A stretch of DNA of 64,000 nt from the NCBI GenBank assembly GCA_964429815.1, contig CAYSCM010000001.1, positions 64,001 through 128,000 of the forward strand, written 5' to 3'. The stretch comes from an uncultured Candidatus Saccharibacteria bacterium (GTDB lineage: Bacteria; Patescibacteriota; Minisyncoccia; Phycocordibacterales; CAYSCM01). Position 1 is the first letter of the stretch; the number at the start of each line of letters is the position of its first letter. Both the position numbers and the translations under genes were made by a program. The notes under the pieces are model-generated. The model was not told the DNA's origin and did not search any database. It was given only the letters and a program-made list of their open reading frames with translations. Below, in pieces: positions 1-64,000 of the stretch.

Positions 1-251
1 GTGCTCACCGAGGCAAGATTATATATTTCATCGGGACAGACGACTTTGAGCTGTTCGCGTAAAAAGTGAGAGTCGGTCACATCCCCTGCGGAGAGCGCGA
101 CCCCGGTAACGTCTTTAAGATTTTCCTTCGTCGAACCTGCGCGTTCAATGCCGAACACCCGATATCCCTTTTGAAGCAAAAGTTCGGCCAAGTAGGAACC
201 GTCTTGGCCGCCGATCCCCGTGATAAGGGCTGTTGTTGCCTTCTCTCTCAT
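1..251 (-). CDS. GDP-mannose 4,6-dehydratase paralog, N-terminal part only. The gene continues past the window start. Translation from the ATG at 251: MREKATTALITGIGGQDGSYLAELLLQKGYRVFGIERAGSTKENLKDV...PDEIYNLA
   Basis: Read directly from the reverse complement. It has the TGxxGQDGSYLAELLL Rossmann motif and the ...KPDEIYNLA block typical of Gmd. Its ATG sits immediately after the TAG stop of the downstream gmd. The window edge truncates it, so the ORF track missed it. Confidence 0.7.
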   Translation of the reverse strand, partial: MREKATTALITGIGGQDGSYLAELLLQKGYRVFGIERAGSTKENLKDVTGVALSAGDVTDSHFLREQLKVVCPDEIYNLASVS

Positions 252-1283
252 CTATTCATCTCCCCCCTTCTTATGGCCCGCGATAAGTCGTAGGTCCGAT
301 TCAACCATCATCTCTACGAGATCTTGAAACGATACCTTCGGCTTCCACCCCAATTCCCGCAGGGCTTTGGTGGAATCGCCCTCAAGAGCCTCAACCTCCT
401 GTGGTCGGAAGAAGCGCGAATTGACTTCGATGATACATTTTCCGTGCTGATCGTATCCCTTTTCTTCGAGTCCCTTCCCCCTCCACGTAATGTCGATCCC
501 AAGCGCATGACACACCGCTGCGACAAGATCTCTCACGGTGTGGGACTTTCCTGTGGCGATAACATAATTCGAGGGTCGCGCAGGCTGGAGCATCATCCAC
601 ATCGCCTCGACGTAATCTCCCGCAAAGCCCCAATCGCGTTTGGCCCCAAGGTTCCCTAGCCTTACTTTTTCCTGAAGTCCAAGTTTGATTTTCACCAATG
701 AGTGGGTAAGTTTGCGTGTCACGAAGTGCTTGCCGCGGCGAGGACTTTCATGGTTGAACAATATTCCGGAGACAGCGTACTTACCTTCTTTTTGCCAGGC
801 ACTCACAAGCTCATGTGAATGCAGTTTCGAGACCGCATACGGGCTTACTGGCTGAAATGGGCTCGCCTCGCTCTGCGGTGGCGGGGTGCTGCCGAACATT
901 TCGCTAGTCGAAGCCTGATACACTTTCACTTTCGGGTTGCGACGGAATGCTTCAGTGCCAAGGCGTTCGAGGCCTTTGAAGTTTATATCGTCGGTCTCAT
1001 CGGGACAGAGAAACGAAACACCGACATGCGATTGTGCCGCAAGATTGTAGATCTCATCAGGTTTGGCTTCCTCAAGCGCTCGCACGATGGTCGGCATGTC
1101 GCGCATATTCCCATACATGAGATCGATCTCACCCTTGATATAGAGATCCTCTATCCGCACGAAAGGGTCCGTGCTGGTGCGGCGCATAAATCCGAATACT
1201 CGGTACCCTTTTCGTATCAGAAGCTCAGCCAGGTAGGAACCGTCCTGCCCCGTGATGCCTGTTATAAGAGCCCGTTTTTGCAT
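252..1283 (-). CDS. gmd: GDP-mannose 4,6-dehydratase
   Basis: 343 aa. N-terminus ALITGITGQDGSYLAELLIRKGY, KPDEIYNLAAQSHV, and extended-SDR architecture match Gmd. Confidence 0.9.
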   Translation of the reverse strand: MQKRALITGITGQDGSYLAELLIRKGYRVFGFMRRTSTDPFVRIEDLYIKGEIDLMYGNMRDMPTIVRALEEAKPDEIYNLAAQSHVGVSFLCPDETDDINFKGLERLGTEAFRRNPKVKVYQASTSEMFGSTPPPQSEASPFQPVSPYAVSKLHSHELVSAWQKEGKYAVSGILFNHESPRRGKHFVTRKLTHSLVKIKLGLQEKVRLGNLGAKRDWGFAGDYVEAMWMMLQPARPSNYVIATGKSHTVRDLVAAVCHALGIDITWRGKGLEEKGYDQHGKCIIEVNSRFFRPQEVEALEGDSTKALRELGWKPKVSFQDLVEMMVESDLRLIAGHKKGGDE

Positions 1284-1291
1284 AGGGAAAA

Positions 1292-2515
1292 CTATACACT
1301 AGCGAGCGCCTCCCTGATAACTTCCTCCACCCGTTCACGGGAAAACAAGCTCTGCGAACACGCAACCGCCGCACGGGACATGGCCGCACGGACGGCGACA
1401 TTGCGTAGCGTTGAAAGCGCGGAGAGATACTCCTTAGCCGTCTCGGCATAGAACACTTCCTTCCCGTTTTCGAAGGGATAACCGACCGTACTGTACTTGG
1501 ACGTTATGAGCGGGACGCCACGCACCAGGGGTTCGAACACTTTTCCCTGCATGCCGACGCGCTTCGGGGATGGGACTAGGGCGATATCCATCGAACGCAC
1601 GTAGGTCGGAAATTCTTCGGAGGGGATGAAGCCGTCGTGGATGATCGTTTTTCCGTCGATATATTTCCGAAAATAATCGGGGAGTCGTGTGCCGGAGATA
1701 TGGAGCTCGTAGGCACCTGGAGAAGATCTTGCAAGTTCTGGCATGATGCGCCCCAGAATGAACTGAAGTGCCTTGCGGTTGTGGGATATGGCGTAGGAAG
1801 ATCCCAAAAAGAGCACCCGCAGCGGTTTCATCTCGCGAATAGGGTGAGATTCCCCTATGAGAGCGGGAAGCCATCGAAGCGGCAGCACTTCGACTTTCCG
1901 TGCTCCTAGACGCGCGTAGGCGGCTGCGTCGTTGGGATTGAGCGCTAGGATAAGTGTACTTTTTTTAGAGACCAGCCACTCGCTCATGAGTTTTATGAGA
2001 TAGCGTGGAATAGTTAGAAGCGAACGTTCGTGTTCCTCGAGGAAATGACGTGCTTCGAAATTTATCGATCGCGTTATTATCGGGATTCCGCGCGAACGAA
2101 CTTCTCCATAGAGTGGCCACAGATAGGTGTAGTCGAACCAAACAACGTCCGGCTGAAATGTGTTGAGTTCTTCCGCCAGTACCCTCCTCGTCAGCGGGTC
2201 ACTATACTCAAACGCCGCCCCGTCCCAAAGCCGCGGATCGATGAGACGCCGCAGGAAGCGCCCGAGACGCTCCTGGGTCGACCTCTCTCGGGCGAACGAG
2301 TAGGTGACTGGCCGTATTGGAATTCCCCACGTCCTCTGCGCTTCCTCCACCGCGCTCCTATCCGAAGGGACGACCATGACGATGACCCGCACCCTGCAGC
2401 CAAGCTTTTGGAGAAGCTTGATGCCCATGCCCCGATCAAGTTCATCGGCTCCCTGCATGGAAAAGGGGGTGCGAGGCGTTACCACCAGCACTTTCTTGCC
2501 GCGGATCCCTTCCAT
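1292..2515 (-). CDS. glycosyltransferase family 1 (GT4-like)
   Basis: 407 aa. C-terminal GT-B signature (KVFEPLVRGVPLITS), length and operon context. Confidence 0.75.
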   Translation of the reverse strand: MEGIRGKKVLVVTPRTPFSMQGADELDRGMGIKLLQKLGCRVRVIVMVVPSDRSAVEEAQRTWGIPIRPVTYSFARERSTQERLGRFLRRLIDPRLWDGAAFEYSDPLTRRVLAEELNTFQPDVVWFDYTYLWPLYGEVRSRGIPIITRSINFEARHFLEEHERSLLTIPRYLIKLMSEWLVSKKSTLILALNPNDAAAYARLGARKVEVLPLRWLPALIGESHPIREMKPLRVLFLGSSYAISHNRKALQFILGRIMPELARSSPGAYELHISGTRLPDYFRKYIDGKTIIHDGFIPSEEFPTYVRSMDIALVPSPKRVGMQGKVFEPLVRGVPLITSKYSTVGYPFENGKEVFYAETAKEYLSALSTLRNVAVRAAMSRAAVACSQSLFSRERVEEVIREALASV

Positions 2516-2516
2516 G

Positions 2517-4331
2517 TTAGGTTTTTATGGAAAATGCTTTCGCCCACAGCTGGAACACCAGGAGACTCCACAGGCTTTGGAGATGATATCCGCCTTGCTG
2601 GTGGTCCTTGCGAAGCCGTTCTATCTCATGCCAGTTAAAAAGGCTTTTTGTTTCGACGTAAAATGATGGAGAAAGTACCTCCCTGGCAAATGCTGCGACG
2701 TCGGGACGACGCAGCCACTTTGCGGCTGGAGAAAACCACCCCCTTTTTTCCTGGCTGAGGAGAAACTCCGGCACATGACCGCGGAGCGCCTCTTTGTAGA
2801 GTATTTTTTTATCAAACGACGAAATGAGATCGCTCTGGGATAATCGATCCGCGAAGGAAAGAAGCTCCAGGTCGAGGAGCGGCACGCGCACCTCAAGCCC
2901 CGCGGCCATCCCCATCTTATCGGTACGCAGTAGCGCCTCATCGACAAGCCAATTCTTTCTGTCGACGGCCATGAACTGTTTTTCAAATGACTTCTCTACC
3001 GTCGGGAATCTGTTGCTCAGATATTCGAGGACGGGCTCACTATTGTTGTCACCTTTTTCAAGAATCGCTTGCACAGTATCCTCCGTTTGCAACATGAACC
3101 ACGCGAAACGCTCTCCTCCCTCTTCTGTCGACAGGGGTTTTAGTTTTTTATTGAGCAACCCGAGCTTTGAAAATAGCGGAATGCGACGAAGTAAACTTAG
3201 CTGATGTGATTTGCGATAACGCTCATATCCACCAAAGAGTTCATCGCCCCCGTCACCTGCGAGAGCTACTGCAACCTGCGGTTTTGTGAATTCCGCAAGT
3301 TTGAGCATAGAAAGCGACGTCGGATTCCAGTTTGGATCATCGAGATGCCAAACCGCCTTTTCGAGATAGGGGATAACCTCTGTGGCGGAAAAGAGGACAC
3401 TATGATGTTCAACACCAAACTGTGCCGCAGCGCGCTTGGCAAGTTCAAGATCTGCATTGAATTTTTCTTTTTGCTCTCCCTCCTCAAGTTCAAACCCTAC
3501 GCTAAACGTTTTCAGTTTGTGTCCCGTCTCAAAGAGAGCTGCCAGGATAGCATTTGAATCTAGGCCTCCCGAAAGATAGAGCCCTACTGGGCGATCAGAA
3601 ACAAGTTGGCGACTTACGCCCCCCTTCAACACTTCCCATAGCTTGTGCGCGCGGTCTGTTCGGTCCGCTGGCAGGAAAATCTCTCTCTCATACGCTTGGT
3701 ATGTGCTAAGTGATATTTCGCCACGACGGTACTTGAGCACCTGACCTGGTTGAATACGAGATATGCTCTCAAACATTGTCGTGGGTCCTGGCGTATAGAG
3801 AAATCGGAAATAGAGATTGAGCGAATCGCGATTAAGTTTTCGAGTAATTCCCGTTTCGAGGAGCGCCTTGATCTCCGAAGAAAAAAAGAGCTCGTTATCC
3901 TTTTCTAGATAGTAAAGAGGCTTGATGCCGACCGGGTCGCGCACGAGATAGAGAGTTTCTTCTCTCTCGTCCCAGAGCGCAAAAGCAAACATGCCATTGA
4001 AACGTGAGAGGCAGTCAACTCCCCATCTCTCCCACGCCGCCAAGATAACTTCGGTATCGCTCTCGCTCCGAAAGGGGTAGGCCGGCAATTCTTTCTTGAT
4101 ATCGCGGTAGTTGTAGAGTTCTCCGTTGTAGGTAATGGTGAATCGCCCGTCGTGGCTTGCCATCGGCTGTTTGCCACCCTCGGAGAGGTCAATGATAGCG
4201 AGGCGATTGTGCCCCAAGGTTACTTTCCCAGCCCAAAGCCCCGTGCCGTCGGGGCCCCGGTGGTTGGTTTCTTTATTCATCCGCTCAACAAGAGCGGAGT
4301 GACTTCCCGTACATCCGTTAATGCCGCACAT
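2517..4331 (-). CDS. asnB: asparagine synthetase (glutamine-hydrolysing) family amidotransferase, WbpS-like sugar amidotransferase candidate
   Basis: 604 aa. N-terminal MCGI(NG) class-II glutamine amidotransferase nucleophile and the LSGGLDS PP-loop. It lies inside a glycosyltransferase operon and overlaps the next GT by 14 nt. Confidence 0.85.
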   Translation of the reverse strand: MCGINGCTGSHSALVERMNKETNHRGPDGTGLWAGKVTLGHNRLAIIDLSEGGKQPMASHDGRFTITYNGELYNYRDIKKELPAYPFRSESDTEVILAAWERWGVDCLSRFNGMFAFALWDEREETLYLVRDPVGIKPLYYLEKDNELFFSSEIKALLETGITRKLNRDSLNLYFRFLYTPGPTTMFESISRIQPGQVLKYRRGEISLSTYQAYEREIFLPADRTDRAHKLWEVLKGGVSRQLVSDRPVGLYLSGGLDSNAILAALFETGHKLKTFSVGFELEEGEQKEKFNADLELAKRAAAQFGVEHHSVLFSATEVIPYLEKAVWHLDDPNWNPTSLSMLKLAEFTKPQVAVALAGDGGDELFGGYERYRKSHQLSLLRRIPLFSKLGLLNKKLKPLSTEEGGERFAWFMLQTEDTVQAILEKGDNNSEPVLEYLSNRFPTVEKSFEKQFMAVDRKNWLVDEALLRTDKMGMAAGLEVRVPLLDLELLSFADRLSQSDLISSFDKKILYKEALRGHVPEFLLSQEKRGWFSPAAKWLRRPDVAAFAREVLSPSFYVETKSLFNWHEIERLRKDHQQGGYHLQSLWSLLVFQLWAKAFSIKT

Positions 4332-5373
4332 GTTCGATAAGTATAGTCGAAATCGTTTTTACGATGGCTTTGGTGCTGAAGCGCTCTCCCGCCACACGCG
4401 AGAGGTACGCTCCGATCTGGGGGCGGTCGACCGACTCGACGAGCGCACGTATTCGCTCCGCGAGCGCTATGGGGTCGCGTTCGGGAAAGGTGAGACGCGA
4501 GGCGTACTGCCCAAAGTATCCGCTAAACGCGACATTGCTCACGATGGGAGGTGTTCCCGCGGCCATGGATTCGATGACGGCTTTATCGAGGCCGCCGGGC
4601 GGGGTCATATTGACGGAAACGCTCGCCCGACAGTACCACACGGGAAGTCCCTCGTTGGGAATGGAGCCTATAAAACGGACGGTCTTCCCTAGTCCGCGTT
4701 CTTCGACGAGCCTGAGAAGCTTTTTTTCATATGCGCGATCGCTTTCGTGGACCGGAGCTCCAATGAACGTGACGCTGAACCTCTCCTTCCAGTGACGCTT
4801 TAAGATCTCTGCCGCCTCGATGAGCGTATCGCAGTTCTTGATGGGCGTGATACGCCCGACGCTTATGACGGCACGCTCCTCACGCGCAGAGCTCTCGCAG
4901 GCAAAGCGCCCCACCTCGATGCCATGCCCGAGAATGTGAAGTTTCCGCGACGGCAACCGAAAGCTGTAGCGCGATGCGGTTAAGACCGCGTGGCTGAAAA
5001 GATGCGCTACGTAGAGCTTGAGGTTCACCTGCCGATGCGTATACCATAATCCGACCCGCTTTCCCATAAGGCGCCAGGGTATGCCGCCCAAGACGACATA
5101 CTCGGGATTCATGTGAACGAGTACGACGTCGTACGGACGACGGATGGAAAAAATATATTGATAGAAACGCCACAGGTACGTGAGCCTCCCGGCACCTTCC
5201 TCCTTCCCCAGCGAGCGCACATGGACGTTCTCGGGTAGTGTAGCTCCTCCGCGTTCAAGACAGATGACCTCGACGGCCGTAAAGTGCCGTGCGAATTCCT
5301 GCAACCACGATATGACGTACGCTAGAAGATCGTCGTCTTCGTCAATTTTCTGGGTAATAAAGAGGAGTCGCAT
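4318..5373 (-). CDS. glycosyltransferase family 4
   Basis: 351 aa. GT-B C-terminal E-x7-E region (ESMAAGTPPIV). Confidence 0.75.
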   Translation of the reverse strand: MRLLFITQKIDEDDDLLAYVISWLQEFARHFTAVEVICLERGGATLPENVHVRSLGKEEGAGRLTYLWRFYQYIFSIRRPYDVVLVHMNPEYVVLGGIPWRLMGKRVGLWYTHRQVNLKLYVAHLFSHAVLTASRYSFRLPSRKLHILGHGIEVGRFACESSAREERAVISVGRITPIKNCDTLIEAAEILKRHWKERFSVTFIGAPVHESDRAYEKKLLRLVEERGLGKTVRFIGSIPNEGLPVWYCRASVSVNMTPPGGLDKAVIESMAAGTPPIVSNVAFSGYFGQYASRLTFPERDPIALAERIRALVESVDRPQIGAYLSRVAGERFSTKAIVKTISTILIEHVRH

Positions 5374-5374
5374 G

Positions 5375-6478
5375 TCAGTTCGTGAGAAGGTCGATATAGC
5401 GCTTCAGGTATTCCTTCTTGGTTGCCGCAAAGCCGGTGAGGCCGAGAACGAAATCCCCTGCCGTCGCCCTGCCATCTTTAATGGTCTCTCGCAGTGCGTC
5501 AGCGAACTCATTTATTGAGCGGCCTGCGACGATGGCGGAGCGTGCGCCGAGATTGTAGAGCTCCCGGGCTACGCCTACATCGGTCGACACGAAAGGGCAC
5601 CCGAGTGCCGCGGCTTCGACAAGCGCGAGTCCGTAGCCGTCATAAGCGCTGGTGAAAAGGAGGGCATCCGCGCTTTTATAGAGGCCGCCGAGATTCTCTC
5701 TCCAGCCCATGAATACAACTCTGTCGGAAATACCGAGGTTTTTTGCCCGAAACTCCAAATGTGCCCGGTCACTTCCATCTCCGGCAATACAAAGCCCTAC
5801 CCCTTTCGGCTGCAAGGCTATAACATCAATGGCCAGAGCGATGCCTTTTTCTTTCTCAAGCCGAGCCGCAACAAGCACGTGCTTGCGAAATTGCGGGTAC
5901 ATTTTCTTGAGATCACTACCTTCTTCTTCCCAGAGTTTTTTGAGATCCGTAAATATCGGCAGTACGTGGACGGGAGCTTTCAGGCGGAGGGGCCGTAGCG
6001 AGTCGACTATGCGTTTGCTGACGACGCGTATTGAGTTGGTTTTGGGTAAAAGTATCGTGCCGATGAACACTCGCAGGCGATTGAGCATCGAGAGCGAAGC
6101 AAAATAGGGGCTCAAAAAATCAGTATGGATCTGCGCCTGGAAGCGTGCGCGATGATACCGAGCCAGCCGCCAACCGACGAGCCCCGTCTCGAAGGGGTCT
6201 TGCGTGCTCACGACCGAGACACCCTTGATTTTTTTGCCGATGCGGTAGGCGCCCAACAGGTACAAGAGTCTGTGGCATGCACTCGTCGGATACAGGAAGA
6301 GATTTTCCTCTGCCACAGCAGCAAACCCGTGTCTTTTTGTCGAAAACACGATGACGTGAAGCTCGCTTCCTTTGTGCCTATGTGTTTCGAGCGCGTGAGC
6401 ATACTCCCGCAGGCGCTGCCGCACGGCGGAGCGCTCGTCGAATGCCTTTCGGTCTGTTGATACCATGAGCACCTTCAT
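5375..6478 (-). CDS. glycosyltransferase family 4
   Basis: 367 aa. FTSAYDGYGLALVEAAALGCPFVSTDVG motif. Its stop is 1 nt from the previous gene's start. Confidence 0.8.
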   Translation of the reverse strand: MKVLMVSTDRKAFDERSAVRQRLREYAHALETHRHKGSELHVIVFSTKRHGFAAVAEENLFLYPTSACHRLLYLLGAYRIGKKIKGVSVVSTQDPFETGLVGWRLARYHRARFQAQIHTDFLSPYFASLSMLNRLRVFIGTILLPKTNSIRVVSKRIVDSLRPLRLKAPVHVLPIFTDLKKLWEEEGSDLKKMYPQFRKHVLVAARLEKEKGIALAIDVIALQPKGVGLCIAGDGSDRAHLEFRAKNLGISDRVVFMGWRENLGGLYKSADALLFTSAYDGYGLALVEAAALGCPFVSTDVGVARELYNLGARSAIVAGRSINEFADALRETIKDGRATAGDFVLGLTGFAATKKEYLKRYIDLLTN

Positions 6479-7611
6479 ACGTTTTTCTTCAAGAATTCCT
6501 CCACAGCCTCAACCATCTTCGCTTCAGAAAATTTGGCAAGCGAGCGCCTCCCTGCCGCGGAAAGTTTCCCCGCAAGTGAGCGCTCCCCGAGCACCCGGAG
6601 CATCGCGGTCTCCAGGGCTTTCCGATTGTTGTAGGGCACAAGAAGTCCGTTTTTGCCATCCTCGATGACTTCCGGGTTACCACCAACTTTGGTCGTCACG
6701 ATCGGAGTGCCGACGGCAAGGACTTCGAGAAGTTGGTGCGAGAGCCCTTCGTAGCCGGTATTGAGAACAAAAAGGTCCGCCGCTTTGATGTAGCGCAGGA
6801 GAACGTCGCGCTCGAGATTTCCTGCCAGAACGACATTCTCCTCGAGGCCTTTCGTTTCAATGAGCGTCTCAAGAGCTCCTCGCTGTGGCCCGTCCCCGGC
6901 AATCATGAGCTTCACGTTGGGGAATTTTTTACGTAGCGTCGGCACGGCCGAGATGAGGGTCTCAAAACCCTTCCAGGGTACGAGGCGCCCTGCGGACATG
7001 ACAAAAACCCCGTCGAACTGGAGTATCCCGCGCAGTACGTCGCGCCTCCCGGAGACCGCAATATCTTCAACGGCGCTTAAAATGACCTCGATTTTTTTTG
7101 CTTCGATCCCCCACTTCCCTATGACTTTCTTGAAATAGGCGCTCGGCACGATGATGCGCCGCGCCTTGCGGGCGACGTAGCGCTCGACGAAGACGAAGAG
7201 ACGGACAAGCGGGTGCGTTTGTCCCTGCTTTACGAAATCGTCGAGAAGTTCGGTGACACCGAATCGGTTCATGCCCTGCTCCCACGCGAAATCCCCCGCG
7301 ACGCGTAAGAGGAAGGTCTTTTTTCGAAACGAGGCGACGAGTGCAGCCGGGAACCCCACGGAAACGGGGTCGAGGGCGAGAATGGCGTCACAGCTCTCCG
7401 AGAGCTTCCACAGGAGGGCTAGGTACACGAGGTGGCGTACTCCGGGCGGAAACTTCCGGACCTTCCCAAAGTAGGCGACGGAAATTTCGATGCCGCGGCC
7501 GGGGAGGTGTGTGATGAGGCTTTTGGCAAAAGTAGCCGGCCCGCCGACATCAGGGGGGAGAAGCGGGGTCGCTAGCAAGAGCCGCATAGGAGTAGTATAA
7601 CGGCAAACCAT
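6475..7611 (-). CDS. glycosyltransferase family 4
   Basis: 378 aa. GRLVPWKG...EGLSHQLLEVLAVGTPIVTT motif. ATGA overlap with the downstream gene. Confidence 0.8.
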   Translation of the reverse strand: MVCRYTTPMRLLLATPLLPPDVGGPATFAKSLITHLPGRGIEISVAYFGKVRKFPPGVRHLVYLALLWKLSESCDAILALDPVSVGFPAALVASFRKKTFLLRVAGDFAWEQGMNRFGVTELLDDFVKQGQTHPLVRLFVFVERYVARKARRIIVPSAYFKKVIGKWGIEAKKIEVILSAVEDIAVSGRRDVLRGILQFDGVFVMSAGRLVPWKGFETLISAVPTLRKKFPNVKLMIAGDGPQRGALETLIETKGLEENVVLAGNLERDVLLRYIKAADLFVLNTGYEGLSHQLLEVLAVGTPIVTTKVGGNPEVIEDGKNGLLVPYNNRKALETAMLRVLGERSLAGKLSAAGRRSLAKFSEAKMVEAVEEFLKKNV

Positions 7612-7620
7612 GGCTCTCGG

Positions 7621-8829
7621 TCAGCGCGAAAGGAGCGGCATAAATACCCTTTCGCGCATACCGGCAGCGACGAGGCTCCAGTCATATTTTTCAAACACGA
7701 GCTTGCGAGCATACTTGACGACTCCCGAGACCTTCTCGGGACCGGCAAGAATATCTTCGACCGCCGCGACGATATCGCTCGGAGAGTCTTTATCGACGGC
7801 CCACCCGGTGGTCGGTTTGTCGGGGTTTCGTTTCGCATCAAACAGGAAGTCCGCAATGCCCCCTTCCTGGGTCCCAATGACGGGAATTCCTGCTGCCATA
7901 GCTTCGATGAATGAATTTCCCATGCCCTCCGAGCGGCTCGGGCGGATGAAAATATCGCACGCTTTGAGATACTTCGGCATCTCGTCATGAGAGAGCTGGC
8001 CGAGGAATTTCACCCGCCTCTCGACCCCAAGCTCCCGCGCAAGGGCCTTTAGTTTTATCTCGTCGGGCCCGACGCCAAAGACGACGAAATGGACACTCTG
8101 TGGAAGGCCGCGCTGTGCGCGTATGACGTCGTCGACAGCGTTTTTGTGGACAAGCCGGGAAGTCGTCACCAGAAAAACATCGCCCTCTTTCTTGCCGAGG
8201 AGCGTCTTCACCGTTTCCATCTCCTCGGGCGGATAGGAGGCCGAGAAACGTTTGGTATCAACGGCGTTCGGGATGATTTCAAGGCGCCCCTTGAAACCTC
8301 GTCGGCGCGCCCAGGAGCCTAAGAACGTGGAGATCGCTTGGATAGTGTCGGCCGTCGTGAAGGCGCGAGAAAAAAGTGGCCATACCGGGCGAGCCAGGCG
8401 TTCGATATGCTCCGGTGGATCACCTTCTTGGAGGGTGAGAATAAACGGGACCTTGGGGTGGAACCACTTGAAAAGCGCCGCGGGGATGCCACATGAGTGC
8501 GCCATCATTGCCCAGATAGCATCGAAGTGATACCTCCGGTGAAGCGAGAGGGCCTTCCAGGCCGCAAGAAACTGAAAGAGATGCTTATTGTAGTGGAGGG
8601 GAAATCGCTTAAGGTCTGCCATCGTGGGGTTCGGACGCGCAGGCCCAATGCGATGGACATACACATTTCCTATTTTTTCTTCCTTGGGAAGGGAGGAGTC
8701 GAATCTCAGGCACACCATGTGAAGTTCAATTTCAGATGTAGCAATGCGATCAGTAATTTCTTTGATAGCCACCTCTGCCCCGCCCACGTGCGGGTAATAG
8801 GTCAGGGAAAAAATGAGTATTCGTTTCAT
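7621..8829 (-). CDS. glycosyltransferase family 1/4
   Basis: ORF 7621..8880. Start placed at the internal MKRILIFSLTYYPHVGGAE (typical GT4 N-terminus), which abuts the stop of the upstream epimerase gene. SRSEGMGNSFIEAMAAGIPVIGT motif. Confidence 0.8.
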   Translation of the reverse strand: MKRILIFSLTYYPHVGGAEVAIKEITDRIATSEIELHMVCLRFDSSLPKEEKIGNVYVHRIGPARPNPTMADLKRFPLHYNKHLFQFLAAWKALSLHRRYHFDAIWAMMAHSCGIPAALFKWFHPKVPFILTLQEGDPPEHIERLARPVWPLFSRAFTTADTIQAISTFLGSWARRRGFKGRLEIIPNAVDTKRFSASYPPEEMETVKTLLGKKEGDVFLVTTSRLVHKNAVDDVIRAQRGLPQSVHFVVFGVGPDEIKLKALARELGVERRVKFLGQLSHDEMPKYLKACDIFIRPSRSEGMGNSFIEAMAAGIPVIGTQEGGIADFLFDAKRNPDKPTTGWAVDKDSPSDIVAAVEDILAGPEKVSGVVKYARKLVFEKYDWSLVAAGMRERVFMPLLSR

Positions 8830-9689
8830 GTGCGCCGCGCTTCCTTGATGTATTCCTCGACGGACTTGGTTATCTTCCACCCGATGGATTCCGACCTACT
8901 GGTATCGATCGCGGAGCTCATACGATTCCCTGCACGCTCGGGAAGCATTTTAATTTCAGTGCCAAACAGTTTCGCAATGTCGAGGATGGAATATTCACGC
9001 ACATCCCCCAAACCATAGTCATCGCCCTCCCCCCTTTCCCCAACAATCACAAGTCCCTCGACAATGTCGTGCACGTGGGTAAAGTTGCGTTTTTGGGTGC
9101 CGGGAGACACGACCGTAAGGGGTTCCCCCGCAAGATATTTTTGTCGGAAGATTTCTATGACCGTACCGTACGCCCCCGCACGTTCACGCGGCCCATACAC
9201 GTTGTAAAAATAGGTGATCGCGTACGGGACGCCAAACCACACGCCGTAGTTATGAACCAGGTCCGTATTGCTTGCCTTACACCACGCATAGGGGCTCTGG
9301 TGCCTCCCAAGCCCATCATCAGCAAATTTTGTGGACGATCCGGCGTAGACGAGTTTTGATCCACGGTTTCGACAGAACTCCACCACCCCAAATGTTCCAA
9401 GTACATTGAGGTCCCATACCAGTGAAGGCTCGTCAAAGCTCTTTTCGACACGGGAATACTCCCCGAGGTGATATACAACATCAGGTTTCTCCGGTATGTG
9501 CGTGTCGATATCTTTGGTATGCCCCTCGCGATAGGTGACTCCAGGGACGTGATTTTCCCTCGAGCCGGTGAAATAGTTATCGAGGGATATGACCTTATGC
9601 CCATCTTTCGCGAGACGTTCACATAAGTGTGAGCCTATGAAACCGGCTCCGCCGGTCACTAGGATGAGTTTTTGTATAGCCAAAGCCAT
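8826..9689 (-). CDS. NAD-dependent epimerase/dehydratase, UDP-glucuronate decarboxylase (UXS)-like short SDR
   Basis: 287 aa. LILVTGGAGFIGSHL Rossmann motif, DNYFTGS as in UXS, YAWCK catalytic YxxxK. Confidence 0.75.
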   Translation of the reverse strand: MALAIQKLILVTGGAGFIGSHLCERLAKDGHKVISLDNYFTGSRENHVPGVTYREGHTKDIDTHIPEKPDVVYHLGEYSRVEKSFDEPSLVWDLNVLGTFGVVEFCRNRGSKLVYAGSSTKFADDGLGRHQSPYAWCKASNTDLVHNYGVWFGVPYAITYFYNVYGPRERAGAYGTVIEIFRQKYLAGEPLTVVSPGTQKRNFTHVHDIVEGLVIVGERGEGDDYGLGDVREYSILDIAKLFGTEIKMLPERAGNRMSSAIDTSRSESIGWKITKSVEEYIKEARRT

Positions 9690-9718
9690 GGAAGTTAAGC
9701 CTACGGTAGCGATTCTCT

Positions 9719-10498
9719 TTATTCAATGATCTCGTACTCGGCCGCTTCGGCTGACACTGAAATGCTCGAGTCGTGTTTTCGGCGCGCAAGGTATACAGCG
9801 CCTGCGCCGAGCGCTAGCACGGTGCCGAGCGCGAGCCACCACAGGTACGGGGAGTGTTGTTCCTCCCCAGTAGCCACGAACCCCGGCTTCGGGGTCAGTG
9901 CGCTCTCTACAACGCCCGGGGGTGGCTCGAGGTTGGCGGGCTTTCGCGACGCTTTTTGTGTAATCACATTTGGGGAAGAAGGAGCGGTTTTTGCTGTCGG
10001 GATATCGGCTTGCGCGAGTGCCCGACCTGGAGAAGGTTTCGCGGCGATGAAGCCTCCGAGGGTGCGTGAGAGCGAAAGTCCGTCCCCTGCCGCGCCAAGC
10101 GCGTGTGTGTACGTGACCGAATCGAGCGTCGAGCTTCCGCTCAAAAGCGCGATTGTTTCGCCGGTATTCGAGAGCGAAAACGAGCTATCAAAAAGCGCCC
10201 CGGTGTAAGATGGGTTGTCGGCCAAAAATTTCGCCGGATCGGCGGCGATGACCGCATACACCCCCGAAGCCAGAACAGACGTACCGGACGCTTTGAGAGT
10301 GTGTCTGACTCCACCCTCGAGCAGCCTGAGGGTCGTAAGGTCGACGGGTCCGCCTCCCCCGTTGTATACCTCGATCCACTCGCGGCCATCATCGGCACCA
10401 GGGAGGTCATAGAGCACCTCGCTGATAGAGACCTGCGCGAAAAGCGGTAGTGGAGCGACGAGGAGCCCGATAAGCGCGCTAGTTCGAGTCATCAGCAA
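9719..10498 (-). CDS. secreted lamin-tail-domain (LTD) protein with C-terminal transmembrane anchor
   Basis: 259 aa. Signal peptide (LIGLLVAPLPLFAQ), LTD signature ISEVLYDLPG...REWIEVYN, Ser/Pro-rich linker, and C-terminal hydrophobic helix followed by ARRKHD. Overlaps the upstream ATPase gene by 20 nt. Confidence 0.7.
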   Translation of the reverse strand: MLMTRTSALIGLLVAPLPLFAQVSISEVLYDLPGADDGREWIEVYNGGGGPVDLTTLRLLEGGVRHTLKASGTSVLASGVYAVIAADPAKFLADNPSYTGALFDSSFSLSNTGETIALLSGSSTLDSVTYTHALGAAGDGLSLSRTLGGFIAAKPSPGRALAQADIPTAKTAPSSPNVITQKASRKPANLEPPPGVVESALTPKPGFVATGEEQHSPYLWWLALGTVLALGAGAVYLARRKHDSSISVSAEAAEYEIIE

Positions 10499-12260
10499 GC
10501 ATTTTTCGAAGCTCTTCGGGTGAGGGTTCGCCCGTATGCTGTTGTGTCGGAGTCGCTTCGTTGGTCAATTCTTTCGATGATTCCCCCTTTCGTTCCTCCT
10601 GGGCTCGAGCGCGCTCAGCCATAGCCTTTGCGAGTGCATCGCGCAGTGCATTGTTTTGTTTCGGAGTCTCCGGCTGCGCCTGCTCCCTTTTATCTTTCTT
10701 TTCGAGCTCTTTCCCGGCCACCTGGCGTAGCGTCTCGCGAAGTTTCGCAAGATGGTCTCCTGTCGACTGCTGCGGGCGAGAAGATATCTGTGAAGGAACT
10801 CCCGTGGAAGGAGGAGGTGCTCTTCTCTCCTCACGGCGGGTATCAGCTCCGCGCTCAGGGCGCGCTTCAGCATTACGATGTTCGCGGGGACGAGATCCCC
10901 CGTTGCGGTCTCGGGAGGAAACGCCCGCTCCGGCAGGAGCCGTCGATGGTCGCAGGGGTTCCACCGGTTCATGCCACTTGGCAATATCCCGCTCGACATC
11001 AGCACGTGGGCGAGCAAATTGCTGGCGCGACATCGCAAGGATTTCTTGCTTAAAGGAGCGCGTGGGTGCCTCAATTGGCGGAAGAGTTACGGCAGAAAAG
11101 GGCGGCGAGCCGACGCCGTCGATCATGAGTGAGAGGTATATCTGGCGAAGACCAAGGTTGACGATATCCTCTGCAGTAAATTTTGGCGCAAAAACTTTCT
11201 CCAGGAGCTCCGCATCGAGTGGACCCACTCGAAAGGCGATAGTGGTGCCAACGTTGCCAAACACCGCATCGCGCACCTCCTCTTCCATTTGTTCCACATA
11301 TTGATGTGCGATGGTGAGGGAGAGCCTATATTTGCGGGCCTCGGCAAGAATATCCGCAAAGGATGCATTCGCAAACGACTGAAACTCGTCTACGTAAAAA
11401 TAGAGACTGGGGAGTTTGGCCTGTGTTGCGGCGGAAGTATCTGCGCGGCTCATGGCGGCCAAATAGATGCGCGTGGTGAGCATAGAACCAAGAAGTGCTG
11501 TGTTTGTCTCCCCCACTAAGCCCTTGGAGAGATTCATGATGATGATTTTTTTCTCATCCATCAATTTACGCAAGTCAAAAGAAGATTTGGACTGTCCGAT
11601 GATGTTGCGAATAAGGGGGTTGGAGCTGTACTGCCCCACCTTGTTCTGAATTGCAGGGGTTGCTTCTGCTGCGAAGCGCTCAGTGTACTTGGCAAATTCA
11701 TTGACCCAAAACGCTTTCACTGATGGGTCGGAAATGTTAGCGACAACTCGATCTCGATAGGGTTTATCCGAGAGCATGCGGTTCACCGCAAGGAGCGTTG
11801 TGTCTGGATATTCCAAAAGTGCCAAGAGTGTATTGGTAAGGATGTATTCCATGCGGGCGCTCCAGGTGTCTGGGCCCCACACTTTTTTAAAGGCACTCAT
11901 AAGTCCCGAGGCGACGAAGTGTCTTCGCGCTGGACCCACATCTTCCATCACGTTGAAGGCCACCGGGTAGTCGGTATCAAACGGCGCGAAATAGAGCACG
12001 TCTTTCACACGCTCGGCCGGAATATAGTCGAGAAGTTTTTCAGCCGTGCCACCGTGCGGATCGATAAAGGCAAGTCCCTCACCATTCATAATGTCCTGGA
12101 TGGCCATGTTCTCGAGAAGAGTCGACTTACCCATGCCCGTTTTACCGATGACATAGACGTGCCGTGAGCGGTCTTTGGCTTTGATGCCAAAGGGGGTGCG
12201 CTTGCCGCGTGAGTCGGTAACAGCAAAATACGTTATCCTCTCGTCGGGATTCATCTTCAT
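10479..12260 (-). CDS. TraD/TraG/VirD4-family type-IV coupling-protein-like P-loop ATPase with ~180-aa disordered R/E/K/Q-rich C-terminal tail
   Basis: Walker A VIGKTGMGKST, DPHGG motif, Walker B-like LYFYVDEFQSF, and ...IAHQY. The ORF-track start (12305) is a GTG that lies inside a terminator hairpin, so the start was moved to the MKMNPDE ATG. Confidence 0.65.
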   Translation of the reverse strand: MKMNPDERITYFAVTDSRGKRTPFGIKAKDRSRHVYVIGKTGMGKSTLLENMAIQDIMNGEGLAFIDPHGGTAEKLLDYIPAERVKDVLYFAPFDTDYPVAFNVMEDVGPARRHFVASGLMSAFKKVWGPDTWSARMEYILTNTLLALLEYPDTTLLAVNRMLSDKPYRDRVVANISDPSVKAFWVNEFAKYTERFAAEATPAIQNKVGQYSSNPLIRNIIGQSKSSFDLRKLMDEKKIIIMNLSKGLVGETNTALLGSMLTTRIYLAAMSRADTSAATQAKLPSLYFYVDEFQSFANASFADILAEARKYRLSLTIAHQYVEQMEEEVRDAVFGNVGTTIAFRVGPLDAELLEKVFAPKFTAEDIVNLGLRQIYLSLMIDGVGSPPFSAVTLPPIEAPTRSFKQEILAMSRQQFARPRADVERDIAKWHEPVEPLRPSTAPAGAGVSSRDRNGGSRPREHRNAEARPERGADTRREERRAPPPSTGVPSQISSRPQQSTGDHLAKLRETLRQVAGKELEKKDKREQAQPETPKQNNALRDALAKAMAERARAQEERKGESSKELTNEATPTQQHTGEPSPEELRKMLADDSN

Positions 12261-12291
12261 GAGTATAGCAATTTTGCCGCCATCGCGATGC

Positions 12292-12320
12292 AAAAAGCCC
12301 CGCACTCTTTTGCGGGGCTT
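12292..12320 (-). terminator. rho-independent terminator (GCCCCGCAAAAGAGUGCGGGGC + UUUUUG) after the DUF1150-like gene
   Basis: An 8-bp GC stem plus a U-tract, read on the minus strand. Confidence 0.55.
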
Positions 12321-12338
12321 CCAGGTGTACGGCTTCGA

Positions 12339-12554
12339 TCAATGAACGCTGACCGGCTCGAGATCGTGGCTTTTCACGGCCTGGAACGCTGTGTCACGGT
12401 CGCTGATGATCGCGAGTTGGGTCCCGTCTGCCGCGTGGACGGAGAATGCGCGCTCACCATTTTCAACGACCGGCTTGATGTAGGCCACCCTATTTAGCAT
12501 CCACACCTGCCACTCAGCCTGCGTCAGGGGCCTGTAGATGGTGTCGGTTTTCAT
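12339..12554 (-). CDS. small conserved protein, DUF1150-like
   Basis: 71 aa. ...AYIKPV...AFSVHAADGTQLAIISDRDTAFQAVKSHDLEPVSVH resembles the DUF1150 family by recall. It is co-directional in the operon and followed by a terminator. Confidence 0.5.
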   Translation of the reverse strand: MKTDTIYRPLTQAEWQVWMLNRVAYIKPVVENGERAFSVHAADGTQLAIISDRDTAFQAVKSHDLEPVSVH

Positions 12555-12619
12555 GGCACACCTCGTCGTCGCTACCTTCAGTAGACCAGATATCCGATTT
12601 CACGCAATTGCGTTACGCA

Positions 12620-13975
12620 CTACTGTGCCGCTGTCGTCGAAGCCGCTGGTTCACGCGCCAACACCGTGCGCAAGCTCGTGTACTTGTTCGCGGCATCCCA
12701 GATGAGGTACGAGTTCAGGCCGGAGTCGAGGTTTGCTTGTATCTGCTCCTTCACCATGTCAGGCGTGTAGGTGACGGGGTAGTCAAACGATTGGAGCCAG
12801 GGGCGAATGATGGAAGCGGGATAGGCCGGCTTTGAGTACAGACCGCTCGCCAATTCCCTGGTCGTCGTGGGAGTCGTCGTCCCCGCCACTTCCACGGTTT
12901 TCATGATGGGCGTGTAGGCCATCGAAAAGAGCTCGGTGGTGGTCGCCATCGCCCGTGCGACTGCCGAGTCGAGAGAGACTCTAACCACCTTGTACGGGTC
13001 CGAGTTGACGTTTTTAAGTCCAACAAAGCCGCTGTTGTAGTGGGAAGGGTAGACCATTGGGTCTATGAAGTCGAAGTAGGGCATCGCGCGCTCGAGAACC
13101 TGTCCGATACCGAGGTCGTCGACGTGGACCGTCACATAGCCGAAGAGATCGGCGGACATAACGGCGCCGATCTGCTTTACGTGAGCGTGCAAATATTGGA
13201 AAAACTCCTCGAGCGCCTGCGCCTTGGTCTTCCCCTCGTCGAGCATATAAACCGCATCCGCCATAGGACCATCCGAGGGGAAGCGAATGTAATCGAAGTT
13301 AAGCTCGTCGAAGCCCATCTCCTCGTACGAGACTTTGCTCAGTTCGACGATGTAGTCCCAAAACGGTTTCGCGCCGACGTCGACAAACGAGAGTCCTCCA
13401 TAGTTTTTCCAAATCCCTCCCTTTTTGCTTTGCACCGCGAGATCGGGATGCTCCTTCGTGTAGGTGGGGTCTTGGAAGACAGTAATGCGGCCGATGACGT
13501 AAATGCCCTTGTCGTGCAGGTTTTTAACGAACGACTTCATGTCGGCCGCACCGCACGCTTTCGAGACATTATCCCGGAGGAGTGAGCTATCGGTCGGAAA
13601 GGCGATGCCGCCGGAGTAGTCCTTTATGTCAATGACGATTGCGTTGAGTTCGGTCCTGTCGATGAGCCCCAGAAGGTCTTTGCGGAACGAGGGCGTACCC
13701 GCCGCGCACTGGCTCATGTAGATGGCCTTCACGGGGTCCGGGGTCGGCACATGGGTGATCGAGGGGTGTTGCACGATGGTGGTCGTGGCCGCCGAGGTCG
13801 AGCTGGCGAGCGTGGCATTGTGATAAGACGTTTCAATAGCGGCCGGAATGCCGAAAAAGGCCGCCGCGGCCACGCCGGAGAGAAGAAGCCCAAGATAGGC
13901 TCCCCGGATAAGCCCCAAGGGCTGTTTTTTAGGAGCGCGCATCGACGCCAGGGCGTTCACGCATCGCGCTGTCAC
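12620..13975 (-). CDS. membrane-anchored putative glycoside hydrolase (DUF4015/GH-like TIM barrel)
   Basis: 451 aa. N-terminal TM anchor, Thr/Ser-rich linker, then an NAIVIDIKD...YIRFPSDG pattern typical of the PF13200-type putative glycosyl hydrolase. The alternative start MRAPKK is at 13942. Confidence 0.55.
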   Translation of the reverse strand: MTARCVNALASMRAPKKQPLGLIRGAYLGLLLSGVAAAAFFGIPAAIETSYHNATLASSTSAATTTIVQHPSITHVPTPDPVKAIYMSQCAAGTPSFRKDLLGLIDRTELNAIVIDIKDYSGGIAFPTDSSLLRDNVSKACGAADMKSFVKNLHDKGIYVIGRITVFQDPTYTKEHPDLAVQSKKGGIWKNYGGLSFVDVGAKPFWDYIVELSKVSYEEMGFDELNFDYIRFPSDGPMADAVYMLDEGKTKAQALEEFFQYLHAHVKQIGAVMSADLFGYVTVHVDDLGIGQVLERAMPYFDFIDPMVYPSHYNSGFVGLKNVNSDPYKVVRVSLDSAVARAMATTTELFSMAYTPIMKTVEVAGTTTPTTTRELASGLYSKPAYPASIIRPWLQSFDYPVTYTPDMVKEQIQANLDSGLNSYLIWDAANKYTSLRTVLAREPAASTTAAQ

Positions 13976-14129
13976 GACTGCGTCCCTCCTGCCGCAAGGC
14001 GAACGCGAGGGCGGCTACCAGTAATCCGAAGAGCACGTAGAGCGGGGTCTTCCAGGGGGTCGGAACGCCCACGAACGGCAAGAGAGCGACGAGGAGAGCG
14101 AACAGAATGATGGTGGCATGTTTGGACAT
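13929..14129 (-). CDS. small 2-TM membrane protein (hypothetical)
   Basis: Internal start MSKHATIILFALLVALLPFVG... of ORF 13929..14192. Overlaps the start of the downstream gene. No clear SD. Confidence 0.3.
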   Translation of the reverse strand: MSKHATIILFALLVALLPFVGVPTPWKTPLYVLFGLLVAALAFALRQEGRSRDSAMRERPGVDARS

Positions 14130-14243
14130 GCGCACAGTATACCCTATAAGCACTGACCTAAGCGGGAACGAAGGTTCATTCCTGCATTTCACCCAAACCA
14201 GAGGGTCTTGAAGGGTCTGGAGGGGTTAGTGCTTGGGTATACC

Positions 14244-14927
14244 CTATGTACCTTCGACCATGACGACGAATTCACCCCGCACCGTATCGGGATTTTCCGC
14301 AAAGTGGGATTCGATCTCCGAAACGGTGCCCACCAGCGTCTCCTCGTACACCTTGGTGAGCTCGCGCGCGACCGCAATGCGCCGGGTTGGCGGGAGATGC
14401 GCCCTGAGCGACGCGAGGGTTTTCATAATGCGGTGCGGGGATTCATAGAAGACAACGACGCGAGATGAAGCGGCTATTTCCCTAAAGAGGGTTTCTCTCC
14501 CTTTTTTGTGGGGCAAAAAACCCAAGAAAGTAAATTCAGATACCGGAAATCCAGACGTTGAGAGAGCCGCAATCGCCGCGTTTGGTCCCGGAATGGCAAT
14601 AATTTTTACCTCAGGGAGCTTTTCGCGGATAAGAGCAACGAGACGAGAGCCTGGATCTGAAATTCCTGGAGTTCCTGCATCCGAAACAAGTGCCGCGCTC
14701 TTTTCCTCCGTGAGGGCGTCGAGAATTTCTCCGTGGCGTTTATCGGAGGCATGCGCGTTATAAGAAAGCATAGGCTTTTTGAGACCATATTCGTGGAGAA
14801 GCTTGCCGGTCACTCGTGTGTCTTCGCATACGACAATATCGACCTCAGAGAGTACTCGCAGCGCCCGCGAGGTAATATCCTCGAGATTACCGATGGGGGT
14901 CGCGACGATGTAGAGCATGACGGCCAT
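14244..14927 (-). CDS. rsmI: 16S rRNA (cytidine1402-2'-O)-methyltransferase
   Basis: 227 aa. LYIVATPIGNLEDIT..., tetrapyrrole-methylase fold motifs, DAGTPGISDPG. Confidence 0.85.
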   Translation of the reverse strand: MAVMLYIVATPIGNLEDITSRALRVLSEVDIVVCEDTRVTGKLLHEYGLKKPMLSYNAHASDKRHGEILDALTEEKSAALVSDAGTPGISDPGSRLVALIREKLPEVKIIAIPGPNAAIAALSTSGFPVSEFTFLGFLPHKKGRETLFREIAASSRVVVFYESPHRIMKTLASLRAHLPPTRRIAVARELTKVYEETLVGTVSEIESHFAENPDTVRGEFVVMVEGT

Positions 14928-15006
14928 GGCATGAACCTACCACAATTTGCCGAAGCTCGGAAAAGGGGTTTAATGGGTAACGGAACGGTGCAAAAAGGAG
15001 TTCGCA

Positions 15007-15231
15007 ATGCCGAGAAAAAAGCTCGAGGACATGCTTAATGCCACTGCGGAAGATTGGGCGAAGATCCCCCCCGATCCGGATGGACGCCGTATGGTATCCG
15101 TATCCGGCCCTCTCGAGGGGGATCTTCTCAGCGCCGCTCATGCCGCGCTTCATCACGGCGTCGGTCTCAAAGCCAGGACGAAAGAGGCAAAACTCTCTAT
15201 GCATGAGAACGTGTCCGAGCAGGACAAATAA
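15007..15231 (+). CDS. small acidic hypothetical protein (74 aa)
   Basis: Strong SD (AAAAAGGAG 7 nt upstream of ATG) and an immediate intrinsic terminator downstream. Unusually, it is a plus-strand gene in a minus-strand region. Confidence 0.5.
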   Translation: MPRKKLEDMLNATAEDWAKIPPDPDGRRMVSVSGPLEGDLLSAAHAALHHGVGLKARTKEAKLSMHENVSEQDK

Positions 15232-15245
15232 CGCCTGCGCCCCAG

Positions 15246-15277
15246 GACGCCCGCCACAAACGGGCGTCTATTTTTTT
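15246..15277 (+). terminator. rho-independent terminator (GACGCCCG...CGGGCGUC + U7)
   Basis: 8-bp GC stem and T7 tract directly after the small plus-strand ORF. The stem overlaps the stop codon of the convergent minus-strand gene. Confidence 0.65.
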
Positions 15278-15810
15278 GGAAAAATCGCCATACGGCGCCA
15301 GTCCAGAAAGAATGCCGGGAGAGGAACAAAATAGTTTTTGAGAGCATCCTTCTCCGAACCGGCGGGGTCGTGATAGAAAAAACCTGCGATTTCCCCGCCC
15401 TCACCCTCTCGAACCCCCACTAAAAGTACCTGATGGAATTTACGTTGATCCCAGAGGCGTAGTTGTGTCGAAATTATAACAGGATTCCCTATCTTAATGG
15501 CATTGCGAATCTGTGTGATATCGCGCTCGGACATCTGCTCTTTTCGCTCACATCCAAAACCAAATCTTTGTATAAGCGAGACCGAATAGTCATGTATCCA
15601 CCCCGAATCGCCGTAGCCTCCTTCCCTCATACCCCGTGCAATGAGTTCATCGAGACTCGGCAATTTTGCACCAAAGTACGCAAGCGCCATGTATACACAG
15701 GTCATCCCGCAGGAAAAAATACGTGAGTCAGGATTTTTGACGTCACGATACTGGGAATAGTAGGGAACTTCGAGAATCGTATCCGTGAAGGTTATCTGTC
15801 GGGTCATCAT
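15268..15810 (-). CDS. papain-like cysteine peptidase, Peptidase_C39_2-like
   Basis: 180 aa. VPYYSQ motif, catalytic-Cys context SCGMTCVYMALAYFG, His/Asp block HQVLLVGV...FFYHDPAG. No signal peptide. Confidence 0.65.
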   Translation of the reverse strand: MMTRQITFTDTILEVPYYSQYRDVKNPDSRIFSCGMTCVYMALAYFGAKLPSLDELIARGMREGGYGDSGWIHDYSVSLIQRFGFGCERKEQMSERDITQIRNAIKIGNPVIISTQLRLWDQRKFHQVLLVGVREGEGGEIAGFFYHDPAGSEKDALKNYFVPLPAFFLDWRRMAIFPKK

Positions 15811-15817
15811 GGTTGTA

Positions 15818-16282
15818 TTACGAAGTTAGAAATGGGTGGATATAAATAGCTGCCACCTTACGAACAGGATTACCCTCCGCCTGTGCCGCGTAATGTAGAG
15901 GATGTTCAATCGGGATGCGATATTCGAAACGGCTGCTGACGGCGGTCTTTTCGTTGAGCACAAAACCGTTGTGCTCATGCATTTCCTCATCTCTCTGTTT
16001 TATTTTTTCCCAAAGAACGACAGCTCCAGGGACTGGTTTATCCGTTGTGGTCCATCCTGATGCTTCCATATCCCGTGTCGTGCCCGAGACTGTGGCATGA
16101 ACTTCCTTAAGCAACTTGAAGTGGTACAGGATTGAAGAAACAAAATAAGCGCAAGAAACATCACCGTCGCGCAAGATGTCCTCCTTCTTGCCATCCACCT
16201 CCGCATAAAGAGTGCGAAAAAGGTTCGAACCGACCGAGTTGCGGATCATCGCGAGGTAGGTGTCCTTCAATAAAAATTTCAT
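15818..16282 (-). CDS. hypothetical protein, possible CHAP/NlpC-P60-like papain-fold hydrolase
   Basis: 154 aa. GDVSCAYFVSS (Cys context) and HEHNGFVL (His context) resemble CHAP-type Cys/His dyads. The assignment is tentative. Confidence 0.4.
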   Translation of the reverse strand: MKFLLKDTYLAMIRNSVGSNLFRTLYAEVDGKKEDILRDGDVSCAYFVSSILYHFKLLKEVHATVSGTTRDMEASGWTTTDKPVPGAVVLWEKIKQRDEEMHEHNGFVLNEKTAVSSRFEYRIPIEHPLHYAAQAEGNPVRKVAAIYIHPFLTS

Positions 16283-16310
16283 TTCCCGATACTACTTTAT
16301 TTTACTGAGG

Positions 16311-16392
16311 TGGGCGAGGGGAGAGTTGAACTCCCAATCCTTGCGGAATACGCTTCTGAGGCGTACGTGTATACCAATTCCACCACTCGCCC
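16311..16392 (-). tRNA. tRNA-Leu (anticodon CAG)
   Basis: Reverse complement GGGCGAGTGGTGGAATTGGTATACACGTACGCCTCAGAAGCGTATTCCGCAAGGATTGGGAGTTCAACTCTCCCCTCGCCCA. It has a 7-bp acceptor stem, an anticodon loop CUCAGAA, a long variable arm and a GTTCAAC T-loop. It is closely similar to E. coli tRNA-Leu. CCA is not encoded. Confidence 0.85.
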
Positions 16393-16544
16393 GTCTGTTC
16401 CATCCTACTCAAATATGAAAACGGGTCTAGCCGACATCAGACCGCGTGGGTCTCATTTAAAGGCGCCATCAATCCGATTTAAGCCTTCGACACACTGTTC
16501 TGTCAGCCGACTGGCGAGGGGCGGAAAAGCTGTACCGTCCTGTG

Positions 16545-16616
16545 TGCGAGTGGAAGGAATCGAACCTTCGACCTCTGTCTTATCAGGACAGCGTTCTACC
16601 ACTGAACTACACTCGC
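16545..16616 (-). tRNA. tRNA-Ile (anticodon GAT)
   Basis: Reverse complement GCGAGTGTAGTTCAGTGGTAGAACGCTGTCCTGATAAGACAGAGGTCGAAGGTTCGATTCCTTCCACTCGCA. Anticodon loop CUGAUAA. CCA is not encoded. Confidence 0.85.
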
Positions 16617-16923
16617 AATGAGGTGGATACTAGCAAGAGAGCGCCTCCCTATCAACAGCTCCCCCTTCATGCGGGGTGCGTTTGGTCGGTACAATGATGG
16701 TGGTTCCAGTAGAAAGGAGAGAACCTTTGTGCGGTTGGTCACGACGTACACTCAAACGGGATCGCGGTCGTAGCCGAGAAATTCGGTCAAAGCCCATCCA
16801 GGAGGAGCTTTCCCTGCTCACCCCGAATGTCTCACGTGTCCTTCCCGAAGCCACAGTCGCTCCACCGGCGAGTCGCTCCGCGCGGCTCCCCTCACAGCAG
16901 CGACTCGCTGAGCTCTATGCCGC

Positions 16924-16975
16924 AAGGAGGTGATCCAGTCGCGTAAGAGCCCTACCAAGGCGCTTACGACTACCG
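16924..16975 (-). rRNA. rrs: 16S rRNA 3'-terminal segment (degenerate helix-45-like hairpin + CUGGAUCACCUCCUU anti-SD), separated from the 16S body by a ~1.6-kb insert
   Basis: Minus-strand sequence GGUAGUCGUAAGCGCCUUGGUAGGGCUCUUACGCGACUGGAUCACCUCCUU. It has the exact anti-Shine-Dalgarno end, which the 16S body at 18529 lacks. Confidence 0.6.
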
Positions 16976-17029
16976 TTTTCGAACGTTCTTTCTTTCAAGC
17001 GCGCCGCGTTAGCGGCGCGCTTTCTATTC

Positions 17030-17057
17030 AAAAAAAGACCCGCTCTCAGAGCGGGTC
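17030..17057 (-). terminator. rho-independent terminator (GACCCGCUCUGAGAGCGGGUC + U7)
   Basis: Perfect 8-bp stem and U7, directly after the 146-aa membrane protein gene. Confidence 0.7.
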
Positions 17058-17069
17058 AGGTACGGGGGG

Positions 17070-17510
17070 TTATGCATCGTCGCGGTGACATAGCCGCAGG
17101 AGCGCACTAACGATGAGGACAGCTCCGAGGACGACCGGGGTGAACGCGGCGTTGAGTTCCCTATGGATGCCTAACCGGAGACCAATGAAGGTGACGACGA
17201 GGCCACCGAAGAACAGGATCGCGCTTTTCTCCACGTACGGGCTCCAGATTCGACAGAGGATGCCGCGCCATCCTCCCGTCATGAGAGCGGAAGCTACCAC
17301 CCCCAAGCTGTAGGAGGGAAAAGAATCCGTTTCCCGAACGAGGGCGTGGACGAAAAGCATGAGCCCGAGGAGAAAGACAAACGTGCCGAGTCCGATGATA
17401 AGCCGAGCCACGATGGACTCGCGAAGAACGCGAGGACGACTCCAATCGTGAAAAAGCTTGGTGGAGCGTTGAGACATGGATGGACCCTCCTTCTTTCGTC
17501 GTGATACCAC
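17070..17510 (-). CDS. hypothetical multi-pass membrane protein (146 aa), inside the 16S insert
   Basis: Strong SD (AAGGAGGG). 3-4 predicted TM helices. Followed by a terminator. Confidence 0.55.
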   Translation of the reverse strand: MVSRRKKEGPSMSQRSTKLFHDWSRPRVLRESIVARLIIGLGTFVFLLGLMLFVHALVRETDSFPSYSLGVVASALMTGGWRGILCRIWSPYVEKSAILFFGGLVVTFIGLRLGIHRELNAAFTPVVLGAVLIVSALLRLCHRDDA

Positions 17511-17561
17511 TCTTCCTGAGCCGCCGCAACCTGTGGAAAACCGTTACGCAAGAAGGCCGCC

Positions 17562-17771
17562 CTACGGGCGGCCTTGCGGCTTTTTCTCGGCGCGACAGAT
17601 AAAGACGCACAGTATCATAAGCGCGATCGCGATGATGATAAAGAGCGTCCCCGCCGGCAGCGCATGAACAGGTTTTCCGCGTTGGATGATGCCGCCGATG
17701 AGCGCGGCAAAGCCGGCACCGGCAAGAACGAGCGCGAAGAAAGCCGTTGTGAGATTCGCTGCCTTTTTCAT
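17562..17771 (-). CDS. small 2-TM membrane protein (69 aa), inside the 16S insert
   Basis: MKKAANLTTAFFALVLAGAGFAALIGG.... Its ATG overlaps the TGA of the upstream 41-aa ORF (ATGA). Confidence 0.45.
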   Translation of the reverse strand: MKKAANLTTAFFALVLAGAGFAALIGGIIQRGKPVHALPAGTLFIIIAIALMILCVFICRAEKKPQGRP

Positions 17772-17893
17772 GGGAGCCTCACGAGCGGTCCGTGGAAGTA
17801 GAGAAACACGTCGAGCGCCAAACTGAAAAAGAACAGGCTTAGCAGGATACGTTTCTTCCCGCTTGGGCCCGAGAACGCCTTGATGGGATGCAT
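17768..17893 (-). CDS. very small 1-TM membrane peptide (41 aa, MHPIKAFSGPSGKKRILLSLFFFSLALDVFLYFHGPLVRLP)
   Basis: Not in the ORF track (<60 aa). GGGAGGG SD 6 nt upstream. Translationally coupled to the next gene. Confidence 0.4.
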   Translation of the reverse strand: MHPIKAFSGPSGKKRILLSLFFFSLALDVFLYFHGPLVRLP

Positions 17894-17996
17894 GCTAGCC
17901 CTCCCTGGTACCTTGGCACATCCTAGCTAAAGAGGCATGCCGGCGCAATCTAAGAAGAGCGCCGCCGGTGGTGCCGGCGGCGTCGTGTCCCCACGA

Positions 17997-18251
17997 TCAA
18001 GGGAAGGTTCGGTCGATGAACGAGCCGAAGTAGCCGACGCCGAAGCCGAGTCCGAGGTACTGGAGCGGTCGGAGCGGTGCCTCGAGCATGTTGACGGCAG
18101 CGTAGGCGCCGAGCATCCAGGCTATACCTACCGTGAGCGCCCCGGCGGCCACGCCGGTCGCAACGTCACGGTACCAAGAGGCCTGAGCGTCCCACATGTG
18201 GTCGAGGCGCTCGAGTCCAGTGCGATAGTTCCGTAGGGTTCCGTCGGGCAT
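17997..18251 (-). CDS. small 2-TM membrane protein (84 aa), inside the 16S insert
   Basis: Strong SD (AAGGAGG) 6 nt upstream of ATG. Hydrophobic segments VATGVAAGALTVGIAWMLGAYAAV and YLGLGFGVGYFGSF. Confidence 0.5.
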   Translation of the reverse strand: MPDGTLRNYRTGLERLDHMWDAQASWYRDVATGVAAGALTVGIAWMLGAYAAVNMLEAPLRPLQYLGLGFGVGYFGSFIDRTFP

Positions 18252-18326
18252 AGGAACCTCCTTTCCTTTCCCGTCCCTGTTCTACCGAAGTTTTGCGCTC
18301 TACACAATGGCTTCCTCCCCATGCGC

Positions 18327-18356
18327 AAAAAAGCCCCTTATAAGGGGCTTTTTTGC
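18327..18356. terminator. palindromic bidirectional intrinsic terminator (AAAAAAGCCCCUUAUAAGGGGCUUUUUU)
   Basis: Perfect 9-bp stem with A/U tracts on both sides. It lies about 170 nt into the insert that follows the 16S body. Confidence 0.65.
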
Positions 18357-18528
18357 GTTGGTACCAGAGTCTCTTTTGTTCCGTTCAATATACCAGTACG
18401 CATTTCTGGAAAGCGAGCAGACTTTAAAGACATACTGCTATGGTCTACTTCCGTACTCGATCGAGATACAGAATATCGACCGGATAAGTCTTACCTTCCG
18501 AAGAAGGAGACAGTTCCGATTGGAATTA

Positions 18529-19980
<1,452 letters not shown>

Positions 19981-20386
19981 AATTCGTTGAACGGAACAAA
20001 AGAGAGGCTGGTACCTCCTTCTTGATTCCTTTTACCCGTCCGAGCCGCAAAGCGGTTAGGATTAGGGTTTTTTGATCAGACTACACCGCCCTGGTTGGCG
20101 GCTAATCTAGTTGAACAGATTTTGTCTGCTCGCACATAACGTTCTTTGATTATCAATGATCACTACCTCATTGGCCGTTCGCCTCAAGCGGATTAGGCCG
20201 AAACAAAAACCTGCCCAAGGCAGTGCAGACAGTATACGCAGAATTTGATGGGTGTCAAATGAAGGTCGCTCGCACACATCTTTTTGGAAACACGCATAAA
20301 ATAGGGCTTATTTTTGCTCCGCTCGCGCCGTCGCTCTGTGCGAGGTTTCCAAAAAGAGAATGCTCGCTCAAACAGGAAATGTAAAA

Positions 20387-20989
20387 TCAGATTGCGCCAC
20401 TCTGTGGAGGTTTTTTATTGAGATGTTGCCCAAAGAACGCCAGAGCTGTGATCGTTGTGTTGGCAAAAATCAAATAAATCGGATAAATCAGGTTAGCAAT
20501 ATCGAATTTTGTAGTCGAGACGGCAGCTAGAATTGCAGCGACGGCAATCATTGCCCACCCGAGAACGTTTTCTGAATAGGGCTCTCGATATGTCTTGGCT
20601 ATTGTCGGAATAGTCGAAATCAGGTCAGCCAGTACCGCTAGAATGAGCGCTACGAGAGGTTGTTTTGTAATTTGCCACAAACCTATAGCGATTATTGCTA
20701 GAGCAAAACAAGTATAATCAAGTGCCCCGTATTTTCTGTACCCATAACCAGACAAAGCAACAACAAGAATAAGCGCAGTGTTAAAAGTTGTTGTTATCAA
20801 GATTATGATGGACCACGATGCGCCGGCACTGAACTGAGCGGCTATGGCAATAATTTGTAGCGTGGTCCAAAGAACAAATGAAATTATATTTGGCCGAGTC
20901 GTACCCTTTATCATGCTTCTGACATAGGGGAAAACAGAGGCAATCTGGATTATTCCAGCAATAATTCCAACTACCGCATGCCAATCCAT
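20387..20989 (-). CDS. hypothetical integral membrane protein (~6 TM)
   Basis: Start placed at MDWHAVVGIIAGIIQ..., whose ATG overlaps the stop of secF. The upstream part of ORF 20387..21211 is antisense to secF. Confidence 0.5.
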   Translation of the reverse strand: MDWHAVVGIIAGIIQIASVFPYVRSMIKGTTRPNIISFVLWTTLQIIAIAAQFSAGASWSIIILITTTFNTALILVVALSGYGYRKYGALDYTCFALAIIAIGLWQITKQPLVALILAVLADLISTIPTIAKTYREPYSENVLGWAMIAVAAILAAVSTTKFDIANLIYPIYLIFANTTITALAFFGQHLNKKPPQSGAI

Positions 20990-20990
20990 C

Positions 20991-21893
20991 TTATTTCTTC
21001 TGCCAGCGCTCGATGGTGACGAGAAGTGGCGAGCCGAGGAAAATTGAGGAGTAGGTACCAGCGGCAATACCAATGAGAAGGGCAAGGGCGAAATTTTTGG
21101 TCGCCTCCGCGCCGAAAAAGTAAAGCGCGAGGAGCGAGAGGAGCACGGAGAGCGAGGTGTTGATCGAGCGATTAAAGGTCTGCGCAATACTCTTCCCAAC
21201 CGTAGTCCCAAACTCTTCCCGAATTCCCTGCTGGTGATTCACGCGGAGATTTTCACGCACGCGGTCGAAGACGACGATGGTATCGTGGACCGAAAAACCG
21301 AGCACCACGAGAAGCGCAGTGACAAAGAGCGTATCCACCTCAAACCCGGCATAGTGTCCGAGTATCGCAAATACCCCCGTTGGAATGATGACGTTATGGA
21401 TAAGCCCCACAATGGCGACCAATCCATACTTCCACGATGAAACAGGCTGCGACACCTTGCGAAACGCGAACGCGATGAAGAGGAGGATGGCCACGATGAC
21501 GAGCGCGACCGCGATCGTCGACTTGGTGCGAAGTTCCGAGCCGATCGTGGGGCCGATAGAGTTGTGCTGCTCACTCGTGATCTTCGCCGTCCCCCCGAGA
21601 GAAAGGGCGTTGAGAACTGCCACACGCTCTGGCTCTTGGAGATCTCGCGAACGAAGGATGTAACCATCGACTCCTGTGGGGCGCAGCGAGTAGGTTCCGA
21701 GCGTGAGAGTATTTAATTTACCCTCAGCCGCGGTTTTATCGGGCACTTGTCCCGCGTAGTGGACCTCTGTGAGAGCCCCGCCGGTAAAATCAATGCCGAG
21801 CTGAAGTCCAAAGAAAACAATCGCAAGGAGAGAGAGCCCCACCAGGACGGCGGAGAGGGCGTAGAAGAGTTTTCGATAAGTGATGACGAACAT
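20991..21893 (-). CDS. secF: protein translocase subunit SecF
   Basis: 300 aa. SecF signature LGIDFTGG, plus the FRKVSQPVSS... and ...GFSVHDTIVVFDRVREN blocks typical of the SecD/F family. Confidence 0.9.
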   Translation of the reverse strand: MFVITYRKLFYALSAVLVGLSLLAIVFFGLQLGIDFTGGALTEVHYAGQVPDKTAAEGKLNTLTLGTYSLRPTGVDGYILRSRDLQEPERVAVLNALSLGGTAKITSEQHNSIGPTIGSELRTKSTIAVALVIVAILLFIAFAFRKVSQPVSSWKYGLVAIVGLIHNVIIPTGVFAILGHYAGFEVDTLFVTALLVVLGFSVHDTIVVFDRVRENLRVNHQQGIREEFGTTVGKSIAQTFNRSINTSLSVLLSLLALYFFGAEATKNFALALLIGIAAGTYSSIFLGSPLLVTIERWQKK

Positions 21894-21895
21894 AG

Positions 21896-23281
21896 CTAGA
21901 ATTTGAACCCGTTACCAAAGAGTGCTCGCACTGCGCCCTTGTTTTCCCGGTGAAGAAGGCCGAGCGCATAAAGGAAGGTACGGCTTATAGAGACCGCGGT
22001 AAACATCGAGACGAGGACCCCGACCCCGAAGACAAGCGCAAAACCTTTAATAACCGCTGTGCCGCCAAGCCAGTAGAGGATAAAGGCGGTAATGATGGAA
22101 GAAATATTTGAGTCGCGGATTGAAGGCCACGCACGCGCAAAGCCTTCACGGATGGCTTCACCGAGCTTGTGTCCACGATTGAGCTCCTCTTTCATACGCT
22201 CGAATATGAGAATGTTCGCGTCAACCGCCATACCGACAGAGAGAATGAATCCTGCGATGCCGGCCGCAGTGAGCGTCACCGGGATGATCTTAAAGAGCGC
22301 GAGCATCATGACGACGTACATTCCGAGCGCCAGAATAGAGATGAGGCCGGGGAGGCGGTACCACAGGAGCATGAAGAGGGCGACGGCAAGGAAGCCGAGT
22401 TCGCCCGCATAGACACTCTTAGCTGCTGCCGCTTCTCCGAGCGAGGCACCGATCGTTTGAGTCCCGATAAGGGAAATGGGTACAGGGAGCGCGCCGAAAT
22501 TGAGGCTCTGCACAAGATCGCGCGCCTCGGTCGGCGTAAAGTTCCCGGAAATCGTCGCTTTACCACCAGTGATGGCCTCGCGGATGACTGGGGTCGATAT
22601 CGGTACGCCGTCGAGGAAAATGCCCAGTACGCCGCCTACATGCTCGCGCGTAATCTTTTCAAAAAGCGCCGAACCTTCCGCATTGAATTCGATCGACACG
22701 ATCGGTTGATTAATGTTCGCGCCACCCTGCCCTGTCCCGAAATTGAGCGTTGCGCGGGAGAAGAGGCGCCCGGTGAGGCCGGTGTCCGTGAAGGCCGAGT
22801 TGACGTCGAAAGTTTTGGCCTCTGAGGAGCCCGGCTCCGGTATCTTCGCGTCCGGCTTCATGAGCTTGAACTCAAGGAGAGGCGTCTTGCCGATGGCGAA
22901 AATCGCGGCGTTTACGTCCGTGACGCCAGGAAGCTCGACGATGAGGCGGTTCTCGGAGACGCCGGAGAGCGCGCTTGCGCGCTCCACCTGCACGAGAGGC
23001 TCCGAGACACCGAAAGCATTTACACGGCTCTCAATGACGGTGCGCAGCACTTCCATCGATGGTCCAATGTCGCCGGAAGCAACCTTTTTGGTGTCGGCTT
23101 TGTAGACGAGATGCGACCCGCCCGAGAGGTCGAGGCCGAGCTTAAAGGCGAAGCGCCCCGGGGAAAGCTGGGAGTGATAGACGAAGTAGCCGACCGCAAT
23201 CCCTGCGATGAGTATTAAAATGGCACTGACGCGCTGCCATACCATGGGGGTGAGCTTAGCAGAAAACCCTACCGTATGCAC
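21896..23281 (-). CDS. secD: protein translocase subunit SecD
   Basis: 461 aa. LGLDLSGG, periplasmic domain, and C-terminal six-TM domain with GxxxDANIL motif. The true start may be the internal MVWQRVS at 23245. Confidence 0.9.
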   Translation of the reverse strand: MHTVGFSAKLTPMVWQRVSAILILIAGIAVGYFVYHSQLSPGRFAFKLGLDLSGGSHLVYKADTKKVASGDIGPSMEVLRTVIESRVNAFGVSEPLVQVERASALSGVSENRLIVELPGVTDVNAAIFAIGKTPLLEFKLMKPDAKIPEPGSSEAKTFDVNSAFTDTGLTGRLFSRATLNFGTGQGGANINQPIVSIEFNAEGSALFEKITREHVGGVLGIFLDGVPISTPVIREAITGGKATISGNFTPTEARDLVQSLNFGALPVPISLIGTQTIGASLGEAAAAKSVYAGELGFLAVALFMLLWYRLPGLISILALGMYVVMMLALFKIIPVTLTAAGIAGFILSVGMAVDANILIFERMKEELNRGHKLGEAIREGFARAWPSIRDSNISSIITAFILYWLGGTAVIKGFALVFGVGVLVSMFTAVSISRTFLYALGLLHRENKGAVRALFGNGFKF

Positions 23282-23286
23282 TACTG

Positions 23287-24231
23287 CTACAGGAGCTCCT
23301 GGGTTTGTGTGAGACCTTCGATAAGCGTATGTCGAGGCACGTATCCGAGAATCTTTTTTGCCTTAGATATATCGGCAAAGCTGTGTGGGATATCTCCAGG
23401 GCGAGAGGGCGCAAAATGAGGCTCGATAGAGGTTCCAAGCACGGTGTTGATGGTCGCCACAAGTTCGCGAAGGTTCGTCCGCTCCAGCCCCCCCACATTG
23501 AAAACCTCGCCCGCGATACCCTCTTTCTCTGCCGCCAAGATATTTGCAGCCACGGCGTCGGAGACGTAGGTGAACGAGCGGGAAGCTGACCCATCGCCAT
23601 AAATAGTCGGCCGTTCCCCGGCCTTCATAAGTTTAATGAATTTGGGAATTACCGCGGAATACTCTGAATTCGGATCCTGCCGCGGCCCATAGATATTAAA
23701 ATAGCGTAGGGAGACAGTTTCGAGCCCGAAAAGCGAATAAAATTGTTTTGCGTACACCTCCCCGAGATATTTCTGCGCAGCATAGGGAGAAAGAGGATTG
23801 GGAGGCAAATCTTCGACCTGCGGTAGCACGGGCGTGTCGCCATAGTAGGAACTTGATGCGGCATACACCACTCGCTGGACGCCCGTGTCGCGGGCCGCGA
23901 GAAGTACCTGGAGCGTTCCCGTCGCATTCGCCTCATGCGAGGTAAGCGGGTCCCGTACGCTCTTGGGAACGGACGGTACCGCTGCCTGGTGGAACACAAC
24001 ATTAGCGCCCGAGAAAACGCGGGCGAGAGCGCCGAGGTCGAGAATGCTCGCCGGTATGAATTCGATACGGTCGGCAACACCTTTAAGATTTTCTGCACTA
24101 CCTGTTGATACGTCATCGACCACTCTGACGGTATACCCGCGCAACAGAAGCTCTTCAACGAGATGCGAACCAATGAATCCCGCACCTCCTGTTACCACAG
24201 CTCTTTTCATGGTAGGTGTAACGACCTTCAT
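23287..24231 (-). CDS. NAD-dependent epimerase/dehydratase (UDP-hexose/HexNAc 4-epimerase-like)
   Basis: AVVTGGAGFIGSHLVEELL, YAAQKYLGE (YxxxK), and extended-SDR C-terminus. The likely start is the internal MKRAVVTGG at 24210. Confidence 0.8.
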   Translation of the reverse strand: MKVVTPTMKRAVVTGGAGFIGSHLVEELLLRGYTVRVVDDVSTGSAENLKGVADRIEFIPASILDLGALARVFSGANVVFHQAAVPSVPKSVRDPLTSHEANATGTLQVLLAARDTGVQRVVYAASSSYYGDTPVLPQVEDLPPNPLSPYAAQKYLGEVYAKQFYSLFGLETVSLRYFNIYGPRQDPNSEYSAVIPKFIKLMKAGERPTIYGDGSASRSFTYVSDAVAANILAAEKEGIAGEVFNVGGLERTNLRELVATINTVLGTSIEPHFAPSRPGDIPHSFADISKAKKILGYVPRHTLIEGLTQTQELL

Positions 24232-24236
24232 GCGGC

Positions 24237-25586
24237 CTACGTTCCACTTCTCGAGAGAAGTGCGCGTACGGTCTTAAGGGCAATGTGGAAATCAAGCACG
24301 AGTGAGCGGTGTTTTACGTAGTACAAGTCGTAGGAGAGTTTCCGCGCTGTTTTTTCAACGTCAACGACACCCCGGGGGGCATCGTAGTCATTGATCTGTG
24401 CCCAGCCGGAGAGACCTGGCTTCACCAGGTGTCGGGCGTTGTAGAGAGGTAATTCTTTTTCGTAGGCCCTAACCAACGTGGGGATCTCCGGACGAGGCCC
24501 GATGAGAGAGAGCTCACCCCGTAAGACATTCAAGAGCTGGGGAAACTCGTCGATACGTGATTTGCGCAGTACTTTTCCCGCCTCCGTGATACGGTTTTTC
24601 TTGTGAAGCTCAGGATCGCCGTGATCATCAAAGAGCCAAGAGCGGAATTTCATGAGCTCAAAAGAGCGGTTATTCTGTCCGACCCTCTCCTGAGATATAA
24701 AAAGCGGCCCCGAGGAAGTTACTCTCAGTGCGATCGCGCCTCCAAAGCAAAATGGGAGCGCGATGACACCCGCAATGAGTGCCACCACGATGTCCATCGC
24801 ACGCTTGAGCGCGTCATACGCACTATGCCGATCGCGAATTTCTTCAGTGAGAAGCTTGGTTTCGTCGATGAGTGTAAGCGGCACACGCTGAAAGAGGTCC
24901 TCAAAGAGCGTCGCAGTATCGATAAAACGCGTACCCTCGAACACTAACGCGGAAAAATCGCGCGCGTACGGGGAAAGTTTCTCGTGGTGCGCATCGAATA
25001 CAATGACCCGAGGCCTTTCTTGGCGCGCACGCGCGAGAATTTTTTTTGCATCGAAGGCGCTCGCGGAGATTTTGTCTTTAAGGATGATGCCGTGTCGTGG
25101 ATTATGTGTGAGCTCATGCGCTATCGCATCTATCTCCTTTCCCTCCCCAATGAGATACGCTGTCACAGGTACCCGAGGTCGAAGCTTCGGGACAATGAGA
25201 AGTCGCCAGAAAAGAATACTCCCCACAGATACACCGAGGTAGATGAGAAGTGTCGTCTTCGGAGCAATACCAAACCAAGGAGCAAAGAAAAAGAACAAGG
25301 CGGCAATGATGACATTCGCGACTTGGGCCTGGACAATCGCTAGCGGCATGCGCTCAACCACCGCGAGAGTGCGACGCTCGTAGAGCTCAAGAATGAAAAA
25401 AACCCCTATCCAAACGAGAAAGAGGAACGAAAACGGCACAAGATGTTGCAGGAAAACGGCTCCGGTCGGAAACGAAAAGGTCCTCAAATAGAGGGATAGC
25501 CATAGGGACGCGACAAAACAAAAAACGTCTCCGAGGAGGAGCACGAAGGTGCCGGTGTGCCGAAGCCGCATGGTCACACCATACAA
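24237..25586 (-). CDS. polyprenyl-phosphate hexose-1-phosphate transferase (bacterial sugar transferase, WbaP/WcaJ-like priming enzyme)
   Basis: 449 aa. Multi-TM N-terminus. C-terminal Bac_transf motifs GPLFISQERVGQNNRSFELMKFRSW, DEFPQLLNVLRGELSLIGPRP, KPGLSGWAQIN. Confidence 0.85.
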   Translation of the reverse strand: MYGVTMRLRHTGTFVLLLGDVFCFVASLWLSLYLRTFSFPTGAVFLQHLVPFSFLFLVWIGVFFILELYERRTLAVVERMPLAIVQAQVANVIIAALFFFFAPWFGIAPKTTLLIYLGVSVGSILFWRLLIVPKLRPRVPVTAYLIGEGKEIDAIAHELTHNPRHGIILKDKISASAFDAKKILARARQERPRVIVFDAHHEKLSPYARDFSALVFEGTRFIDTATLFEDLFQRVPLTLIDETKLLTEEIRDRHSAYDALKRAMDIVVALIAGVIALPFCFGGAIALRVTSSGPLFISQERVGQNNRSFELMKFRSWLFDDHGDPELHKKNRITEAGKVLRKSRIDEFPQLLNVLRGELSLIGPRPEIPTLVRAYEKELPLYNARHLVKPGLSGWAQINDYDAPRGVVDVEKTARKLSYDLYYVKHRSLVLDFHIALKTVRALLSRSGT

Positions 25587-25649
25587 CGATTTAGCTCTTA
25601 CACAAGTTACCTATGTGGAGCGCTACCTCGTGGTAGCCTTTTATAAACT

Positions 25650-26762
25650 ATGAAGGTTCTCTATGTCATCACAAAAGGTAATTTTGGAGGCGCCCAGCGC
25701 TACGTGTTTGAGTTGGCGGTTGAAGCAAAACGTCGAGGGCATGATGTGACTGTCGTTTACGGGGAGCCCGGCGTATTGATCAAGAAGCTAGCAGGGGCCT
25801 ACATACGGACAATTTCCCTTTCTACTCTTCAGAGAAACATCAATCCCCTCAAAGAGATCGGGAGTTTCATTCGCCTTGTGTCCCTCATACATTCATTACA
25901 TCCTGATGTGGTCCATCTCAATAGCGCCAAAGCCGGAGGACTCGGCGCCCTCGCCGCTCGCGTGATGGCAGTACCACGAATTGTTTTCACTGTTCATGGC
26001 TGGCCCTTTAACGAAGAACGGCTATGGGTTGACAACATGGTCCGGGCTTTGTTGCAGTGGCTTACGGTGATGCTAACGCATGTAAGCATTGTCGTTGCAG
26101 AGAGCGACAAAAAGCAGGTCGCTCACTGGCCCTTTGTGCAGAAGAAAATAGTGTGCATTCATAATGGCGTTGGCACCATAGATTTTCTTGAAAGGAGCAC
26201 CTCGCGCGCAAACCTTTTATCTACGCACGTCGAGAAATTCTGGATCGGAGCACATACCGAAAACAAAAATAAGGGCATCGACTTTCTTTTGAAAGCCTAT
26301 GCGCGCGCCCGGGAAAAACTTTCTTCCGCGATCATCGTACTTTTCGGCACAGGGCCGGAAGAGTCCAATCTTAAACGCCTCACACGGGAGTTAGGGATCG
26401 AGGATAAGGTTTTTTTTCTTGGATTTTTAGATAATGCACGAGCGTACCTTAAAGCTTTCGATGTTTACACCATTCCCTCCCGTAAAGAAGGATTGCCGTA
26501 TTCACTCCTCGAGGCCGGCGCGGCGGGACTCCCGGTCGTTGCGAGCCGGGTGGGAGGCATCCCCGAAGCAGTAACCGACACGCAAAGTGGTTTTCTCACA
26601 GCCCCTGGCGATGTAGTACTTCTTTCAGCCAGGCTCGCAGAGCTCATAGAAAGCGAACCGCTGCGCGAAAAATTTGGACAGGCCTTGCGAGCGAAAGTTG
26701 AAAAAGAATTCTCTCTTTCTCACGTGTTTGAAAAAACATTTGCTCTCTACTCACACCCCTAG
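25650..26762 (+). CDS. glycosyltransferase family 4
   Basis: 370 aa. Glyco_trans_4-like N-terminus (KGNFGGAQRYVFELA) and C-terminal PSRKEGLPYSLLEAGAAGLPVVASRVGGIPE motif. Convergent with rodA, overlapping its 3' end by 12 nt. Confidence 0.8.
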   Translation: MKVLYVITKGNFGGAQRYVFELAVEAKRRGHDVTVVYGEPGVLIKKLAGAYIRTISLSTLQRNINPLKEIGSFIRLVSLIHSLHPDVVHLNSAKAGGLGALAARVMAVPRIVFTVHGWPFNEERLWVDNMVRALLQWLTVMLTHVSIVVAESDKKQVAHWPFVQKKIVCIHNGVGTIDFLERSTSRANLLSTHVEKFWIGAHTENKNKGIDFLLKAYARAREKLSSAIIVLFGTGPEESNLKRLTRELGIEDKVFFLGFLDNARAYLKAFDVYTIPSRKEGLPYSLLEAGAAGLPVVASRVGGIPEAVTDTQSGFLTAPGDVVLLSARLAELIESEPLREKFGQALRAKVEKEFSLSHVFEKTFALYSHP

Positions 26763-27902
26763 AAACTCTTTCCCGATATCGTCGCGGTGGAAGGCCCTGC
26801 TGTAGGCTCGCTGTCCCATCAAAATGCCGAGCCCCATATACTCGGTGAGGAGGTGTGAGCCGCCGTAGCTCATGAAGGGAATGGTGATGCCGGTCACCGG
26901 CAAGAGCCCGATGTTGAAACCGATGTGAATGATGAGGTGACTCAAGAAGTACACCGCAAGGCCAGCTGCAAATAAGGTCTCAAAATTACTCTCCCCGTGC
27001 ATAGCGGTCGCGATGATACGCCACAAAATAATCCCGTAGAGGATAAAGAGCAGAAGAACGCCAACAAATCCCCACTCTTCGGCGAACGCTGCGAAGATAA
27101 AGTCCGTTTGATACTCAGGGAGAAACTGCAGCCGGCTCTGGGTTCCGTAACCAACCCCCTTCCCCACAAGCCGTCCCGAGCCGACCGCGATCGTGGACTG
27201 GTAGGCATTGTAGCCGGCGCCGCGAATGTCGGTGAGGGGGTGAATGAACGTGAGGACGCGCTGCTTCTGGTATGGCCGGAGTGCAAAGAGCCACATGCCC
27301 GCCGCTATCACGGCCGCGACCAGAAAGACCGTGAGAAGATGACGAAGCGATATCCCCGCAACGAGGACCATCCCGAGCCATATGGTGCCGATGATGATGG
27401 CCGAACCGAGATCAGGCTGGAGAAAGATGAGGACGAAAGGAACGAGCGTATACGCGCCAGAGAGGAGGATGTGCCGGATGTGTGCTATTTCCACATGCCG
27501 ACGCGAAAAATACTTGGCGAGGACTATGATGAGCACGAGCTTCATCGGGTCGGCGGGTTGCAGCGCGAATGAACCGAAGTTGAAGCGAGCCTGAGCGCCC
27601 TTAGCGATGGAGCCGAACACGAAAATGAGGAAGAGCAGCGCGATGGCCGCGACGTAGAGCGACGCGATAACGGAGGTGCGCCGCAGGAAGTGATAGTCGA
27701 AGAGTGCGAAAATGAAAAAGCTCGCAAGCGCGAGCGCTATCCAGACAAGCTGTTTGTTGAAGAAGTAATTCTCCGCCCCGAAGGAATTCATCGTAAAGAG
27801 GCCTGCCGCGAGGATGGGGAGCGTCGAGAGGAGGAGCACCCAGTCGATACTCTGCCGTATGTTCGTGAAAAAACGGCGTCCTCGGGCGATGGTAGCGGCC
27901 AT
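26751..27902 (-). CDS. SEDS-family peptidoglycan glycosyltransferase (RodA/FtsW)
   Basis: Start MAATIARGRR.... 10 TM helices. C-terminal FIFAAFAEEWGFVG and GLLPVTGITIPFMSYGGSHLLTEYMGLGIL blocks characteristic of the FtsW/RodA/SpoVE family. Confidence 0.85.
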   Translation of the reverse strand: MAATIARGRRFFTNIRQSIDWVLLLSTLPILAAGLFTMNSFGAENYFFNKQLVWIALALASFFIFALFDYHFLRRTSVIASLYVAAIALLFLIFVFGSIAKGAQARFNFGSFALQPADPMKLVLIIVLAKYFSRRHVEIAHIRHILLSGAYTLVPFVLIFLQPDLGSAIIIGTIWLGMVLVAGISLRHLLTVFLVAAVIAAGMWLFALRPYQKQRVLTFIHPLTDIRGAGYNAYQSTIAVGSGRLVGKGVGYGTQSRLQFLPEYQTDFIFAAFAEEWGFVGVLLLFILYGIILWRIIATAMHGESNFETLFAAGLAVYFLSHLIIHIGFNIGLLPVTGITIPFMSYGGSHLLTEYMGLGILMGQRAYSRAFHRDDIGKEFLGV

Positions 27903-27904
27903 GA

Positions 27905-28666
27905 TCAGAGAGGCCTGACCCGGACCTTCACATCGACCGTAGTCGAGGTCGCTGTAAACGGACGAGGCCACGTGAAGGTGAGCGTGTTACTCCCCTGCGC
28001 AGGGAGCTCTCTCACGACCGTGCGGGACGCCGCCATTGCATTGCCGTTTTCGTTGAAGATAACCGCGGTCGCCTCGATGCTTTGTATCGGCCGAAGTGAG
28101 GTGTTGCTGATGGTCACCGTGAGCTTGGGAGAGGCGCCCGCCTCGGAAAGTCCTCGCTCCCCTATCAAAATACTTTTAGCAGGATCGTCGGCTAGGGTGA
28201 AATTTTGTACGGGCGAAAATTCGAAGAAGGTGCGCGAGGGGGTTCGATTCCCCGTCGTTATGCCCGGTTCAACGATGACGTTAACCTGGCCTGGCGAGAG
28301 GAATGTGGTCCCCTTACGCTCCACGACGAGGATGTTTCCCTCATCGTAGAGCTTGAAATCGTAGGGAAAGGAGAGAACAGCACCGCTCTCATTGGGATTG
28401 TTGACGTAGGCGATCGCCGTCCACACCCCCGGCGTTACCTCGACGGAGCGTGCCCACATGACCGTGGCTGGGGATGTTTTGAAGGGGCAGATTTTCTTGC
28501 AAGCGCCACCGCAGTCAATTCCCTCTTCCCTGCCATCTTGTCTGCCGTCGGAGCAGGTCGGCGCCGTGGAGAGGAGTGAGTACGCGATACCCCCAAAAAG
28601 AAGCAGAAGAACGAGTAGTATGCCGCTTACGTAGAGGCCCTTGCGGCGATTAGCCCAGGCTGACAT
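27905..28666 (-). CDS. hypothetical signal-anchored extracytoplasmic protein
   Basis: ORF 27905..28699. Start moved to MSAWANRRKGLYVSGILLVLLLLFGG because the upstream 33 nt lie inside a terminator hairpin. Its stop abuts the rodA start, suggesting an operon with rodA. Confidence 0.5.
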   Translation of the reverse strand: MSAWANRRKGLYVSGILLVLLLLFGGIAYSLLSTAPTCSDGRQDGREEGIDCGGACKKICPFKTSPATVMWARSVEVTPGVWTAIAYVNNPNESGAVLSFPYDFKLYDEGNILVVERKGTTFLSPGQVNVIVEPGITTGNRTPSRTFFEFSPVQNFTLADDPAKSILIGERGLSEAGASPKLTVTISNTSLRPIQSIEATAVIFNENGNAMAASRTVVRELPAQGSNTLTFTWPRPFTATSTTVDVKVRVRPL

Positions 28667-28682
28667 GGGAAGAATAGTAACA

Positions 28683-28713
28683 CGAAAAAAACACCTCACT
28701 TTGAGGTGTTTTT
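28683..28713. terminator. bidirectional intrinsic terminator (A7-ACACCUCA-CUU-UGAGGUGU-U7) ending the 23S-5S transcription unit
   Basis: Perfect 8-bp stem flanked by A7 and T7. Confidence 0.7.
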
Positions 28714-28730
28714 TTGACTTTTAAATCCCC

Positions 28731-28880
28731 TAACCTGGCGGCTACCTACTCTCCCCTTGCGAGTACCTAGCGGCGTAGCGGGCTGAAAGCGAGGGTTCGC
28801 AGCTTTCAGAGCCGCAGGCCTGTTCGAGGCCGAGGCGGGGTCACGCATAAAATGCAGCAGCATTTTATGCGTGACTAACG
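28731..28880 (-). repeat. divergent 5S rRNA-like copy. Its 3' 37 nt are identical to the canonical 5S. It carries an internal ~35-nt extra hairpin, and its 5' part is replaced by a perfect palindrome (GUCACGCAUAAAAUGC-AGCAGC-AUUUUAUGCGUGAC).
   Basis: 28731-28767 equals 28914-28950 exactly. Upstream of that the copy diverges, though the CCUCGAACAGGCC segment still resembles 5S (UUCCGAACACGGCC). Confidence 0.5.
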
Positions 28881-28913
28881 GCATGTCCCGTCCAAAATGT
28901 TAGTTAGAAACTA

Positions 28914-29024
28914 TAACCTGGCGGCTACCTACTCTCCCCTTGCGAGTACCATCGGCGCTAGCGGGCTTAACGGCCGTGTTCGGAATGAGAACGGGTGTTT
29001 CCCCGCCGCCAAACCACCAGATTA
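28914..29024 (-). rRNA. rrf: 5S ribosomal RNA (canonical copy)
   Basis: Reverse complement UCUGGUGGUUUGGCGGCGGGGAAACACCCGUUCUCAUUCCGAACACGGCCGUUAAGCCCGCUAGCGCCGAUGGUACUCGCAAGGGGAGAGUAGGUAGCCGCCAGGUUA. Very similar to Bacillus-type 5S. Confidence 0.85.
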
Positions 29025-29073
29025 TAAATTCCAACTATTTTCGATCTCTAAGTGTGACATTTTGGACGGATTC

Positions 29074-29119
29074 TCGGAATGAGAACGGGTGTTTCCCCGC
29101 CGCCAAACCACCAGATTAT
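29074..29119 (-). repeat. 46-nt perfect direct repeat of the 5S 5' half (partial 5S copy) in the 23S-5S spacer
   Basis: 29074-29119 is identical to 28980-29025. Confidence 0.6.
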
Positions 29120-30388
29120 GAGATTCAAAAAGTCGGGTTCGGCAGCCGACTTCCTCGATAGGATGAGGAAGATCGGCTGCCGCCCGCGCAAGGACGTGAG
29201 CAGTTGAGCGGGGCGCTCCTCCCGAGCGGCCACCATTCCCATCGCAGTGCTAAAGCGCTTCTTAGAATGGTCGCGGAGGGCGACACCATTCCAGCTCCGC
29301 AAAGGGTCCGTGCACGCTTCTTTCCCACGTCCGAAAAGCGAAAACAAAGAACTTAACGTTTCGAAGCGTCCGAAATCCGGGTAGATTTCGGCCACCAGTA
29401 AAACGTCAAGCGGGTTAAAAAAGTAACGAAAATCATATTCAATCAATTGCGACATGCAGATTCCCTGACAGGAAACTCGACGTATTAGTACGCCTCGGCT
29501 CAATCCGTTGCCGGACTTCCACCTGGCGCCTATCAACGTAATAGTCTCTTACGGGTCTCAACGAGTCCTCATCTCAGAGTTGGCTTCTTGCTTAGATGCT
29601 TTCAGCAATTATCCATGCCGAACTTAGCTACGCAGCGTGCTTCTGGCGAAACAGCTGCCACACCAGAGGTTCGTCCATTCCGGTCCTCTCGTACTAGGAA
29701 CAGATCTCTTCAAGACTCAACGCCCATGGTAGATAGGAGACCAACCTGTCTCACGACGGTTTGAACCCAGCTCGCGTATCTTTTTAATTGGCGAACAGCC
29801 AAACCCTTGGGACCTTCTCCAGCCCCAGGATAAGATGAGCCGACATCGAGGTGCCGAACGGTACCGTCGCTATGGACGCTTGGGTACCACTAGCCTGTTA
29901 TCCCCAGAGTAGCTTTTGTCCGATAATCTTCCCCCGCATCTAATGCGTAAGGTCGGTTCACTTTGCTCCGCTTTCGCGCCTGCTCGGCATGTACGCCTTA
30001 CAGTCAAGCTCCCTTTTGCCAATACACTATCGGCACGGTTTCCATTCGCGCCTAGGGAACCTTAATAGACTCCTCCGTTACTCTTTAGGAGGATAGCGCC
30101 CCACTAAAACTGCCTGCCATGCAGTGTCCCTCATCGTTTTTGCCGACGAGGTTAGAGACTATATGTTGTCAGGATGGTATTTCACTGGCGAGTCCACACT
30201 CCCCGGAAGGAATGCTTCAACCTCTCCCATCTATGCTGCGCAGAAAAAACATAGCCCCACTACAAAGCTACAGTAAAGCTTCTGGGGTCTTTTCGTCTAA
30301 CCACGGGTAACCGGCATCTTCACCGGTATTGTATTTTCACCAGGCTGATCCTCGAGACAGTCCCCCAGTCGTTACACCATTCGTGCAC

Positions 30389-30428
<40 letters not shown>

Positions 30429-31156
30429 GATTATAGTTATCGCCGACATTCACCAGGGCTTGCATAGCCCAGCACTACACATAAATGCATAGCACCATCC
30501 ATGCTTGACCTTCTGGCATTGGTCAGGTGTCACCCCCTATACATCCTCTTACGAGTTCGCAGGGAGCTGTGTTTTTGGTAAACAGTCGCCAGGAGTACTT
30601 TCGCTGCGGCCCCGCCGACTTGCGTCGAAAGGGCAGGCCTTATTGCTAACGTACGGCCGCTTTTTTGCCGAGTTCCTTGAGGATCAATCACCTGTTCGCC
30701 TTGGTCTACTCGACCTGACCACCTGTGTCGGATTACGGTACGGTCTCGTGTTTGTTATGCTTAGAGATTTTTCTTGGAAGCGTGCTCCCATGCGTAAATC
30801 CTCCGTAGAGGATCTCCCCGTGATGCTCGGACTTGCGACTCCCGGATTTTCCTAGAAGTCATCCTCACACCCCAGACACCAATCCAATAAGATGCGCATA
30901 GTACAACCCTTCGTCCTCTCATCGCACAAACACAAGGTCATGGAATATTAACCATGCATCCATTAGGTACGGCTTTCGCCATCCCCTTAGGACCGACTAA
31001 CCCTTGGCTGATCTTCATCGCCAAGGAAACCTTGGTCTTTCGGCGTGGGGGAGTCTCACCCCCATTGTGGTTACTCGTGCCGGCATTCTCACTTCGCAAC
31101 GCTCCACGCTCAGTTACCCTCGCGCTTCATGGCGGATGCGAACGCTCTCCTACCGC

Positions 31157-31340
31157 GTTATGTGTTTCGTTGAGGAGCCGAGGATGGCTCCTCGGCTATT
31201 AGTCTTCTTCGTCGTTATAGATGAACGGTATAGGTCCAAACATTGACCAGACCGCGACCGCAATGACGTAGATTGCAAACCAGTCGTCTTCCAACATGGC
31301 TTCACCTCTTTTGTACTTTCCTCAACGAAACACACAACAC
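31157..31340 (-). other. 23S rRNA intervening sequence (IVS) in helix 45: ~184-nt insertion closed by a 20-bp stem
   Basis: gttatgtgtttcgttgagga (31157-31176) pairs with tcctcaacgaaacacacaac (31319-31338). Located immediately 5' of the conserved GGGUAGGAGAGCGUUC, the classical helix-45 IVS site. Confidence 0.65.
31199..31297 (-). CDS. 32-aa hydrophobic peptide ORF inside the 23S IVS (MLEDDWFAIYVIAVAVWSMFGPIPFIYNDEED)
   Basis: ATG preceded by AAAGAGGUG at a 6-nt spacing. Single predicted TM helix. Not in the ORF track (<60 aa). Confidence 0.3.
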   Translation of the reverse strand: MLEDDWFAIYVIAVAVWSMFGPIPFIYNDEED

Positions 31341-31417
31341 CCTCAGTTTCGGTACAACGCTTAAGCCCCGATTATTTCCGGCGCAAGATCTCTCGATGAG
31401 TGAGCTGTTACGCTTTC

Positions 31418-31449
<32 letters not shown>

Positions 31450-32106
31450 TCATTGTCAGAGAAATTTCACCTCCTTAAGATGCACTGAGCGTTGATTTTG
31501 GGACCTTAACTTGAGATCTAGGCTCTTCCCTTTTTGACCACCGGAGCTTAGCCCCCGGAGTCTAACTGCGTGGTAGTGGAGAACGGTATTTGGAGTTTGA
31601 TAGGATTGACGAGCTTTCGCCCTATTCAATCCTTCCAGTGCTCTACCCCCGTTCTATAAACCACACGCCAGCCCAAAAGCTGTTTCGGAGAGAACCAGCT
31701 ATTACCAGGTTCGATAAGCTTTTCACTCCAACCCACAAGTCATCCGAATGCGTTGAACGACATACCGGTTCGGGCCTCCCCACTCCTTTCGGAGTGGTTC
31801 ACCCTGCTCATGGGTAGCTCACCTGGCTTCGGGTCGTATACGCGCTACTTAGTCGCGCTATTCACACTCGCTTTCGCTACGGCTTCGTCCGACAAAGGAC
31901 TTAGCCTCGCAACGCGCATACACTCGCCGGCTCATTCTTCAATAGGCACGCGGTCACCCGGAAGGATAGAAGCACCCAAGACTAGCCGATGGGTCGTTGC
32001 GGACGCATTGACCCTGTCGAACATGCTTCGATGCTTGTACCCTCCCAGGCTCCCACTCCTTGTAAGCATAGGGGTTCAGGTCTATTTCACTGCCCTCACC
32101 GGGCTT

Positions 32107-32146
<40 letters not shown>

Positions 32147-33192
32147 TTTGAGAATATTTAGCTTTACCGGTCAGTTCCGGCAGGTTCACCCAAGCTAACC
32201 GTGTCTTGGGCTACTCAAGAACAGAAACAAAGAAGAGTCATCATTTTCGTGTACGGGACTGTTACCCCCTGGGGTTTCGCGTTCCAGCGAATTCCACTAA
32301 CAATGACTTTTGTAACTTCTCTTGCATAAATGCAACGTCTCTGCCTTACAACCCCCACTCTCTTGCGAGAATAGGTTTGAGCTCATCCCTCTTCGCTCGC
32401 CGCTACTAAGGGAATTCCAAGAATTTCTCATACGTGGGACGCAGAGACGTCACACATATGAAAAATTCGTTATTGGTTTTTCTTCCTCCAGGTACTGAGA
32501 TGTTTCACTTCCCTGGGTGCGCATCACACACATACGTGTGGATTCTCATCGTAGATGAGAGAGTTTCCTCATTCGGAGATCTCCGGATCAAAGGTTGCTT
32601 AGCACCTCCCCGAAGCTTATCGCAGCTAGGCTACGTCCTTCATCGCTTCTCAAAGCCAAGGCATCCGCCCTATGCTCTTAGGTTTCCTGTCCGGAAACCT
32701 GCAAACCACAATTGTTTGATTGATTTTGATTACTTTACATTACCCACCTCGATTCTCCTTCGAAGAAACGAGGTTCGAATCACGTGATTTGGGTCACGCG
32801 ATTCTCCCACCTCAAACACCCAAAGACCCCAATTTTCGCACATGGGATACGATGTTTTGATGGAATGCAGTTTTCAAAGACTCACACGTGCTCTTGAATT
32901 ATGGAACTTCGCTCCATGCTTCCTTCGCTCGTCCGGAAATGAGAATGCGATTCTCGTTTCTCTCACTTCGCTAGGAAGTAAAAAATCCGCTCTGAAGCGG
33001 ACCGTTGGCTAACCGTATACACGGAATTACCCCCGCCGCTTGCTTTTAAAGCTGATCGAATAATTCATACACGTGGGGAGAGTATATGCCGGAGAGCCCT
33101 ACCTTGTCAAACCGAGGCTGTACTGAGAAAACACCAAGGAAAAGGGCCGCCTTGGGGGCGACCCTGCGCGCGAGCAAGATTCAGCGAGATCC

Positions 33193-33663
33193 TTAGGCCA
33201 ACGCCAAGGACCCTTGTCGCTCGCCTTGAAGTTCGGTGTAGAACTCGTGAGTGCGCCTCGCAAGCGCTCGATCCCAGGCCCGCGTGAGGGCGCCAAATGG
33301 GATGAGATTGTCTTCCATGAACGCGAGCGAGACAGGGTTGACGTCGTGGAGCACGCCGCCAGACTCGAGCTGCCGATTGTAGCTGCCTTCGAGCTGTCCC
33401 ATCATGCAAACCGAGTCGTACTGAATGTCGAGAAGACGCCGATTGACGATGCCTTCCCAGTTGCCGCGACCGTAAGTGCGGTCGAGAAACTCCATACCCT
33501 GGCCCACGCGCCTATCTGCCAGAATATCTACGATGTTTGGTGTCGGCTCGAGGCCGAACAGCCCTCCAAGGAAACTGCCTAGCATTTCGTTTCTCCTGCC
33601 TACATCGCCCCGTGCGATGCTTCTTATCGCATTGTAAAAGCGGTCCATTGTCGCGTCAAACAC
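33193..33663 (-). CDS. hypothetical protein
   Basis: 156-aa ORF immediately upstream of the 23S promoter region. No recognisable motifs. Possible start at MDRFYNAI (33648). Confidence 0.4.
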   Translation of the reverse strand: MFDATMDRFYNAIRSIARGDVGRRNEMLGSFLGGLFGLEPTPNIVDILADRRVGQGMEFLDRTYGRGNWEGIVNRRLLDIQYDSVCMMGQLEGSYNRQLESGGVLHDVNPVSLAFMEDNLIPFGALTRAWDRALARRTHEFYTELQGERQGSLALA

Positions 33664-33709
33664 AAAACCGCCTGCATCGCAGGCGGTTTTGCATTAGAGA
33701 TGTTGGCGA

Positions 33710-34402
33710 CTATTTTCCTCGTGCGGCGATCTCTTCGCGCACGCGATCGATGTAGCGACCCGCAGCTGCCTGCCCTCCGAGACCGAAGGAGAGGCCGAGC
33801 GCTAGCGCGATCGCGACGACGACACCCGTGAAGAGAGTCTGGACGAACGCGGTCGCGACCTGGAGCTGATCAAGTGCGGCAAGCACCGCGAAGATCCAGA
33901 TGGACCAACGAGCCATCGTGCCGAGGAAGCGGGCCGAGTGCATTTCGGCGGCTTTGGCGGCCCCTGTGACGAGCGATTGCACGACCTGCGCAATGACAGC
34001 GGCCACCAACAATATCAGGACCGCGACGATCACCTGCGGGAGGTAGGAGAGCACCACATCACGCAAGAATGCGTTGACTTGAGTGAGGCCGAGCACCTCG
34101 AGGGAGGCGACGAGGAAGACGACAATGACGAACCACTTCACGAGACCCCCGAGGAAGGCTCCCGAGTCGAGTGAAAAGCCCGCACGAGAGAGCACTTCAT
34201 CGAAACCAGCCGACTTGAGGGCCTGGTCGACGCGCGCCGCGCGCACAATTTGTGCGACGATGCGACCAAGGCCTGCGCCCACGAGCCATCCGATGATGAA
34301 GATGACCAGAGCGACGATGAGGCTCGGTATGTAGCTGATCACTCCTGCGGAAAGTTCCTGGAATGACTGAGTGAGTACCGTAGCCCACGTATTAAGAAGC
34401 AT
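33710..34402 (-). CDS. membrane protein with conserved TM-helix repeats (MscS N-terminal-like)
   Basis: 230 aa. Repeated amphipathic or TM segments (LVKWFVIVVFLVASLEVLGL..., VIVAVLILLVAAVIAQVVQSLV). Resembles the TM_helix repeat family. Confidence 0.5.
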   Translation of the reverse strand: MLLNTWATVLTQSFQELSAGVISYIPSLIVALVIFIIGWLVGAGLGRIVAQIVRAARVDQALKSAGFDEVLSRAGFSLDSGAFLGGLVKWFVIVVFLVASLEVLGLTQVNAFLRDVVLSYLPQVIVAVLILLVAAVIAQVVQSLVTGAAKAAEMHSARFLGTMARWSIWIFAVLAALDQLQVATAFVQTLFTGVVVAIALALGLSFGLGGQAAAGRYIDRVREEIAARGK

Positions 34403-34561
34403 GTGTATCCGTACTTAAGTAGTTGCTAATGGTGGCGCGAAACGACGCTCCGCGCGCGTGTTGTAATCGAACTGCGGTGTATCTTCATTTTAGCACCTGC
34501 GAAACGGCGCAATGAACGAACGTGTGGAAATGCGAGTCGCTAACGAGGGCTTTCTTGGGCC

Positions 34562-35209
34562 TTATTTTGATGTCTGCTGCAGAGTAGACTCGCTGAGACC
34601 GAATCGATCGACGACGGCGCGATGCGGGTAGTCGAGCACGTCACGCACCAGACGGTCGTAGACGGAGAGGCGGTACTTGAAATCGCTCGTCGAGAAAACC
34701 GCGTAGCGGATCTCTCGGCCTATCTCGCTCTCGAGCCGGCGGATGGCACGCTCGAGAATGCGACGCTTCAAAGCGTCGCCGACGATGAGAATATCGACGC
34801 GGCTGTCGAAATCCTTGAGAAAAATGCCCGCGATGACGACGAACTTGAGCTTCCCCACTCCCGAGAGGCGCTTCATGATATCGGCTTCCTTCACCGGTGA
34901 GGTGTTAAGGAGGAAGCTGCCGAGCGCTTGAAGGTATGGGAAGCGCTCTTCGAGCACAATTCCCTTCACGCGTCGGCGCACTTCGATCTTCTTGCCTCCC
35001 TTTTTCTCAATGACGTCCTTGTAGAATGTTTTGCTCTTGATGAGCCCCGCTGCCCGAAGAAGATTCACCTCGACGCGGATTATCTTCTCGGGCACTTTCG
35101 TACGCGATGCGATATCGCCCAGCTCGTAGACGATGCGGGGATTGAAGACAAAGAGACGGATTACTTTCACGCGAGCTCCCGAGCCGAAGAGTTTACCGAG
35201 GATTTCCAT
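34562..35209 (-). CDS. hypothetical protein with N-terminal winged-helix-like domain
   Basis: 215-aa basic protein, MEILGKLFGSGARVKVIRLFV.... Confidence 0.4.
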   Translation of the reverse strand: MEILGKLFGSGARVKVIRLFVFNPRIVYELGDIASRTKVPEKIIRVEVNLLRAAGLIKSKTFYKDVIEKKGGKKIEVRRRVKGIVLEERFPYLQALGSFLLNTSPVKEADIMKRLSGVGKLKFVVIAGIFLKDFDSRVDILIVGDALKRRILERAIRRLESEIGREIRYAVFSTSDFKYRLSVYDRLVRDVLDYPHRAVVDRFGLSESTLQQTSK

Positions 35210-35249
35210 GGAGTAATTTTAGCATAGAGCTCTTCCCCAGGCGCAAGCA

Positions 35250-35276
35250 AAAATCGCCCCGGTGGGGCGATTTTTG
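35250..35276. terminator. intrinsic terminator (AAAAUCGCCCCGGUGGGGCGAUUUUUG), second of a tandem pair after rplL
   Basis: 9-bp stem with A/U tracts on both sides. Confidence 0.65.
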
Positions 35277-35287
35277 TGGTGTGGGTA

Positions 35288-35314
35288 CAAAAACCCCGCA
35301 GCGCGGGGTTTTTG
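35288..35314. terminator. intrinsic terminator (CAAAAACCCCGCAGCGCGGGGUUUUUG), first of a tandem pair after rplL
   Basis: 8-bp GC stem with A/U tracts on both sides. Confidence 0.65.
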
Positions 35315-35448
35315 TACGAAAGCGTAACTTCGCCACGTGTTTTCTATTCGCCGTCGCTCATAGAAACCCACGGCCCCACCTCACTTCTGAGCCTAGCTAG
35401 GCTCAGCCTGCGGGCGTTCCGGTCGAAAAGTGCTCGAAAATAACTTTG

Positions 35449-35862
35449 TTATTTTAGTGTCACTTTTCCTCCAGCCGCTTCAATTTTCTTTTTGATCTCT
35501 TCTGCCTCTTCTTTCTTGACGCCTTCCTTAAGTTTGGAAGGGGCGCCGTCGACGAGGTCCTTCGCCTCTTTGAGTCCGAGCGCAAGAATTTCTTTGACCA
35601 CCTTGATGACCTGAATCTTCTGAGCGCCCCCATCGGTGAGCTCGATAATGAAGAGGGATTTTTCTTCTGCTGCCTCGCCGCCGCTTGCTCCTGGTGCTGC
35701 CGCAGCCGCGACCGCCGCCGCCGAGACGCCGAATTTCTTCTCAAGCGTCTTTACGAGCTCGTGGAGATCGAGGACCGACATGGTCTCGATCTCTGATATG
35801 AGTTTCTGGAACTTTGCAGGGACTTCAACTGCCTCTGCGGTGACTACTGTTTCATCTGCCAT
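35449..35862 (-). CDS. rplL: 50S ribosomal protein L7/L12
   Basis: 137 aa. N-terminal dimerisation helix, Ala-rich hinge ([20 protein letters not shown]), and C-terminal domain [27 protein letters not shown]. Confidence 0.95.
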
Positions 35863-35927
35863 AGATTTTGTAGTTAAGCCCTAAAGCGCTACGCGCTCGG
35901 GCAAGCCGATTCTTTAGGCGATCCGCC

Positions 35928-36419
35928 TTAGGCGGATTTAGCCTTCGCAATCTCGTTGAGAGCGATCACGAAGCGCTGAATCGGCGAGTTGATAAGATTG
36001 ACGAACATTCCATGAAGTACTGGTGTCGGGGGAATGGTGGCGATAGCCATCATCTCTTCCTTTCCTTTGAACGCACCTTTAAAGATACCCCCCACGATCG
36101 CGAGATTTTCCTTGAACTTCTTCGCAAACTGAAAGACCTCGCGCGCGGGGGCGACAGCGTCCGCGCCATAGGCGAGGGCTATCTCTCCTTCGAGCTTGGG
36201 CATTTCTCCTTCGTACTTCCCTTTTTCAAGGGCCTTGCGCACAAGCGTCTTTTTTGCGACGGTATAGCCTATCCCCGCGCTGCGGAGCGTCCTGCGCATC
36301 GCGGTCGTGTCCGCGACTGTGAGTCCCTTGAAGTGGACGAACGCGATAGATTCCGCGTTTTTAGCGATTTCCTCAACTCTCTTGAGGACATCGCCTTTCT
36401 TCTTTTTGCTGATTGCCAT
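35928..36419 (-). CDS. rplJ: 50S ribosomal protein L10
   Basis: 163 aa starting MAISKKKKGDVLKRVEEIAKNAESIAFVHFKGLTV. The ORF-track N-terminal extension to 36782 is spurious. Confidence 0.9.
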   Translation of the reverse strand: MAISKKKKGDVLKRVEEIAKNAESIAFVHFKGLTVADTTAMRRTLRSAGIGYTVAKKTLVRKALEKGKYEGEMPKLEGEIALAYGADAVAPAREVFQFAKKFKENLAIVGGIFKGAFKGKEEMMAIATIPPTPVLHGMFVNLINSPIQRFVIALNEIAKAKSA

Positions 36420-36534
36420 TTTTAGAAATAAAAAAGGCCAGTTAATCCCGGCTGAGTTCGACCACTGCGCAGGTACCTGTCGGATTATCCCTTTCTTAGG
36501 GGCCCTGCGGTCCTTGAGGCCAGGTGGGCTGATA

Positions 36535-37056
36535 TTAGCGAGGAAGCGAGGAGGAGTCAAATGTCTCGCCCTCCCCCGCCTCCTGCTTGAGGCGCTCTGC
36601 GCGCCAGCCGACCATATTGGCAAGAAGCTGGAAGAGGGTACCGACCGCGGAGATGGCAAGGACAAAAATCGGGAACCACGCAAAGGGAGTGAGGAAGTAG
36701 AAGAAGCAGATGAAAAGACCCGCCCAGATCCCGAAGCACCACGGACACGCGAGGAGCTCGGCGATGGTGCGCCGCGGCCCATGGGCGGGCTTCTCCCGCA
36801 CGATGACGTACTCCCCCTCCTCGGTCTGTCCTATCTCCTTATCCAAAAACCAGTCCCGGACGAACTGGGTTATTTTGTCGTAGACGAAGAGACGTGTCGC
36901 GCGGAACGTCGCGAGCGCGATGAGTATCGCATCGAACAAAGAAACGGAGACAGGCAAAAGGTCGATCTTGTAGAGGATGTAGCCAAGCCCAAAGAAAACG
37001 ACGCCAAAAAAGAGCGTGAAGATAAAGTTCCAGAACCCCTGGTCATCTTGGTACAT
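36535..37056 (-). CDS. DUF1360 domain-containing membrane protein
   Basis: 173 aa. LLACPWCFGIWAGLF motif characteristic of DUF1360. 4 TM segments. Confidence 0.75.
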   Translation of the reverse strand: MYQDDQGFWNFIFTLFFGVVFFGLGYILYKIDLLPVSVSLFDAILIALATFRATRLFVYDKITQFVRDWFLDKEIGQTEEGEYVIVREKPAHGPRRTIAELLACPWCFGIWAGLFICFFYFLTPFAWFPIFVLAISAVGTLFQLLANMVGWRAERLKQEAGEGETFDSSSLPR

Positions 37057-37059
37057 GCC

Positions 37060-37212
37060 CGTATATTAACGTAAAAACGCCTTTGCTGCCGCCGCTTCCT
37101 GTCGCAGAGCTTTGCTCTCATCGAGATAACCGACGACAAAGATGACGCCGAAGGAGAGAAGAAGGATGAGCGCAAATCCGAACAAAAACTTAAAAAAAGA
37201 CGTATTGAACAT
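37060..37212 (-). CDS. small hydrophobic peptide (50 aa, MFNTSFFKFLFGFALILLLSFGVIFVVGYLDESKALRQEAAAAKAFLR)
   Basis: Short ORF read from the reverse complement, between the beta-lactamase-like gene and the DUF1360 gene. Single TM. Not in the ORF track. Confidence 0.3.
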
Positions 37213-37266
37213 CGCTTGTCTTCCCCACTAGTATACCCGGGAAAACCAAGTCCAAAAATCCGATTC

Positions 37267-38286
37267 TCATTGGGCGATTTCGGTTGTCCGATTATACACC
37301 AGTTTCGCGATATTTTGAATGGTCGTGGCTAAGTCCGAAAAATCCTTTCCCTTGGTCATAATACATATAAGGTACGAATTTTCCTTAGCATACACAATGC
37401 CGCAGTCATGGAGGTTCCGCTCGACGATATCTCCCGCGGGAGTGAAAACCGTGCGCTCCCCAAACTTTTGTGCCACCTTGATGTCTTGGGGCACCGCTGC
37501 CTTGATCCCCTGGGTAAAATCCGGTGCCGTAAGAAACTCCATCGCCTTTTGCGAATATTCAGGGGTCAAATAGGTTGCGTTGTAGAGGACTCGGAAGAAA
37601 TATGAATACTGCTTTGCTGAGATAATGGTGACCGTTGGGCTATCGGCATAGGGCAGGGTGAGTCCAAGGTCAGTATACACTTCCGCAAGCGTTTTGAGAT
37701 CAATGTTTTCATCGAGAAGATGGGTCGCATTGTTATCCGAATTTTCAATCATCGCCTGAATAAGATCGATGATTTGGTAATTGCCTGGTTTTAGTTCGTT
37801 GGGAGAGCGAAATTGTTCCTTCGCGTTGTCATCGAATGAACCGTCGTAGGTGACTACCCTCGTAAGAATGCTCGGGTCGGTTTCGGCCTTCTTAAAATAG
37901 GCGATCATGAGCGGAACCTTGAGCAGGCTTGCAGGTGCGAACGGTTCGTTTTCGTCGATACCAAGCCATGAACCTTTAAGTCCTCGCACGTACACCGAGA
38001 CCTTATCGACTTTCCCCGCCGAAACCTGCTCGTCTATATAATGTTCGATCTCGCTCCGTAGTGACGTGGTTTGTGCCAAGTCATTGTTTTCATAGGTCGG
38101 GCACAAAAGGAGCGGCGATATGAGAGAGTACTTCCCCGTTTGCCGGATAGATGGTTCAACCTGTTCTTGACCGAGAGCAGGAGCCAGCGAAACAAAACCA
38201 ATGTGCAGGAAAAAACCCGCAAAAAGCCCCGCGAGAACAAGGGCAATTGGAGGAATTTTCAAGAGCGTGAAGGAGCGTATATTCAT
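37267..38286 (-). CDS. membrane-anchored class-A beta-lactamase-like serine hydrolase
   Basis: Start MNIRSFTLLKIPPIALVLAG (TM anchor). SxxK as ASLLK, SDN as ENSDNNA, KTG-like KFG. Beta-lactamase2-type fold. Confidence 0.7.
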   Translation of the reverse strand: MNIRSFTLLKIPPIALVLAGLFAGFFLHIGFVSLAPALGQEQVEPSIRQTGKYSLISPLLLCPTYENNDLAQTTSLRSEIEHYIDEQVSAGKVDKVSVYVRGLKGSWLGIDENEPFAPASLLKVPLMIAYFKKAETDPSILTRVVTYDGSFDDNAKEQFRSPNELKPGNYQIIDLIQAMIENSDNNATHLLDENIDLKTLAEVYTDLGLTLPYADSPTVTIISAKQYSYFFRVLYNATYLTPEYSQKAMEFLTAPDFTQGIKAAVPQDIKVAQKFGERTVFTPAGDIVERNLHDCGIVYAKENSYLICIMTKGKDFSDLATTIQNIAKLVYNRTTEIAQ

Positions 38287-38290
38287 GCCG

Positions 38291-39085
38291 CTACAGCGTT
38301 GCCTCTTCCGCTTTAATCTCCTGCGCAAGATCAGTCTTCCCAAGACGCACCGCCGTCGCATAGGCATTGCTGTACGCCGCAGCGGCATCCGCCATGCGCC
38401 CGAGGCTCTTGTAGTAGCGCGCAAGAATGATCCGCAGATCAATGGTGTCGGGTGCAGCGATAATTCCCTGTTTTAAGATGTCCTCCGGTGCGCCTGCCCC
38501 CCTCTTGTACAGAGTCGAATACAGCTGAAAAAGACCGCGGTACGCATTGGTGTCAGCTGCGTTAAGCGCAATTACTTTTTTGTAGTAACCTTCTGCTCTT
38601 GCATAGTCTCTAAGGAAGTTCGTGTAGAGGTCAGCAAGGTTATACAGCGGTGTCGCATTTTTTGGTGCCAGCGCCGTGACATATTCCCATGCGATCCGGG
38701 CCCCTTCATAATCTTCAGCAATTTTGCGCACCGTCCCGAGGCTCGTCCACGCGCCGGCATCCTGCGGGTTTTTAACGAGCATTTGCTCAAACTGGCCTGC
38801 GGCCTTTTGAATTGCATCTTTCTGGTCTTGAGAGAACGAGGCGGAAAGGGTGAGTGGCCGGTTTATTTGAGGCGTTGGAGGGAGTTTAGTCGTAGGGATC
38901 ACCGAAACGGTATAACTGTCGCCGGAGGTGGTAAGGCCCTGGGTCGACGTGGAAAAATCTATCGTTGGAGTGCTTGTGGACTGGGCGGTATCGCTGGAGG
39001 GGGATCGAAAGAACACAAAACCTCCGAGAATGAGGAGCGCAAAGGCAACTCCAATCGCGAGTGCTCGCGAGTTTTTCAAATTCAT
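38291..39085 (-). CDS. signal-anchored TPR-repeat protein
   Basis: Start MNLKNSRALAIGVAFALLILGG. C-terminal half has TPR-like repeats (AWTSLGTV..., YNLADLY..., YRGLFQLY..., ARYYKSLGRMADA). Confidence 0.65.
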   Translation of the reverse strand: MNLKNSRALAIGVAFALLILGGFVFFRSPSSDTAQSTSTPTIDFSTSTQGLTTSGDSYTVSVIPTTKLPPTPQINRPLTLSASFSQDQKDAIQKAAGQFEQMLVKNPQDAGAWTSLGTVRKIAEDYEGARIAWEYVTALAPKNATPLYNLADLYTNFLRDYARAEGYYKKVIALNAADTNAYRGLFQLYSTLYKRGAGAPEDILKQGIIAAPDTIDLRIILARYYKSLGRMADAAAAYSNAYATAVRLGKTDLAQEIKAEEATL

Positions 39086-39182
39086 TACGCTAGAATACAC
39101 CAGAGGCACGAAACACAAAACCCCACTCATATGAGTGGGGTTTTGTGTTTCGTCGTTGTCTCCGACGAAGCTAACCAGGAGG

Positions 39183-42100
39183 TTAGTTCGAACGAGCCTG
39201 AATCAACCCCGCAGACGGAAGTCCCGGAATTGAGTAGCCGTTGCTGAAGTCGACCGTACCATTGGTTCCATCCCAGAGGCTTGCGGTCGTTGTCGAGTTG
39301 CCTGCCCAGACAAAGTTGCTTGAGCTTGTGGCAATTCCTGACGTTGCGACCTGGAAGCCGGAGGTGAGGTTCGTTTGGTAGGCCGTATCGCTCTTGAGGG
39401 TCGTGACTGCCGAGTAGGTTGTTGCCGTACCCGTCACCGTACCACGAAGCTCAAAGTAGTAGGTCTGGCCCGACGGGACCTGAACAGCGTTCGGGGTCGG
39501 CTGGAAGACCTGCGTCGCGCCTTGCGTAGGCGTTGCGATCGTTGCTCCAACTTGGCCGCCGGTGCCCTGACCAGAGATGGCCTGCGAGTACGAGCTGTCC
39601 GTGAAGCCGTAGAGCGATACGTTCGAGATGTTCATCGAGGTCGTCGCGAACGAGAAGGCGAACTTCGCAACTCCGACAGGTCCTGCGCTGTTAGCCGTCA
39701 CTTTGAATCGCATGAGACGACCGTCCGCTACACCTGACGATGGGAGACTGTCGAGCGAGAGCGTTGGGTAGCTCTTGAAGAAGCGCACCCCAGCGGTCGT
39801 GCTTGAGCCGCTACCCTTGACCGTCTGGCCAGAGGAAGCGCCGGTGCCTTCGAAGCTGCTCGGGTCGACCTCAATGAGATCGCCGACGCCGGTCGGTGCG
39901 CTTACGCTGATGCCGGCGATGTCCGCTTTGATGGTGAGCGGAATGTCGGTATCGCGAGTCACCGTGAAGGGCGAGATGAGCGTCGACGTCGCAATGGTGT
40001 TGGCGCCCGTGAGGGTTGCCGTACCAAGGAGCGTCGAACCGCTGTAGATGTAGAGCTGGGTTAGGTCACCCGCGGCAGTCGACGTGTTACCTGCACCAGT
40101 CTTGCCGAGCGAGCTTGCAGCTGCCGTAAGGCCGAGCTTGATGAGGTTAAACGATTCGTTAGCTGAGCGGATGCGGAATACGCCGACCGTAACGCCCGTC
40201 GTACCAGCCGCATTGATTGCGTAGGATGGCGAGGATGGGTCTACGTTGAGCGTAACCGAGGCGCTCGAGGACACTGTGAGCGTACCGCTGTTTCCGGTGG
40301 TCGGAAGGACGGTAAGCGAGTTGCCCGACTGAACACCCGTGTAGGTGATCGTGTCGCCGGAGTTTACACCGAAGATGTAGGTTGTGGCAGCAGTCGCGGC
40401 GCTCGAGAGATTGCACTGGAGCCCGAGGGTCTTGACCGTTCCCTTCGCAATGGTGATCGCATTGTCGAGGGTAATGGTGTTGGCGCCCGCAGCGACCGTG
40501 TTGAGCGTGTTGCTTCCCGTGTTAAGGGGAGTTGCTCCGTCAAAGAGCTGACAACCGCTGAGGTTTCCTACGGCGCCGGTGCCGCTCTCCCTCACCACAA
40601 GCGAGGAAAGGCGGACGTCTTCCGACGAGCTCGCTGCGTCAAGCTGAATGTTGCTGAAGAGCACATTCTGGCTTCCCGCAACGACGTTTTGCGATGCCGG
40701 GGTAGCAGCCGCGGTTACACCGAGGGCTAGCGTACGAACCGTCATCGTGTTCATCGTGAAGTTGGTCGTCGAGATCGTGATCGAGTTACCCGTTACCTGG
40801 CCCGTTGGGCTCGTCCAACTCGACGGAGTCGTGTTGAGGACAACGGTAGAGCCGCTCGGCCATCCCGTCGAAGGGATTTTACCTTTGAGGGTGTAGGTGC
40901 GCGAGCCAACCGGGAAGGTTACCGAGCTCGTGAAGTTGACGATCGAAGCGGACGCATCTACCGGACCAGCAACGACTGCGCCGTTTTGGTCAACGATCGA
41001 CACGCTGGTGATTTCGCTCACTGACGTCGTACCAGTGGAGGTGACGTTGAACTTCATGCCGGAGACCGTAACTGGCTCGCCTGCGAAGTTCGTGACGAAC
41101 CCGCCGAGAACCGTATTGGGGACGTTAACCGGAATGTTCTGTGAAGCGACCGAGGTTGCATTCTGGATGGTCGTCACCGTACCTGCGTTGATCGTTACCG
41201 TTGAGCCTTGGAAGACTGGCTGACCGCTGGTGTAGGTCGTCGCGTGCGTTGAAGCCGTCGAGACCGTACCAGAACCCGCTGCCATCGCAACGCCGTAGCC
41301 ATAGAGCTGGCCCACGAAGTAGACATCCGAGGTCTTGTCGACGTCGAACTCGGCGATGCGACCGGCAGAGTTGTTGCCTGTGAGGTCGCCCTGGAGGACA
41401 ACATCAATCGAGAAGCCCTTCTGAACGAGGATACCGCCCGGGAAGGACGAGGTCACATAGCGTCCGTCAGCAGAGACTACCGTCGGGTAGTTTGTGCCGT
41501 TGATTACCGCGACAAGGTTGCCGACATCGCTTATCGAAGCAGAACCGTTGATGCGGAAGCGGATGGAGAAGAGTTTGAGATCTTCTGCTGAACCCGCGGT
41601 GAAGCGAACGCCTGTGAAGCGAACAGCGGTTGCGCCGATGTTCTTGGTAGTGGCCGCGTTCGGGTCAAGCGAAGAAATCGCTGTCGTGACCGAACCGAGG
41701 CTGAGGGTTCCGTTGACCGTATTTGCCGCACCCGTGATCGGGAGAGCACCTGAAACCGTGGCAGTAGTGTTAACTGCGACTACGGAGATCGCGGCTACTT
41801 GACCGGCATAGCTGCCGAGGCTTGAGCCCATGTTACCCGCAATCGTGTAGTTCGACGTTCCGGCCGGGACCGTAAAGGTTCCGCCGACCGTCGCATTGTG
41901 ATTGCTGTCGAAGGTCTGGGTGTTGCCGATCTGGAGACCGTTGCTGTCGACAAGTACGACGCTTGCAAAGGCCGCATCAGCTGCGAGTCCTGTGCGCTGG
42001 ACCGTGACACCGTTTACGGTGACCGGAGCGCCGCTGTTGTTCGTGATCGTGAAGTTCGTGAATGGAACACGCACTGCGCTCGTTGGCGCCAGCGAGTTCG

Positions 42101-42704
42101 CCGGCTGGGCTCCGCCTGAGACCATGATGGTTCCTGCTGTGGTGCCTGTGCCGCCGGTCGTGCCGGTGCCGCCGGTCGTGCCGGTCGTGCATGCGGCGTT
42201 CACAGCTGCGCGGGTCTTAGGACCGAAGTAGCCGGCCGCCGGAGCTATCCCGTTGGCGGTCTGGTACTTGCCGAGCGCTGCTGCCGTTTTGCTGCCGAAG
42301 TAGGTGGACTCATTGCCGGGAGAACCCGAACCCGATGCTGCAACCTGAGTCGCCGCTTTCGAGTTTAGGAACTGCTGAAGGGCCTTAACATCCGCTCCCG
42401 AGGAACCGACGGTGAGGCTGCGAGACCAGGTGTACGGGCAGACAGCGGCGCCTGAGGTAGTCGTGCCGCCGGTCGTGCCGCCCGTGGTCGGGAGACCAAG
42501 AAGCGAAGCGTTGACATTGTTGATCGTCGCTTGGTCGGCCCCGAAGGACTGGAGGAGCGAGAGGATTGACTGGATCTGGCTCTGCGTAAGTGCCGCTGCC
42601 TGTGCAGGCGAGGTCACGAACGAGAAGAGCGCGATAGCCATCCCGACAGCAACTGCAACCGCCGCAATTTTCATCACGGCTTTGTTTGTAATGCTGGAAT
42701 TCAT
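39183..42704 (-). CDS. giant secreted surface protein (~1170 aa) with N-terminal peptidoglycan-binding domain and long Thr/Ser/Gly/Val-rich beta-repeat region
   Basis: Signal peptide MNSSITNKAVMKIAAVAVAVGMAIALFSFVTSPAQA. PG_binding_1-like VKALQQFLN...YFGSKTAAALGKYQTANGIAPAAGYFGPKTRAAVNA, flanked by (TTGG)n linkers, then ~900 aa of low-complexity beta-rich repeats. The start is ambiguous (42704 or 42674). Confidence 0.7.
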   Translation of the reverse strand: MNSSITNKAVMKIAAVAVAVGMAIALFSFVTSPAQAAALTQSQIQSILSLLQSFGADQATINNVNASLLGLPTTGGTTGGTTTSGAAVCPYTWSRSLTVGSSGADVKALQQFLNSKAATQVAASGSGSPGNESTYFGSKTAAALGKYQTANGIAPAAGYFGPKTRAAVNAACTTGTTGGTGTTGGTGTTAGTIMVSGGAQPANSLAPTSAVRVPFTNFTITNNSGAPVTVNGVTVQRTGLAADAAFASVVLVDSNGLQIGNTQTFDSNHNATVGGTFTVPAGTSNYTIAGNMGSSLGSYAGQVAAISVVAVNTTATVSGALPITGAANTVNGTLSLGSVTTAISSLDPNAATTKNIGATAVRFTGVRFTAGSAEDLKLFSIRFRINGSASISDVGNLVAVINGTNYPTVVSADGRYVTSSFPGGILVQKGFSIDVVLQGDLTGNNSAGRIAEFDVDKTSDVYFVGQLYGYGVAMAAGSGTVSTASTHATTYTSGQPVFQGSTVTINAGTVTTIQNATSVASQNIPVNVPNTVLGGFVTNFAGEPVTVSGMKFNVTSTGTTSVSEITSVSIVDQNGAVVAGPVDASASIVNFTSSVTFPVGSRTYTLKGKIPSTGWPSGSTVVLNTTPSSWTSPTGQVTGNSITISTTNFTMNTMTVRTLALGVTAAATPASQNVVAGSQNVLFSNIQLDAASSSEDVRLSSLVVRESGTGAVGNLSGCQLFDGATPLNTGSNTLNTVAAGANTITLDNAITIAKGTVKTLGLQCNLSSAATAATTYIFGVNSGDTITYTGVQSGNSLTVLPTTGNSGTLTVSSSASVTLNVDPSSPSYAINAAGTTGVTVGVFRIRSANESFNLIKLGLTAAASSLGKTGAGNTSTAAGDLTQLYIYSGSTLLGTATLTGANTIATSTLISPFTVTRDTDIPLTIKADIAGISVSAPTGVGDLIEVDPSSFEGTGASSGQTVKGSGSSTTAGVRFFKSYPTLSLDSLPSSGVADGRLMRFKVTANSAGPVGVAKFAFSFATTSMNISNVSLYGFTDSSYSQAISGQGTGGQVGATIATPTQGATQVFQPTPNAVQVPSGQTYYFELRGTVTGTATTYSAVTTLKSDTAYQTNLTSGFQVATSGIATSSSNFVWAGNSTTTASLWDGTNGTVDFSNGYSIPGLPSAGLIQARSN

Positions 42705-43406
42705 AACGTAATGGTTACTGTTAATGCCCGTGTGAACGGGCGATTCGCGAGACTCACAGGAGTCGACCCCATGAAGCGCGCGAGGAGTGACCTTTGCATG
42801 AAGTGCTTTCGGCACTCGGTCACGGTTGATAATCACTTTTGTACTATTTCCCTACCCCCGTGGTATCGACCCGGAAGCTAGAGAACTAGTGGCGAAGAGA
42901 GGTGGTTGTTCTGTATGTATTCAGCCGAGGAGGAATAAAGAGTTGCGGTAAACTGAAGCACGAGGGCAGAGCCCTCATTTTTTGAAGAAACGAGTTTTTC
43001 GGTATATGAAATTGTCAACGTCCTTCCGTGCACCCCGGTTCATTTTCCTCAAAAGTTCTGAAATAACTCAGTTAATTCCAAGAAAAACACACTCCCAGAG
43101 CTCCGCCTATTATAGACGCGCTACTTTTGCGCATCAAAACGGACAATGTGGATAACTAACGCCAAAAAAGCCCACAGATTGGTCTTTTTTGGCCGTTTTC
43201 CACGCAGCGCGGAGCATACACAAGAAGACGGCACCGGTCAATGAACATTTCCTCTAAAAAATGGCGCAATACTTGGATACGATGTCAATTTTTAGGCAGG
43301 TTTAGGTTCCTTTGAGAGCTTAAGGCCTTCGGGGACCCTAAAGGGTGGAAGGAGGGGCGCACAAGGTGAAAATGTGGCAACTTAAAAATGTGATAACTCT
43401 GGTAAC

Positions 43407-44174
43407 TCAAGGTGTGCCCGGGGTCGGCACCTCGGTAACGGACAATGAATACGAGCTCCAGCGTCTCTCGCCTTCTTTTTTAAGGACACCCTCTTGGACC
43501 ATGGCTATAAGTTCGCGCTGAAGGGTTTTCTCACTGACACCCGTAATGGCTGTTGCTAAGTTTCTTATGGTTATTCTTTGGTTTTTGGACAGTAAATCCA
43601 AAACAATCCTCCTGCGATCTAAGCGCTGTGTAGCGGTTGAATCGGTCAATGAGACATTGCTATGTCCATTAGAAATGTCTTTTTTACTGCGTCTGGTGTG
43701 CGACTGTCCACCACTGAGCATTTTTTGATCAAGGCGTCCCTCCGGAATAAGGGCTTCGGCAAGGATCGCGGAGCGCTCGAGCGAAGAAACGCGCCCGAGA
43801 AGCTGTCGAAGCGCCTCGTATTCGTTGCGCAAAACAGCGACATTGGCGGAGCTAATAGAGCGAGAGCCTTCAGCGACTGTTAGATACGAAATGATGCCCA
43901 CCATGAGACCTTCGACACGGACAAGTTCGAGAGCGTTCCCAGCAAAAAGGTCTGCTATGGCGTGTAGGATGGAAATACTGGATGACCGAAGCGACGATCG
44001 CAAAGGCTCACTATGACCTAAACGGTCCGTTACAAGATGAACAGCAGAAGATAGTTTCTGTCCTTTTTGTAGAGCGTATAAGATTCCTTGATTAAAAGAT
44101 TTGGATTCTGAGACAATATTAATGTCTGATTTTGTCCAAAAAGGATTAATTTTTTCTTGTCTCATTGTGTCCAA
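43407..44174 (-). CDS. hypothetical protein with C-terminal winged-HTH (putative DNA-binding regulator)
   Basis: 255 aa. C-terminal RIVLDLLSKNQRITIRNLATAITGVSEKTLQRELIAMVQEGVLKK is DeoR/HrcA-like wHTH. The 5' half of the gene is markedly AT-rich. Confidence 0.45.
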   Translation of the reverse strand: MDTMRQEKINPFWTKSDINIVSESKSFNQGILYALQKGQKLSSAVHLVTDRLGHSEPLRSSLRSSSISILHAIADLFAGNALELVRVEGLMVGIISYLTVAEGSRSISSANVAVLRNEYEALRQLLGRVSSLERSAILAEALIPEGRLDQKMLSGGQSHTRRSKKDISNGHSNVSLTDSTATQRLDRRRIVLDLLSKNQRITIRNLATAITGVSEKTLQRELIAMVQEGVLKKEGERRWSSYSLSVTEVPTPGTP

Positions 44175-44346
44175 TATATGTCTTTTATAACTATCGGACC
44201 TTCCCTGTAGCCTACAGTATACGTGTGTCTTTAAAGTTGATTCAATTGACGATCGTCAAAAACCGTTTTCTACCTCTTACTTTAGCCGTGGGTTCCTCTA
44301 CACCCGCTCCGGGGCGGCCTGAGAGGCTCAGCGTGCGTGCTATTAT

Positions 44347-46518
44347 GTGCCCACCATGGCTCGGAAGGAGAAAAAACCTCGATTTTGGTCGTCTTTTTCC
44401 ACTCTTCCGAGCGAAACGAAACGGGGTGTCGTTGCAGTCCTCCTTTTTGCCGCGACTGCTCTATGCATTCTTGCGGCTAACAACATGGCCGGTATCGGCG
44501 GTCGCGCTCTTTATAGCGGTATAAGCTATCTTTTTGGGCTCGGTTACTACCTTGTACCCATACTTACGCTCACGCTTGGCGTTATCTTGGTGCGTCCCCT
44601 GGAGCGGGAAGTCGGCCTCCTCAAAATCGCCGGAGCGCTTCTCCTCTTCTTTTCCGCGCTTGGCCTCGTCGACACCGTCGCTAAAAGCCGTGGTGGAGAG
44701 GTAGGAAACCTCATATCATCTCCGCTACAAGACCTCTTCGATCTTCCGGCTACCGTAGCGATCCTCGTAACGCTTCTTCTGATATCCTTCTTCATCCTTT
44801 TTGAGCTTAAATTCATCCTGCGAATGCCTGGCTGGCTTGCGACCGTCAGACTATTCAGGCGGAAGAGCGAAGACATCGATGAACCGGCCATAACGAGTTA
44901 TCAGGACGGCGAAGAGGAAGATGTCGAAGAAGACGAGGAAGAGCTTAATGAGGACGAAGAGGAGGACGAGGTGGAACCGAGAATCACCAAATCTCCCTTG
45001 GTTCCTGACTCCCCTGCCCCCGCCGGTTTTCGCTCTCGCATGCGCGGTGCATATATTCCTCCGCCACTGTCTCTTTTTGAACGTGACAAGGGTAAGCCTG
45101 GTGTTGGCGACATCAAAGCAAACGCAAACATAATCAAGCGTACCTTCCAGAACTTCGGTATCAGCGTTGAAATGGACGAGGTCTCCATCGGACCGACGGT
45201 CACTCGCTACGCGCTAAAACCCGCCGAGGGTGTGCGCCTCAGTAAGATCGTTTCGCTCCAGAACAACCTTGAGCTCGCCCTCGCCGCTCATCCGGTGCGC
45301 ATCGAAGCGCCCATTCCTGGAAAGTCGCTTGTTGGCATCGAAGTACCGAACTCGACGAAAGCTACCGTCGGCTTCGCGACACTCCTTTCTTCGACGGAAT
45401 TTACCTCGTCGGATAAGCCGCTTCTCCTTGCACTCGGCCGCGATATCGCTGGCTCCCCCATCCTCGCTAACTTGGCTAAAATGCCTCACGCTCTTATCGC
45501 GGGAGCCACCGGCTCGGGCAAGTCCGTGACTATCCATGCGCTCATAAATTCATTGCTCTATAGAAATTCCCCCGAGCAACTCCGGTTCATCATGATCGAT
45601 CCCAAGCGCGTCGAGCTCACTCTCTACAACAACATCCCCCACCTTCTCACCCCCGTCATCACTGATCCGAAAAAGACCATTCTCGCCCTCAAATGGGCCG
45701 GAAAAGAAATGGAGCGGCGCTACAACATTCTTGAAGCCGAGGGTGCGCGCGACATAGACTCCTACCACAAAAACGTCCTCGCGCCTGCCCTCGAAAAAAC
45801 CCATGGAAATGACGATGCTCCGGTCGAGACCATGCCCTACATCATCGTCATCATCGATGAACTCGCCGATATCATGCAGACCTACCCGCGCGAACTTGAA
45901 GCCGCGGTCGTGCGTCTCGCCCAGATGAGCCGCGCGGTCGGTATTCACCTCATTCTCTCCACGCAGCGACCGTCGGTGAACGTCATCACGGGCCTCATTA
46001 AGGCGAACGTTCCGGCCCGCATCGCACTTCAAGTCGCCTCCCAGATCGACTCGCGCACCATTCTCGACGGCTCCGGTGCGGAAAAGCTCCTCGGCGCAGG
46101 AGACATGCTCTATCTCTCCGGCGATATGGGCAAGCCGGTACGCCTCCAGGCTCCCTATCTCTCGGAGTCCGAGGTGAAAAAGGTCGCCAAGTATCTCAAG
46201 GACAACTATGCGGACCTTATCTCGGACGAAATACAATTTAGCGATGAAAGTAAGGGCGTTGGCCTCTCCCCCGCGTTCGAAGATGAGGAGATAGACGACG
46301 ACATGTATCAAGAGGCAAAACAAATCGTCGAAGAAGCCGGCAAGGCTTCGACGAGCTACCTTCAGCGCAAGCTTCGTATCGGCTACTCTCGCGCCGCACG
46401 CATCATGGACATACTCGAAGAGCGCGGCGTCATCGGGCCTGCGGACGGAAGCAAGCCGCGCGAAGTGCTCGGCGCTTCCGGAAGCAAAGAGGGTGAAGAG
46501 GGTGGCGAAGACGTATGA
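44347..46518 (+). CDS. ftsK: DNA translocase FtsK/SpoIIIE
   Basis: 723 aa. 4 N-terminal TM helices, acidic linker, motor domain with Walker A IAGATGSGKS and IIDELADIM Walker B, and C-terminal gamma domain (YLQRKLRIGYSRAARIMDILEERGVIG). Confidence 0.95.
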   Translation: MPTMARKEKKPRFWSSFSTLPSETKRGVVAVLLFAATALCILAANNMAGIGGRALYSGISYLFGLGYYLVPILTLTLGVILVRPLEREVGLLKIAGALLLFFSALGLVDTVAKSRGGEVGNLISSPLQDLFDLPATVAILVTLLLISFFILFELKFILRMPGWLATVRLFRRKSEDIDEPAITSYQDGEEEDVEEDEEELNEDEEEDEVEPRITKSPLVPDSPAPAGFRSRMRGAYIPPPLSLFERDKGKPGVGDIKANANIIKRTFQNFGISVEMDEVSIGPTVTRYALKPAEGVRLSKIVSLQNNLELALAAHPVRIEAPIPGKSLVGIEVPNSTKATVGFATLLSSTEFTSSDKPLLLALGRDIAGSPILANLAKMPHALIAGATGSGKSVTIHALINSLLYRNSPEQLRFIMIDPKRVELTLYNNIPHLLTPVITDPKKTILALKWAGKEMERRYNILEAEGARDIDSYHKNVLAPALEKTHGNDDAPVETMPYIIVIIDELADIMQTYPRELEAAVVRLAQMSRAVGIHLILSTQRPSVNVITGLIKANVPARIALQVASQIDSRTILDGSGAEKLLGAGDMLYLSGDMGKPVRLQAPYLSESEVKKVAKYLKDNYADLISDEIQFSDESKGVGLSPAFEDEEIDDDMYQEAKQIVEEAGKASTSYLQRKLRIGYSRAARIMDILEERGVIGPADGSKPREVLGASGSKEGEEGGEDV

Positions 46519-46865
46519 GGCGCCGCGCACTGCGCTCCTATCTCTCGATCGGTATCGCCGTGCTTTTCGTCCTCACACTCTTCGGCTATACCTTCTTTCG
46601 CACGGAAAACCTCATTGTAGGGCCCCAAATTGTCATAGAGTCTCCCACGAATGGGTCAACGCTCTCCGACCCCTACGTCGAAATACGCGGGCACGCCCAC
46701 AATGTAAGTTACCTCTCCCTCAATGGGGCGCAAATATTCACCGATGAATCCGGGGCATTCTCAGAGAAATTGTTGGCGCCGTACGGCTATACTATAATGA
46801 CCCTCAAAGCTCGGGACCGATACGGGCGCACCGTGACCAAGACGCTCGAGCTGGTCTACCAATAG
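46515..46865 (+). CDS. hypothetical membrane-anchored protein
   Basis: 116 aa. ATGA overlap with the ftsK stop. N-terminal TM helix. Confidence 0.5.
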   Translation: MRRRALRSYLSIGIAVLFVLTLFGYTFFRTENLIVGPQIVIESPTNGSTLSDPYVEIRGHAHNVSYLSLNGAQIFTDESGAFSEKLLAPYGYTIMTLKARDRYGRTVTKTLELVYQ

Positions 46866-46907
46866 TTCTTCCGTTTTTTATTACCAACTCTAGTACTAGG
46901 CGCGTGT

Positions 46908-47960
46908 ATGGCACTTAAAGAAAAGAAAGAGAGGGACGTTAAGGTGAGCGGCGAGACCATCGAGAACACTCTTAAAGCCATCAAGACGAAGTTCGGCGAG
47001 GAATCCATTATGAGACTCGGACAGCGACCCAAGGTCGACACCGACGCCATTTCGACTGGCTCCATTGGGCTCGATTGGGCGCTCGGCATCGGCGGCCTCC
47101 CTCGAGGCCGTATTATCGAAATATTCGGCCCGGAATCCTCGGGTAAGACGACGCTTTCCCTCCACGTCGTCGCCGAAGCTCAGAAGAAAGGCGGTGTCTG
47201 CGCTTTCATAGACGCAGAACACGCGATGGATCCAGAATACGCAAAGCGTCTTGGGGTTAATACGGCGGAACTCCTCATTAGCCAGCCCGATACCGGAGAA
47301 CAAGCTCTTGAGATCGCCGAAAGCCTCGTGCGAAGCGGAAAGATAGACGTCATTGTCATAGACTCCGTGGCGGCGCTTACGCCCAAGGACGAGATCGAGG
47401 GGGACATGGGACAGTCGCATGTGGGCAAACAGGCACGTCTCATGAGCCAGGCCCTCCGGAAACTCACCGCCATTGTCGCGAAATCGAAGACGATCGTCGT
47501 TTTCATAAACCAGATACGTATGCAAATCGGGGTCATGTTCGGCAATCCGGAAACGACGCCCGGCGGTAAAGCGCTAAAGTTCTACACGTCGGTGCGACTT
47601 GATATCCGCCGCATTGCCCAGATCAAGAAGGGCGATGAGGTGATGGGAGGTCGGGTGCGCGTCAAGGTCGTCAAAAACAAGGTCGCGGCGCCGTTTAAAT
47701 CGACCGAGTTCGACCTTATGTATAACGAAGGGATTTCCCGCGAAGGAGAACTTATCGCGCTTGGCGAGAGCCTCGGCGTCGTCGAGAAGTCCGGTAGCTC
47801 CTACGCGTTCGGCGAGGTAAAGCTCGGGCGCGGCTACGACGCGACACGCACCTTCCTGCGGGAAAACAAAAAAATCGCGGGCGAAATACTCAAAGAAATA
47901 AAGAAAAAGCTTAAGGCCGGGGAGGGCGCGGTGAAACCCTCCGAAGCCTCCGAGGAGTAA
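46908..47960 (+). CDS. recA: recombinase RecA
   Basis: 350 aa. Walker [10 protein letters not shown], the [15 protein letters not shown] block, and the loop L2 region. Confidence 0.97.
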
Positions 47961-47968
47961 CAAAATTG

Positions 47969-47995
47969 CCGCCGAAGAGGCGGTCGTTTTGTTAT
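47969..47995. terminator. intrinsic terminator after recA (GCCGCCGAAGAGGCGGUCGUUUUGUU), shared with the convergent minus-strand gene
   Basis: GC stem plus U-tract. Confidence 0.55.
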
Positions 47996-48312
47996 ATGCG
48001 CACCCGGGCGTATTCGGTTTTTCGGAACACTTCGAGCCCGAGTGCAATAAGTGCACCGAGGAAAACGACAAGGAGAAGCTGAACCAGCGTGCCGGTGTTG
48101 AGGAATGCTGAGGCCATAAAGGTGAGCGTTGCGCGCACGTTGAGGAGCGAAGGCATGTTTTCGAGGACGTGTGAAATCGAGACGAGCGAGGCTACCGCAG
48201 CCGTTGAGATGAGCATGACGTAGAGCTTCAGTGCACGCGCCGAGGTCGCGCGACGGAGCACGTAGATCGCGTAGATGCGGCGCATAATGGTACGGCGTAG
48301 GGCGTTGTTCAT
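47992..48312 (-). CDS. small multi-pass membrane protein downstream of ECF sigma (possible anti-sigma partner)
   Basis: 106 aa, 2-3 TM segments. Operonic with the sigma factor. No anti-sigma zinc motif, so the partner role is inferred from context only. Confidence 0.4.
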   Translation of the reverse strand: MNNALRRTIMRRIYAIYVLRRATSARALKLYVMLISTAAVASLVSISHVLENMPSLLNVRATLTFMASAFLNTGTLVQLLLVVFLGALIALGLEVFRKTEYARVRI

Positions 48313-48323
48313 GAAGAGTGGTC

Positions 48324-48914
48324 TTATGCTACTAAATCGGATGCGATTTTTTTAAACTCTTTCTTTGCGCGGTGGATGCGTGTCTTTACGGCCCCGACGC
48401 TCATTCCCTCCTCCTTGGCTATCTCCTTCTGCGGCTTACCATCGAGAAAATGAAGGGAAAGAATACGAGAGAGATGCTGGGGCATTTTCGAAAGGACCGA
48501 TATGAGATACTCGCGTGCATCGAGCTTTTCGAACTGGCGCATCACCGTGTCCGGAAGGGCTTCGTAGAATTCCGGATCGAGCGGCGCCTGCCCAAGCCAC
48601 TCGCGCTTGCGCTTCTGGTAGTGCGTGAGCGCCGTGTTGATGAGGATGCGATACCCCCATGATTTGAATGAAGCGCCTTCGACCGTCTTGAAGCGCCCCG
48701 CATTGAGGTAAATCTTCGCGAACGATTCCTGGACGATGTCCTCGGCCTCTTCCTTGCTCCGGACTATCGATCCGGCTTTGCGGACGAACGCGTCCTGATA
48801 GCGCGAAAGGAGCACCTCAAAGAGCTGCGGGTGCCGGATCGAACGCGCCAATACTTCCTCGTCGGCTAGCGTTTTAAGATCGTCTTCCTGTGCTTCAAGA
48901 TCGAGCAATCCCAT
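48324..48914 (-). CDS. RNA polymerase sigma factor, ECF (sigma-70 family group 4)
   Basis: 196 aa. Region 2 (AEDIVQESFAKIYLNAGRF) and region 4 HTH (GKPQKEIAKEEGMSVGAVKTRIHRAKKEF). Confidence 0.85.
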   Translation of the reverse strand: MGLLDLEAQEDDLKTLADEEVLARSIRHPQLFEVLLSRYQDAFVRKAGSIVRSKEEAEDIVQESFAKIYLNAGRFKTVEGASFKSWGYRILINTALTHYQKRKREWLGQAPLDPEFYEALPDTVMRQFEKLDAREYLISVLSKMPQHLSRILSLHFLDGKPQKEIAKEEGMSVGAVKTRIHRAKKEFKKIASDLVA

Positions 48915-49062
48915 GGGTGAGTGGGAGAGGGCTGGCGACCGGCCCGCCCCTTCACTCCGCTACTATAATCGACCTCGTACGCCAATGACAACCATAGTGG
49001 CTTCCAAAGGTTACACATTGTCAGGCGCTAGAAACTTGGCTATGATGCGCCCTACTATGACG

Positions 49063-49632
49063 ATGCTCGAATACAACGACATAACGCCGCGCAGGTTTAT
49101 CATCCTCGACGGGGAGCCCTACGAGGTGCTCTCCTCGCACGTCTTCCGCAAGCAACAGCGCAAACCCGTGAATCAGACCAAGCTTCAGGGACTCGTCTCC
49201 GGCCGTGTCGTCGAGAAAAGCTTTCATCAGGCTGAAAAAGCCGAGGAAGCCGAGATCGGCACGCGCGAGATCAAGTATATTTTCAACAAACGCGGCGAAT
49301 ATTGGTTTTCCGACCCATCCGACCCCTCACAGCGCTTTTCCCTGCCGGAGACGACAGTCGGCGAAAAGGCGCACTTCCTTAAGGGAAATACCATCGTCGA
49401 AGCGCTCGTCTTTGATGAGAAAATCGTCGGGGTACACCTTCCCATTAAGGTGGAACTCGAAGTAACCGAGGCGCCGCCAAACATAAAAGGAAATACCGCG
49501 ACTGGCGGCTACAAAGTCGTGACCCTTGAAACGGGGGCCACCATGGACGTCCCTATGTTCATAAACGCCGGCGATGTCATTCGCATCAACACGGAGACTG
49601 GCGCCTATGTCGAGCGAGTCAACAAGGGCTAA
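49063..49632 (+). CDS. efp: elongation factor P
   Basis: Start MLEYNDITPRRFIILDGEPYEV.... Three-domain EF-P, about 189 aa. The upstream ORF-track extension (48913-49062) overlaps the divergent sigma gene and is spurious. Confidence 0.85.
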   Translation: MLEYNDITPRRFIILDGEPYEVLSSHVFRKQQRKPVNQTKLQGLVSGRVVEKSFHQAEKAEEAEIGTREIKYIFNKRGEYWFSDPSDPSQRFSLPETTVGEKAHFLKGNTIVEALVFDEKIVGVHLPIKVELEVTEAPPNIKGNTATGGYKVVTLETGATMDVPMFINAGDVIRINTETGAYVERVNKG

Positions 49633-49635
49633 CAA

Positions 49636-49665
49636 AAAAACCGGGATATATCCCGGTTTTTTTGT
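49636..49665. terminator. bidirectional intrinsic terminator (A7-CCGGGAUAUAUCCCGG-U7) between convergent efp and rpsR
   Basis: Perfect palindrome with flanking A/T tracts. Confidence 0.7.
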
Positions 49666-49673
49666 TGAAGTCT

Positions 49674-49868
49674 CTAACGCGCGACGAATGGGAGGAGCCC
49701 CATAATGCGGGCGCGCTTCACCGCGGTCGCGAGCTTGCGCTGATTCTTCACGCTCATGCCGGTACGGCGGCGGGAAAGTATGCGTCCATGAGGGTTAAGA
49801 AACTTCTTGAGAAGCTCGGTGTCTTTGTAATCGATGTGTTTGAGTTCTTGGGTTTCGTTTTTCTTCAT
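49674..49868 (-). CDS. rpsR: 30S ribosomal protein S18
   Basis: 64 aa. [49 protein letters not shown]. Confidence 0.95.
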
Positions 49869-49877
49869 GGATTCGCA

Positions 49878-50327
49878 TTAAAACGGGATATCGTCGGGAT
49901 TTATTTCTTCCGCCGGGTACTCGATGGCGTCGGCTTCCTTCTCTTTTCCCTTCCCTTTAGCAGGGGTCCCCTCTGAGGCCACGGTACCGGCGCCCCCTCC
50001 CGCGCTGCGTGGGCCGAATTGGATCCGGTCGGCCACTATCTCGGTGCGGTATTTCTTTTGACCTTCACTCTCCCAAGAGCGGGTTTGGAGGCGGCCTTCG
50101 ATGAGGACTGAGCTTCCCTTCTTGAGGTACTGTGCCGCGGTCTCCGCCTGACGGCCGAAGACTACCACGTTGTGAAATTCAGTCGACTCCTGCTTTTGTC
50201 CTTCCTTGTCGCGCCACACGCGATTGGTCGCGACCGAAAAGCTCGCGACCTGAACGCCGGAGGGAAGCGAGCGCAACTCCGGGTCGCGGGTGAGATTGCC
50301 TATAATGAATGCCTTATTGAGATACAT
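49878..50327 (-). CDS. ssb: single-stranded DNA-binding protein
   Basis: 149 aa. OB fold (MYLNKAFIIGNLTRDPELR...), Gly-rich tail, and acidic C-terminal DDIPF. Confidence 0.95.
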   Translation of the reverse strand: MYLNKAFIIGNLTRDPELRSLPSGVQVASFSVATNRVWRDKEGQKQESTEFHNVVVFGRQAETAAQYLKKGSSVLIEGRLQTRSWESEGQKKYRTEIVADRIQFGPRSAGGGAGTVASEGTPAKGKGKEKEADAIEYPAEEINPDDIPF

Positions 50328-50810
50328 TTAAATTTTTTCGCCGACGAGCTCTTCGATCTTCTTATCAAGTTCCGCCTCGGAGACCGGAACTTGTGCCTCC
50401 TCTTTGACGAGCTTGCGAAGTGTCGTGGTCGGTGTGACTTCTCGGACGCCAGCGACCATGCGCCTTGGGGCCATAGTCGATTCACGCACCGTAGTGATGA
50501 GAAGGTGGCGGAGAATATTCGAGTTTCCCCCAGCATCAGCTTTAAGTTCCGCCGCCATGAGAGGTGCCATCTCGAATTTCACCCATCCGAAATGCGTCGT
50601 GTTGAATTTGACAAGCTTTCCCGCGTTCTCCTTGGACATCGTGTACGAGAGATCAATCATTTTAGGAGCCTCCTCGGCGAGAATGACGCCGCCACGCCTT
50701 TCTATCTGTGACTTGAGCGAAGAAACCTCATGGGCAATATCCCCTTCCGAGAGGGTCGGAAGGAGGTGGTAGCCGAGTTCGTAGACTTTGGCGTCCGTCT
50801 CTTTTTCCAT
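50328..50810 (-). CDS. rpsF: 30S ribosomal protein S6
   Basis: Start MEKETDAKVYELGYHLLP.... Located in the S6-SSB-S18 cluster. Confidence 0.85.
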   Translation of the reverse strand: MEKETDAKVYELGYHLLPTLSEGDIAHEVSSLKSQIERRGGVILAEEAPKMIDLSYTMSKENAGKLVKFNTTHFGWVKFEMAPLMAAELKADAGGNSNILRHLLITTVRESTMAPRRMVAGVREVTPTTTLRKLVKEEAQVPVSEAELDKKIEELVGEKI

Positions 50811-50856
50811 GTGGGTAGAGACTACCACGACCTCAGGAGGCGCGCAATTGAGCCCT

Positions 50857-51639
50857 CTAGAAGCCGAAAACCCTCGCCACGTTTTCGCGCAAGGTCGTGG
50901 AAACGCTTTGAAGCGGCTCCCCGCGAAGTTCTGCGATTTTTTTTACGGTCTCGACGACGAAGCTCGGTTCGTTGCGTTTCCCGCGGTGCGGCAACGGTGC
51001 GGCAAAGGGAGCGTCAGTTTCAGCCATTATCATGGAAAGCGGAACTTCTCGTATCGCAGCGTCATAGTCGCGCGCGAACGTGATGACGCCCGGGAACGAT
51101 ACGGTAAAACCGAGCTCGTTGTATCGTTTGGCGATCACCGCGGAACTTGTGAAGAAATGGATGTTGCCGCGAAGGCCGTCTCCCGCTTCCTTTTTGTACT
51201 CACCGAGGAGACAGAGCATTTCCTCATGCGCGCTGCGACAGTGGACCATGAGCGGCTTATCGTGTTTGAGGGCAAAATCGATTTGTCTTCGCAGCTCTCT
51301 CTCCTGCCGCGCGCGCTCTTGTTCATCGACTCCGTCCCTCCGATAGAAATCGAGGCCGCACTCCCCTATCGCCACCACCTTACTCTCCGAGACGAGGACT
51401 CCAAACTCTGTTGGGTCGAATCCCTCCGTCGCGTTGTCCGCGGGATGTAACCCGACCGCGGCCCACACCCCCGGCGAGAGCTTCGCGAGCTCAACGGCAC
51501 GACGCGAACTCTCGAGGTCGACACCGACGGTTATGGTCGAAACATCCGCATCCCGCATACGGGAGAGAACCTTCTCACGGTCACGCTCAAACTCCTTGAA
51601 GGAGACGTGCGAGTGTATGTCGACAAAGCGCGTACTCAT
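50857..51639 (-). CDS. tatD: TatD-family metal-dependent DNase/hydrolase
   Basis: 260 aa. VDIHSHV, GECGLDFYR, and HCRSAHEE motifs. 4-nt overlap with metG. Confidence 0.9.
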   Translation of the reverse strand: MSTRFVDIHSHVSFKEFERDREKVLSRMRDADVSTITVGVDLESSRRAVELAKLSPGVWAAVGLHPADNATEGFDPTEFGVLVSESKVVAIGECGLDFYRRDGVDEQERARQERELRRQIDFALKHDKPLMVHCRSAHEEMLCLLGEYKKEAGDGLRGNIHFFTSSAVIAKRYNELGFTVSFPGVITFARDYDAAIREVPLSMIMAETDAPFAAPLPHRGKRNEPSFVVETVKKIAELRGEPLQSVSTTLRENVARVFGF

Positions 51640-53072
51640 TCTTTTCGTACAAAAAGTGCCCCGGGATTTCTACCTTCGAGGAGCGCATCCTCGACGGTCT
51701 TCGCGATTTTCGGCAGAAACGGTCGCAGCAAGACCGCGATTTCCCCCAGTTCTTCGAGAAGGTAGCGTAGGTGTTCTCGCGCTTTTTCCGGCTCGGTTTT
51801 GATGAGCTTGAACGGCCCAGTATCTTGAATATAGGCGTCAAGCTCACCGATTCGTCCGAAAAGACGGTCGAGCACCCGATTAACCTCAAGCTGCTCGAGA
51901 TGCTCACGATAGTCGTTCTCGACGGAGAGGATCTCCTCGCCTGAGGGGAGCCGGGAAAGTTTTACGCCGAGCGTTGCAGCCATCGTGAGCGTGCGCGACA
52001 CCAAATTTCCCAGCCCGTTTGCCAGGTTGGCGTTGTACGCTTCTTTAAACCCCTCTCGTGTAATATCGCCATCTTCAAAGGGAGATACGTGGCGCAGGAG
52101 GTAATAACGAACCGCTTCCGCGCCATACTCGGAGATAAGCTCCTGCGGGTCGATGACGTTACCGAGCGTTTTGCTCATCTTCTTGCCGCCCGACGTGATA
52201 AAACCGTGCACGAGGATGCGCTTTGGGAGTAAAAGCCCCGCAGAGAGGAGCATCGCGGGCCAGATGGCCGCGTGGAAACGCAGAATATCCTTGCCGATGA
52301 CGTGAAGGTCTGCTGGCCACCATGTCGCGAATGTCTTCTCATCGCGCCCGTAGCCGATCGCGGTTATGTAGTTGGAAAGCGCATCGCACCACACGTACAT
52401 ACGCTGAGAGGCATCGCCGGGCACGGGAATACCGATGGAGACTTTGGAGCTTGGGCGCGAAAAACTTACGTCAGAAAGTCCCTTCGAGAGAAGAGCAAGT
52501 ATCTCCCCCCGACGAGAGGCGGGTATTATTTCGAGCTCGTTGGATTCAATAAGGTCTTTAATGCGGCCGCTATAGCGAGAGAGCCTGAAAAAATAGTTTT
52601 CTTCTGAAAGTCTCTCCGGAGCCGTGCCATGGTCGGGACATTTGCCGTCGACGAGATCCTTTTCCGTGATGAACGCCTCGTGTCCCACGCAGTAGAGGCC
52701 TTCGTAGGAAGCTCGGTAGATATCTCCCGCTTCGAGGAGCTTTCTCCAGAGCGCTTGCGCCCCGGGGTAATGGATATTCTCGTCGCTCGTGCGAATGAAC
52801 TGGTCATACGAGCTCTCGAGAGAGGAAAACAGGGACATAAAGTTCCCGACGATGCCATCAAGAAACGGCTTCACCTCCTGCCCCGCTTCTCTGGCGGCGC
52901 GTACCACTTTTTCAGTGTTTTCATCAGAGCCAGTGAGGAGATAGGTCTCATCCCCCATGAGCCGGTGATAGCGCGCGAGTGCATCTGCAAGCACCGTCGT
53001 GTATGCGTGCCCGAGATGAAGCTTTGCGTTGGGATAGAAGATCGGCGTTGTTATGTAGAATTTCTTCGCCAT
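51636..53072 (-). CDS. metG: methionine--tRNA ligase (minimal form without C-terminal tRNA-binding domain)
   Basis: 478 aa. HLGHAYT (HIGH-type) and KMSKTLGN motifs. Confidence 0.9.
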   Translation of the reverse strand: MAKKFYITTPIFYPNAKLHLGHAYTTVLADALARYHRLMGDETYLLTGSDENTEKVVRAAREAGQEVKPFLDGIVGNFMSLFSSLESSYDQFIRTSDENIHYPGAQALWRKLLEAGDIYRASYEGLYCVGHEAFITEKDLVDGKCPDHGTAPERLSEENYFFRLSRYSGRIKDLIESNELEIIPASRRGEILALLSKGLSDVSFSRPSSKVSIGIPVPGDASQRMYVWCDALSNYITAIGYGRDEKTFATWWPADLHVIGKDILRFHAAIWPAMLLSAGLLLPKRILVHGFITSGGKKMSKTLGNVIDPQELISEYGAEAVRYYLLRHVSPFEDGDITREGFKEAYNANLANGLGNLVSRTLTMAATLGVKLSRLPSGEEILSVENDYREHLEQLEVNRVLDRLFGRIGELDAYIQDTGPFKLIKTEPEKAREHLRYLLEELGEIAVLLRPFLPKIAKTVEDALLEGRNPGALFVRKE

Positions 53073-53118
53073 GACAAAAGACTATGGGCTTTTACGCGCC
53101 GATGCAACCTGCTTTCGA

Positions 53119-54195
53119 TCAGGCCCGGTACGGTTGGTGGTGATGGAGCTTGTCGAGCTCGACGTCTTTTTTCTTCTGTATGTCGCTCACGAATTCCTGA
53201 AGGGCCGCCGCGATGGGAACGGAGAGGAGCACCCCGAGGAACCCGGCGAGCTCTCCGCCGATGAGGAGCGCGAGGATTACCAGAAGCGGCGGGACCCCGA
53301 CGACCTTGCGCACGACGAGCGGATAGATGAGATGGCTCTCGAACTGCTGCACGATGAGGTAGAGACCCGCGGTGAGAAGAGCATGTGTGACTCCGCCGGA
53401 GACTCCCGCTATCGCGATGCCCGGGATGGCGCCAATGATGGGGCCGAAGATCGGAATGAGCTCGCAGATCGCCGAAATGACTGCCAGCGCGAGCGCATAC
53501 TTCACATCAAGAATGGTGAGGCCAAGGTAGACGAATACCGCGACGATGAGAGCGAGGATTATCTGCCCTTGCATCCAGCGGCCGATCTTGCGCTGGGAGC
53601 GACGCCAGAGATCTATGACGTAGTCCTGGTGCTCGACCGGCGTCACGACCCGCAGGAAATCATCGATGCCAGTCTCTTGGACCGCGAAGTAGAACGAAAA
53701 GACGATGATGAGGATGAACGAGAAGACGCCGCCGAAAAAGCCGGATACGGTGCGTATGAAGCCACCGGAGAGATTAGACAGCGAATCCTGCACGTTCTTG
53801 ATGATGTCAGGAAGCGATAGAGACTGGGCAACCGCATGCGATTGAGCTATGGCCTGCGAGGGCAAAACTGAGGAAAGATCGAAGGTATCTATGAGGTGCG
53901 GCACGAAACTGAGGAAATTGAGAAAGTCGCCGAGGACCGCCGGAACGAAGAGATAGAAAACACCGAAGATGATGGCCAGGACGATGAGGTAGACGAGGAG
54001 TACTGAGAAAACCCGAGGGATTTTGTAGCGCATGAACCAGTGCGCCGCCGGTTCTATCGACGAAGCAAGAACGATGGAGGTTAGAACGATGAGGACGAGG
54101 TTTCTCAGATAAAAGAGCGCGGCAATAAGGAGCAGGAGGAGAATGGTTCGCAGGACGGTCCCAAACGATATAGAGACGGAGATGTGCTTTTCCAT
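53119..54195 (-). CDS. AI-2E family transporter (PerM/UPF0118)
   Basis: Start MEKHISVSIS... with a GGAGGA SD. 7-8 TM helices. C-terminal GVLLSVPIAAALQ pattern. Confidence 0.75.
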   Translation of the reverse strand: MEKHISVSISFGTVLRTILLLLLIAALFYLRNLVLIVLTSIVLASSIEPAAHWFMRYKIPRVFSVLLVYLIVLAIIFGVFYLFVPAVLGDFLNFLSFVPHLIDTFDLSSVLPSQAIAQSHAVAQSLSLPDIIKNVQDSLSNLSGGFIRTVSGFFGGVFSFILIIVFSFYFAVQETGIDDFLRVVTPVEHQDYVIDLWRRSQRKIGRWMQGQIILALIVAVFVYLGLTILDVKYALALAVISAICELIPIFGPIIGAIPGIAIAGVSGGVTHALLTAGLYLIVQQFESHLIYPLVVRKVVGVPPLLVILALLIGGELAGFLGVLLSVPIAAALQEFVSDIQKKKDVELDKLHHHQPYRA

Positions 54196-54217
54196 TCCTC
54201 CTATAGTACCACTTCCG

Positions 54218-55516
54218 CTAACGCGGCAGCGTTTTCCCGAGCGAATCCGTGGAAGTGCGGGTCTGGGCGCCCGAGTCACGCTCTCGCACCGTGACGGTAC
54301 CGTCTTCAAGCGTCTGAAAGTCCACGGTGACACAGGAGGGGGTCCCTATTTCGTCCTGTCGGCGGTAGCGCTTCCCAATGTTGCCATTATCATCCCAGAG
54401 AATTTGCGGAATGTCTTTCTTGAGCGTATCGAAAATTTCGCGTGCGCGTCGGACAAGCTCCGGCTTATTTTTGAGAAGTGGAAAGACCGCAGCTTTTACC
54501 GGCGCAACGGAAGGTTTGAGCGCCAGGTAGACGCGCTTCTCCCCTCCGAGCTCGTCCTCGCGATAGGCACTGGAGAGAACCGCAAGCACCGTGCGACCGA
54601 GCCCGAAGGTGGGCTCGATGACGTGAGGCATAAAGCGTTCTTTCGTTTCTTCGTCGAGGAAGGTGAGGTCGACGCCGCTTTCGGCTTGGTGGTTTTTTAG
54701 GTCGTAGTCGGTTCGGTACGCAAGCCCGTAGAGTTCTTTACGGCCAAAAGGAAAATCGAACTCAAAGTCGATGGTGCGCTTGCTGTAGTGTGCGCGATCC
54801 CCGGGCGCGACCTCGAGCTCATGGACCTTCCCCGTGTCAATGCCGACTCCCTCCATCCACGACCACATTTCCGTGCGCCAGTATTCAAAGTGCTTCTCCC
54901 ACTCGCTCTCGCGTATAAAATACTCGAATTCCATTAGGTCGAACTCACGAACACGGAACAAAAAGTCGCGCGGCGCTATTTCGTTGCGAAACGCTCTTCC
55001 GGCCTGCGCAATACCAAAGGGGAGCTTCGGGTGGAACGAGTCTATGACGTTCTTGAAATTGACGAACATGCCCTGCGCTATCTCGCCGCGCAGGTAGCCG
55101 CGGCCCCCCGTTCCTGCTGCTCCCATATCGACCGGAAAGAGGAGGTTAAACATCTTGCTCTCCTCGAGCGAGCCGTCGCACTCCGGACATTTTTTAGGAT
55201 CTGCGAGTTGGTCGGCACGGAAGCGACGTTTACACTTCTTGCACTCGACCATCGGGTCGGCAAAACCCGCGAGGTGTCCGCTCGCCTTCCACACAGCCTC
55301 AGGCATGATGACACTGCTGTCGAGGCCATACATGTCCTGTCGACCCTCGACGAAGCGGCGCCACCAGAGATTCTCGATATTTTTCTTAAGCGCGACGCCA
55401 AGCGGCCCGTAGTCCCAGGTTCCGGAGAGCCCGCCGTAGATTTCTGAACCTTGATAAACAAAACCGCGGCGTTTGCTGAGAGATACTATCTTCTCCAAGA
55501 GGTCGTGGTCGGCCAT
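54218..55516 (-). CDS. glyQS: glycine--tRNA ligase (class II, homodimeric/archaeal-eukaryal type) with Cys4 zinc-ribbon insertion
   Basis: Start MADHDLLEKIVSL.... Motif 1/2/3 pattern (FRNEIAPRDFLFRVREFDLMEFEYF), CKKCKRRF...CPECDG zinc ribbon, C-terminal anticodon-binding domain. Confidence 0.85.
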   Translation of the reverse strand: MADHDLLEKIVSLSKRRGFVYQGSEIYGGLSGTWDYGPLGVALKKNIENLWWRRFVEGRQDMYGLDSSVIMPEAVWKASGHLAGFADPMVECKKCKRRFRADQLADPKKCPECDGSLEESKMFNLLFPVDMGAAGTGGRGYLRGEIAQGMFVNFKNVIDSFHPKLPFGIAQAGRAFRNEIAPRDFLFRVREFDLMEFEYFIRESEWEKHFEYWRTEMWSWMEGVGIDTGKVHELEVAPGDRAHYSKRTIDFEFDFPFGRKELYGLAYRTDYDLKNHQAESGVDLTFLDEETKERFMPHVIEPTFGLGRTVLAVLSSAYREDELGGEKRVYLALKPSVAPVKAAVFPLLKNKPELVRRAREIFDTLKKDIPQILWDDNGNIGKRYRRQDEIGTPSCVTVDFQTLEDGTVTVRERDSGAQTRTSTDSLGKTLPR

Positions 55517-55520
55517 AGTC

Positions 55521-57386
55521 TTATGGTTGTACCACTCCTGCCGCTCCCGAACCACCTGCGCCTTGCGTTGTGAGGGCGGAAGCGGTTGCCGAGACGTTCG
55601 AGCCCGTGAAGCGGTCGACACCCGAGAGAGACTGCTCCCCTACCAGGGTCGGCATCGAGCCGACCTGACTGCTACTTGGCGTGAAGGAGATATCGAACAC
55701 CGCCTGCTGCAGTGCGCTACCCGCGGCGAGATTATCGATCTGCCATGTCACCATACCTCCTACCTGACTGTAGGAAACGGCACTACTGCCGCTGCCGACG
55801 TACGCAACGTACGAAGGAAGAGCGGCGGTGACACGCGCATCCCCGACCTGGTTTGCGGAATTTTTCGCGATGAGCGTTACGCGATAGCGGCTTTCCGTGT
55901 TCGCTTTGGGTAAAGCAGGACCGGAGAGCATCGAGATGGATGAGGTAAGCGAGAGATCTGAGGATATTTTGACCATGCGGGTGAGCGAAGCCTCGACGCT
56001 CTCCGGGACATTTTGCTCCGAGAGCCGGCTCCCCTGTGCGGAGACCGAAAGCTTTATCTGCGGATTACGTAGCCCCCCGGAGAGAACGACGGGGGAGAAA
56101 CTGAACGAGAAGTGCCCTGATTGGCCAGGCGCGATAGAGACAAGCTCCGCGCTCGTGTCGCGGTTCCAGAGGATGGTATTGTCCGAGCTTCGATAAAAGC
56201 CCTCCTCCGAGATGATGCTCCCCGGATTGAGCCCGGCACCGGAGAACGAGAGCGCTATTTGCCCGTCGGTAATGGGCACAGTGAGGTTGTTGTTCCAAGT
56301 GAGGTCGCCGCGGATCATCGCTCCCGGGGTGGCGACGTAAGGATCGCTCGAAGCGCCATTGAGTGCGAGGTCTATCGATATGAACGGCTTCTTGACCGTG
56401 ACCGATTGGGAAACATCCGTGAAAGCCGCTTTCAACGAGCGCTCATCGGTATCGCTCTGAAGCCCCGCCTGGAAACGGAACAGGCGCTCTTCGCTATCCT
56501 GCCCCTGGAGAACACCAGTGAGTGTCACGCTTTTTTTATCCCCAGGCGTCAGCGTCCCAAGGTTCCATACCGTGCTGCCGTAGGTCGCCCGTGGAGAGGC
56601 GGAGGTGAATGTGAAGCCGAAGGGGTAGGTGGCGTTGAGGAGGACGTTCTGAAGTGGCGTCTGTGAGTTGCTCGTCACATCAACCGTGAAAGAGAGAGCT
56701 TGGCCCGAGACCGTTTCCGTCGGGGCTTTGACCGTAATGGAGAGCGGTGAGGACGAGAGGAGAACAGGATATACCACGTCCTTGTAGAAGATGGCGTTGC
56801 TTCCCTCGACACGATACTCGACCGTGATCTTAATGTCTTTCTCTGAGCGCTCCTGTCCGAAGAGGACGGCATGAATGGTCTTTTGAGCGCTCCCTCCCGG
56901 AGCGATATCCCCTATCGAGAGCCGGTCGCGCGAGAGTTCGACCCCGATATTCCCTGAGGTACGCGTACCGTCCGGGTACTCGACGATGAGGTCCGCGAGC
57001 TGGATGGGTGTCGCGTTGGCGTTCCTCACGCTCACCTGGAGGGTGAGCTCATCGCCGCCGGAAATTGTGGTGGGTCCGGCAATATCGATGGCCAAGTTTT
57101 GGGCCGAGACTACGTTACCGCCGCGCAGATAGAAGAACGCACCGAAGGCGACCGCGAGAGCGAAGAACGCCACCGATAGGATGAGGACGGTAGCGGGACG
57201 GAAATAACGTGAACGCTCCGCACGGGAAATGACGTCGGCGACCGGGGCCGAGAGGTCCGTGTGGCTCCACGTGCGCGGCGTAGACTCGTCATGTTGGTAG
57301 AGCACTCGCCGCTCACGGGTGAGCTGCGGCTCCTCACGCGAGTAGAGCTTCTTCTTGAGCTTATCGATGCTTCCCTCGGGCTCCAT
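55521..57386 (-). CDS. large signal-anchored surface protein with beta-sandwich repeats (hypothetical)
   Basis: 621 aa. ~70-aa cytoplasmic N-terminus, one TM (ATVLILSVAFFALAVAFGAFFYL), then a Ser/Thr/Val-rich beta-rich ectodomain. Confidence 0.5.
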   Translation of the reverse strand: MEPEGSIDKLKKKLYSREEPQLTRERRVLYQHDESTPRTWSHTDLSAPVADVISRAERSRYFRPATVLILSVAFFALAVAFGAFFYLRGGNVVSAQNLAIDIAGPTTISGGDELTLQVSVRNANATPIQLADLIVEYPDGTRTSGNIGVELSRDRLSIGDIAPGGSAQKTIHAVLFGQERSEKDIKITVEYRVEGSNAIFYKDVVYPVLLSSSPLSITVKAPTETVSGQALSFTVDVTSNSQTPLQNVLLNATYPFGFTFTSASPRATYGSTVWNLGTLTPGDKKSVTLTGVLQGQDSEERLFRFQAGLQSDTDERSLKAAFTDVSQSVTVKKPFISIDLALNGASSDPYVATPGAMIRGDLTWNNNLTVPITDGQIALSFSGAGLNPGSIISEEGFYRSSDNTILWNRDTSAELVSIAPGQSGHFSFSFSPVVLSGGLRNPQIKLSVSAQGSRLSEQNVPESVEASLTRMVKISSDLSLTSSISMLSGPALPKANTESRYRVTLIAKNSANQVGDARVTAALPSYVAYVGSGSSAVSYSQVGGMVTWQIDNLAAGSALQQAVFDISFTPSSSQVGSMPTLVGEQSLSGVDRFTGSNVSATASALTTQGAGGSGAAGVVQP

Positions 57387-57407
57387 TTCAAACAGTATAT
57401 CGCGATT

Positions 57408-57998
57408 TCAAAGCTGCGTTTGGGCAAGGACTTCGTTGACGAGCTTCACCGCAGCAGGACGATCAGGGATGAACTCCCGACAAAGCCCTCGCTCGAGTAC
57501 GCCTGTGAGATAGCGCTGCCACTGCGGTTTCGGAAGACGATAGCCAAGCTCGGAGAACACGCGTAGTACGAGGATGCTCTCAAAGGCTTTGAGCTCCTCC
57601 AGCTCAAGGGGAAGGTCTGGAAGAAGGGTGAATGCGTCGACGATAGTGTCGAAAAGGGGCGTATTTTGTTCCTCGCCAGCGACGAGACGACCAAGAAGGC
57701 GCATCACGCTAGCGACGAGACGCATTTTGTCAGGAAAGTCCTTGAGGCTTCGGTAGAGGCTCAGCTCGGCGGACGCGCCCCGAACTCTCCAGACGCCGCG
57801 CCCGCGCACGAGCGTTACATCAATGAGCGAGAACGGTTCGAGTGCAAAGCGCAGCTTCGAGCGTGCCTCGCGCACGCTCGCGCCGACGGCACGTAGGAGA
57901 CCGCACTCACGAGTGAAAAGCTCTACGAGGCGATCTGATTCGCGCAGCGGATGCGCACGCAGGACGAGCGCGCGTGTTTGGATCGCAAGGACGGCCAT
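57408..57998 (-). CDS. recO: DNA repair protein RecO
   Basis: 196 aa. N-terminal OB-fold signature ALVLRAHPLRESDRLVELFTRECG and C-terminal helical domain. Classic position in the ileS neighbourhood. Confidence 0.7.
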   Translation of the reverse strand: MAVLAIQTRALVLRAHPLRESDRLVELFTRECGLLRAVGASVREARSKLRFALEPFSLIDVTLVRGRGVWRVRGASAELSLYRSLKDFPDKMRLVASVMRLLGRLVAGEEQNTPLFDTIVDAFTLLPDLPLELEELKAFESILVLRVFSELGYRLPKPQWQRYLTGVLERGLCREFIPDRPAAVKLVNEVLAQTQL

Positions 57999-57999
57999 A

Positions 58000-60900
58000 T
58001 CAAAGTTTCGCTATCGCGATGTACACCGCTCCTGCGTCGAGTTCCACCGTATCTCCTGCGATGTCGGGCTCGAAGCGCACGTCCATGGCCCCGGTCTCGA
58101 GCTTAAGCTGGGAGAGGTACTCTTCGACGAGGTTTCGTCCGGGGGAATCCGCCCGCACGTTGATGAGGATGCGATCATTGGGTTTGAGGGCGAGTTCCTT
58201 GCGGGAATCCTGGATGGCGCGTACAAGTTCGCGAAAATCGCCTTCCCGCATAAGTTCCTTCGTGAGCGTGGTGTCGAGAGAAACGGGTTCCAAAAGCTTC
58301 TGGTCAACGAGGAATTTTTTGACATTAAGTTCTTCCTCAATAATGGAAAAAAACTCTGCGGGAATACGTTCCCGAGCGGTGAGTGAGGAGAGCGGTTGAC
58401 GCACCCGAATACCCACTTTCGCACGAGCCTCGAGACCGGCAGTCACGACGTCGCGAACCTCCTTCATCTGAGCAAGGAGCGTGAAATCGACATCGCCTGC
58501 CTTTGGCCATTCGAGAAGATGAACACTCTCCCCCTGCGCACCTACCGCAAGATGAATCTCTTCCGCAATGAAAGGCATGAGCGGGGCGACGAGCTTTGCG
58601 ACGATCGAGAGCGCCTCGCGTTGTCCTGCAAGCGCAAAGCGCTTGTCCGCCGCGTCAGTGCCTTTCACGCGCTCCCGAGAGCGGCGCAGGTACCACGTCG
58701 AATAGTCCTCGATAAACGCTCGTAGACTCCGACAGGCGCGCGGCGTATCGTAGCGCTCAAACGCGTCTGCCACTTCAGCCGTCGTCTCGTCGAGGCGCGC
58801 AAACATCCAGCGGTCGAGAATGTTGCGGCTTTGCCGAGCGTTCGTGGTGCGGTCGTCCTCTTTCCCGTACAGCTCGTAGAACTTGAGACAGTTCCGTAGC
58901 ATACCAACGACGCGATTATGGATGTCGCGCACGTCCTCGTCGCGGAATTGAATGTCTTCCGATTGCATGACGACGGAGCCCATGAGGTAGAAACGATACG
59001 CGTCAGCGCCGTAGCGATCGAGGAGCGTGAGCGGATCGGTGTAGTTGCCTTTCGACTTGCTCATTTTGTTGCCGTCCGCGGCCAGGATGTTCCCCGTCGA
59101 GACGACGTTTTTGAAGGAGGTACGCCCAAAGAGCGCGACCGCGACCGCGTGCATGTAGTAAAACCACGTGCGTGTCTGCGCGATGTACTCGGCGATAAAA
59201 TCGGCTGGGTAGCCACGGCGTCGACGCAAGAATCCGCTGCGTGGCTCGAAATGCGGGAGAGCGGAGCCGAGGTAGTGACTCTGGGCGAACGGCATCGAGC
59301 CGCTTTCGACCCAGCAGTCTATGACCTCGGGAATGCGCTCATACTCGCGTCCTTCCGCGTCGAGGAGCGTTAGGGTGTCGGTGTAGGGCCTGTGGAGGTC
59401 TATTTCGAACGCCTCATCGTGCGGCAGCGGCTTGAACGCAAAGACCTTAAACTCCGCGTTGTCGAGCCAGACGGCATCAAAACGGCCGACCTCGGAAGCG
59501 GTACGCGGTATAGAATTGCCGTGCACGAGCGCGTGAAGCTCTCGCAACGGCGATTCGTGCGAGACGATAAGGATGTTCTTCTTCGCGTAGCGTTGGTCGA
59601 CGTCGTAGATGAAGCGCCCTACCCGTACTCGTACATCGGTATAGTTTTCGCCGCCATCCGGCCGCTTCACGTACGCGACAGAAAATTCCCCGTAGAATTG
59701 GTGGTACGCCGAGACAGGTTTGCCGTCAAAAGTGCCTACGTTCACTTCGCTAAGGCGCTCATCGTAGATGATGTCGTTGGGAGAAATTCCCCACTGCTTC
59801 GCAAGAAGCTCCGCACTCTCTCGCGCACGCACGACGGGAGAAGCGAAGATGACGTCGGGCTTGTCGATGCGCGTACCTGCCTCACGGACCTGGAGCTCGC
59901 CGAGTTTCGTAAGATGATTATCCGCATCGGGGCGCGAGCTCACGAATCCCTCTTCGTTGCTCTTAGCCTGCCCATGGCGCATGATCGTGTAGCGATTCCC
60001 CGAGCCCTTTGCTCTTTCGCGAAGCTCGGCAAGAGAACCGATGACCAGTACGCGGGAACCCCCTTTCTCTTTCCAAATAGGAAGCGGCGATGCCCAGTAG
60101 CGATTGCGCGAGATGGTCCAATCGGGCGCGCTCTCGAGGATGTTCTTGAAGCGGCCGCGCTTCAGGTGCTCGGGAACCCAGGTTATCGTTTCGTTTTCGG
60201 AGAGCATCCTCTTCTTTATCTTTTGGATATTGATGAACCATGACGACACGGCGTTGTAGATGAGCGGCGTTCCGCAGCGGTAGCAGTGCGGGTAGGAGTG
60301 CGTATGCTGCTCCCGCGCGAAGAGGAGGCCACGTTTGTCGAGATCCGCCTTGATGTCTCCCTCGGCCTCCTTTATATAGCGCCCGTGGAGAAATTCCGGC
60401 ACGAGCTCGTTGTAGGCCGCCGATGGCGAGAGAAGCTGTATCATCGGGAGCCCCTCTTTCTGCCCTAGCGCAAAGTCATCCTCGCCGTACATGACGGCAG
60501 TATGGACGATCCCGGTCCCCTCCTTGGTCGAGACAAAATCAGCCGCGAGCACTTCGTGATGCTTCCCTGGGTGAGAGACGACCGGTGCCACCGCGTAGAG
60601 CGGCTCGTAGGTTATGCCGACGAGCTCGCTGCCTTTAAAGTCGCGCTCGGTGGAGTACGTCCGGCCGAGCGGAGCGAATGTTTTGTCGACGAGGTTTTTC
60701 GCGATGAGGTAGTGGGATCCTCCCGTCTCGGTAAAATTGAGTCCCTCCATCTCTTTCTTGCCTCGGTAGACCAGGCTGTAGTCGATGTCGGGCCCGACCG
60801 CAAGCGCGACGTTCCCCGGAAGCGTCCAGGGCGTCGTCGTCCACGCGAGGAGGTAGGTGTTCTCCGGAAGATTGTACGCGGTCGCGTTTGTTATTCTAAA

Positions 60901-61545
60901 GCGTACCGTTACCGCCTCCTCCGTGATGTCCTTGTAGGTGTGGTCCATCGCGATCTCAGCCTTAGCGAGCGGTGTTTCGCAGTGCGGACAGTACATGAGG
61001 ACACGCTTACCTTCGTAGAGAAGGCCTTTCCCGTTCATTTCCGAGAGCGCCCACCAAACGCTCTCGATGTAGTCGTTGTCCATCGTCTTGTAGGCGTCCT
61101 TGAACTCGACCCAGCGTCCGATGCGGTCCACGTAGCGCTCCCAATCGCTCGCGAACTGGAGCACGGAGGCACGCGCTTCGGCATTAAACTTAGCGACCCC
61201 TATTCTTTCAATGTCTTTCTTCGTTTTGAGGCCGAGCTTCTGCTCGATGAGCGTCTCGATAGGCAGCCCGTGGCAATCCCACCCCCACTGTCGAAGTACG
61301 CGGTAGCCGCGCATGGTCTTGTAGCGCGGGAATACATCTTTGACGACCGACGAGAGGAGGGATCCGTGGTGCGGAAGCCCGGTGGCGAACGGAGGGCCGT
61401 CATAGAAAATAAATTCCCCGCGGGGGGCGTCTTTTCCTTCGGATTTCTTGAAAATGCCGCGCTCTTTCCAGTATGCCAACACCTTCTCTTCCCGCGCCGC
61501 AGTATCGCTCTTTGCGGATTCGTGAGCCTTCATTGAGAGCTTCAT
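58000..61545 (-). CDS. ileS: isoleucine--tRNA ligase with an inserted histidine-phosphatase (PGAM/SixA-like) domain
   Basis: Start MKLSMKA (the ORF-track start at 61608 lies inside a terminator hairpin). HIGH motif (GLPHHGS), CP1 editing domain, WTISRNRYWASPLPIW, then a ~190-aa insert containing RHG (IMRHGQAKSN), RARESAELL, YDERLSE and SHES (ILIVSHESPLR), then KMSKSKGN, the anticodon-binding domain and C-terminal extension. Total ~1181 aa. Confidence 0.9.
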   Translation of the reverse strand: MKLSMKAHESAKSDTAAREEKVLAYWKERGIFKKSEGKDAPRGEFIFYDGPPFATGLPHHGSLLSSVVKDVFPRYKTMRGYRVLRQWGWDCHGLPIETLIEQKLGLKTKKDIERIGVAKFNAEARASVLQFASDWERYVDRIGRWVEFKDAYKTMDNDYIESVWWALSEMNGKGLLYEGKRVLMYCPHCETPLAKAEIAMDHTYKDITEEAVTVRFRITNATAYNLPENTYLLAWTTTPWTLPGNVALAVGPDIDYSLVYRGKKEMEGLNFTETGGSHYLIAKNLVDKTFAPLGRTYSTERDFKGSELVGITYEPLYAVAPVVSHPGKHHEVLAADFVSTKEGTGIVHTAVMYGEDDFALGQKEGLPMIQLLSPSAAYNELVPEFLHGRYIKEAEGDIKADLDKRGLLFAREQHTHSYPHCYRCGTPLIYNAVSSWFINIQKIKKRMLSENETITWVPEHLKRGRFKNILESAPDWTISRNRYWASPLPIWKEKGGSRVLVIGSLAELRERAKGSGNRYTIMRHGQAKSNEEGFVSSRPDADNHLTKLGELQVREAGTRIDKPDVIFASPVVRARESAELLAKQWGISPNDIIYDERLSEVNVGTFDGKPVSAYHQFYGEFSVAYVKRPDGGENYTDVRVRVGRFIYDVDQRYAKKNILIVSHESPLRELHALVHGNSIPRTASEVGRFDAVWLDNAEFKVFAFKPLPHDEAFEIDLHRPYTDTLTLLDAEGREYERIPEVIDCWVESGSMPFAQSHYLGSALPHFEPRSGFLRRRRGYPADFIAEYIAQTRTWFYYMHAVAVALFGRTSFKNVVSTGNILAADGNKMSKSKGNYTDPLTLLDRYGADAYRFYLMGSVVMQSEDIQFRDEDVRDIHNRVVGMLRNCLKFYELYGKEDDRTTNARQSRNILDRWMFARLDETTAEVADAFERYDTPRACRSLRAFIEDYSTWYLRRSRERVKGTDAADKRFALAGQREALSIVAKLVAPLMPFIAEEIHLAVGAQGESVHLLEWPKAGDVDFTLLAQMKEVRDVVTAGLEARAKVGIRVRQPLSSLTARERIPAEFFSIIEEELNVKKFLVDQKLLEPVSLDTTLTKELMREGDFRELVRAIQDSRKELALKPNDRILINVRADSPGRNLVEEYLSQLKLETGAMDVRFEPDIAGDTVELDAGAVYIAIAKL

Positions 61546-61552
61546 TCTAGCC

Positions 61553-61585
61553 GCAATACGTGAAAGAAAAAAGCCGCCCCAGGGG
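61553..61585 (-). terminator. intrinsic terminator/attenuator (GCCGCCGCACCCCUGGGGCGGC + U6) 8-30 nt upstream of the ileS start codon
   Basis: 9-bp GC stem plus U-tract on the minus strand, directly after the small upstream ORF. Confidence 0.6.
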
Positions 61586-61629
61586 TGCGGCGGCTTGCGG
61601 GCCGACACTAGGGTGCCGGCCCGGGGACT

Positions 61630-61896
61630 CTAGGCAGATTCGGTGTAGGGGAGGCGAAGATCGAGATGGCCGTGATCGATGCAGCCCTGCCAACGAGCAA
61701 GCGCCGAGAAGCGCTCGCGAGTTTCGCGGTCCGCGTCATCAATGCCGGAGACCGGTATGGTACGCGCAACGCGCCTACCACAGGGAGTCGAAAGAACTTG
61801 TTTGCGCAGGATGCGGCTGGGGTTCAGTACGGCACGCAGCATGCGCTCGAGGTCGGCCGGGCTTTTAGCGTCGTTTTGGTAAAAAGACTCGGTCAT
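61630..61896 (-). CDS. small hypothetical protein (88 aa)
   Basis: ORF between argS and ileS on the same strand, followed by a terminator. Start taken at MTESFYQND. Confidence 0.4.
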   Translation of the reverse strand: MTESFYQNDAKSPADLERMLRAVLNPSRILRKQVLSTPCGRRVARTIPVSGIDDADRETRERFSALARWQGCIDHGHLDLRLPYTESA

Positions 61897-62023
61897 GGGA
61901 ACCTCATATCGCAAGCTACTGTTCGCCCCAGGCTATCAGAAACGCCATGAACCGTTCGTGAACCGTCTCACGAATAAAGACCCTACGTGCAGCAAGGTTT
62001 CAACGTGACAGCAATGAACACCG

Positions 62024-63694
62024 CTACATTTTTTCAGGTGCGACGATGCCGAGGAGCCAGAGCCCATTTTTCATCGTCTGGGCGAAGGCCCCCGTGAGTG
62101 AGAGCTTGTACGCTGCGTAGTCCTTATCGTCAACGATGCGCTCAGCTGCGTAGAAACTATTGAAAGCTCCCGCAATTTGCGTGAGGTAGGTCGTAAGATA
62201 GTGCGGCTCATACTCCGCTGTAGCGCGCGCGACGACTTCCGGGAATCTATAGAGGAGCCGTTCGAGCTCGTAGGACTTGGCGGGAGGATTCTCACTATCA
62301 GCTTCCACCCCCATCTCGTGCGCCTTCGCGATGACCGAAGCCGCCCGAGTATGCGCATATTGAATGTATGGCCCCGAGTCTCCCTCGAGCGACACGGACT
62401 TCTCCGGGTCGAACACGATATCCTTCCCTGTTCCCTGCCGCAGGATGGAGTACTTGATCGCCGCAACGGCGACATCGGCCGAAAGGGTCCCTTCCATCGA
62501 GCGGGTTTCCTTCATGCGCTCCCGCACAAGGACCTCCACATCCTCGATGAGCGATTCGCCGCTCACGATGTTGCCTTTGCGCGAGGACATCTTGCCGGAG
62601 GAGAAACGCATCATGCCGTGCGCGATGTGCCGGATTTTGTCGGCGATATCGGGAAAAATCTTGCGCATTGCGGCGATGACAACCTTGAAGTATTCCGCTT
62701 GTTCGGAGGCGGTGACGGTGATTGAGATATCTGAAGACCACGTTTTTTCCTTAAGTTTGGCGAGGCCGAGCTCTTTCGCTTCGTACGTCGGAAAGCCATC
62801 CCTGGTGAGAAATACGCGCGTGTGGAGGGCGTGGCGCTCCCCGCGAAATACCGTCGCTCCGTCGCTTTTTTCAAAGACATCCGGCCGGCTCTCCACAATC
62901 GTCCTGCCGACCGAGCCCGTCTCGCTCTCAAAAAAGAAATAGTCGAACCGTGTACCGAGTTTACGGTAAATTTCGTCGAAATGATCCAGGGATGTTTTTT
63001 TTCCTGCCTCGTAGAGCGCGCTTATTTTTGCATCACTCTTTTCGTAGATTTTACGATTTATAGCGACGATTTCCTCCCTGGCCCCCGCATCACGTTCGTA
63101 AGCTTCTGAACCCGCCACATAAGCTTTGCCTAGGTCTTCTATGCTCGAAGCGTCGAGGTCATGCTTTTGTAATGCCCAGATCGCCTTCGCCACATGCGGC
63201 CCCACATCGCCCTGGTAGTTGGCGCGATTTATCGTCGCACCGGAGAATTCGATGATGCGAGAAAGCGATTCCCCGATCGCGTTGCTCATGAGATGCCCGA
63301 TATGAAAAACCTTGAAGGGGTTAGGCTGCGTGTACTCCACCATCACCCGCTTGTCCTTAAGGGCTTCGCTGCGTCCGAAGCGCTCGCCCTCATCGGCAAT
63401 AAGCCCGATTGATTCTGCAAAAAAAGTTCGCGACAAATGGACGTTTATGAAGCCTGGCCCCGCACTGTCGATACTCTCTATAAAGGGATGATTCTGTTTC
63501 GCGAGATTTCCTCGAAGCACCTGGGCCACCTCGTGCGGCGCCTGTCCGGTCGTCTTCCCGAGCACGAGGGCAATGTTGCTCGCAAAATCCCCATGAGAGA
63601 GGTCGCTTGGATGCTCGAGCGTAAAAGAAATAGCCGGAAATTTCGCGCTTGTGCGCGCCTCCTCGAAAGCTTGTATGAGCTTTTCTCTGACCAT
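62024..63694 (-). CDS. argS: arginine--tRNA ligase
   Basis: 556 aa. N-terminal Arg_tRNA_synt_N, HIGH motif FHIGHLMSNAIG, C-terminal DALR anticodon-binding domain. Confidence 0.95.
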   Translation of the reverse strand: MVREKLIQAFEEARTSAKFPAISFTLEHPSDLSHGDFASNIALVLGKTTGQAPHEVAQVLRGNLAKQNHPFIESIDSAGPGFINVHLSRTFFAESIGLIADEGERFGRSEALKDKRVMVEYTQPNPFKVFHIGHLMSNAIGESLSRIIEFSGATINRANYQGDVGPHVAKAIWALQKHDLDASSIEDLGKAYVAGSEAYERDAGAREEIVAINRKIYEKSDAKISALYEAGKKTSLDHFDEIYRKLGTRFDYFFFESETGSVGRTIVESRPDVFEKSDGATVFRGERHALHTRVFLTRDGFPTYEAKELGLAKLKEKTWSSDISITVTASEQAEYFKVVIAAMRKIFPDIADKIRHIAHGMMRFSSGKMSSRKGNIVSGESLIEDVEVLVRERMKETRSMEGTLSADVAVAAIKYSILRQGTGKDIVFDPEKSVSLEGDSGPYIQYAHTRAASVIAKAHEMGVEADSENPPAKSYELERLLYRFPEVVARATAEYEPHYLTTYLTQIAGAFNSFYAAERIVDDKDYAAYKLSLTGAFAQTMKNGLWLLGIVAPEKM

Positions 63695-63703
63695 GCTGCT
63701 ACG

Positions 63704-64000
63704 TTAGCGCACTTCAGCAACGAGCGGAACGGGTGCGCTTGCGGCGACAACCGTGAATGTGCGCCTACCGATGAGTGCTCCGCTTGTCGTTTCGACTGAG
63801 CAACGCCACTTTCCGGGCGTGAGTGACTCTGCAAAGCTGTAGCCACGGAATCCCCGCGTCCGCCCGCCGGAGAGCGGGAAAGAGACGCGTGCCCGCGTCT
63901 GCCACACTTCTTTCGCTTCATCATAGTGCTCAAGGCGGTGGAACACGTTGGTCGAGAGCCCCGAGGGCGCGTAGACGGAGCTGAAACAGTACGCCCGCTC
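63704..64000 (-). CDS. hypothetical protein, C-terminal part only. The gene continues beyond the window end. Possible DUF2914-like beta domain.
   Basis: The open frame runs to the window edge with no upstream stop. The ORF-track start is only the first GTG. ...GKWRCSVETTSGALIGRRTFTVV resembles the DUF2914 C-terminus. Confidence 0.4.
   Translation of the reverse strand, partial: ERAYCFSSVYAPSGLSTNVFHRLEHYDEAKEVWQTRARVSFPLSGGRTRGFRGYSFAESLTPGKWRCSVETTSGALIGRRTFTVVAASAPVPLVAEVR

What the first reader, a model, noticed from the sequence alone, without database searches (positions are those of the whole stretch)
58000..61545. Isoleucyl-tRNA synthetase with an embedded, apparently catalytically complete histidine-phosphatase (PGAM/SixA-like) domain
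In ileS, the stretch between the conserved WxISRxRYW motif and the KMSKS loop is ~315 residues, against ~140 in E. coli IleRS. The extra ~190 aa (roughly nt 59440-60030) contain, in order, IMRHGQAKSN (RHG nucleophile motif), ASPVVRARESAELL (second Arg), YDERLSE (catalytic Glu) and ILIVSHESPLRELHAL (SH proton-donor His). That is the full catalytic set of branch-1 histidine phosphatases such as dPGM, SixA and fructose-2,6-bisphosphatase. Flanking IleRS sequence resumes normally, through HYLGS...KMSKSKGN. A phosphatase nested in the catalytic core of an aminoacyl-tRNA synthetase is not a standard IleRS feature. It could act on a phosphorylated tRNA end (2',3'-cyclic or 3'-phosphate), on a nucleotide alarmone or Ap4A, or be a regulatory module. 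All of these functional ideas are speculation.
Basis: partly seen in the sequence, partly recalled or inferred. Interest (0 to 1): 0.85.

Follow-up and report, generated by a model that had tools for sequence, protein, structure and literature searches.

The report
Phosphatase domain nested inside isoleucyl-tRNA synthetase
This bacterium's isoleucine-charging enzyme carries a complete, apparently active phosphatase inserted in one of its surface loops; hundreds of related uncultured bacteria have the same pairing, in several arrangements, and I found no paper describing it.

Summary
The minus-strand ORF 58000-61545 is a type-2 IleRS (TIGR00392, 797 bits). About 200 aa (aa 513-713) replace about 6 aa of Priestia megaterium IleRS2, and they match Pfam His_Phos_1 at E=4.8e-29.

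The insert sits at the tip of the CP3 subdomain. It is not CP3 itself and not a misassembly: all 120 best homologues, from independent Patescibacteria (CPR) assemblies, carry it. In 251 embedded copies the catalytic residues are almost invariant (His524 in 251/251, Arg573 in 251/251).

New findings:
- In Staskawiczbacteria-like genomes the same phosphatase subfamily is a separate ~190-aa gene between argS and an insert-less ileS (6 of 6 contigs). The window has the same argS-ileS-recO order.
- Other lineages insert His_Phos_1 domains at two further IleRS loops, sometimes in 2-3 copies. One ValRS has four copies, and one TsaC protein has a C-terminal fusion.
- No other partner appeared among the 148 closest protein clusters.

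This is therefore a conserved functional pairing between an active PhoE-like phosphomonoesterase and adenylate-forming tRNA enzymes. The substrate is unknown. My leading guess, about 30%, is proximity-coupled clearance of a small phosphorylated ligand or product. No paper describing the architecture was found.

The parts
58000..61545 (-). ileS: type-2 (eukaryote-like) isoleucyl-tRNA synthetase, 1181 aa, including the insert
   Evidence: ORF. TIGR00392 scores 797 bits, above the 621 cut-off. Best PDB sequence matches are IleRS2 8c8v and T. thermophilus 1ile. The AF2 model has mean pLDDT 88.2 and pTM 0.80, and its Foldseek top hits are IleRS2 structures.
60094..61545 (-). N-terminal part of IleRS, aa 1-484: first half of the Rossmann fold (HIGH variant 'HHGS', aa 59-62), CP core, CP1 editing domain (WTTTPWT aa 235-241; GTGIVH aa 343-348), CP2, and the CP2-3 linker WTISRNRYW (aa 476-484)
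   Evidence: Pfam tRNA-synt_1 covers aa 22-513. The editing motifs are invariant in the 72-sequence alignment. Linker nomenclature follows PMC7955072.
60010..60093 (-). N-terminal half of CP3, aa 485-512 (ASPLPIWKEKGGSRVLVIGSLAELRERA). The first CxxC of the Zn knuckle is lost in this clade
   Evidence: The model shows beta-beta-alpha: E490-493, E499-501, H505-511. Relatives keep W(K/R)CxxC at this position. CP3 is defined in PMC7191050.
59407..60009 (-). Inserted histidine-phosphatase (His_Phos_1, branch 1) domain, aa 513-713
   Evidence: Pfam PF00300 at aa 521-679, E=4.8e-29. Boundaries come from the alignment to 8c8v. pLDDT is 93-97 over aa 511-680. The domain-only model has pLDDT 89.8, and Foldseek gives TM 0.72-0.78 to PhoE, PspA and 9mmh.
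59971..59979 (-). R523-H524-G525: the RHG motif, with His524 as the predicted phospho-accepting nucleophile
   Evidence: H524 is present in 251/251 embedded homologues and R523 in 249/251. Both are also invariant against 65 standalone homologues.
59827..59829 (-). R573, the second phosphate-pocket arginine (in SPxxR)
   Evidence: Present in 251/251 embedded homologues.
59746..59748 (-). E600, the predicted general acid/base (in DERLxE)
   Evidence: 244 Glu and 7 Asp out of 251.
59557..59559 (-). H663, the second catalytic histidine (in LIVSH)
   Evidence: Present in 250/251 embedded homologues.
59311..59406 (-). C-terminal half of CP3, aa 714-745 (EIDLHRPY...IPEVIDCW). The second CxxC of the Zn knuckle is lost
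   Evidence: IleRS2 alignment resumes at query aa 714. Relatives keep CxxCGG at this position.
58000..59310 (-). Remainder of IleRS: second half of the Rossmann fold, KMSKS (aa 827-831, nt 59053-59067), anticodon-binding domain (aa 911-1053) and the type-2 C-terminal DUF5915 domain (aa 1080-1180)
   Evidence: Pfam Anticodon_1 and DUF5915.
62024..63694 (-). argS, the upstream neighbour. In relatives the standalone phosphatase gene lies between argS and ileS
   Evidence: ORF. The argS-ileS-recO order is found in most loci. The order argS - His_Phos_1 - ileS is seen in L055, L081-L084 and L086.
57408..57998 (-). recO, the downstream neighbour (conserved synteny)
   Evidence: Pfam RecO_N.

Best explanation
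What it is (shown). This is a real type-2 IleRS from a Patescibacteria (CPR, Paceibacteria-like) genome. A complete ~200-aa PhoE/PspA/CobC-like histidine phosphatase is nested at the tip of the CP3 subdomain. In this clade the insert takes the place of the Zn-knuckle turn.

Chemistry (inferred from the family). His524 attacks a phosphomonoester and becomes phosphorylated. Arg523, Arg573 and His663 hold the phosphate. Glu600 protonates the leaving group and then activates water.

System level (shown by comparison). The phosphatase and the synthetase form a conserved pair:
- The same subfamily is either a separate gene directly upstream of an insert-less ileS, or it is inserted in IleRS at CP3.
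- Related His_Phos_1 domains sit at two other IleRS loops, sometimes in 2-3 copies.
- One ValRS carries four copies, and one TsaC protein carries a C-terminal fusion.

Mechanism I commit to (inferred, about 30%). The link survives as a separate protein, at different loops, and in tandem copies. What is selected therefore looks like proximity and 1:1 co-expression, not precise geometry. On this reading the domain removes phosphate from a small diffusible ligand or product common to enzymes that turn ATP plus an amino acid into an acyl-adenylate. Candidates are PPi, AMP or another adenosine phosphate, which would relieve product or ligand inhibition locally. The identity of the substrate is not shown.
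For: Identity and integrity.

Purifying selection on the catalytic set: H524 and R573 in 251/251, H663 in 250/251, R523 in 249/251, E600 as 244 Glu plus 7 Asp. The same residues are invariant against 65 standalone homologues.

Lineage-wide occurrence: all 120 best homologues carry PF00300. About 55 of 80 GTDB loci have the insert, across Paceibacterota, Kaiser-, Adler-, Nomura-, Zambryski-, Taylor-, Lipton-, Colwell-, Doudna-, Peregrini- and Peribacteria.

Operon-linked standalone form: the order argS - phosphatase - (0 or 1 small ORF) - ileS - recO occurs in 6 of 6 contigs with enough flank. Standalone proteins are closer to the CP3 inserts (89-100 bits) than to PhoE or PspA (52-58 bits).

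Other insertion sites and copies: L057 and P0241/P0245/P0247/P0248 carry the domain between the catalytic and anticodon-binding domains. P0480 has copies at two sites and P0451 at three.

Partner specificity: of the 148 clusters classified (148 of the 150 closest listed), 98 are IleRS-embedded, 1 is a ValRS with four copies, 1 is a TsaC fusion, and 48 are phosphatase-only (standalone proteins or fragments). No unrelated partner was seen.

Small-molecule type: the nearest solved structures are all small-molecule phosphatases.
Against: - No substrate has been tested. PPi hydrolysis is not an established activity of branch-1 histidine phosphatases, and hydrolysing AMP would waste energy.
- Part of the association could be inherited synteny from a few events. 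The Staskawiczbacteria-type contigs may represent a single event. The tree used to count events is neighbour-joining without support values.
- The site-2 domains are no closer to the CP3 inserts than to PhoE, so their common origin is unclear.
- The TsaC fusion is one 3.7-kb contig.
- I could not obtain model coordinates, so the position of the phosphatase active site relative to the tRNA 3' end or the adenylate site is unknown.
- I could not check whether these genomes lack a canonical pyrophosphatase.
Confidence: 0.4

Rival explanations
1. Hitchhiker. The phosphatase is a housekeeping metabolic enzyme, for example a broad-specificity or phospho-amino-acid phosphatase. It happened to lie next to ileS and was captured in a permissive surface loop. 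It is kept because its own function is needed, with no mechanistic link to aminoacylation.
For: - The nearest relatives are small-molecule metabolic phosphatases.
- CP3 is a variable, surface-exposed subdomain that tolerates other fillers. L079 has a low-complexity filler there. P0505 also carries a RAYT-like transposase domain and a GNAT domain.
- The argS-ileS-recO order is conserved regardless of the phosphatase.
- The standalone form works as a separate protein.
Against: - The same or related domains were inserted at three or more IleRS loops, in a ValRS and on a TsaC. No unrelated partner appears among the 148 closest clusters. That pattern is unexpected for random capture.
- Tandem amplification within the synthetase (P0400, P0451, P0480) is also unexpected for a hitchhiker.
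Confidence: 0.25
2. tRNA-end phosphatase. The domain removes a 2'- or 3'-phosphate from the tRNA acceptor end (or another tRNA phosphate), so that damaged or processed tRNA can be repaired and charged on the same enzyme.
For: - All partners are tRNA-related enzymes: IleRS and ValRS handle A76, and TsaC makes the donor for t6A37.
- CP3 starts right after the WxISRNRYWG linker, which lines the tRNA CCA pocket (PMC7955072).
- The best NCBIfam phosphatase hit is the RNase H/acid-phosphatase fusion family.
Against: - No histidine phosphatase of this branch is known to act on RNA ends.
- Several different insertion sites and a freestanding form argue against a geometry-dependent hand-over.
- It is unclear why only IleRS and ValRS would need this.
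- The nearest structures are small-molecule enzymes.
Confidence: 0.15
3. Built-in protein phosphatase. The domain reverses inhibitory phosphorylation of the synthetase, in the way HipA and HipT-type kinases inactivate class I synthetases near the KMSKS loop. It would act as cis-acting protection.
For: - Members of the superfamily act on phospho-His, Ser, Thr or Tyr proteins: SixA, PGAM5, Sts (general knowledge).
- Acting in cis would tolerate several attachment points.
Against: - No kinase targeting IleRS, ValRS or TsaC is known.
- No kinase gene lies in the conserved neighbourhood.
- The domain resembles the small-molecule subfamilies, and SixA is not among the NCBIfam hits.
Confidence: 0.07
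4. Detoxification module. The phosphatase, and the GNAT domain found in some relatives, inactivates phosphorylated amino-acid or aminoacyl-adenylate mimics that target IleRS or ValRS.
For: - P0505 has both a phosphatase and a GNAT domain inserted in IleRS.
- NCBIfam has a curated 'ileS_w_GNAT' family.
- GNAT enzymes such as MccE and RimL detoxify aminoacyl-nucleotide antibiotics (general knowledge).
Against: - The known IleRS inhibitors (mupirocin, thiomarinol, SB-203207, reveromycin) carry no phosphomonoester.
- There is a single co-occurrence example.
- The idea is purely analogical.
Confidence: 0.05
5. Catalytically dead structural spacer, or an assembly or annotation artefact.
For: None beyond the unusual architecture.
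Against: - The catalytic residues are near-invariant in 251 copies.
- The predicted fold is confident.
- The frame is uninterrupted.
- The same architecture occurs in hundreds of independent assemblies.
Confidence: 0.02

Closest known systems
CP1 editing domain of class Ia synthetases (IleRS, ValRS, LeuRS)
   Same: It is an autonomous hydrolytic domain nested by two linkers inside the Rossmann-fold catalytic domain of the same enzymes.
   Different: The fold and chemistry differ: aminoacyl-ester hydrolysis against phosphomonoester hydrolysis through phospho-His. The insertion point differs: CP core against the CP3 tip. CP1 is universal, whereas this insert is restricted to Patescibacteria. CP1 is still intact here (WTTTPWT and GTGIVH motifs).
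PhoE/YhfR, PspA phosphoserine phosphatase, CobC alpha-ribazole phosphatase, the riboflavin-pathway histidine-family phosphatase (PDB 9mmh), GpgP
   Same: They share the His_Phos_1 fold and the catalytic Arg-His / Arg / Glu / His set. Foldseek TM is 0.72-0.78 and sequence E-values reach 1e-10.
   Different: Those enzymes are freestanding and have defined small-molecule substrates. The insert scores far below every NCBIfam equivalog cut-off, so no substrate can be transferred to it.
Rv2228c / RnhC bifunctional RNase H - acid phosphatase (NCBIfam PRK07238)
   Same: A CobC-like histidine phosphatase is covalently joined to a nucleic-acid enzyme. It is the best NCBIfam phosphatase hit for the insert (70.8 bits).
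   Different: It is an end-to-end fusion, not a nested insertion. The partner differs. The score is well below the cut-off of 326.
IleRS with an N-acetyltransferase domain (NCBIfam NF040702, ileS_w_GNAT)
   Same: It is an IleRS carrying an extra enzyme domain. One relative, P0505, carries both a GNAT and the phosphatase.
   Different: The window protein has no GNAT domain and scores 313 bits against a cut-off of 1999.
CP3 Zn-knuckle of T. thermophilus IleRS; the leucine-specific domain of LeuRS
   Same: They are lineage-specific modules in the same stretch between the CP2-3 linker and KMSKS. Many relatives keep CxxC...CxxC on both sides of the phosphatase (PMC7191050).
   Different: Those modules are small and non-catalytic. 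Here a 200-aa enzyme is inserted, and in the window's clade the cysteines are lost.

Membership tests
Histidine phosphatase superfamily, branch 1 (Pfam PF00300) | Profile match above the curated threshold | tested here: met
   101.8 bits against 21.7, E=4.8e-29, aa 521-679.
Histidine phosphatase superfamily, branch 1 (Pfam PF00300) | RHG motif with the nucleophilic His after strand 1 | tested here: met
   R523-H524-G525 is present. H524 occurs in 251/251 homologues.
Histidine phosphatase superfamily, branch 1 (Pfam PF00300) | Second Arg and second His of the phosphate pocket, plus the branch-1 Glu proton donor | tested here: met
   R573 in 251/251, H663 in 250/251, E600 as 244 Glu plus 7 Asp.
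Histidine phosphatase superfamily, branch 1 (Pfam PF00300) | Alpha/beta phosphoglycerate-mutase-like fold | tested here: met
   The AF2 domain model has pLDDT 89.8 and pTM 0.87. Foldseek probability is 1.00 and TM 0.72-0.78 to PhoE, PspA and 9mmh.
Histidine phosphatase superfamily, branch 1 (Pfam PF00300) | Phosphatase activity through a phospho-His intermediate | not testable with these tools
   Requires an enzyme assay of wild type against H524A.
Cofactor-dependent phosphoglycerate mutase (dPGM) | Score above the equivalog cut-off | tested here: not met
   dPGM_arch scores 69.5 against 225. PRK01295 scores 30.6 against 316. GpmB scores 28.7 against 261.
SixA phosphohistidine phosphatase | Score above the TIGR00249 cut-off (74.5 bits) | tested here: not met
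   It is not among the 25 best families. The 25th scores 28.3 bits, so any unlisted hit is below the cut-off.
CobC alpha-ribazole phosphatase / PspA phosphoserine phosphatase | Score above the equivalog cut-off | tested here: not met
   TIGR03162 scores 63.3 against 162.9. PspA scores 50.5 against 350.
Isoleucyl-tRNA synthetase, type 2 (eukaryote-like) | ileS equivalog model above its cut-off | tested here: met
   TIGR00392 scores 797.1 against 621.4, in two stretches interrupted by the insert.
Isoleucyl-tRNA synthetase, type 2 (eukaryote-like) | Class I signature motifs HIGH and KMSKS | tested here: inconclusive
   KMSKS is present at aa 827-831. HIGH reads HHGS, with Ser at the fourth position. 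This variant is common in the clade and is not tied to the insert.
Isoleucyl-tRNA synthetase, type 2 (eukaryote-like) | Intact CP1 editing motifs | tested here: met
   In the 72-sequence alignment, every WTTTPWT residue (aa 235-241) and G343, G345, V347 and H348 of the GTGIVH motif (aa 343-348) are invariant; T344 and I346 are at least 90% conserved.
Isoleucyl-tRNA synthetase, type 2 (eukaryote-like) | Type-2 C-terminal domain rather than the type-1 Zn-binding domain, and closest structures being type-2 enzymes | tested here: met
   DUF5915 covers aa 1080-1180. The best PDB hits are IleRS2 8c8v and Tt 1ile at E about 1e-197 to 1e-187, against type-1 1ffy at 1e-84. Foldseek agrees.
Mupirocin-resistance IleRS MupA/MupB; ileS_w_GNAT | Score above the exception-model cut-off | tested here: not met
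   MupB scores 667 and MupA 630 against 1900. NF040702 scores 313 against 1999.
Intein or other self-splicing / mobile insertion | Hint/intein or homing-endonuclease domains at the insert boundaries | tested here: not met
   Only His_Phos_1 is detected in aa 513-713. The boundaries join conserved CP3 elements directly.

The most novel reading that the evidence does not exclude
Patescibacteria have evolved a second cis-acting catalytic accessory module for class Ia synthetases, comparable in status to the CP1 editing domain. It would be a histidine phosphatase whose activity is mechanistically coupled to aminoacylation, for example built-in clearance of PPi, AMP or another adenosine phosphate, or dephosphorylation of the tRNA end. 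It has been recruited repeatedly: as an operon partner, at three or more loops of IleRS, in ValRS, and on TsaC.
Probability: 0.4. Interest if true: 0.85.

Novelty: new variant of a known kind. Interest (0 to 1): 0.72.

Why it matters
Aminoacyl-tRNA synthetases are among the best-studied enzymes. New catalytic domains inside their cores are rare, and the CP1 editing domain is the classic case.

Here an intact phosphatase is conserved inside, or directly beside, IleRS across a large part of the Candidate Phyla Radiation. Related copies occur in ValRS and on a t6A-pathway enzyme.

If the activities are coupled, this would reveal an unrecognised requirement of translation in these ultra-small symbionts, such as product clearance, tRNA repair or protection of the enzyme. 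It would also give a natural example of how an operon neighbour and an internal domain can interconvert.

The case is directly testable, because a single H524A mutation should separate the two activities. The insert also appears to disturb automated naming: many of these proteins are labelled only 'class I tRNA ligase family protein'.

Tried and rejected
- Misassembly or frameshift: rejected. There is one frame with no compositional break, and hundreds of independent homologues exist.
- The insert is simply CP2 or CP3: rejected. CP3 is the host, and its two halves flank the insert (PMC7191050).
- dPGM, SixA, CobC or PspA membership: all below cut-off or not listed.
- A remnant of a standalone phosphatase gene in the 415-bp argS-ileS spacer: none found by tblastn (best E=1). 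No Rfam element such as a T-box is present there.
- Another His_Phos_1 gene in the window: none. MetRS, ArgRS and the class II synthetase in the window carry no insert.
- Small ORFs between the phosphatase and ileS in L083, L084 and L085: unrelated to each other.
- More TsaC-phosphatase fusions: a metagenome scan returned only the phosphatase half, again either next to or inside ileS.
- Correlation of the HxGS variant of HIGH with the insert: not strict.
- Literature: nine full-text searches; the six aimed at this architecture found no description of it.
- Source contig of the window protein: the exact look-ups failed.
- AlphaFold-database fold search: the library was unavailable.
- Geometry of the phosphatase site relative to the tRNA or adenylate site: not possible, because model coordinates and PAE are not exposed.
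- Presence or absence of a canonical pyrophosphatase in these genomes: not testable with 64 kb plus 12-kb loci. A paper check was uninformative.

Full report
**1. The observation**

The region holds one long minus-strand ORF, 58000..61608. The likely start is the ATG at 61545, which gives 1181 aa. A public protein 100% identical over 1177 aa exists, and a cluster member of 1181 aa exists as well.

Pfam finds five families:
- tRNA-synt_1, split into two stretches
- His_Phos_1 (PF00300) at aa 521-679, with E=4.8e-29 and 101.8 bits against a gathering score of 21.7
- Anticodon_1
- tRNA-synt_1g
- DUF5915

NCBIfam's ileS equivalog TIGR00392 scores 797 bits against a cut-off of 621, again in two stretches.

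GC content and skew show no break across the insert.

Alignment to Priestia megaterium IleRS2 (PDB 8c8v) pairs query 13-512 with residues 8-478, and query 714-1083 with residues 485-852. About 200 residues (aa 513-713, nt 59407-60009) therefore stand where the reference has about six.

The only correction is that the distance from WTISRNRYW to KMSKS is 342 aa rather than about 315.

**2. Not an artefact, and not private to this genome**

All 120 best homologues are 52-64% identical to the window protein. They come from NCBI, JGI, ENA and Logan assemblies, are named Kaiserbacteria, Adlerbacteria, Paceibacterota, Parcubacteria or Minisyncoccia where named at all, and all carry PF00300 together with the IleRS domains.

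A scan of GTDB species genomes returned 80 loci. In about 55 of them, the stretch between WxISRNR and EVxDCW is 236-293 aa and contains RHG. In insert-less relatives it is 75-106 aa. The lineages include Paceibacterota, Adler-, Nomura-, Zambryski-, Taylor-, Lipton-, Colwell-, Doudna-, Peregrini- and Peribacteria.

An exhaustive search of 1.84 billion cluster representatives with the insert alone found 558 clusters at E<=1e-10.

**3. Where the insert sits**

Structural papers on Candida and yeast IleRS define the linker ARDWNVSRNRYWG as the CP2-CP3 linker, which lines the tRNA CCA pocket. They define the next ~60 residues as the CP3 subdomain. In T. thermophilus IleRS, CP3 carries a zinc-binding motif (PMC7191050, PMC7955072).

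The window sequence reads as follows:
- WTISRNRYW, then ASPLPIWKEKGGSRVLVIGSLAELRERA
- the phosphatase
- EIDLHRPYTDTLTLLDAEGREYERIPEVIDCW

Many relatives keep W(K/R)CxxC before the insert and CxxCGG after it (L012, L013, L025, L036, L039, L041-L049, L052). The phosphatase is thus nested at the tip of the CP3 Zn knuckle. In the window's clade the four cysteines have been lost.

The full-length AlphaFold2 model has mean pLDDT 88.2 and pTM 0.80, with pLDDT 93-97 over aa 511-680. It shows the beta-beta-alpha element of CP3 before the domain. Its best structural matches are IleRS2, yeast IleRS-tRNA complexes and T. thermophilus IleRS.

**4. The phosphatase looks active**

In 251 CP3-embedded copies the catalytic residues are conserved as follows:
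- His524: 251/251
- Arg523: 249/251
- Arg573: 251/251
- His663: 250/251
- Glu600: 244 Glu plus 7 Asp
- Asn530: 236/251

The same residues are invariant when the window domain is aligned with 65 freestanding homologues.

The domain-only model has pLDDT 89.8 and pTM 0.87. It superposes at TM 0.72-0.78 on the following (sequence hits):
- a riboflavin-pathway histidine-family phosphatase (9mmh)
- PhoE/YhfR
- mycobacterial hydrolases
- PspA phosphoserine phosphatase
- TIGAR
- GpgP
- CobC

It is below every NCBIfam equivalog cut-off for dPGM, GpmB, CobC and PspA, and SixA is not among the listed hits. It should therefore be called a PhoE-like phosphomonoesterase of unknown substrate, not a mutase or a SixA.

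The IleRS part also looks functional. KMSKS, the CP1 editing motifs and the anticodon-binding domain are conserved. The HIGH motif reads HHGS, a variant common in the clade and not strictly linked to the insert.

**5. The pairing recurs in several architectures**

*a. Standalone gene next to ileS.* An HMM of the insert found a freestanding ~190-aa homologue in L055 (Ca. Staskawiczbacteria). Its stop codon overlaps the start of an insert-less ileS. A search with that protein found 445 relatives, all ~190 aa with PF00300 only.

In four of four sampled contigs, and again in L086, the gene order is argS - phosphatase - (0 or 1 small unrelated ORF) - ileS - recO. The window has the same argS-ileS-recO order, which is widespread in Patescibacteria.

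The standalone proteins are closer to the CP3 inserts (89-100 bits) than to PhoE or PspA (52-58 bits).

*b. Site 2.* In L057, and in P0241, P0245, P0247 and P0248, CP3 is uninterrupted. A His_Phos_1 domain (E=2.5e-37) lies instead between the end of the catalytic domain (FFTTYANID) and the start of the anticodon-binding domain (NPLDRW). SR1-like sequences carry a shortened version that lacks the Glu segment.

*c. Site 3 and multiple copies.*
- P0480 (1419 aa) has copies between HYPF and FPADFIAEG, and at site 2.
- P0451 has copies in CP3, at site 3 and at site 2.

*d. Other partners.*
- P0400 is a ValRS (NF004349, 411 bits) with four copies.
- P0453 is a TsaC (Sua5_yciO_yrdC) with a C-terminal copy of the same subfamily. 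It comes from a single 3.7-kb contig.
- P0505 is an IleRS with a RAYT-like transposase domain, the CP3 phosphatase and a GNAT domain at site 3.

*e. Partner specificity.* I classified 148 of the 150 closest clusters listed (ValRS and TsaC identities):
- 98 are IleRS-embedded
- 1 is the ValRS
- 1 is the TsaC fusion
- 48 are phosphatase-only (standalone proteins or fragments)

No unrelated partner appears.

*f. Tree.* A neighbour-joining tree without support values groups the CP3, site-3, ValRS, standalone and TsaC-fused domains apart from PhoE, PspA and 9mmh. The site-2 group is basal.

**6. How it most likely works**

Shown:
- an intact IleRS
- an intact, strongly conserved histidine-phosphatase active site
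- a conserved and repeatedly re-created physical or operonic link between this phosphatase and IleRS, ValRS or TsaC

Inferred from the family: catalysis runs through phospho-His524, with Arg523, Arg573 and His663 binding the phosphate and Glu600 acting as acid/base.

Inferred from the comparative pattern: the link works as a separate protein, at three or more different loops, and in tandem copies. Selection therefore seems to act on proximity or stoichiometry rather than on a fixed geometry. The partners share one chemistry: ATP plus a beta-branched amino acid gives an acyl-adenylate plus PPi, and later AMP.

My committed reading, at about 30%, is local removal of phosphate from a small ligand or product of that chemistry (PPi, AMP or another adenosine phosphate).

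The alternatives, with my estimates:
- Hitchhiking housekeeping phosphatase, about 25%. This is favoured by the small-molecule relatives and the permissive loop. It is disfavoured by partner specificity and repeated insertion.
- tRNA-end phosphatase, about 15%.
- Cis-acting protein phosphatase that counters inhibitory phosphorylation, about 7%.
- Detoxification of phosphorylated inhibitors, about 5%.
- A dead domain or an artefact, effectively excluded.

None of these could be discriminated further here. Model coordinates are not exposed, and whole genomes could not be profiled.

**7. Comparison with what is known, and novelty**

The closest analogue in concept is the CP1 editing domain, a hydrolase nested in the same catalytic domain. 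The closest in sequence and fold are PhoE, PspA, CobC and 9mmh. The closest fusion precedents are the RNase H-acid phosphatase Rv2228c family and NCBI's IleRS-with-GNAT family.

The architecture is visible in precomputed domain tables. Nine full-text searches were run; the six aimed at this architecture found no paper describing it.

I rate it a new variant of a known kind: a known synthetase and a known phosphatase fold, in an undescribed, lineage-wide and recurrent nested arrangement. Interest is 0.72.

Noticed in passing
L055:5893-9422; L081-L084; L086:4992-8341: Standalone ~190-aa homologues of the insert lie directly upstream of an insert-less ileS, often with overlapping stop and start codons. 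The conserved order is argS - phosphatase - ileS - recO, mostly in Staskawiczbacteria-like genomes.
   Followed up: yes
L057:4471-8370; proteins P0241, P0245, P0247, P0248, P0273, P0275, P0350: There is a second IleRS architecture. His_Phos_1 is inserted between the catalytic domain (after KMSKS and FFTTYANID) and the anticodon-binding domain. SR1-like versions lack the segment that holds the catalytic Glu and may be degenerate.
   Followed up: partly
Proteins P0480, P0451, P0400: Some synthetases carry several copies. IleRS P0480 and P0451 have 2-3 phosphatase domains at different loops, including a third site between HYPF and FPADFIAEG. ValRS P0400 has four His_Phos_1 copies.
   Followed up: partly
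Protein P0453; locus L085:977-2140: A TsaC (Sua5_yciO_yrdC, t6A pathway) protein is fused at its C-terminus to a phosphatase of the same subfamily. It is known from one 3.7-kb contig only. A metagenome scan found no second example.
   Followed up: partly
Protein P0505: This IleRS has a RAYT/IS200-like tyrosine-transposase domain in frame within the editing-domain region. It also has the CP3 phosphatase and a GNAT acetyltransferase domain at the third site. Compare NCBIfam NF040702, 'ileS_w_GNAT'.
   Followed up: no
L079 (Ca. Doudnabacteria), CP3 region of ileS: At the same CP3 position there is a ~45-aa low-complexity, Gly/Arg/Ser/Pro-rich filler instead of a phosphatase. This shows the loop tolerates other insertions.
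   Followed up: no
window 61363-61374 (aa 59-62): The class I HIGH signature reads HHGS, with Ser in place of the fourth His. HxGS is the majority form among the closest homologues. It also occurs in some insert-less relatives, so it is not tied to the phosphatase.
   Followed up: partly
window 61566-61596 and 61630-61914 (minus strand): A GC-rich hairpin followed by TTTTTT, resembling an intrinsic terminator, lies about 20 nt upstream of the ileS start. Upstream of that is a 94-aa ORF with no match, inside the 415-bp argS-ileS spacer. The consensus scanner did not list the hairpin, because its loop exceeds 8 nt. No Rfam element is present there.
   Followed up: partly
window 18519-19980 (16S), 29465-32691 (23S), 28916-29021 (5S), 16544-16616 (tRNA-Ile GAU): The rRNA genes are unlinked: 16S and 23S lie about 9.5 kb apart. 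The 23S match spans 3227 nt against a 2925-position model, which implies about 300 nt of insertions. tRNA-Ile(GAU) lies about 1.9 kb downstream of 16S and does not encode CCA. These are typical CPR features.
   Followed up: no
window 51669-51765: ARAGORN calls a tRNA-Ser(GCU) inside the metG ORF (51636-53072). Rfam's tRNA model does not support it at its gathering score, so it is probably a false positive.
   Followed up: no
window 39183-42836, 55521-57386, 10479-12305: Three large ORFs stand out. One is 1217 aa with only a peptidoglycan-binding domain. One is a 621-aa DUF11 surface-type protein next to recO. One resembles a type IV secretion coupling protein. All fit a cell-surface, episymbiont lifestyle.
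   Followed up: no
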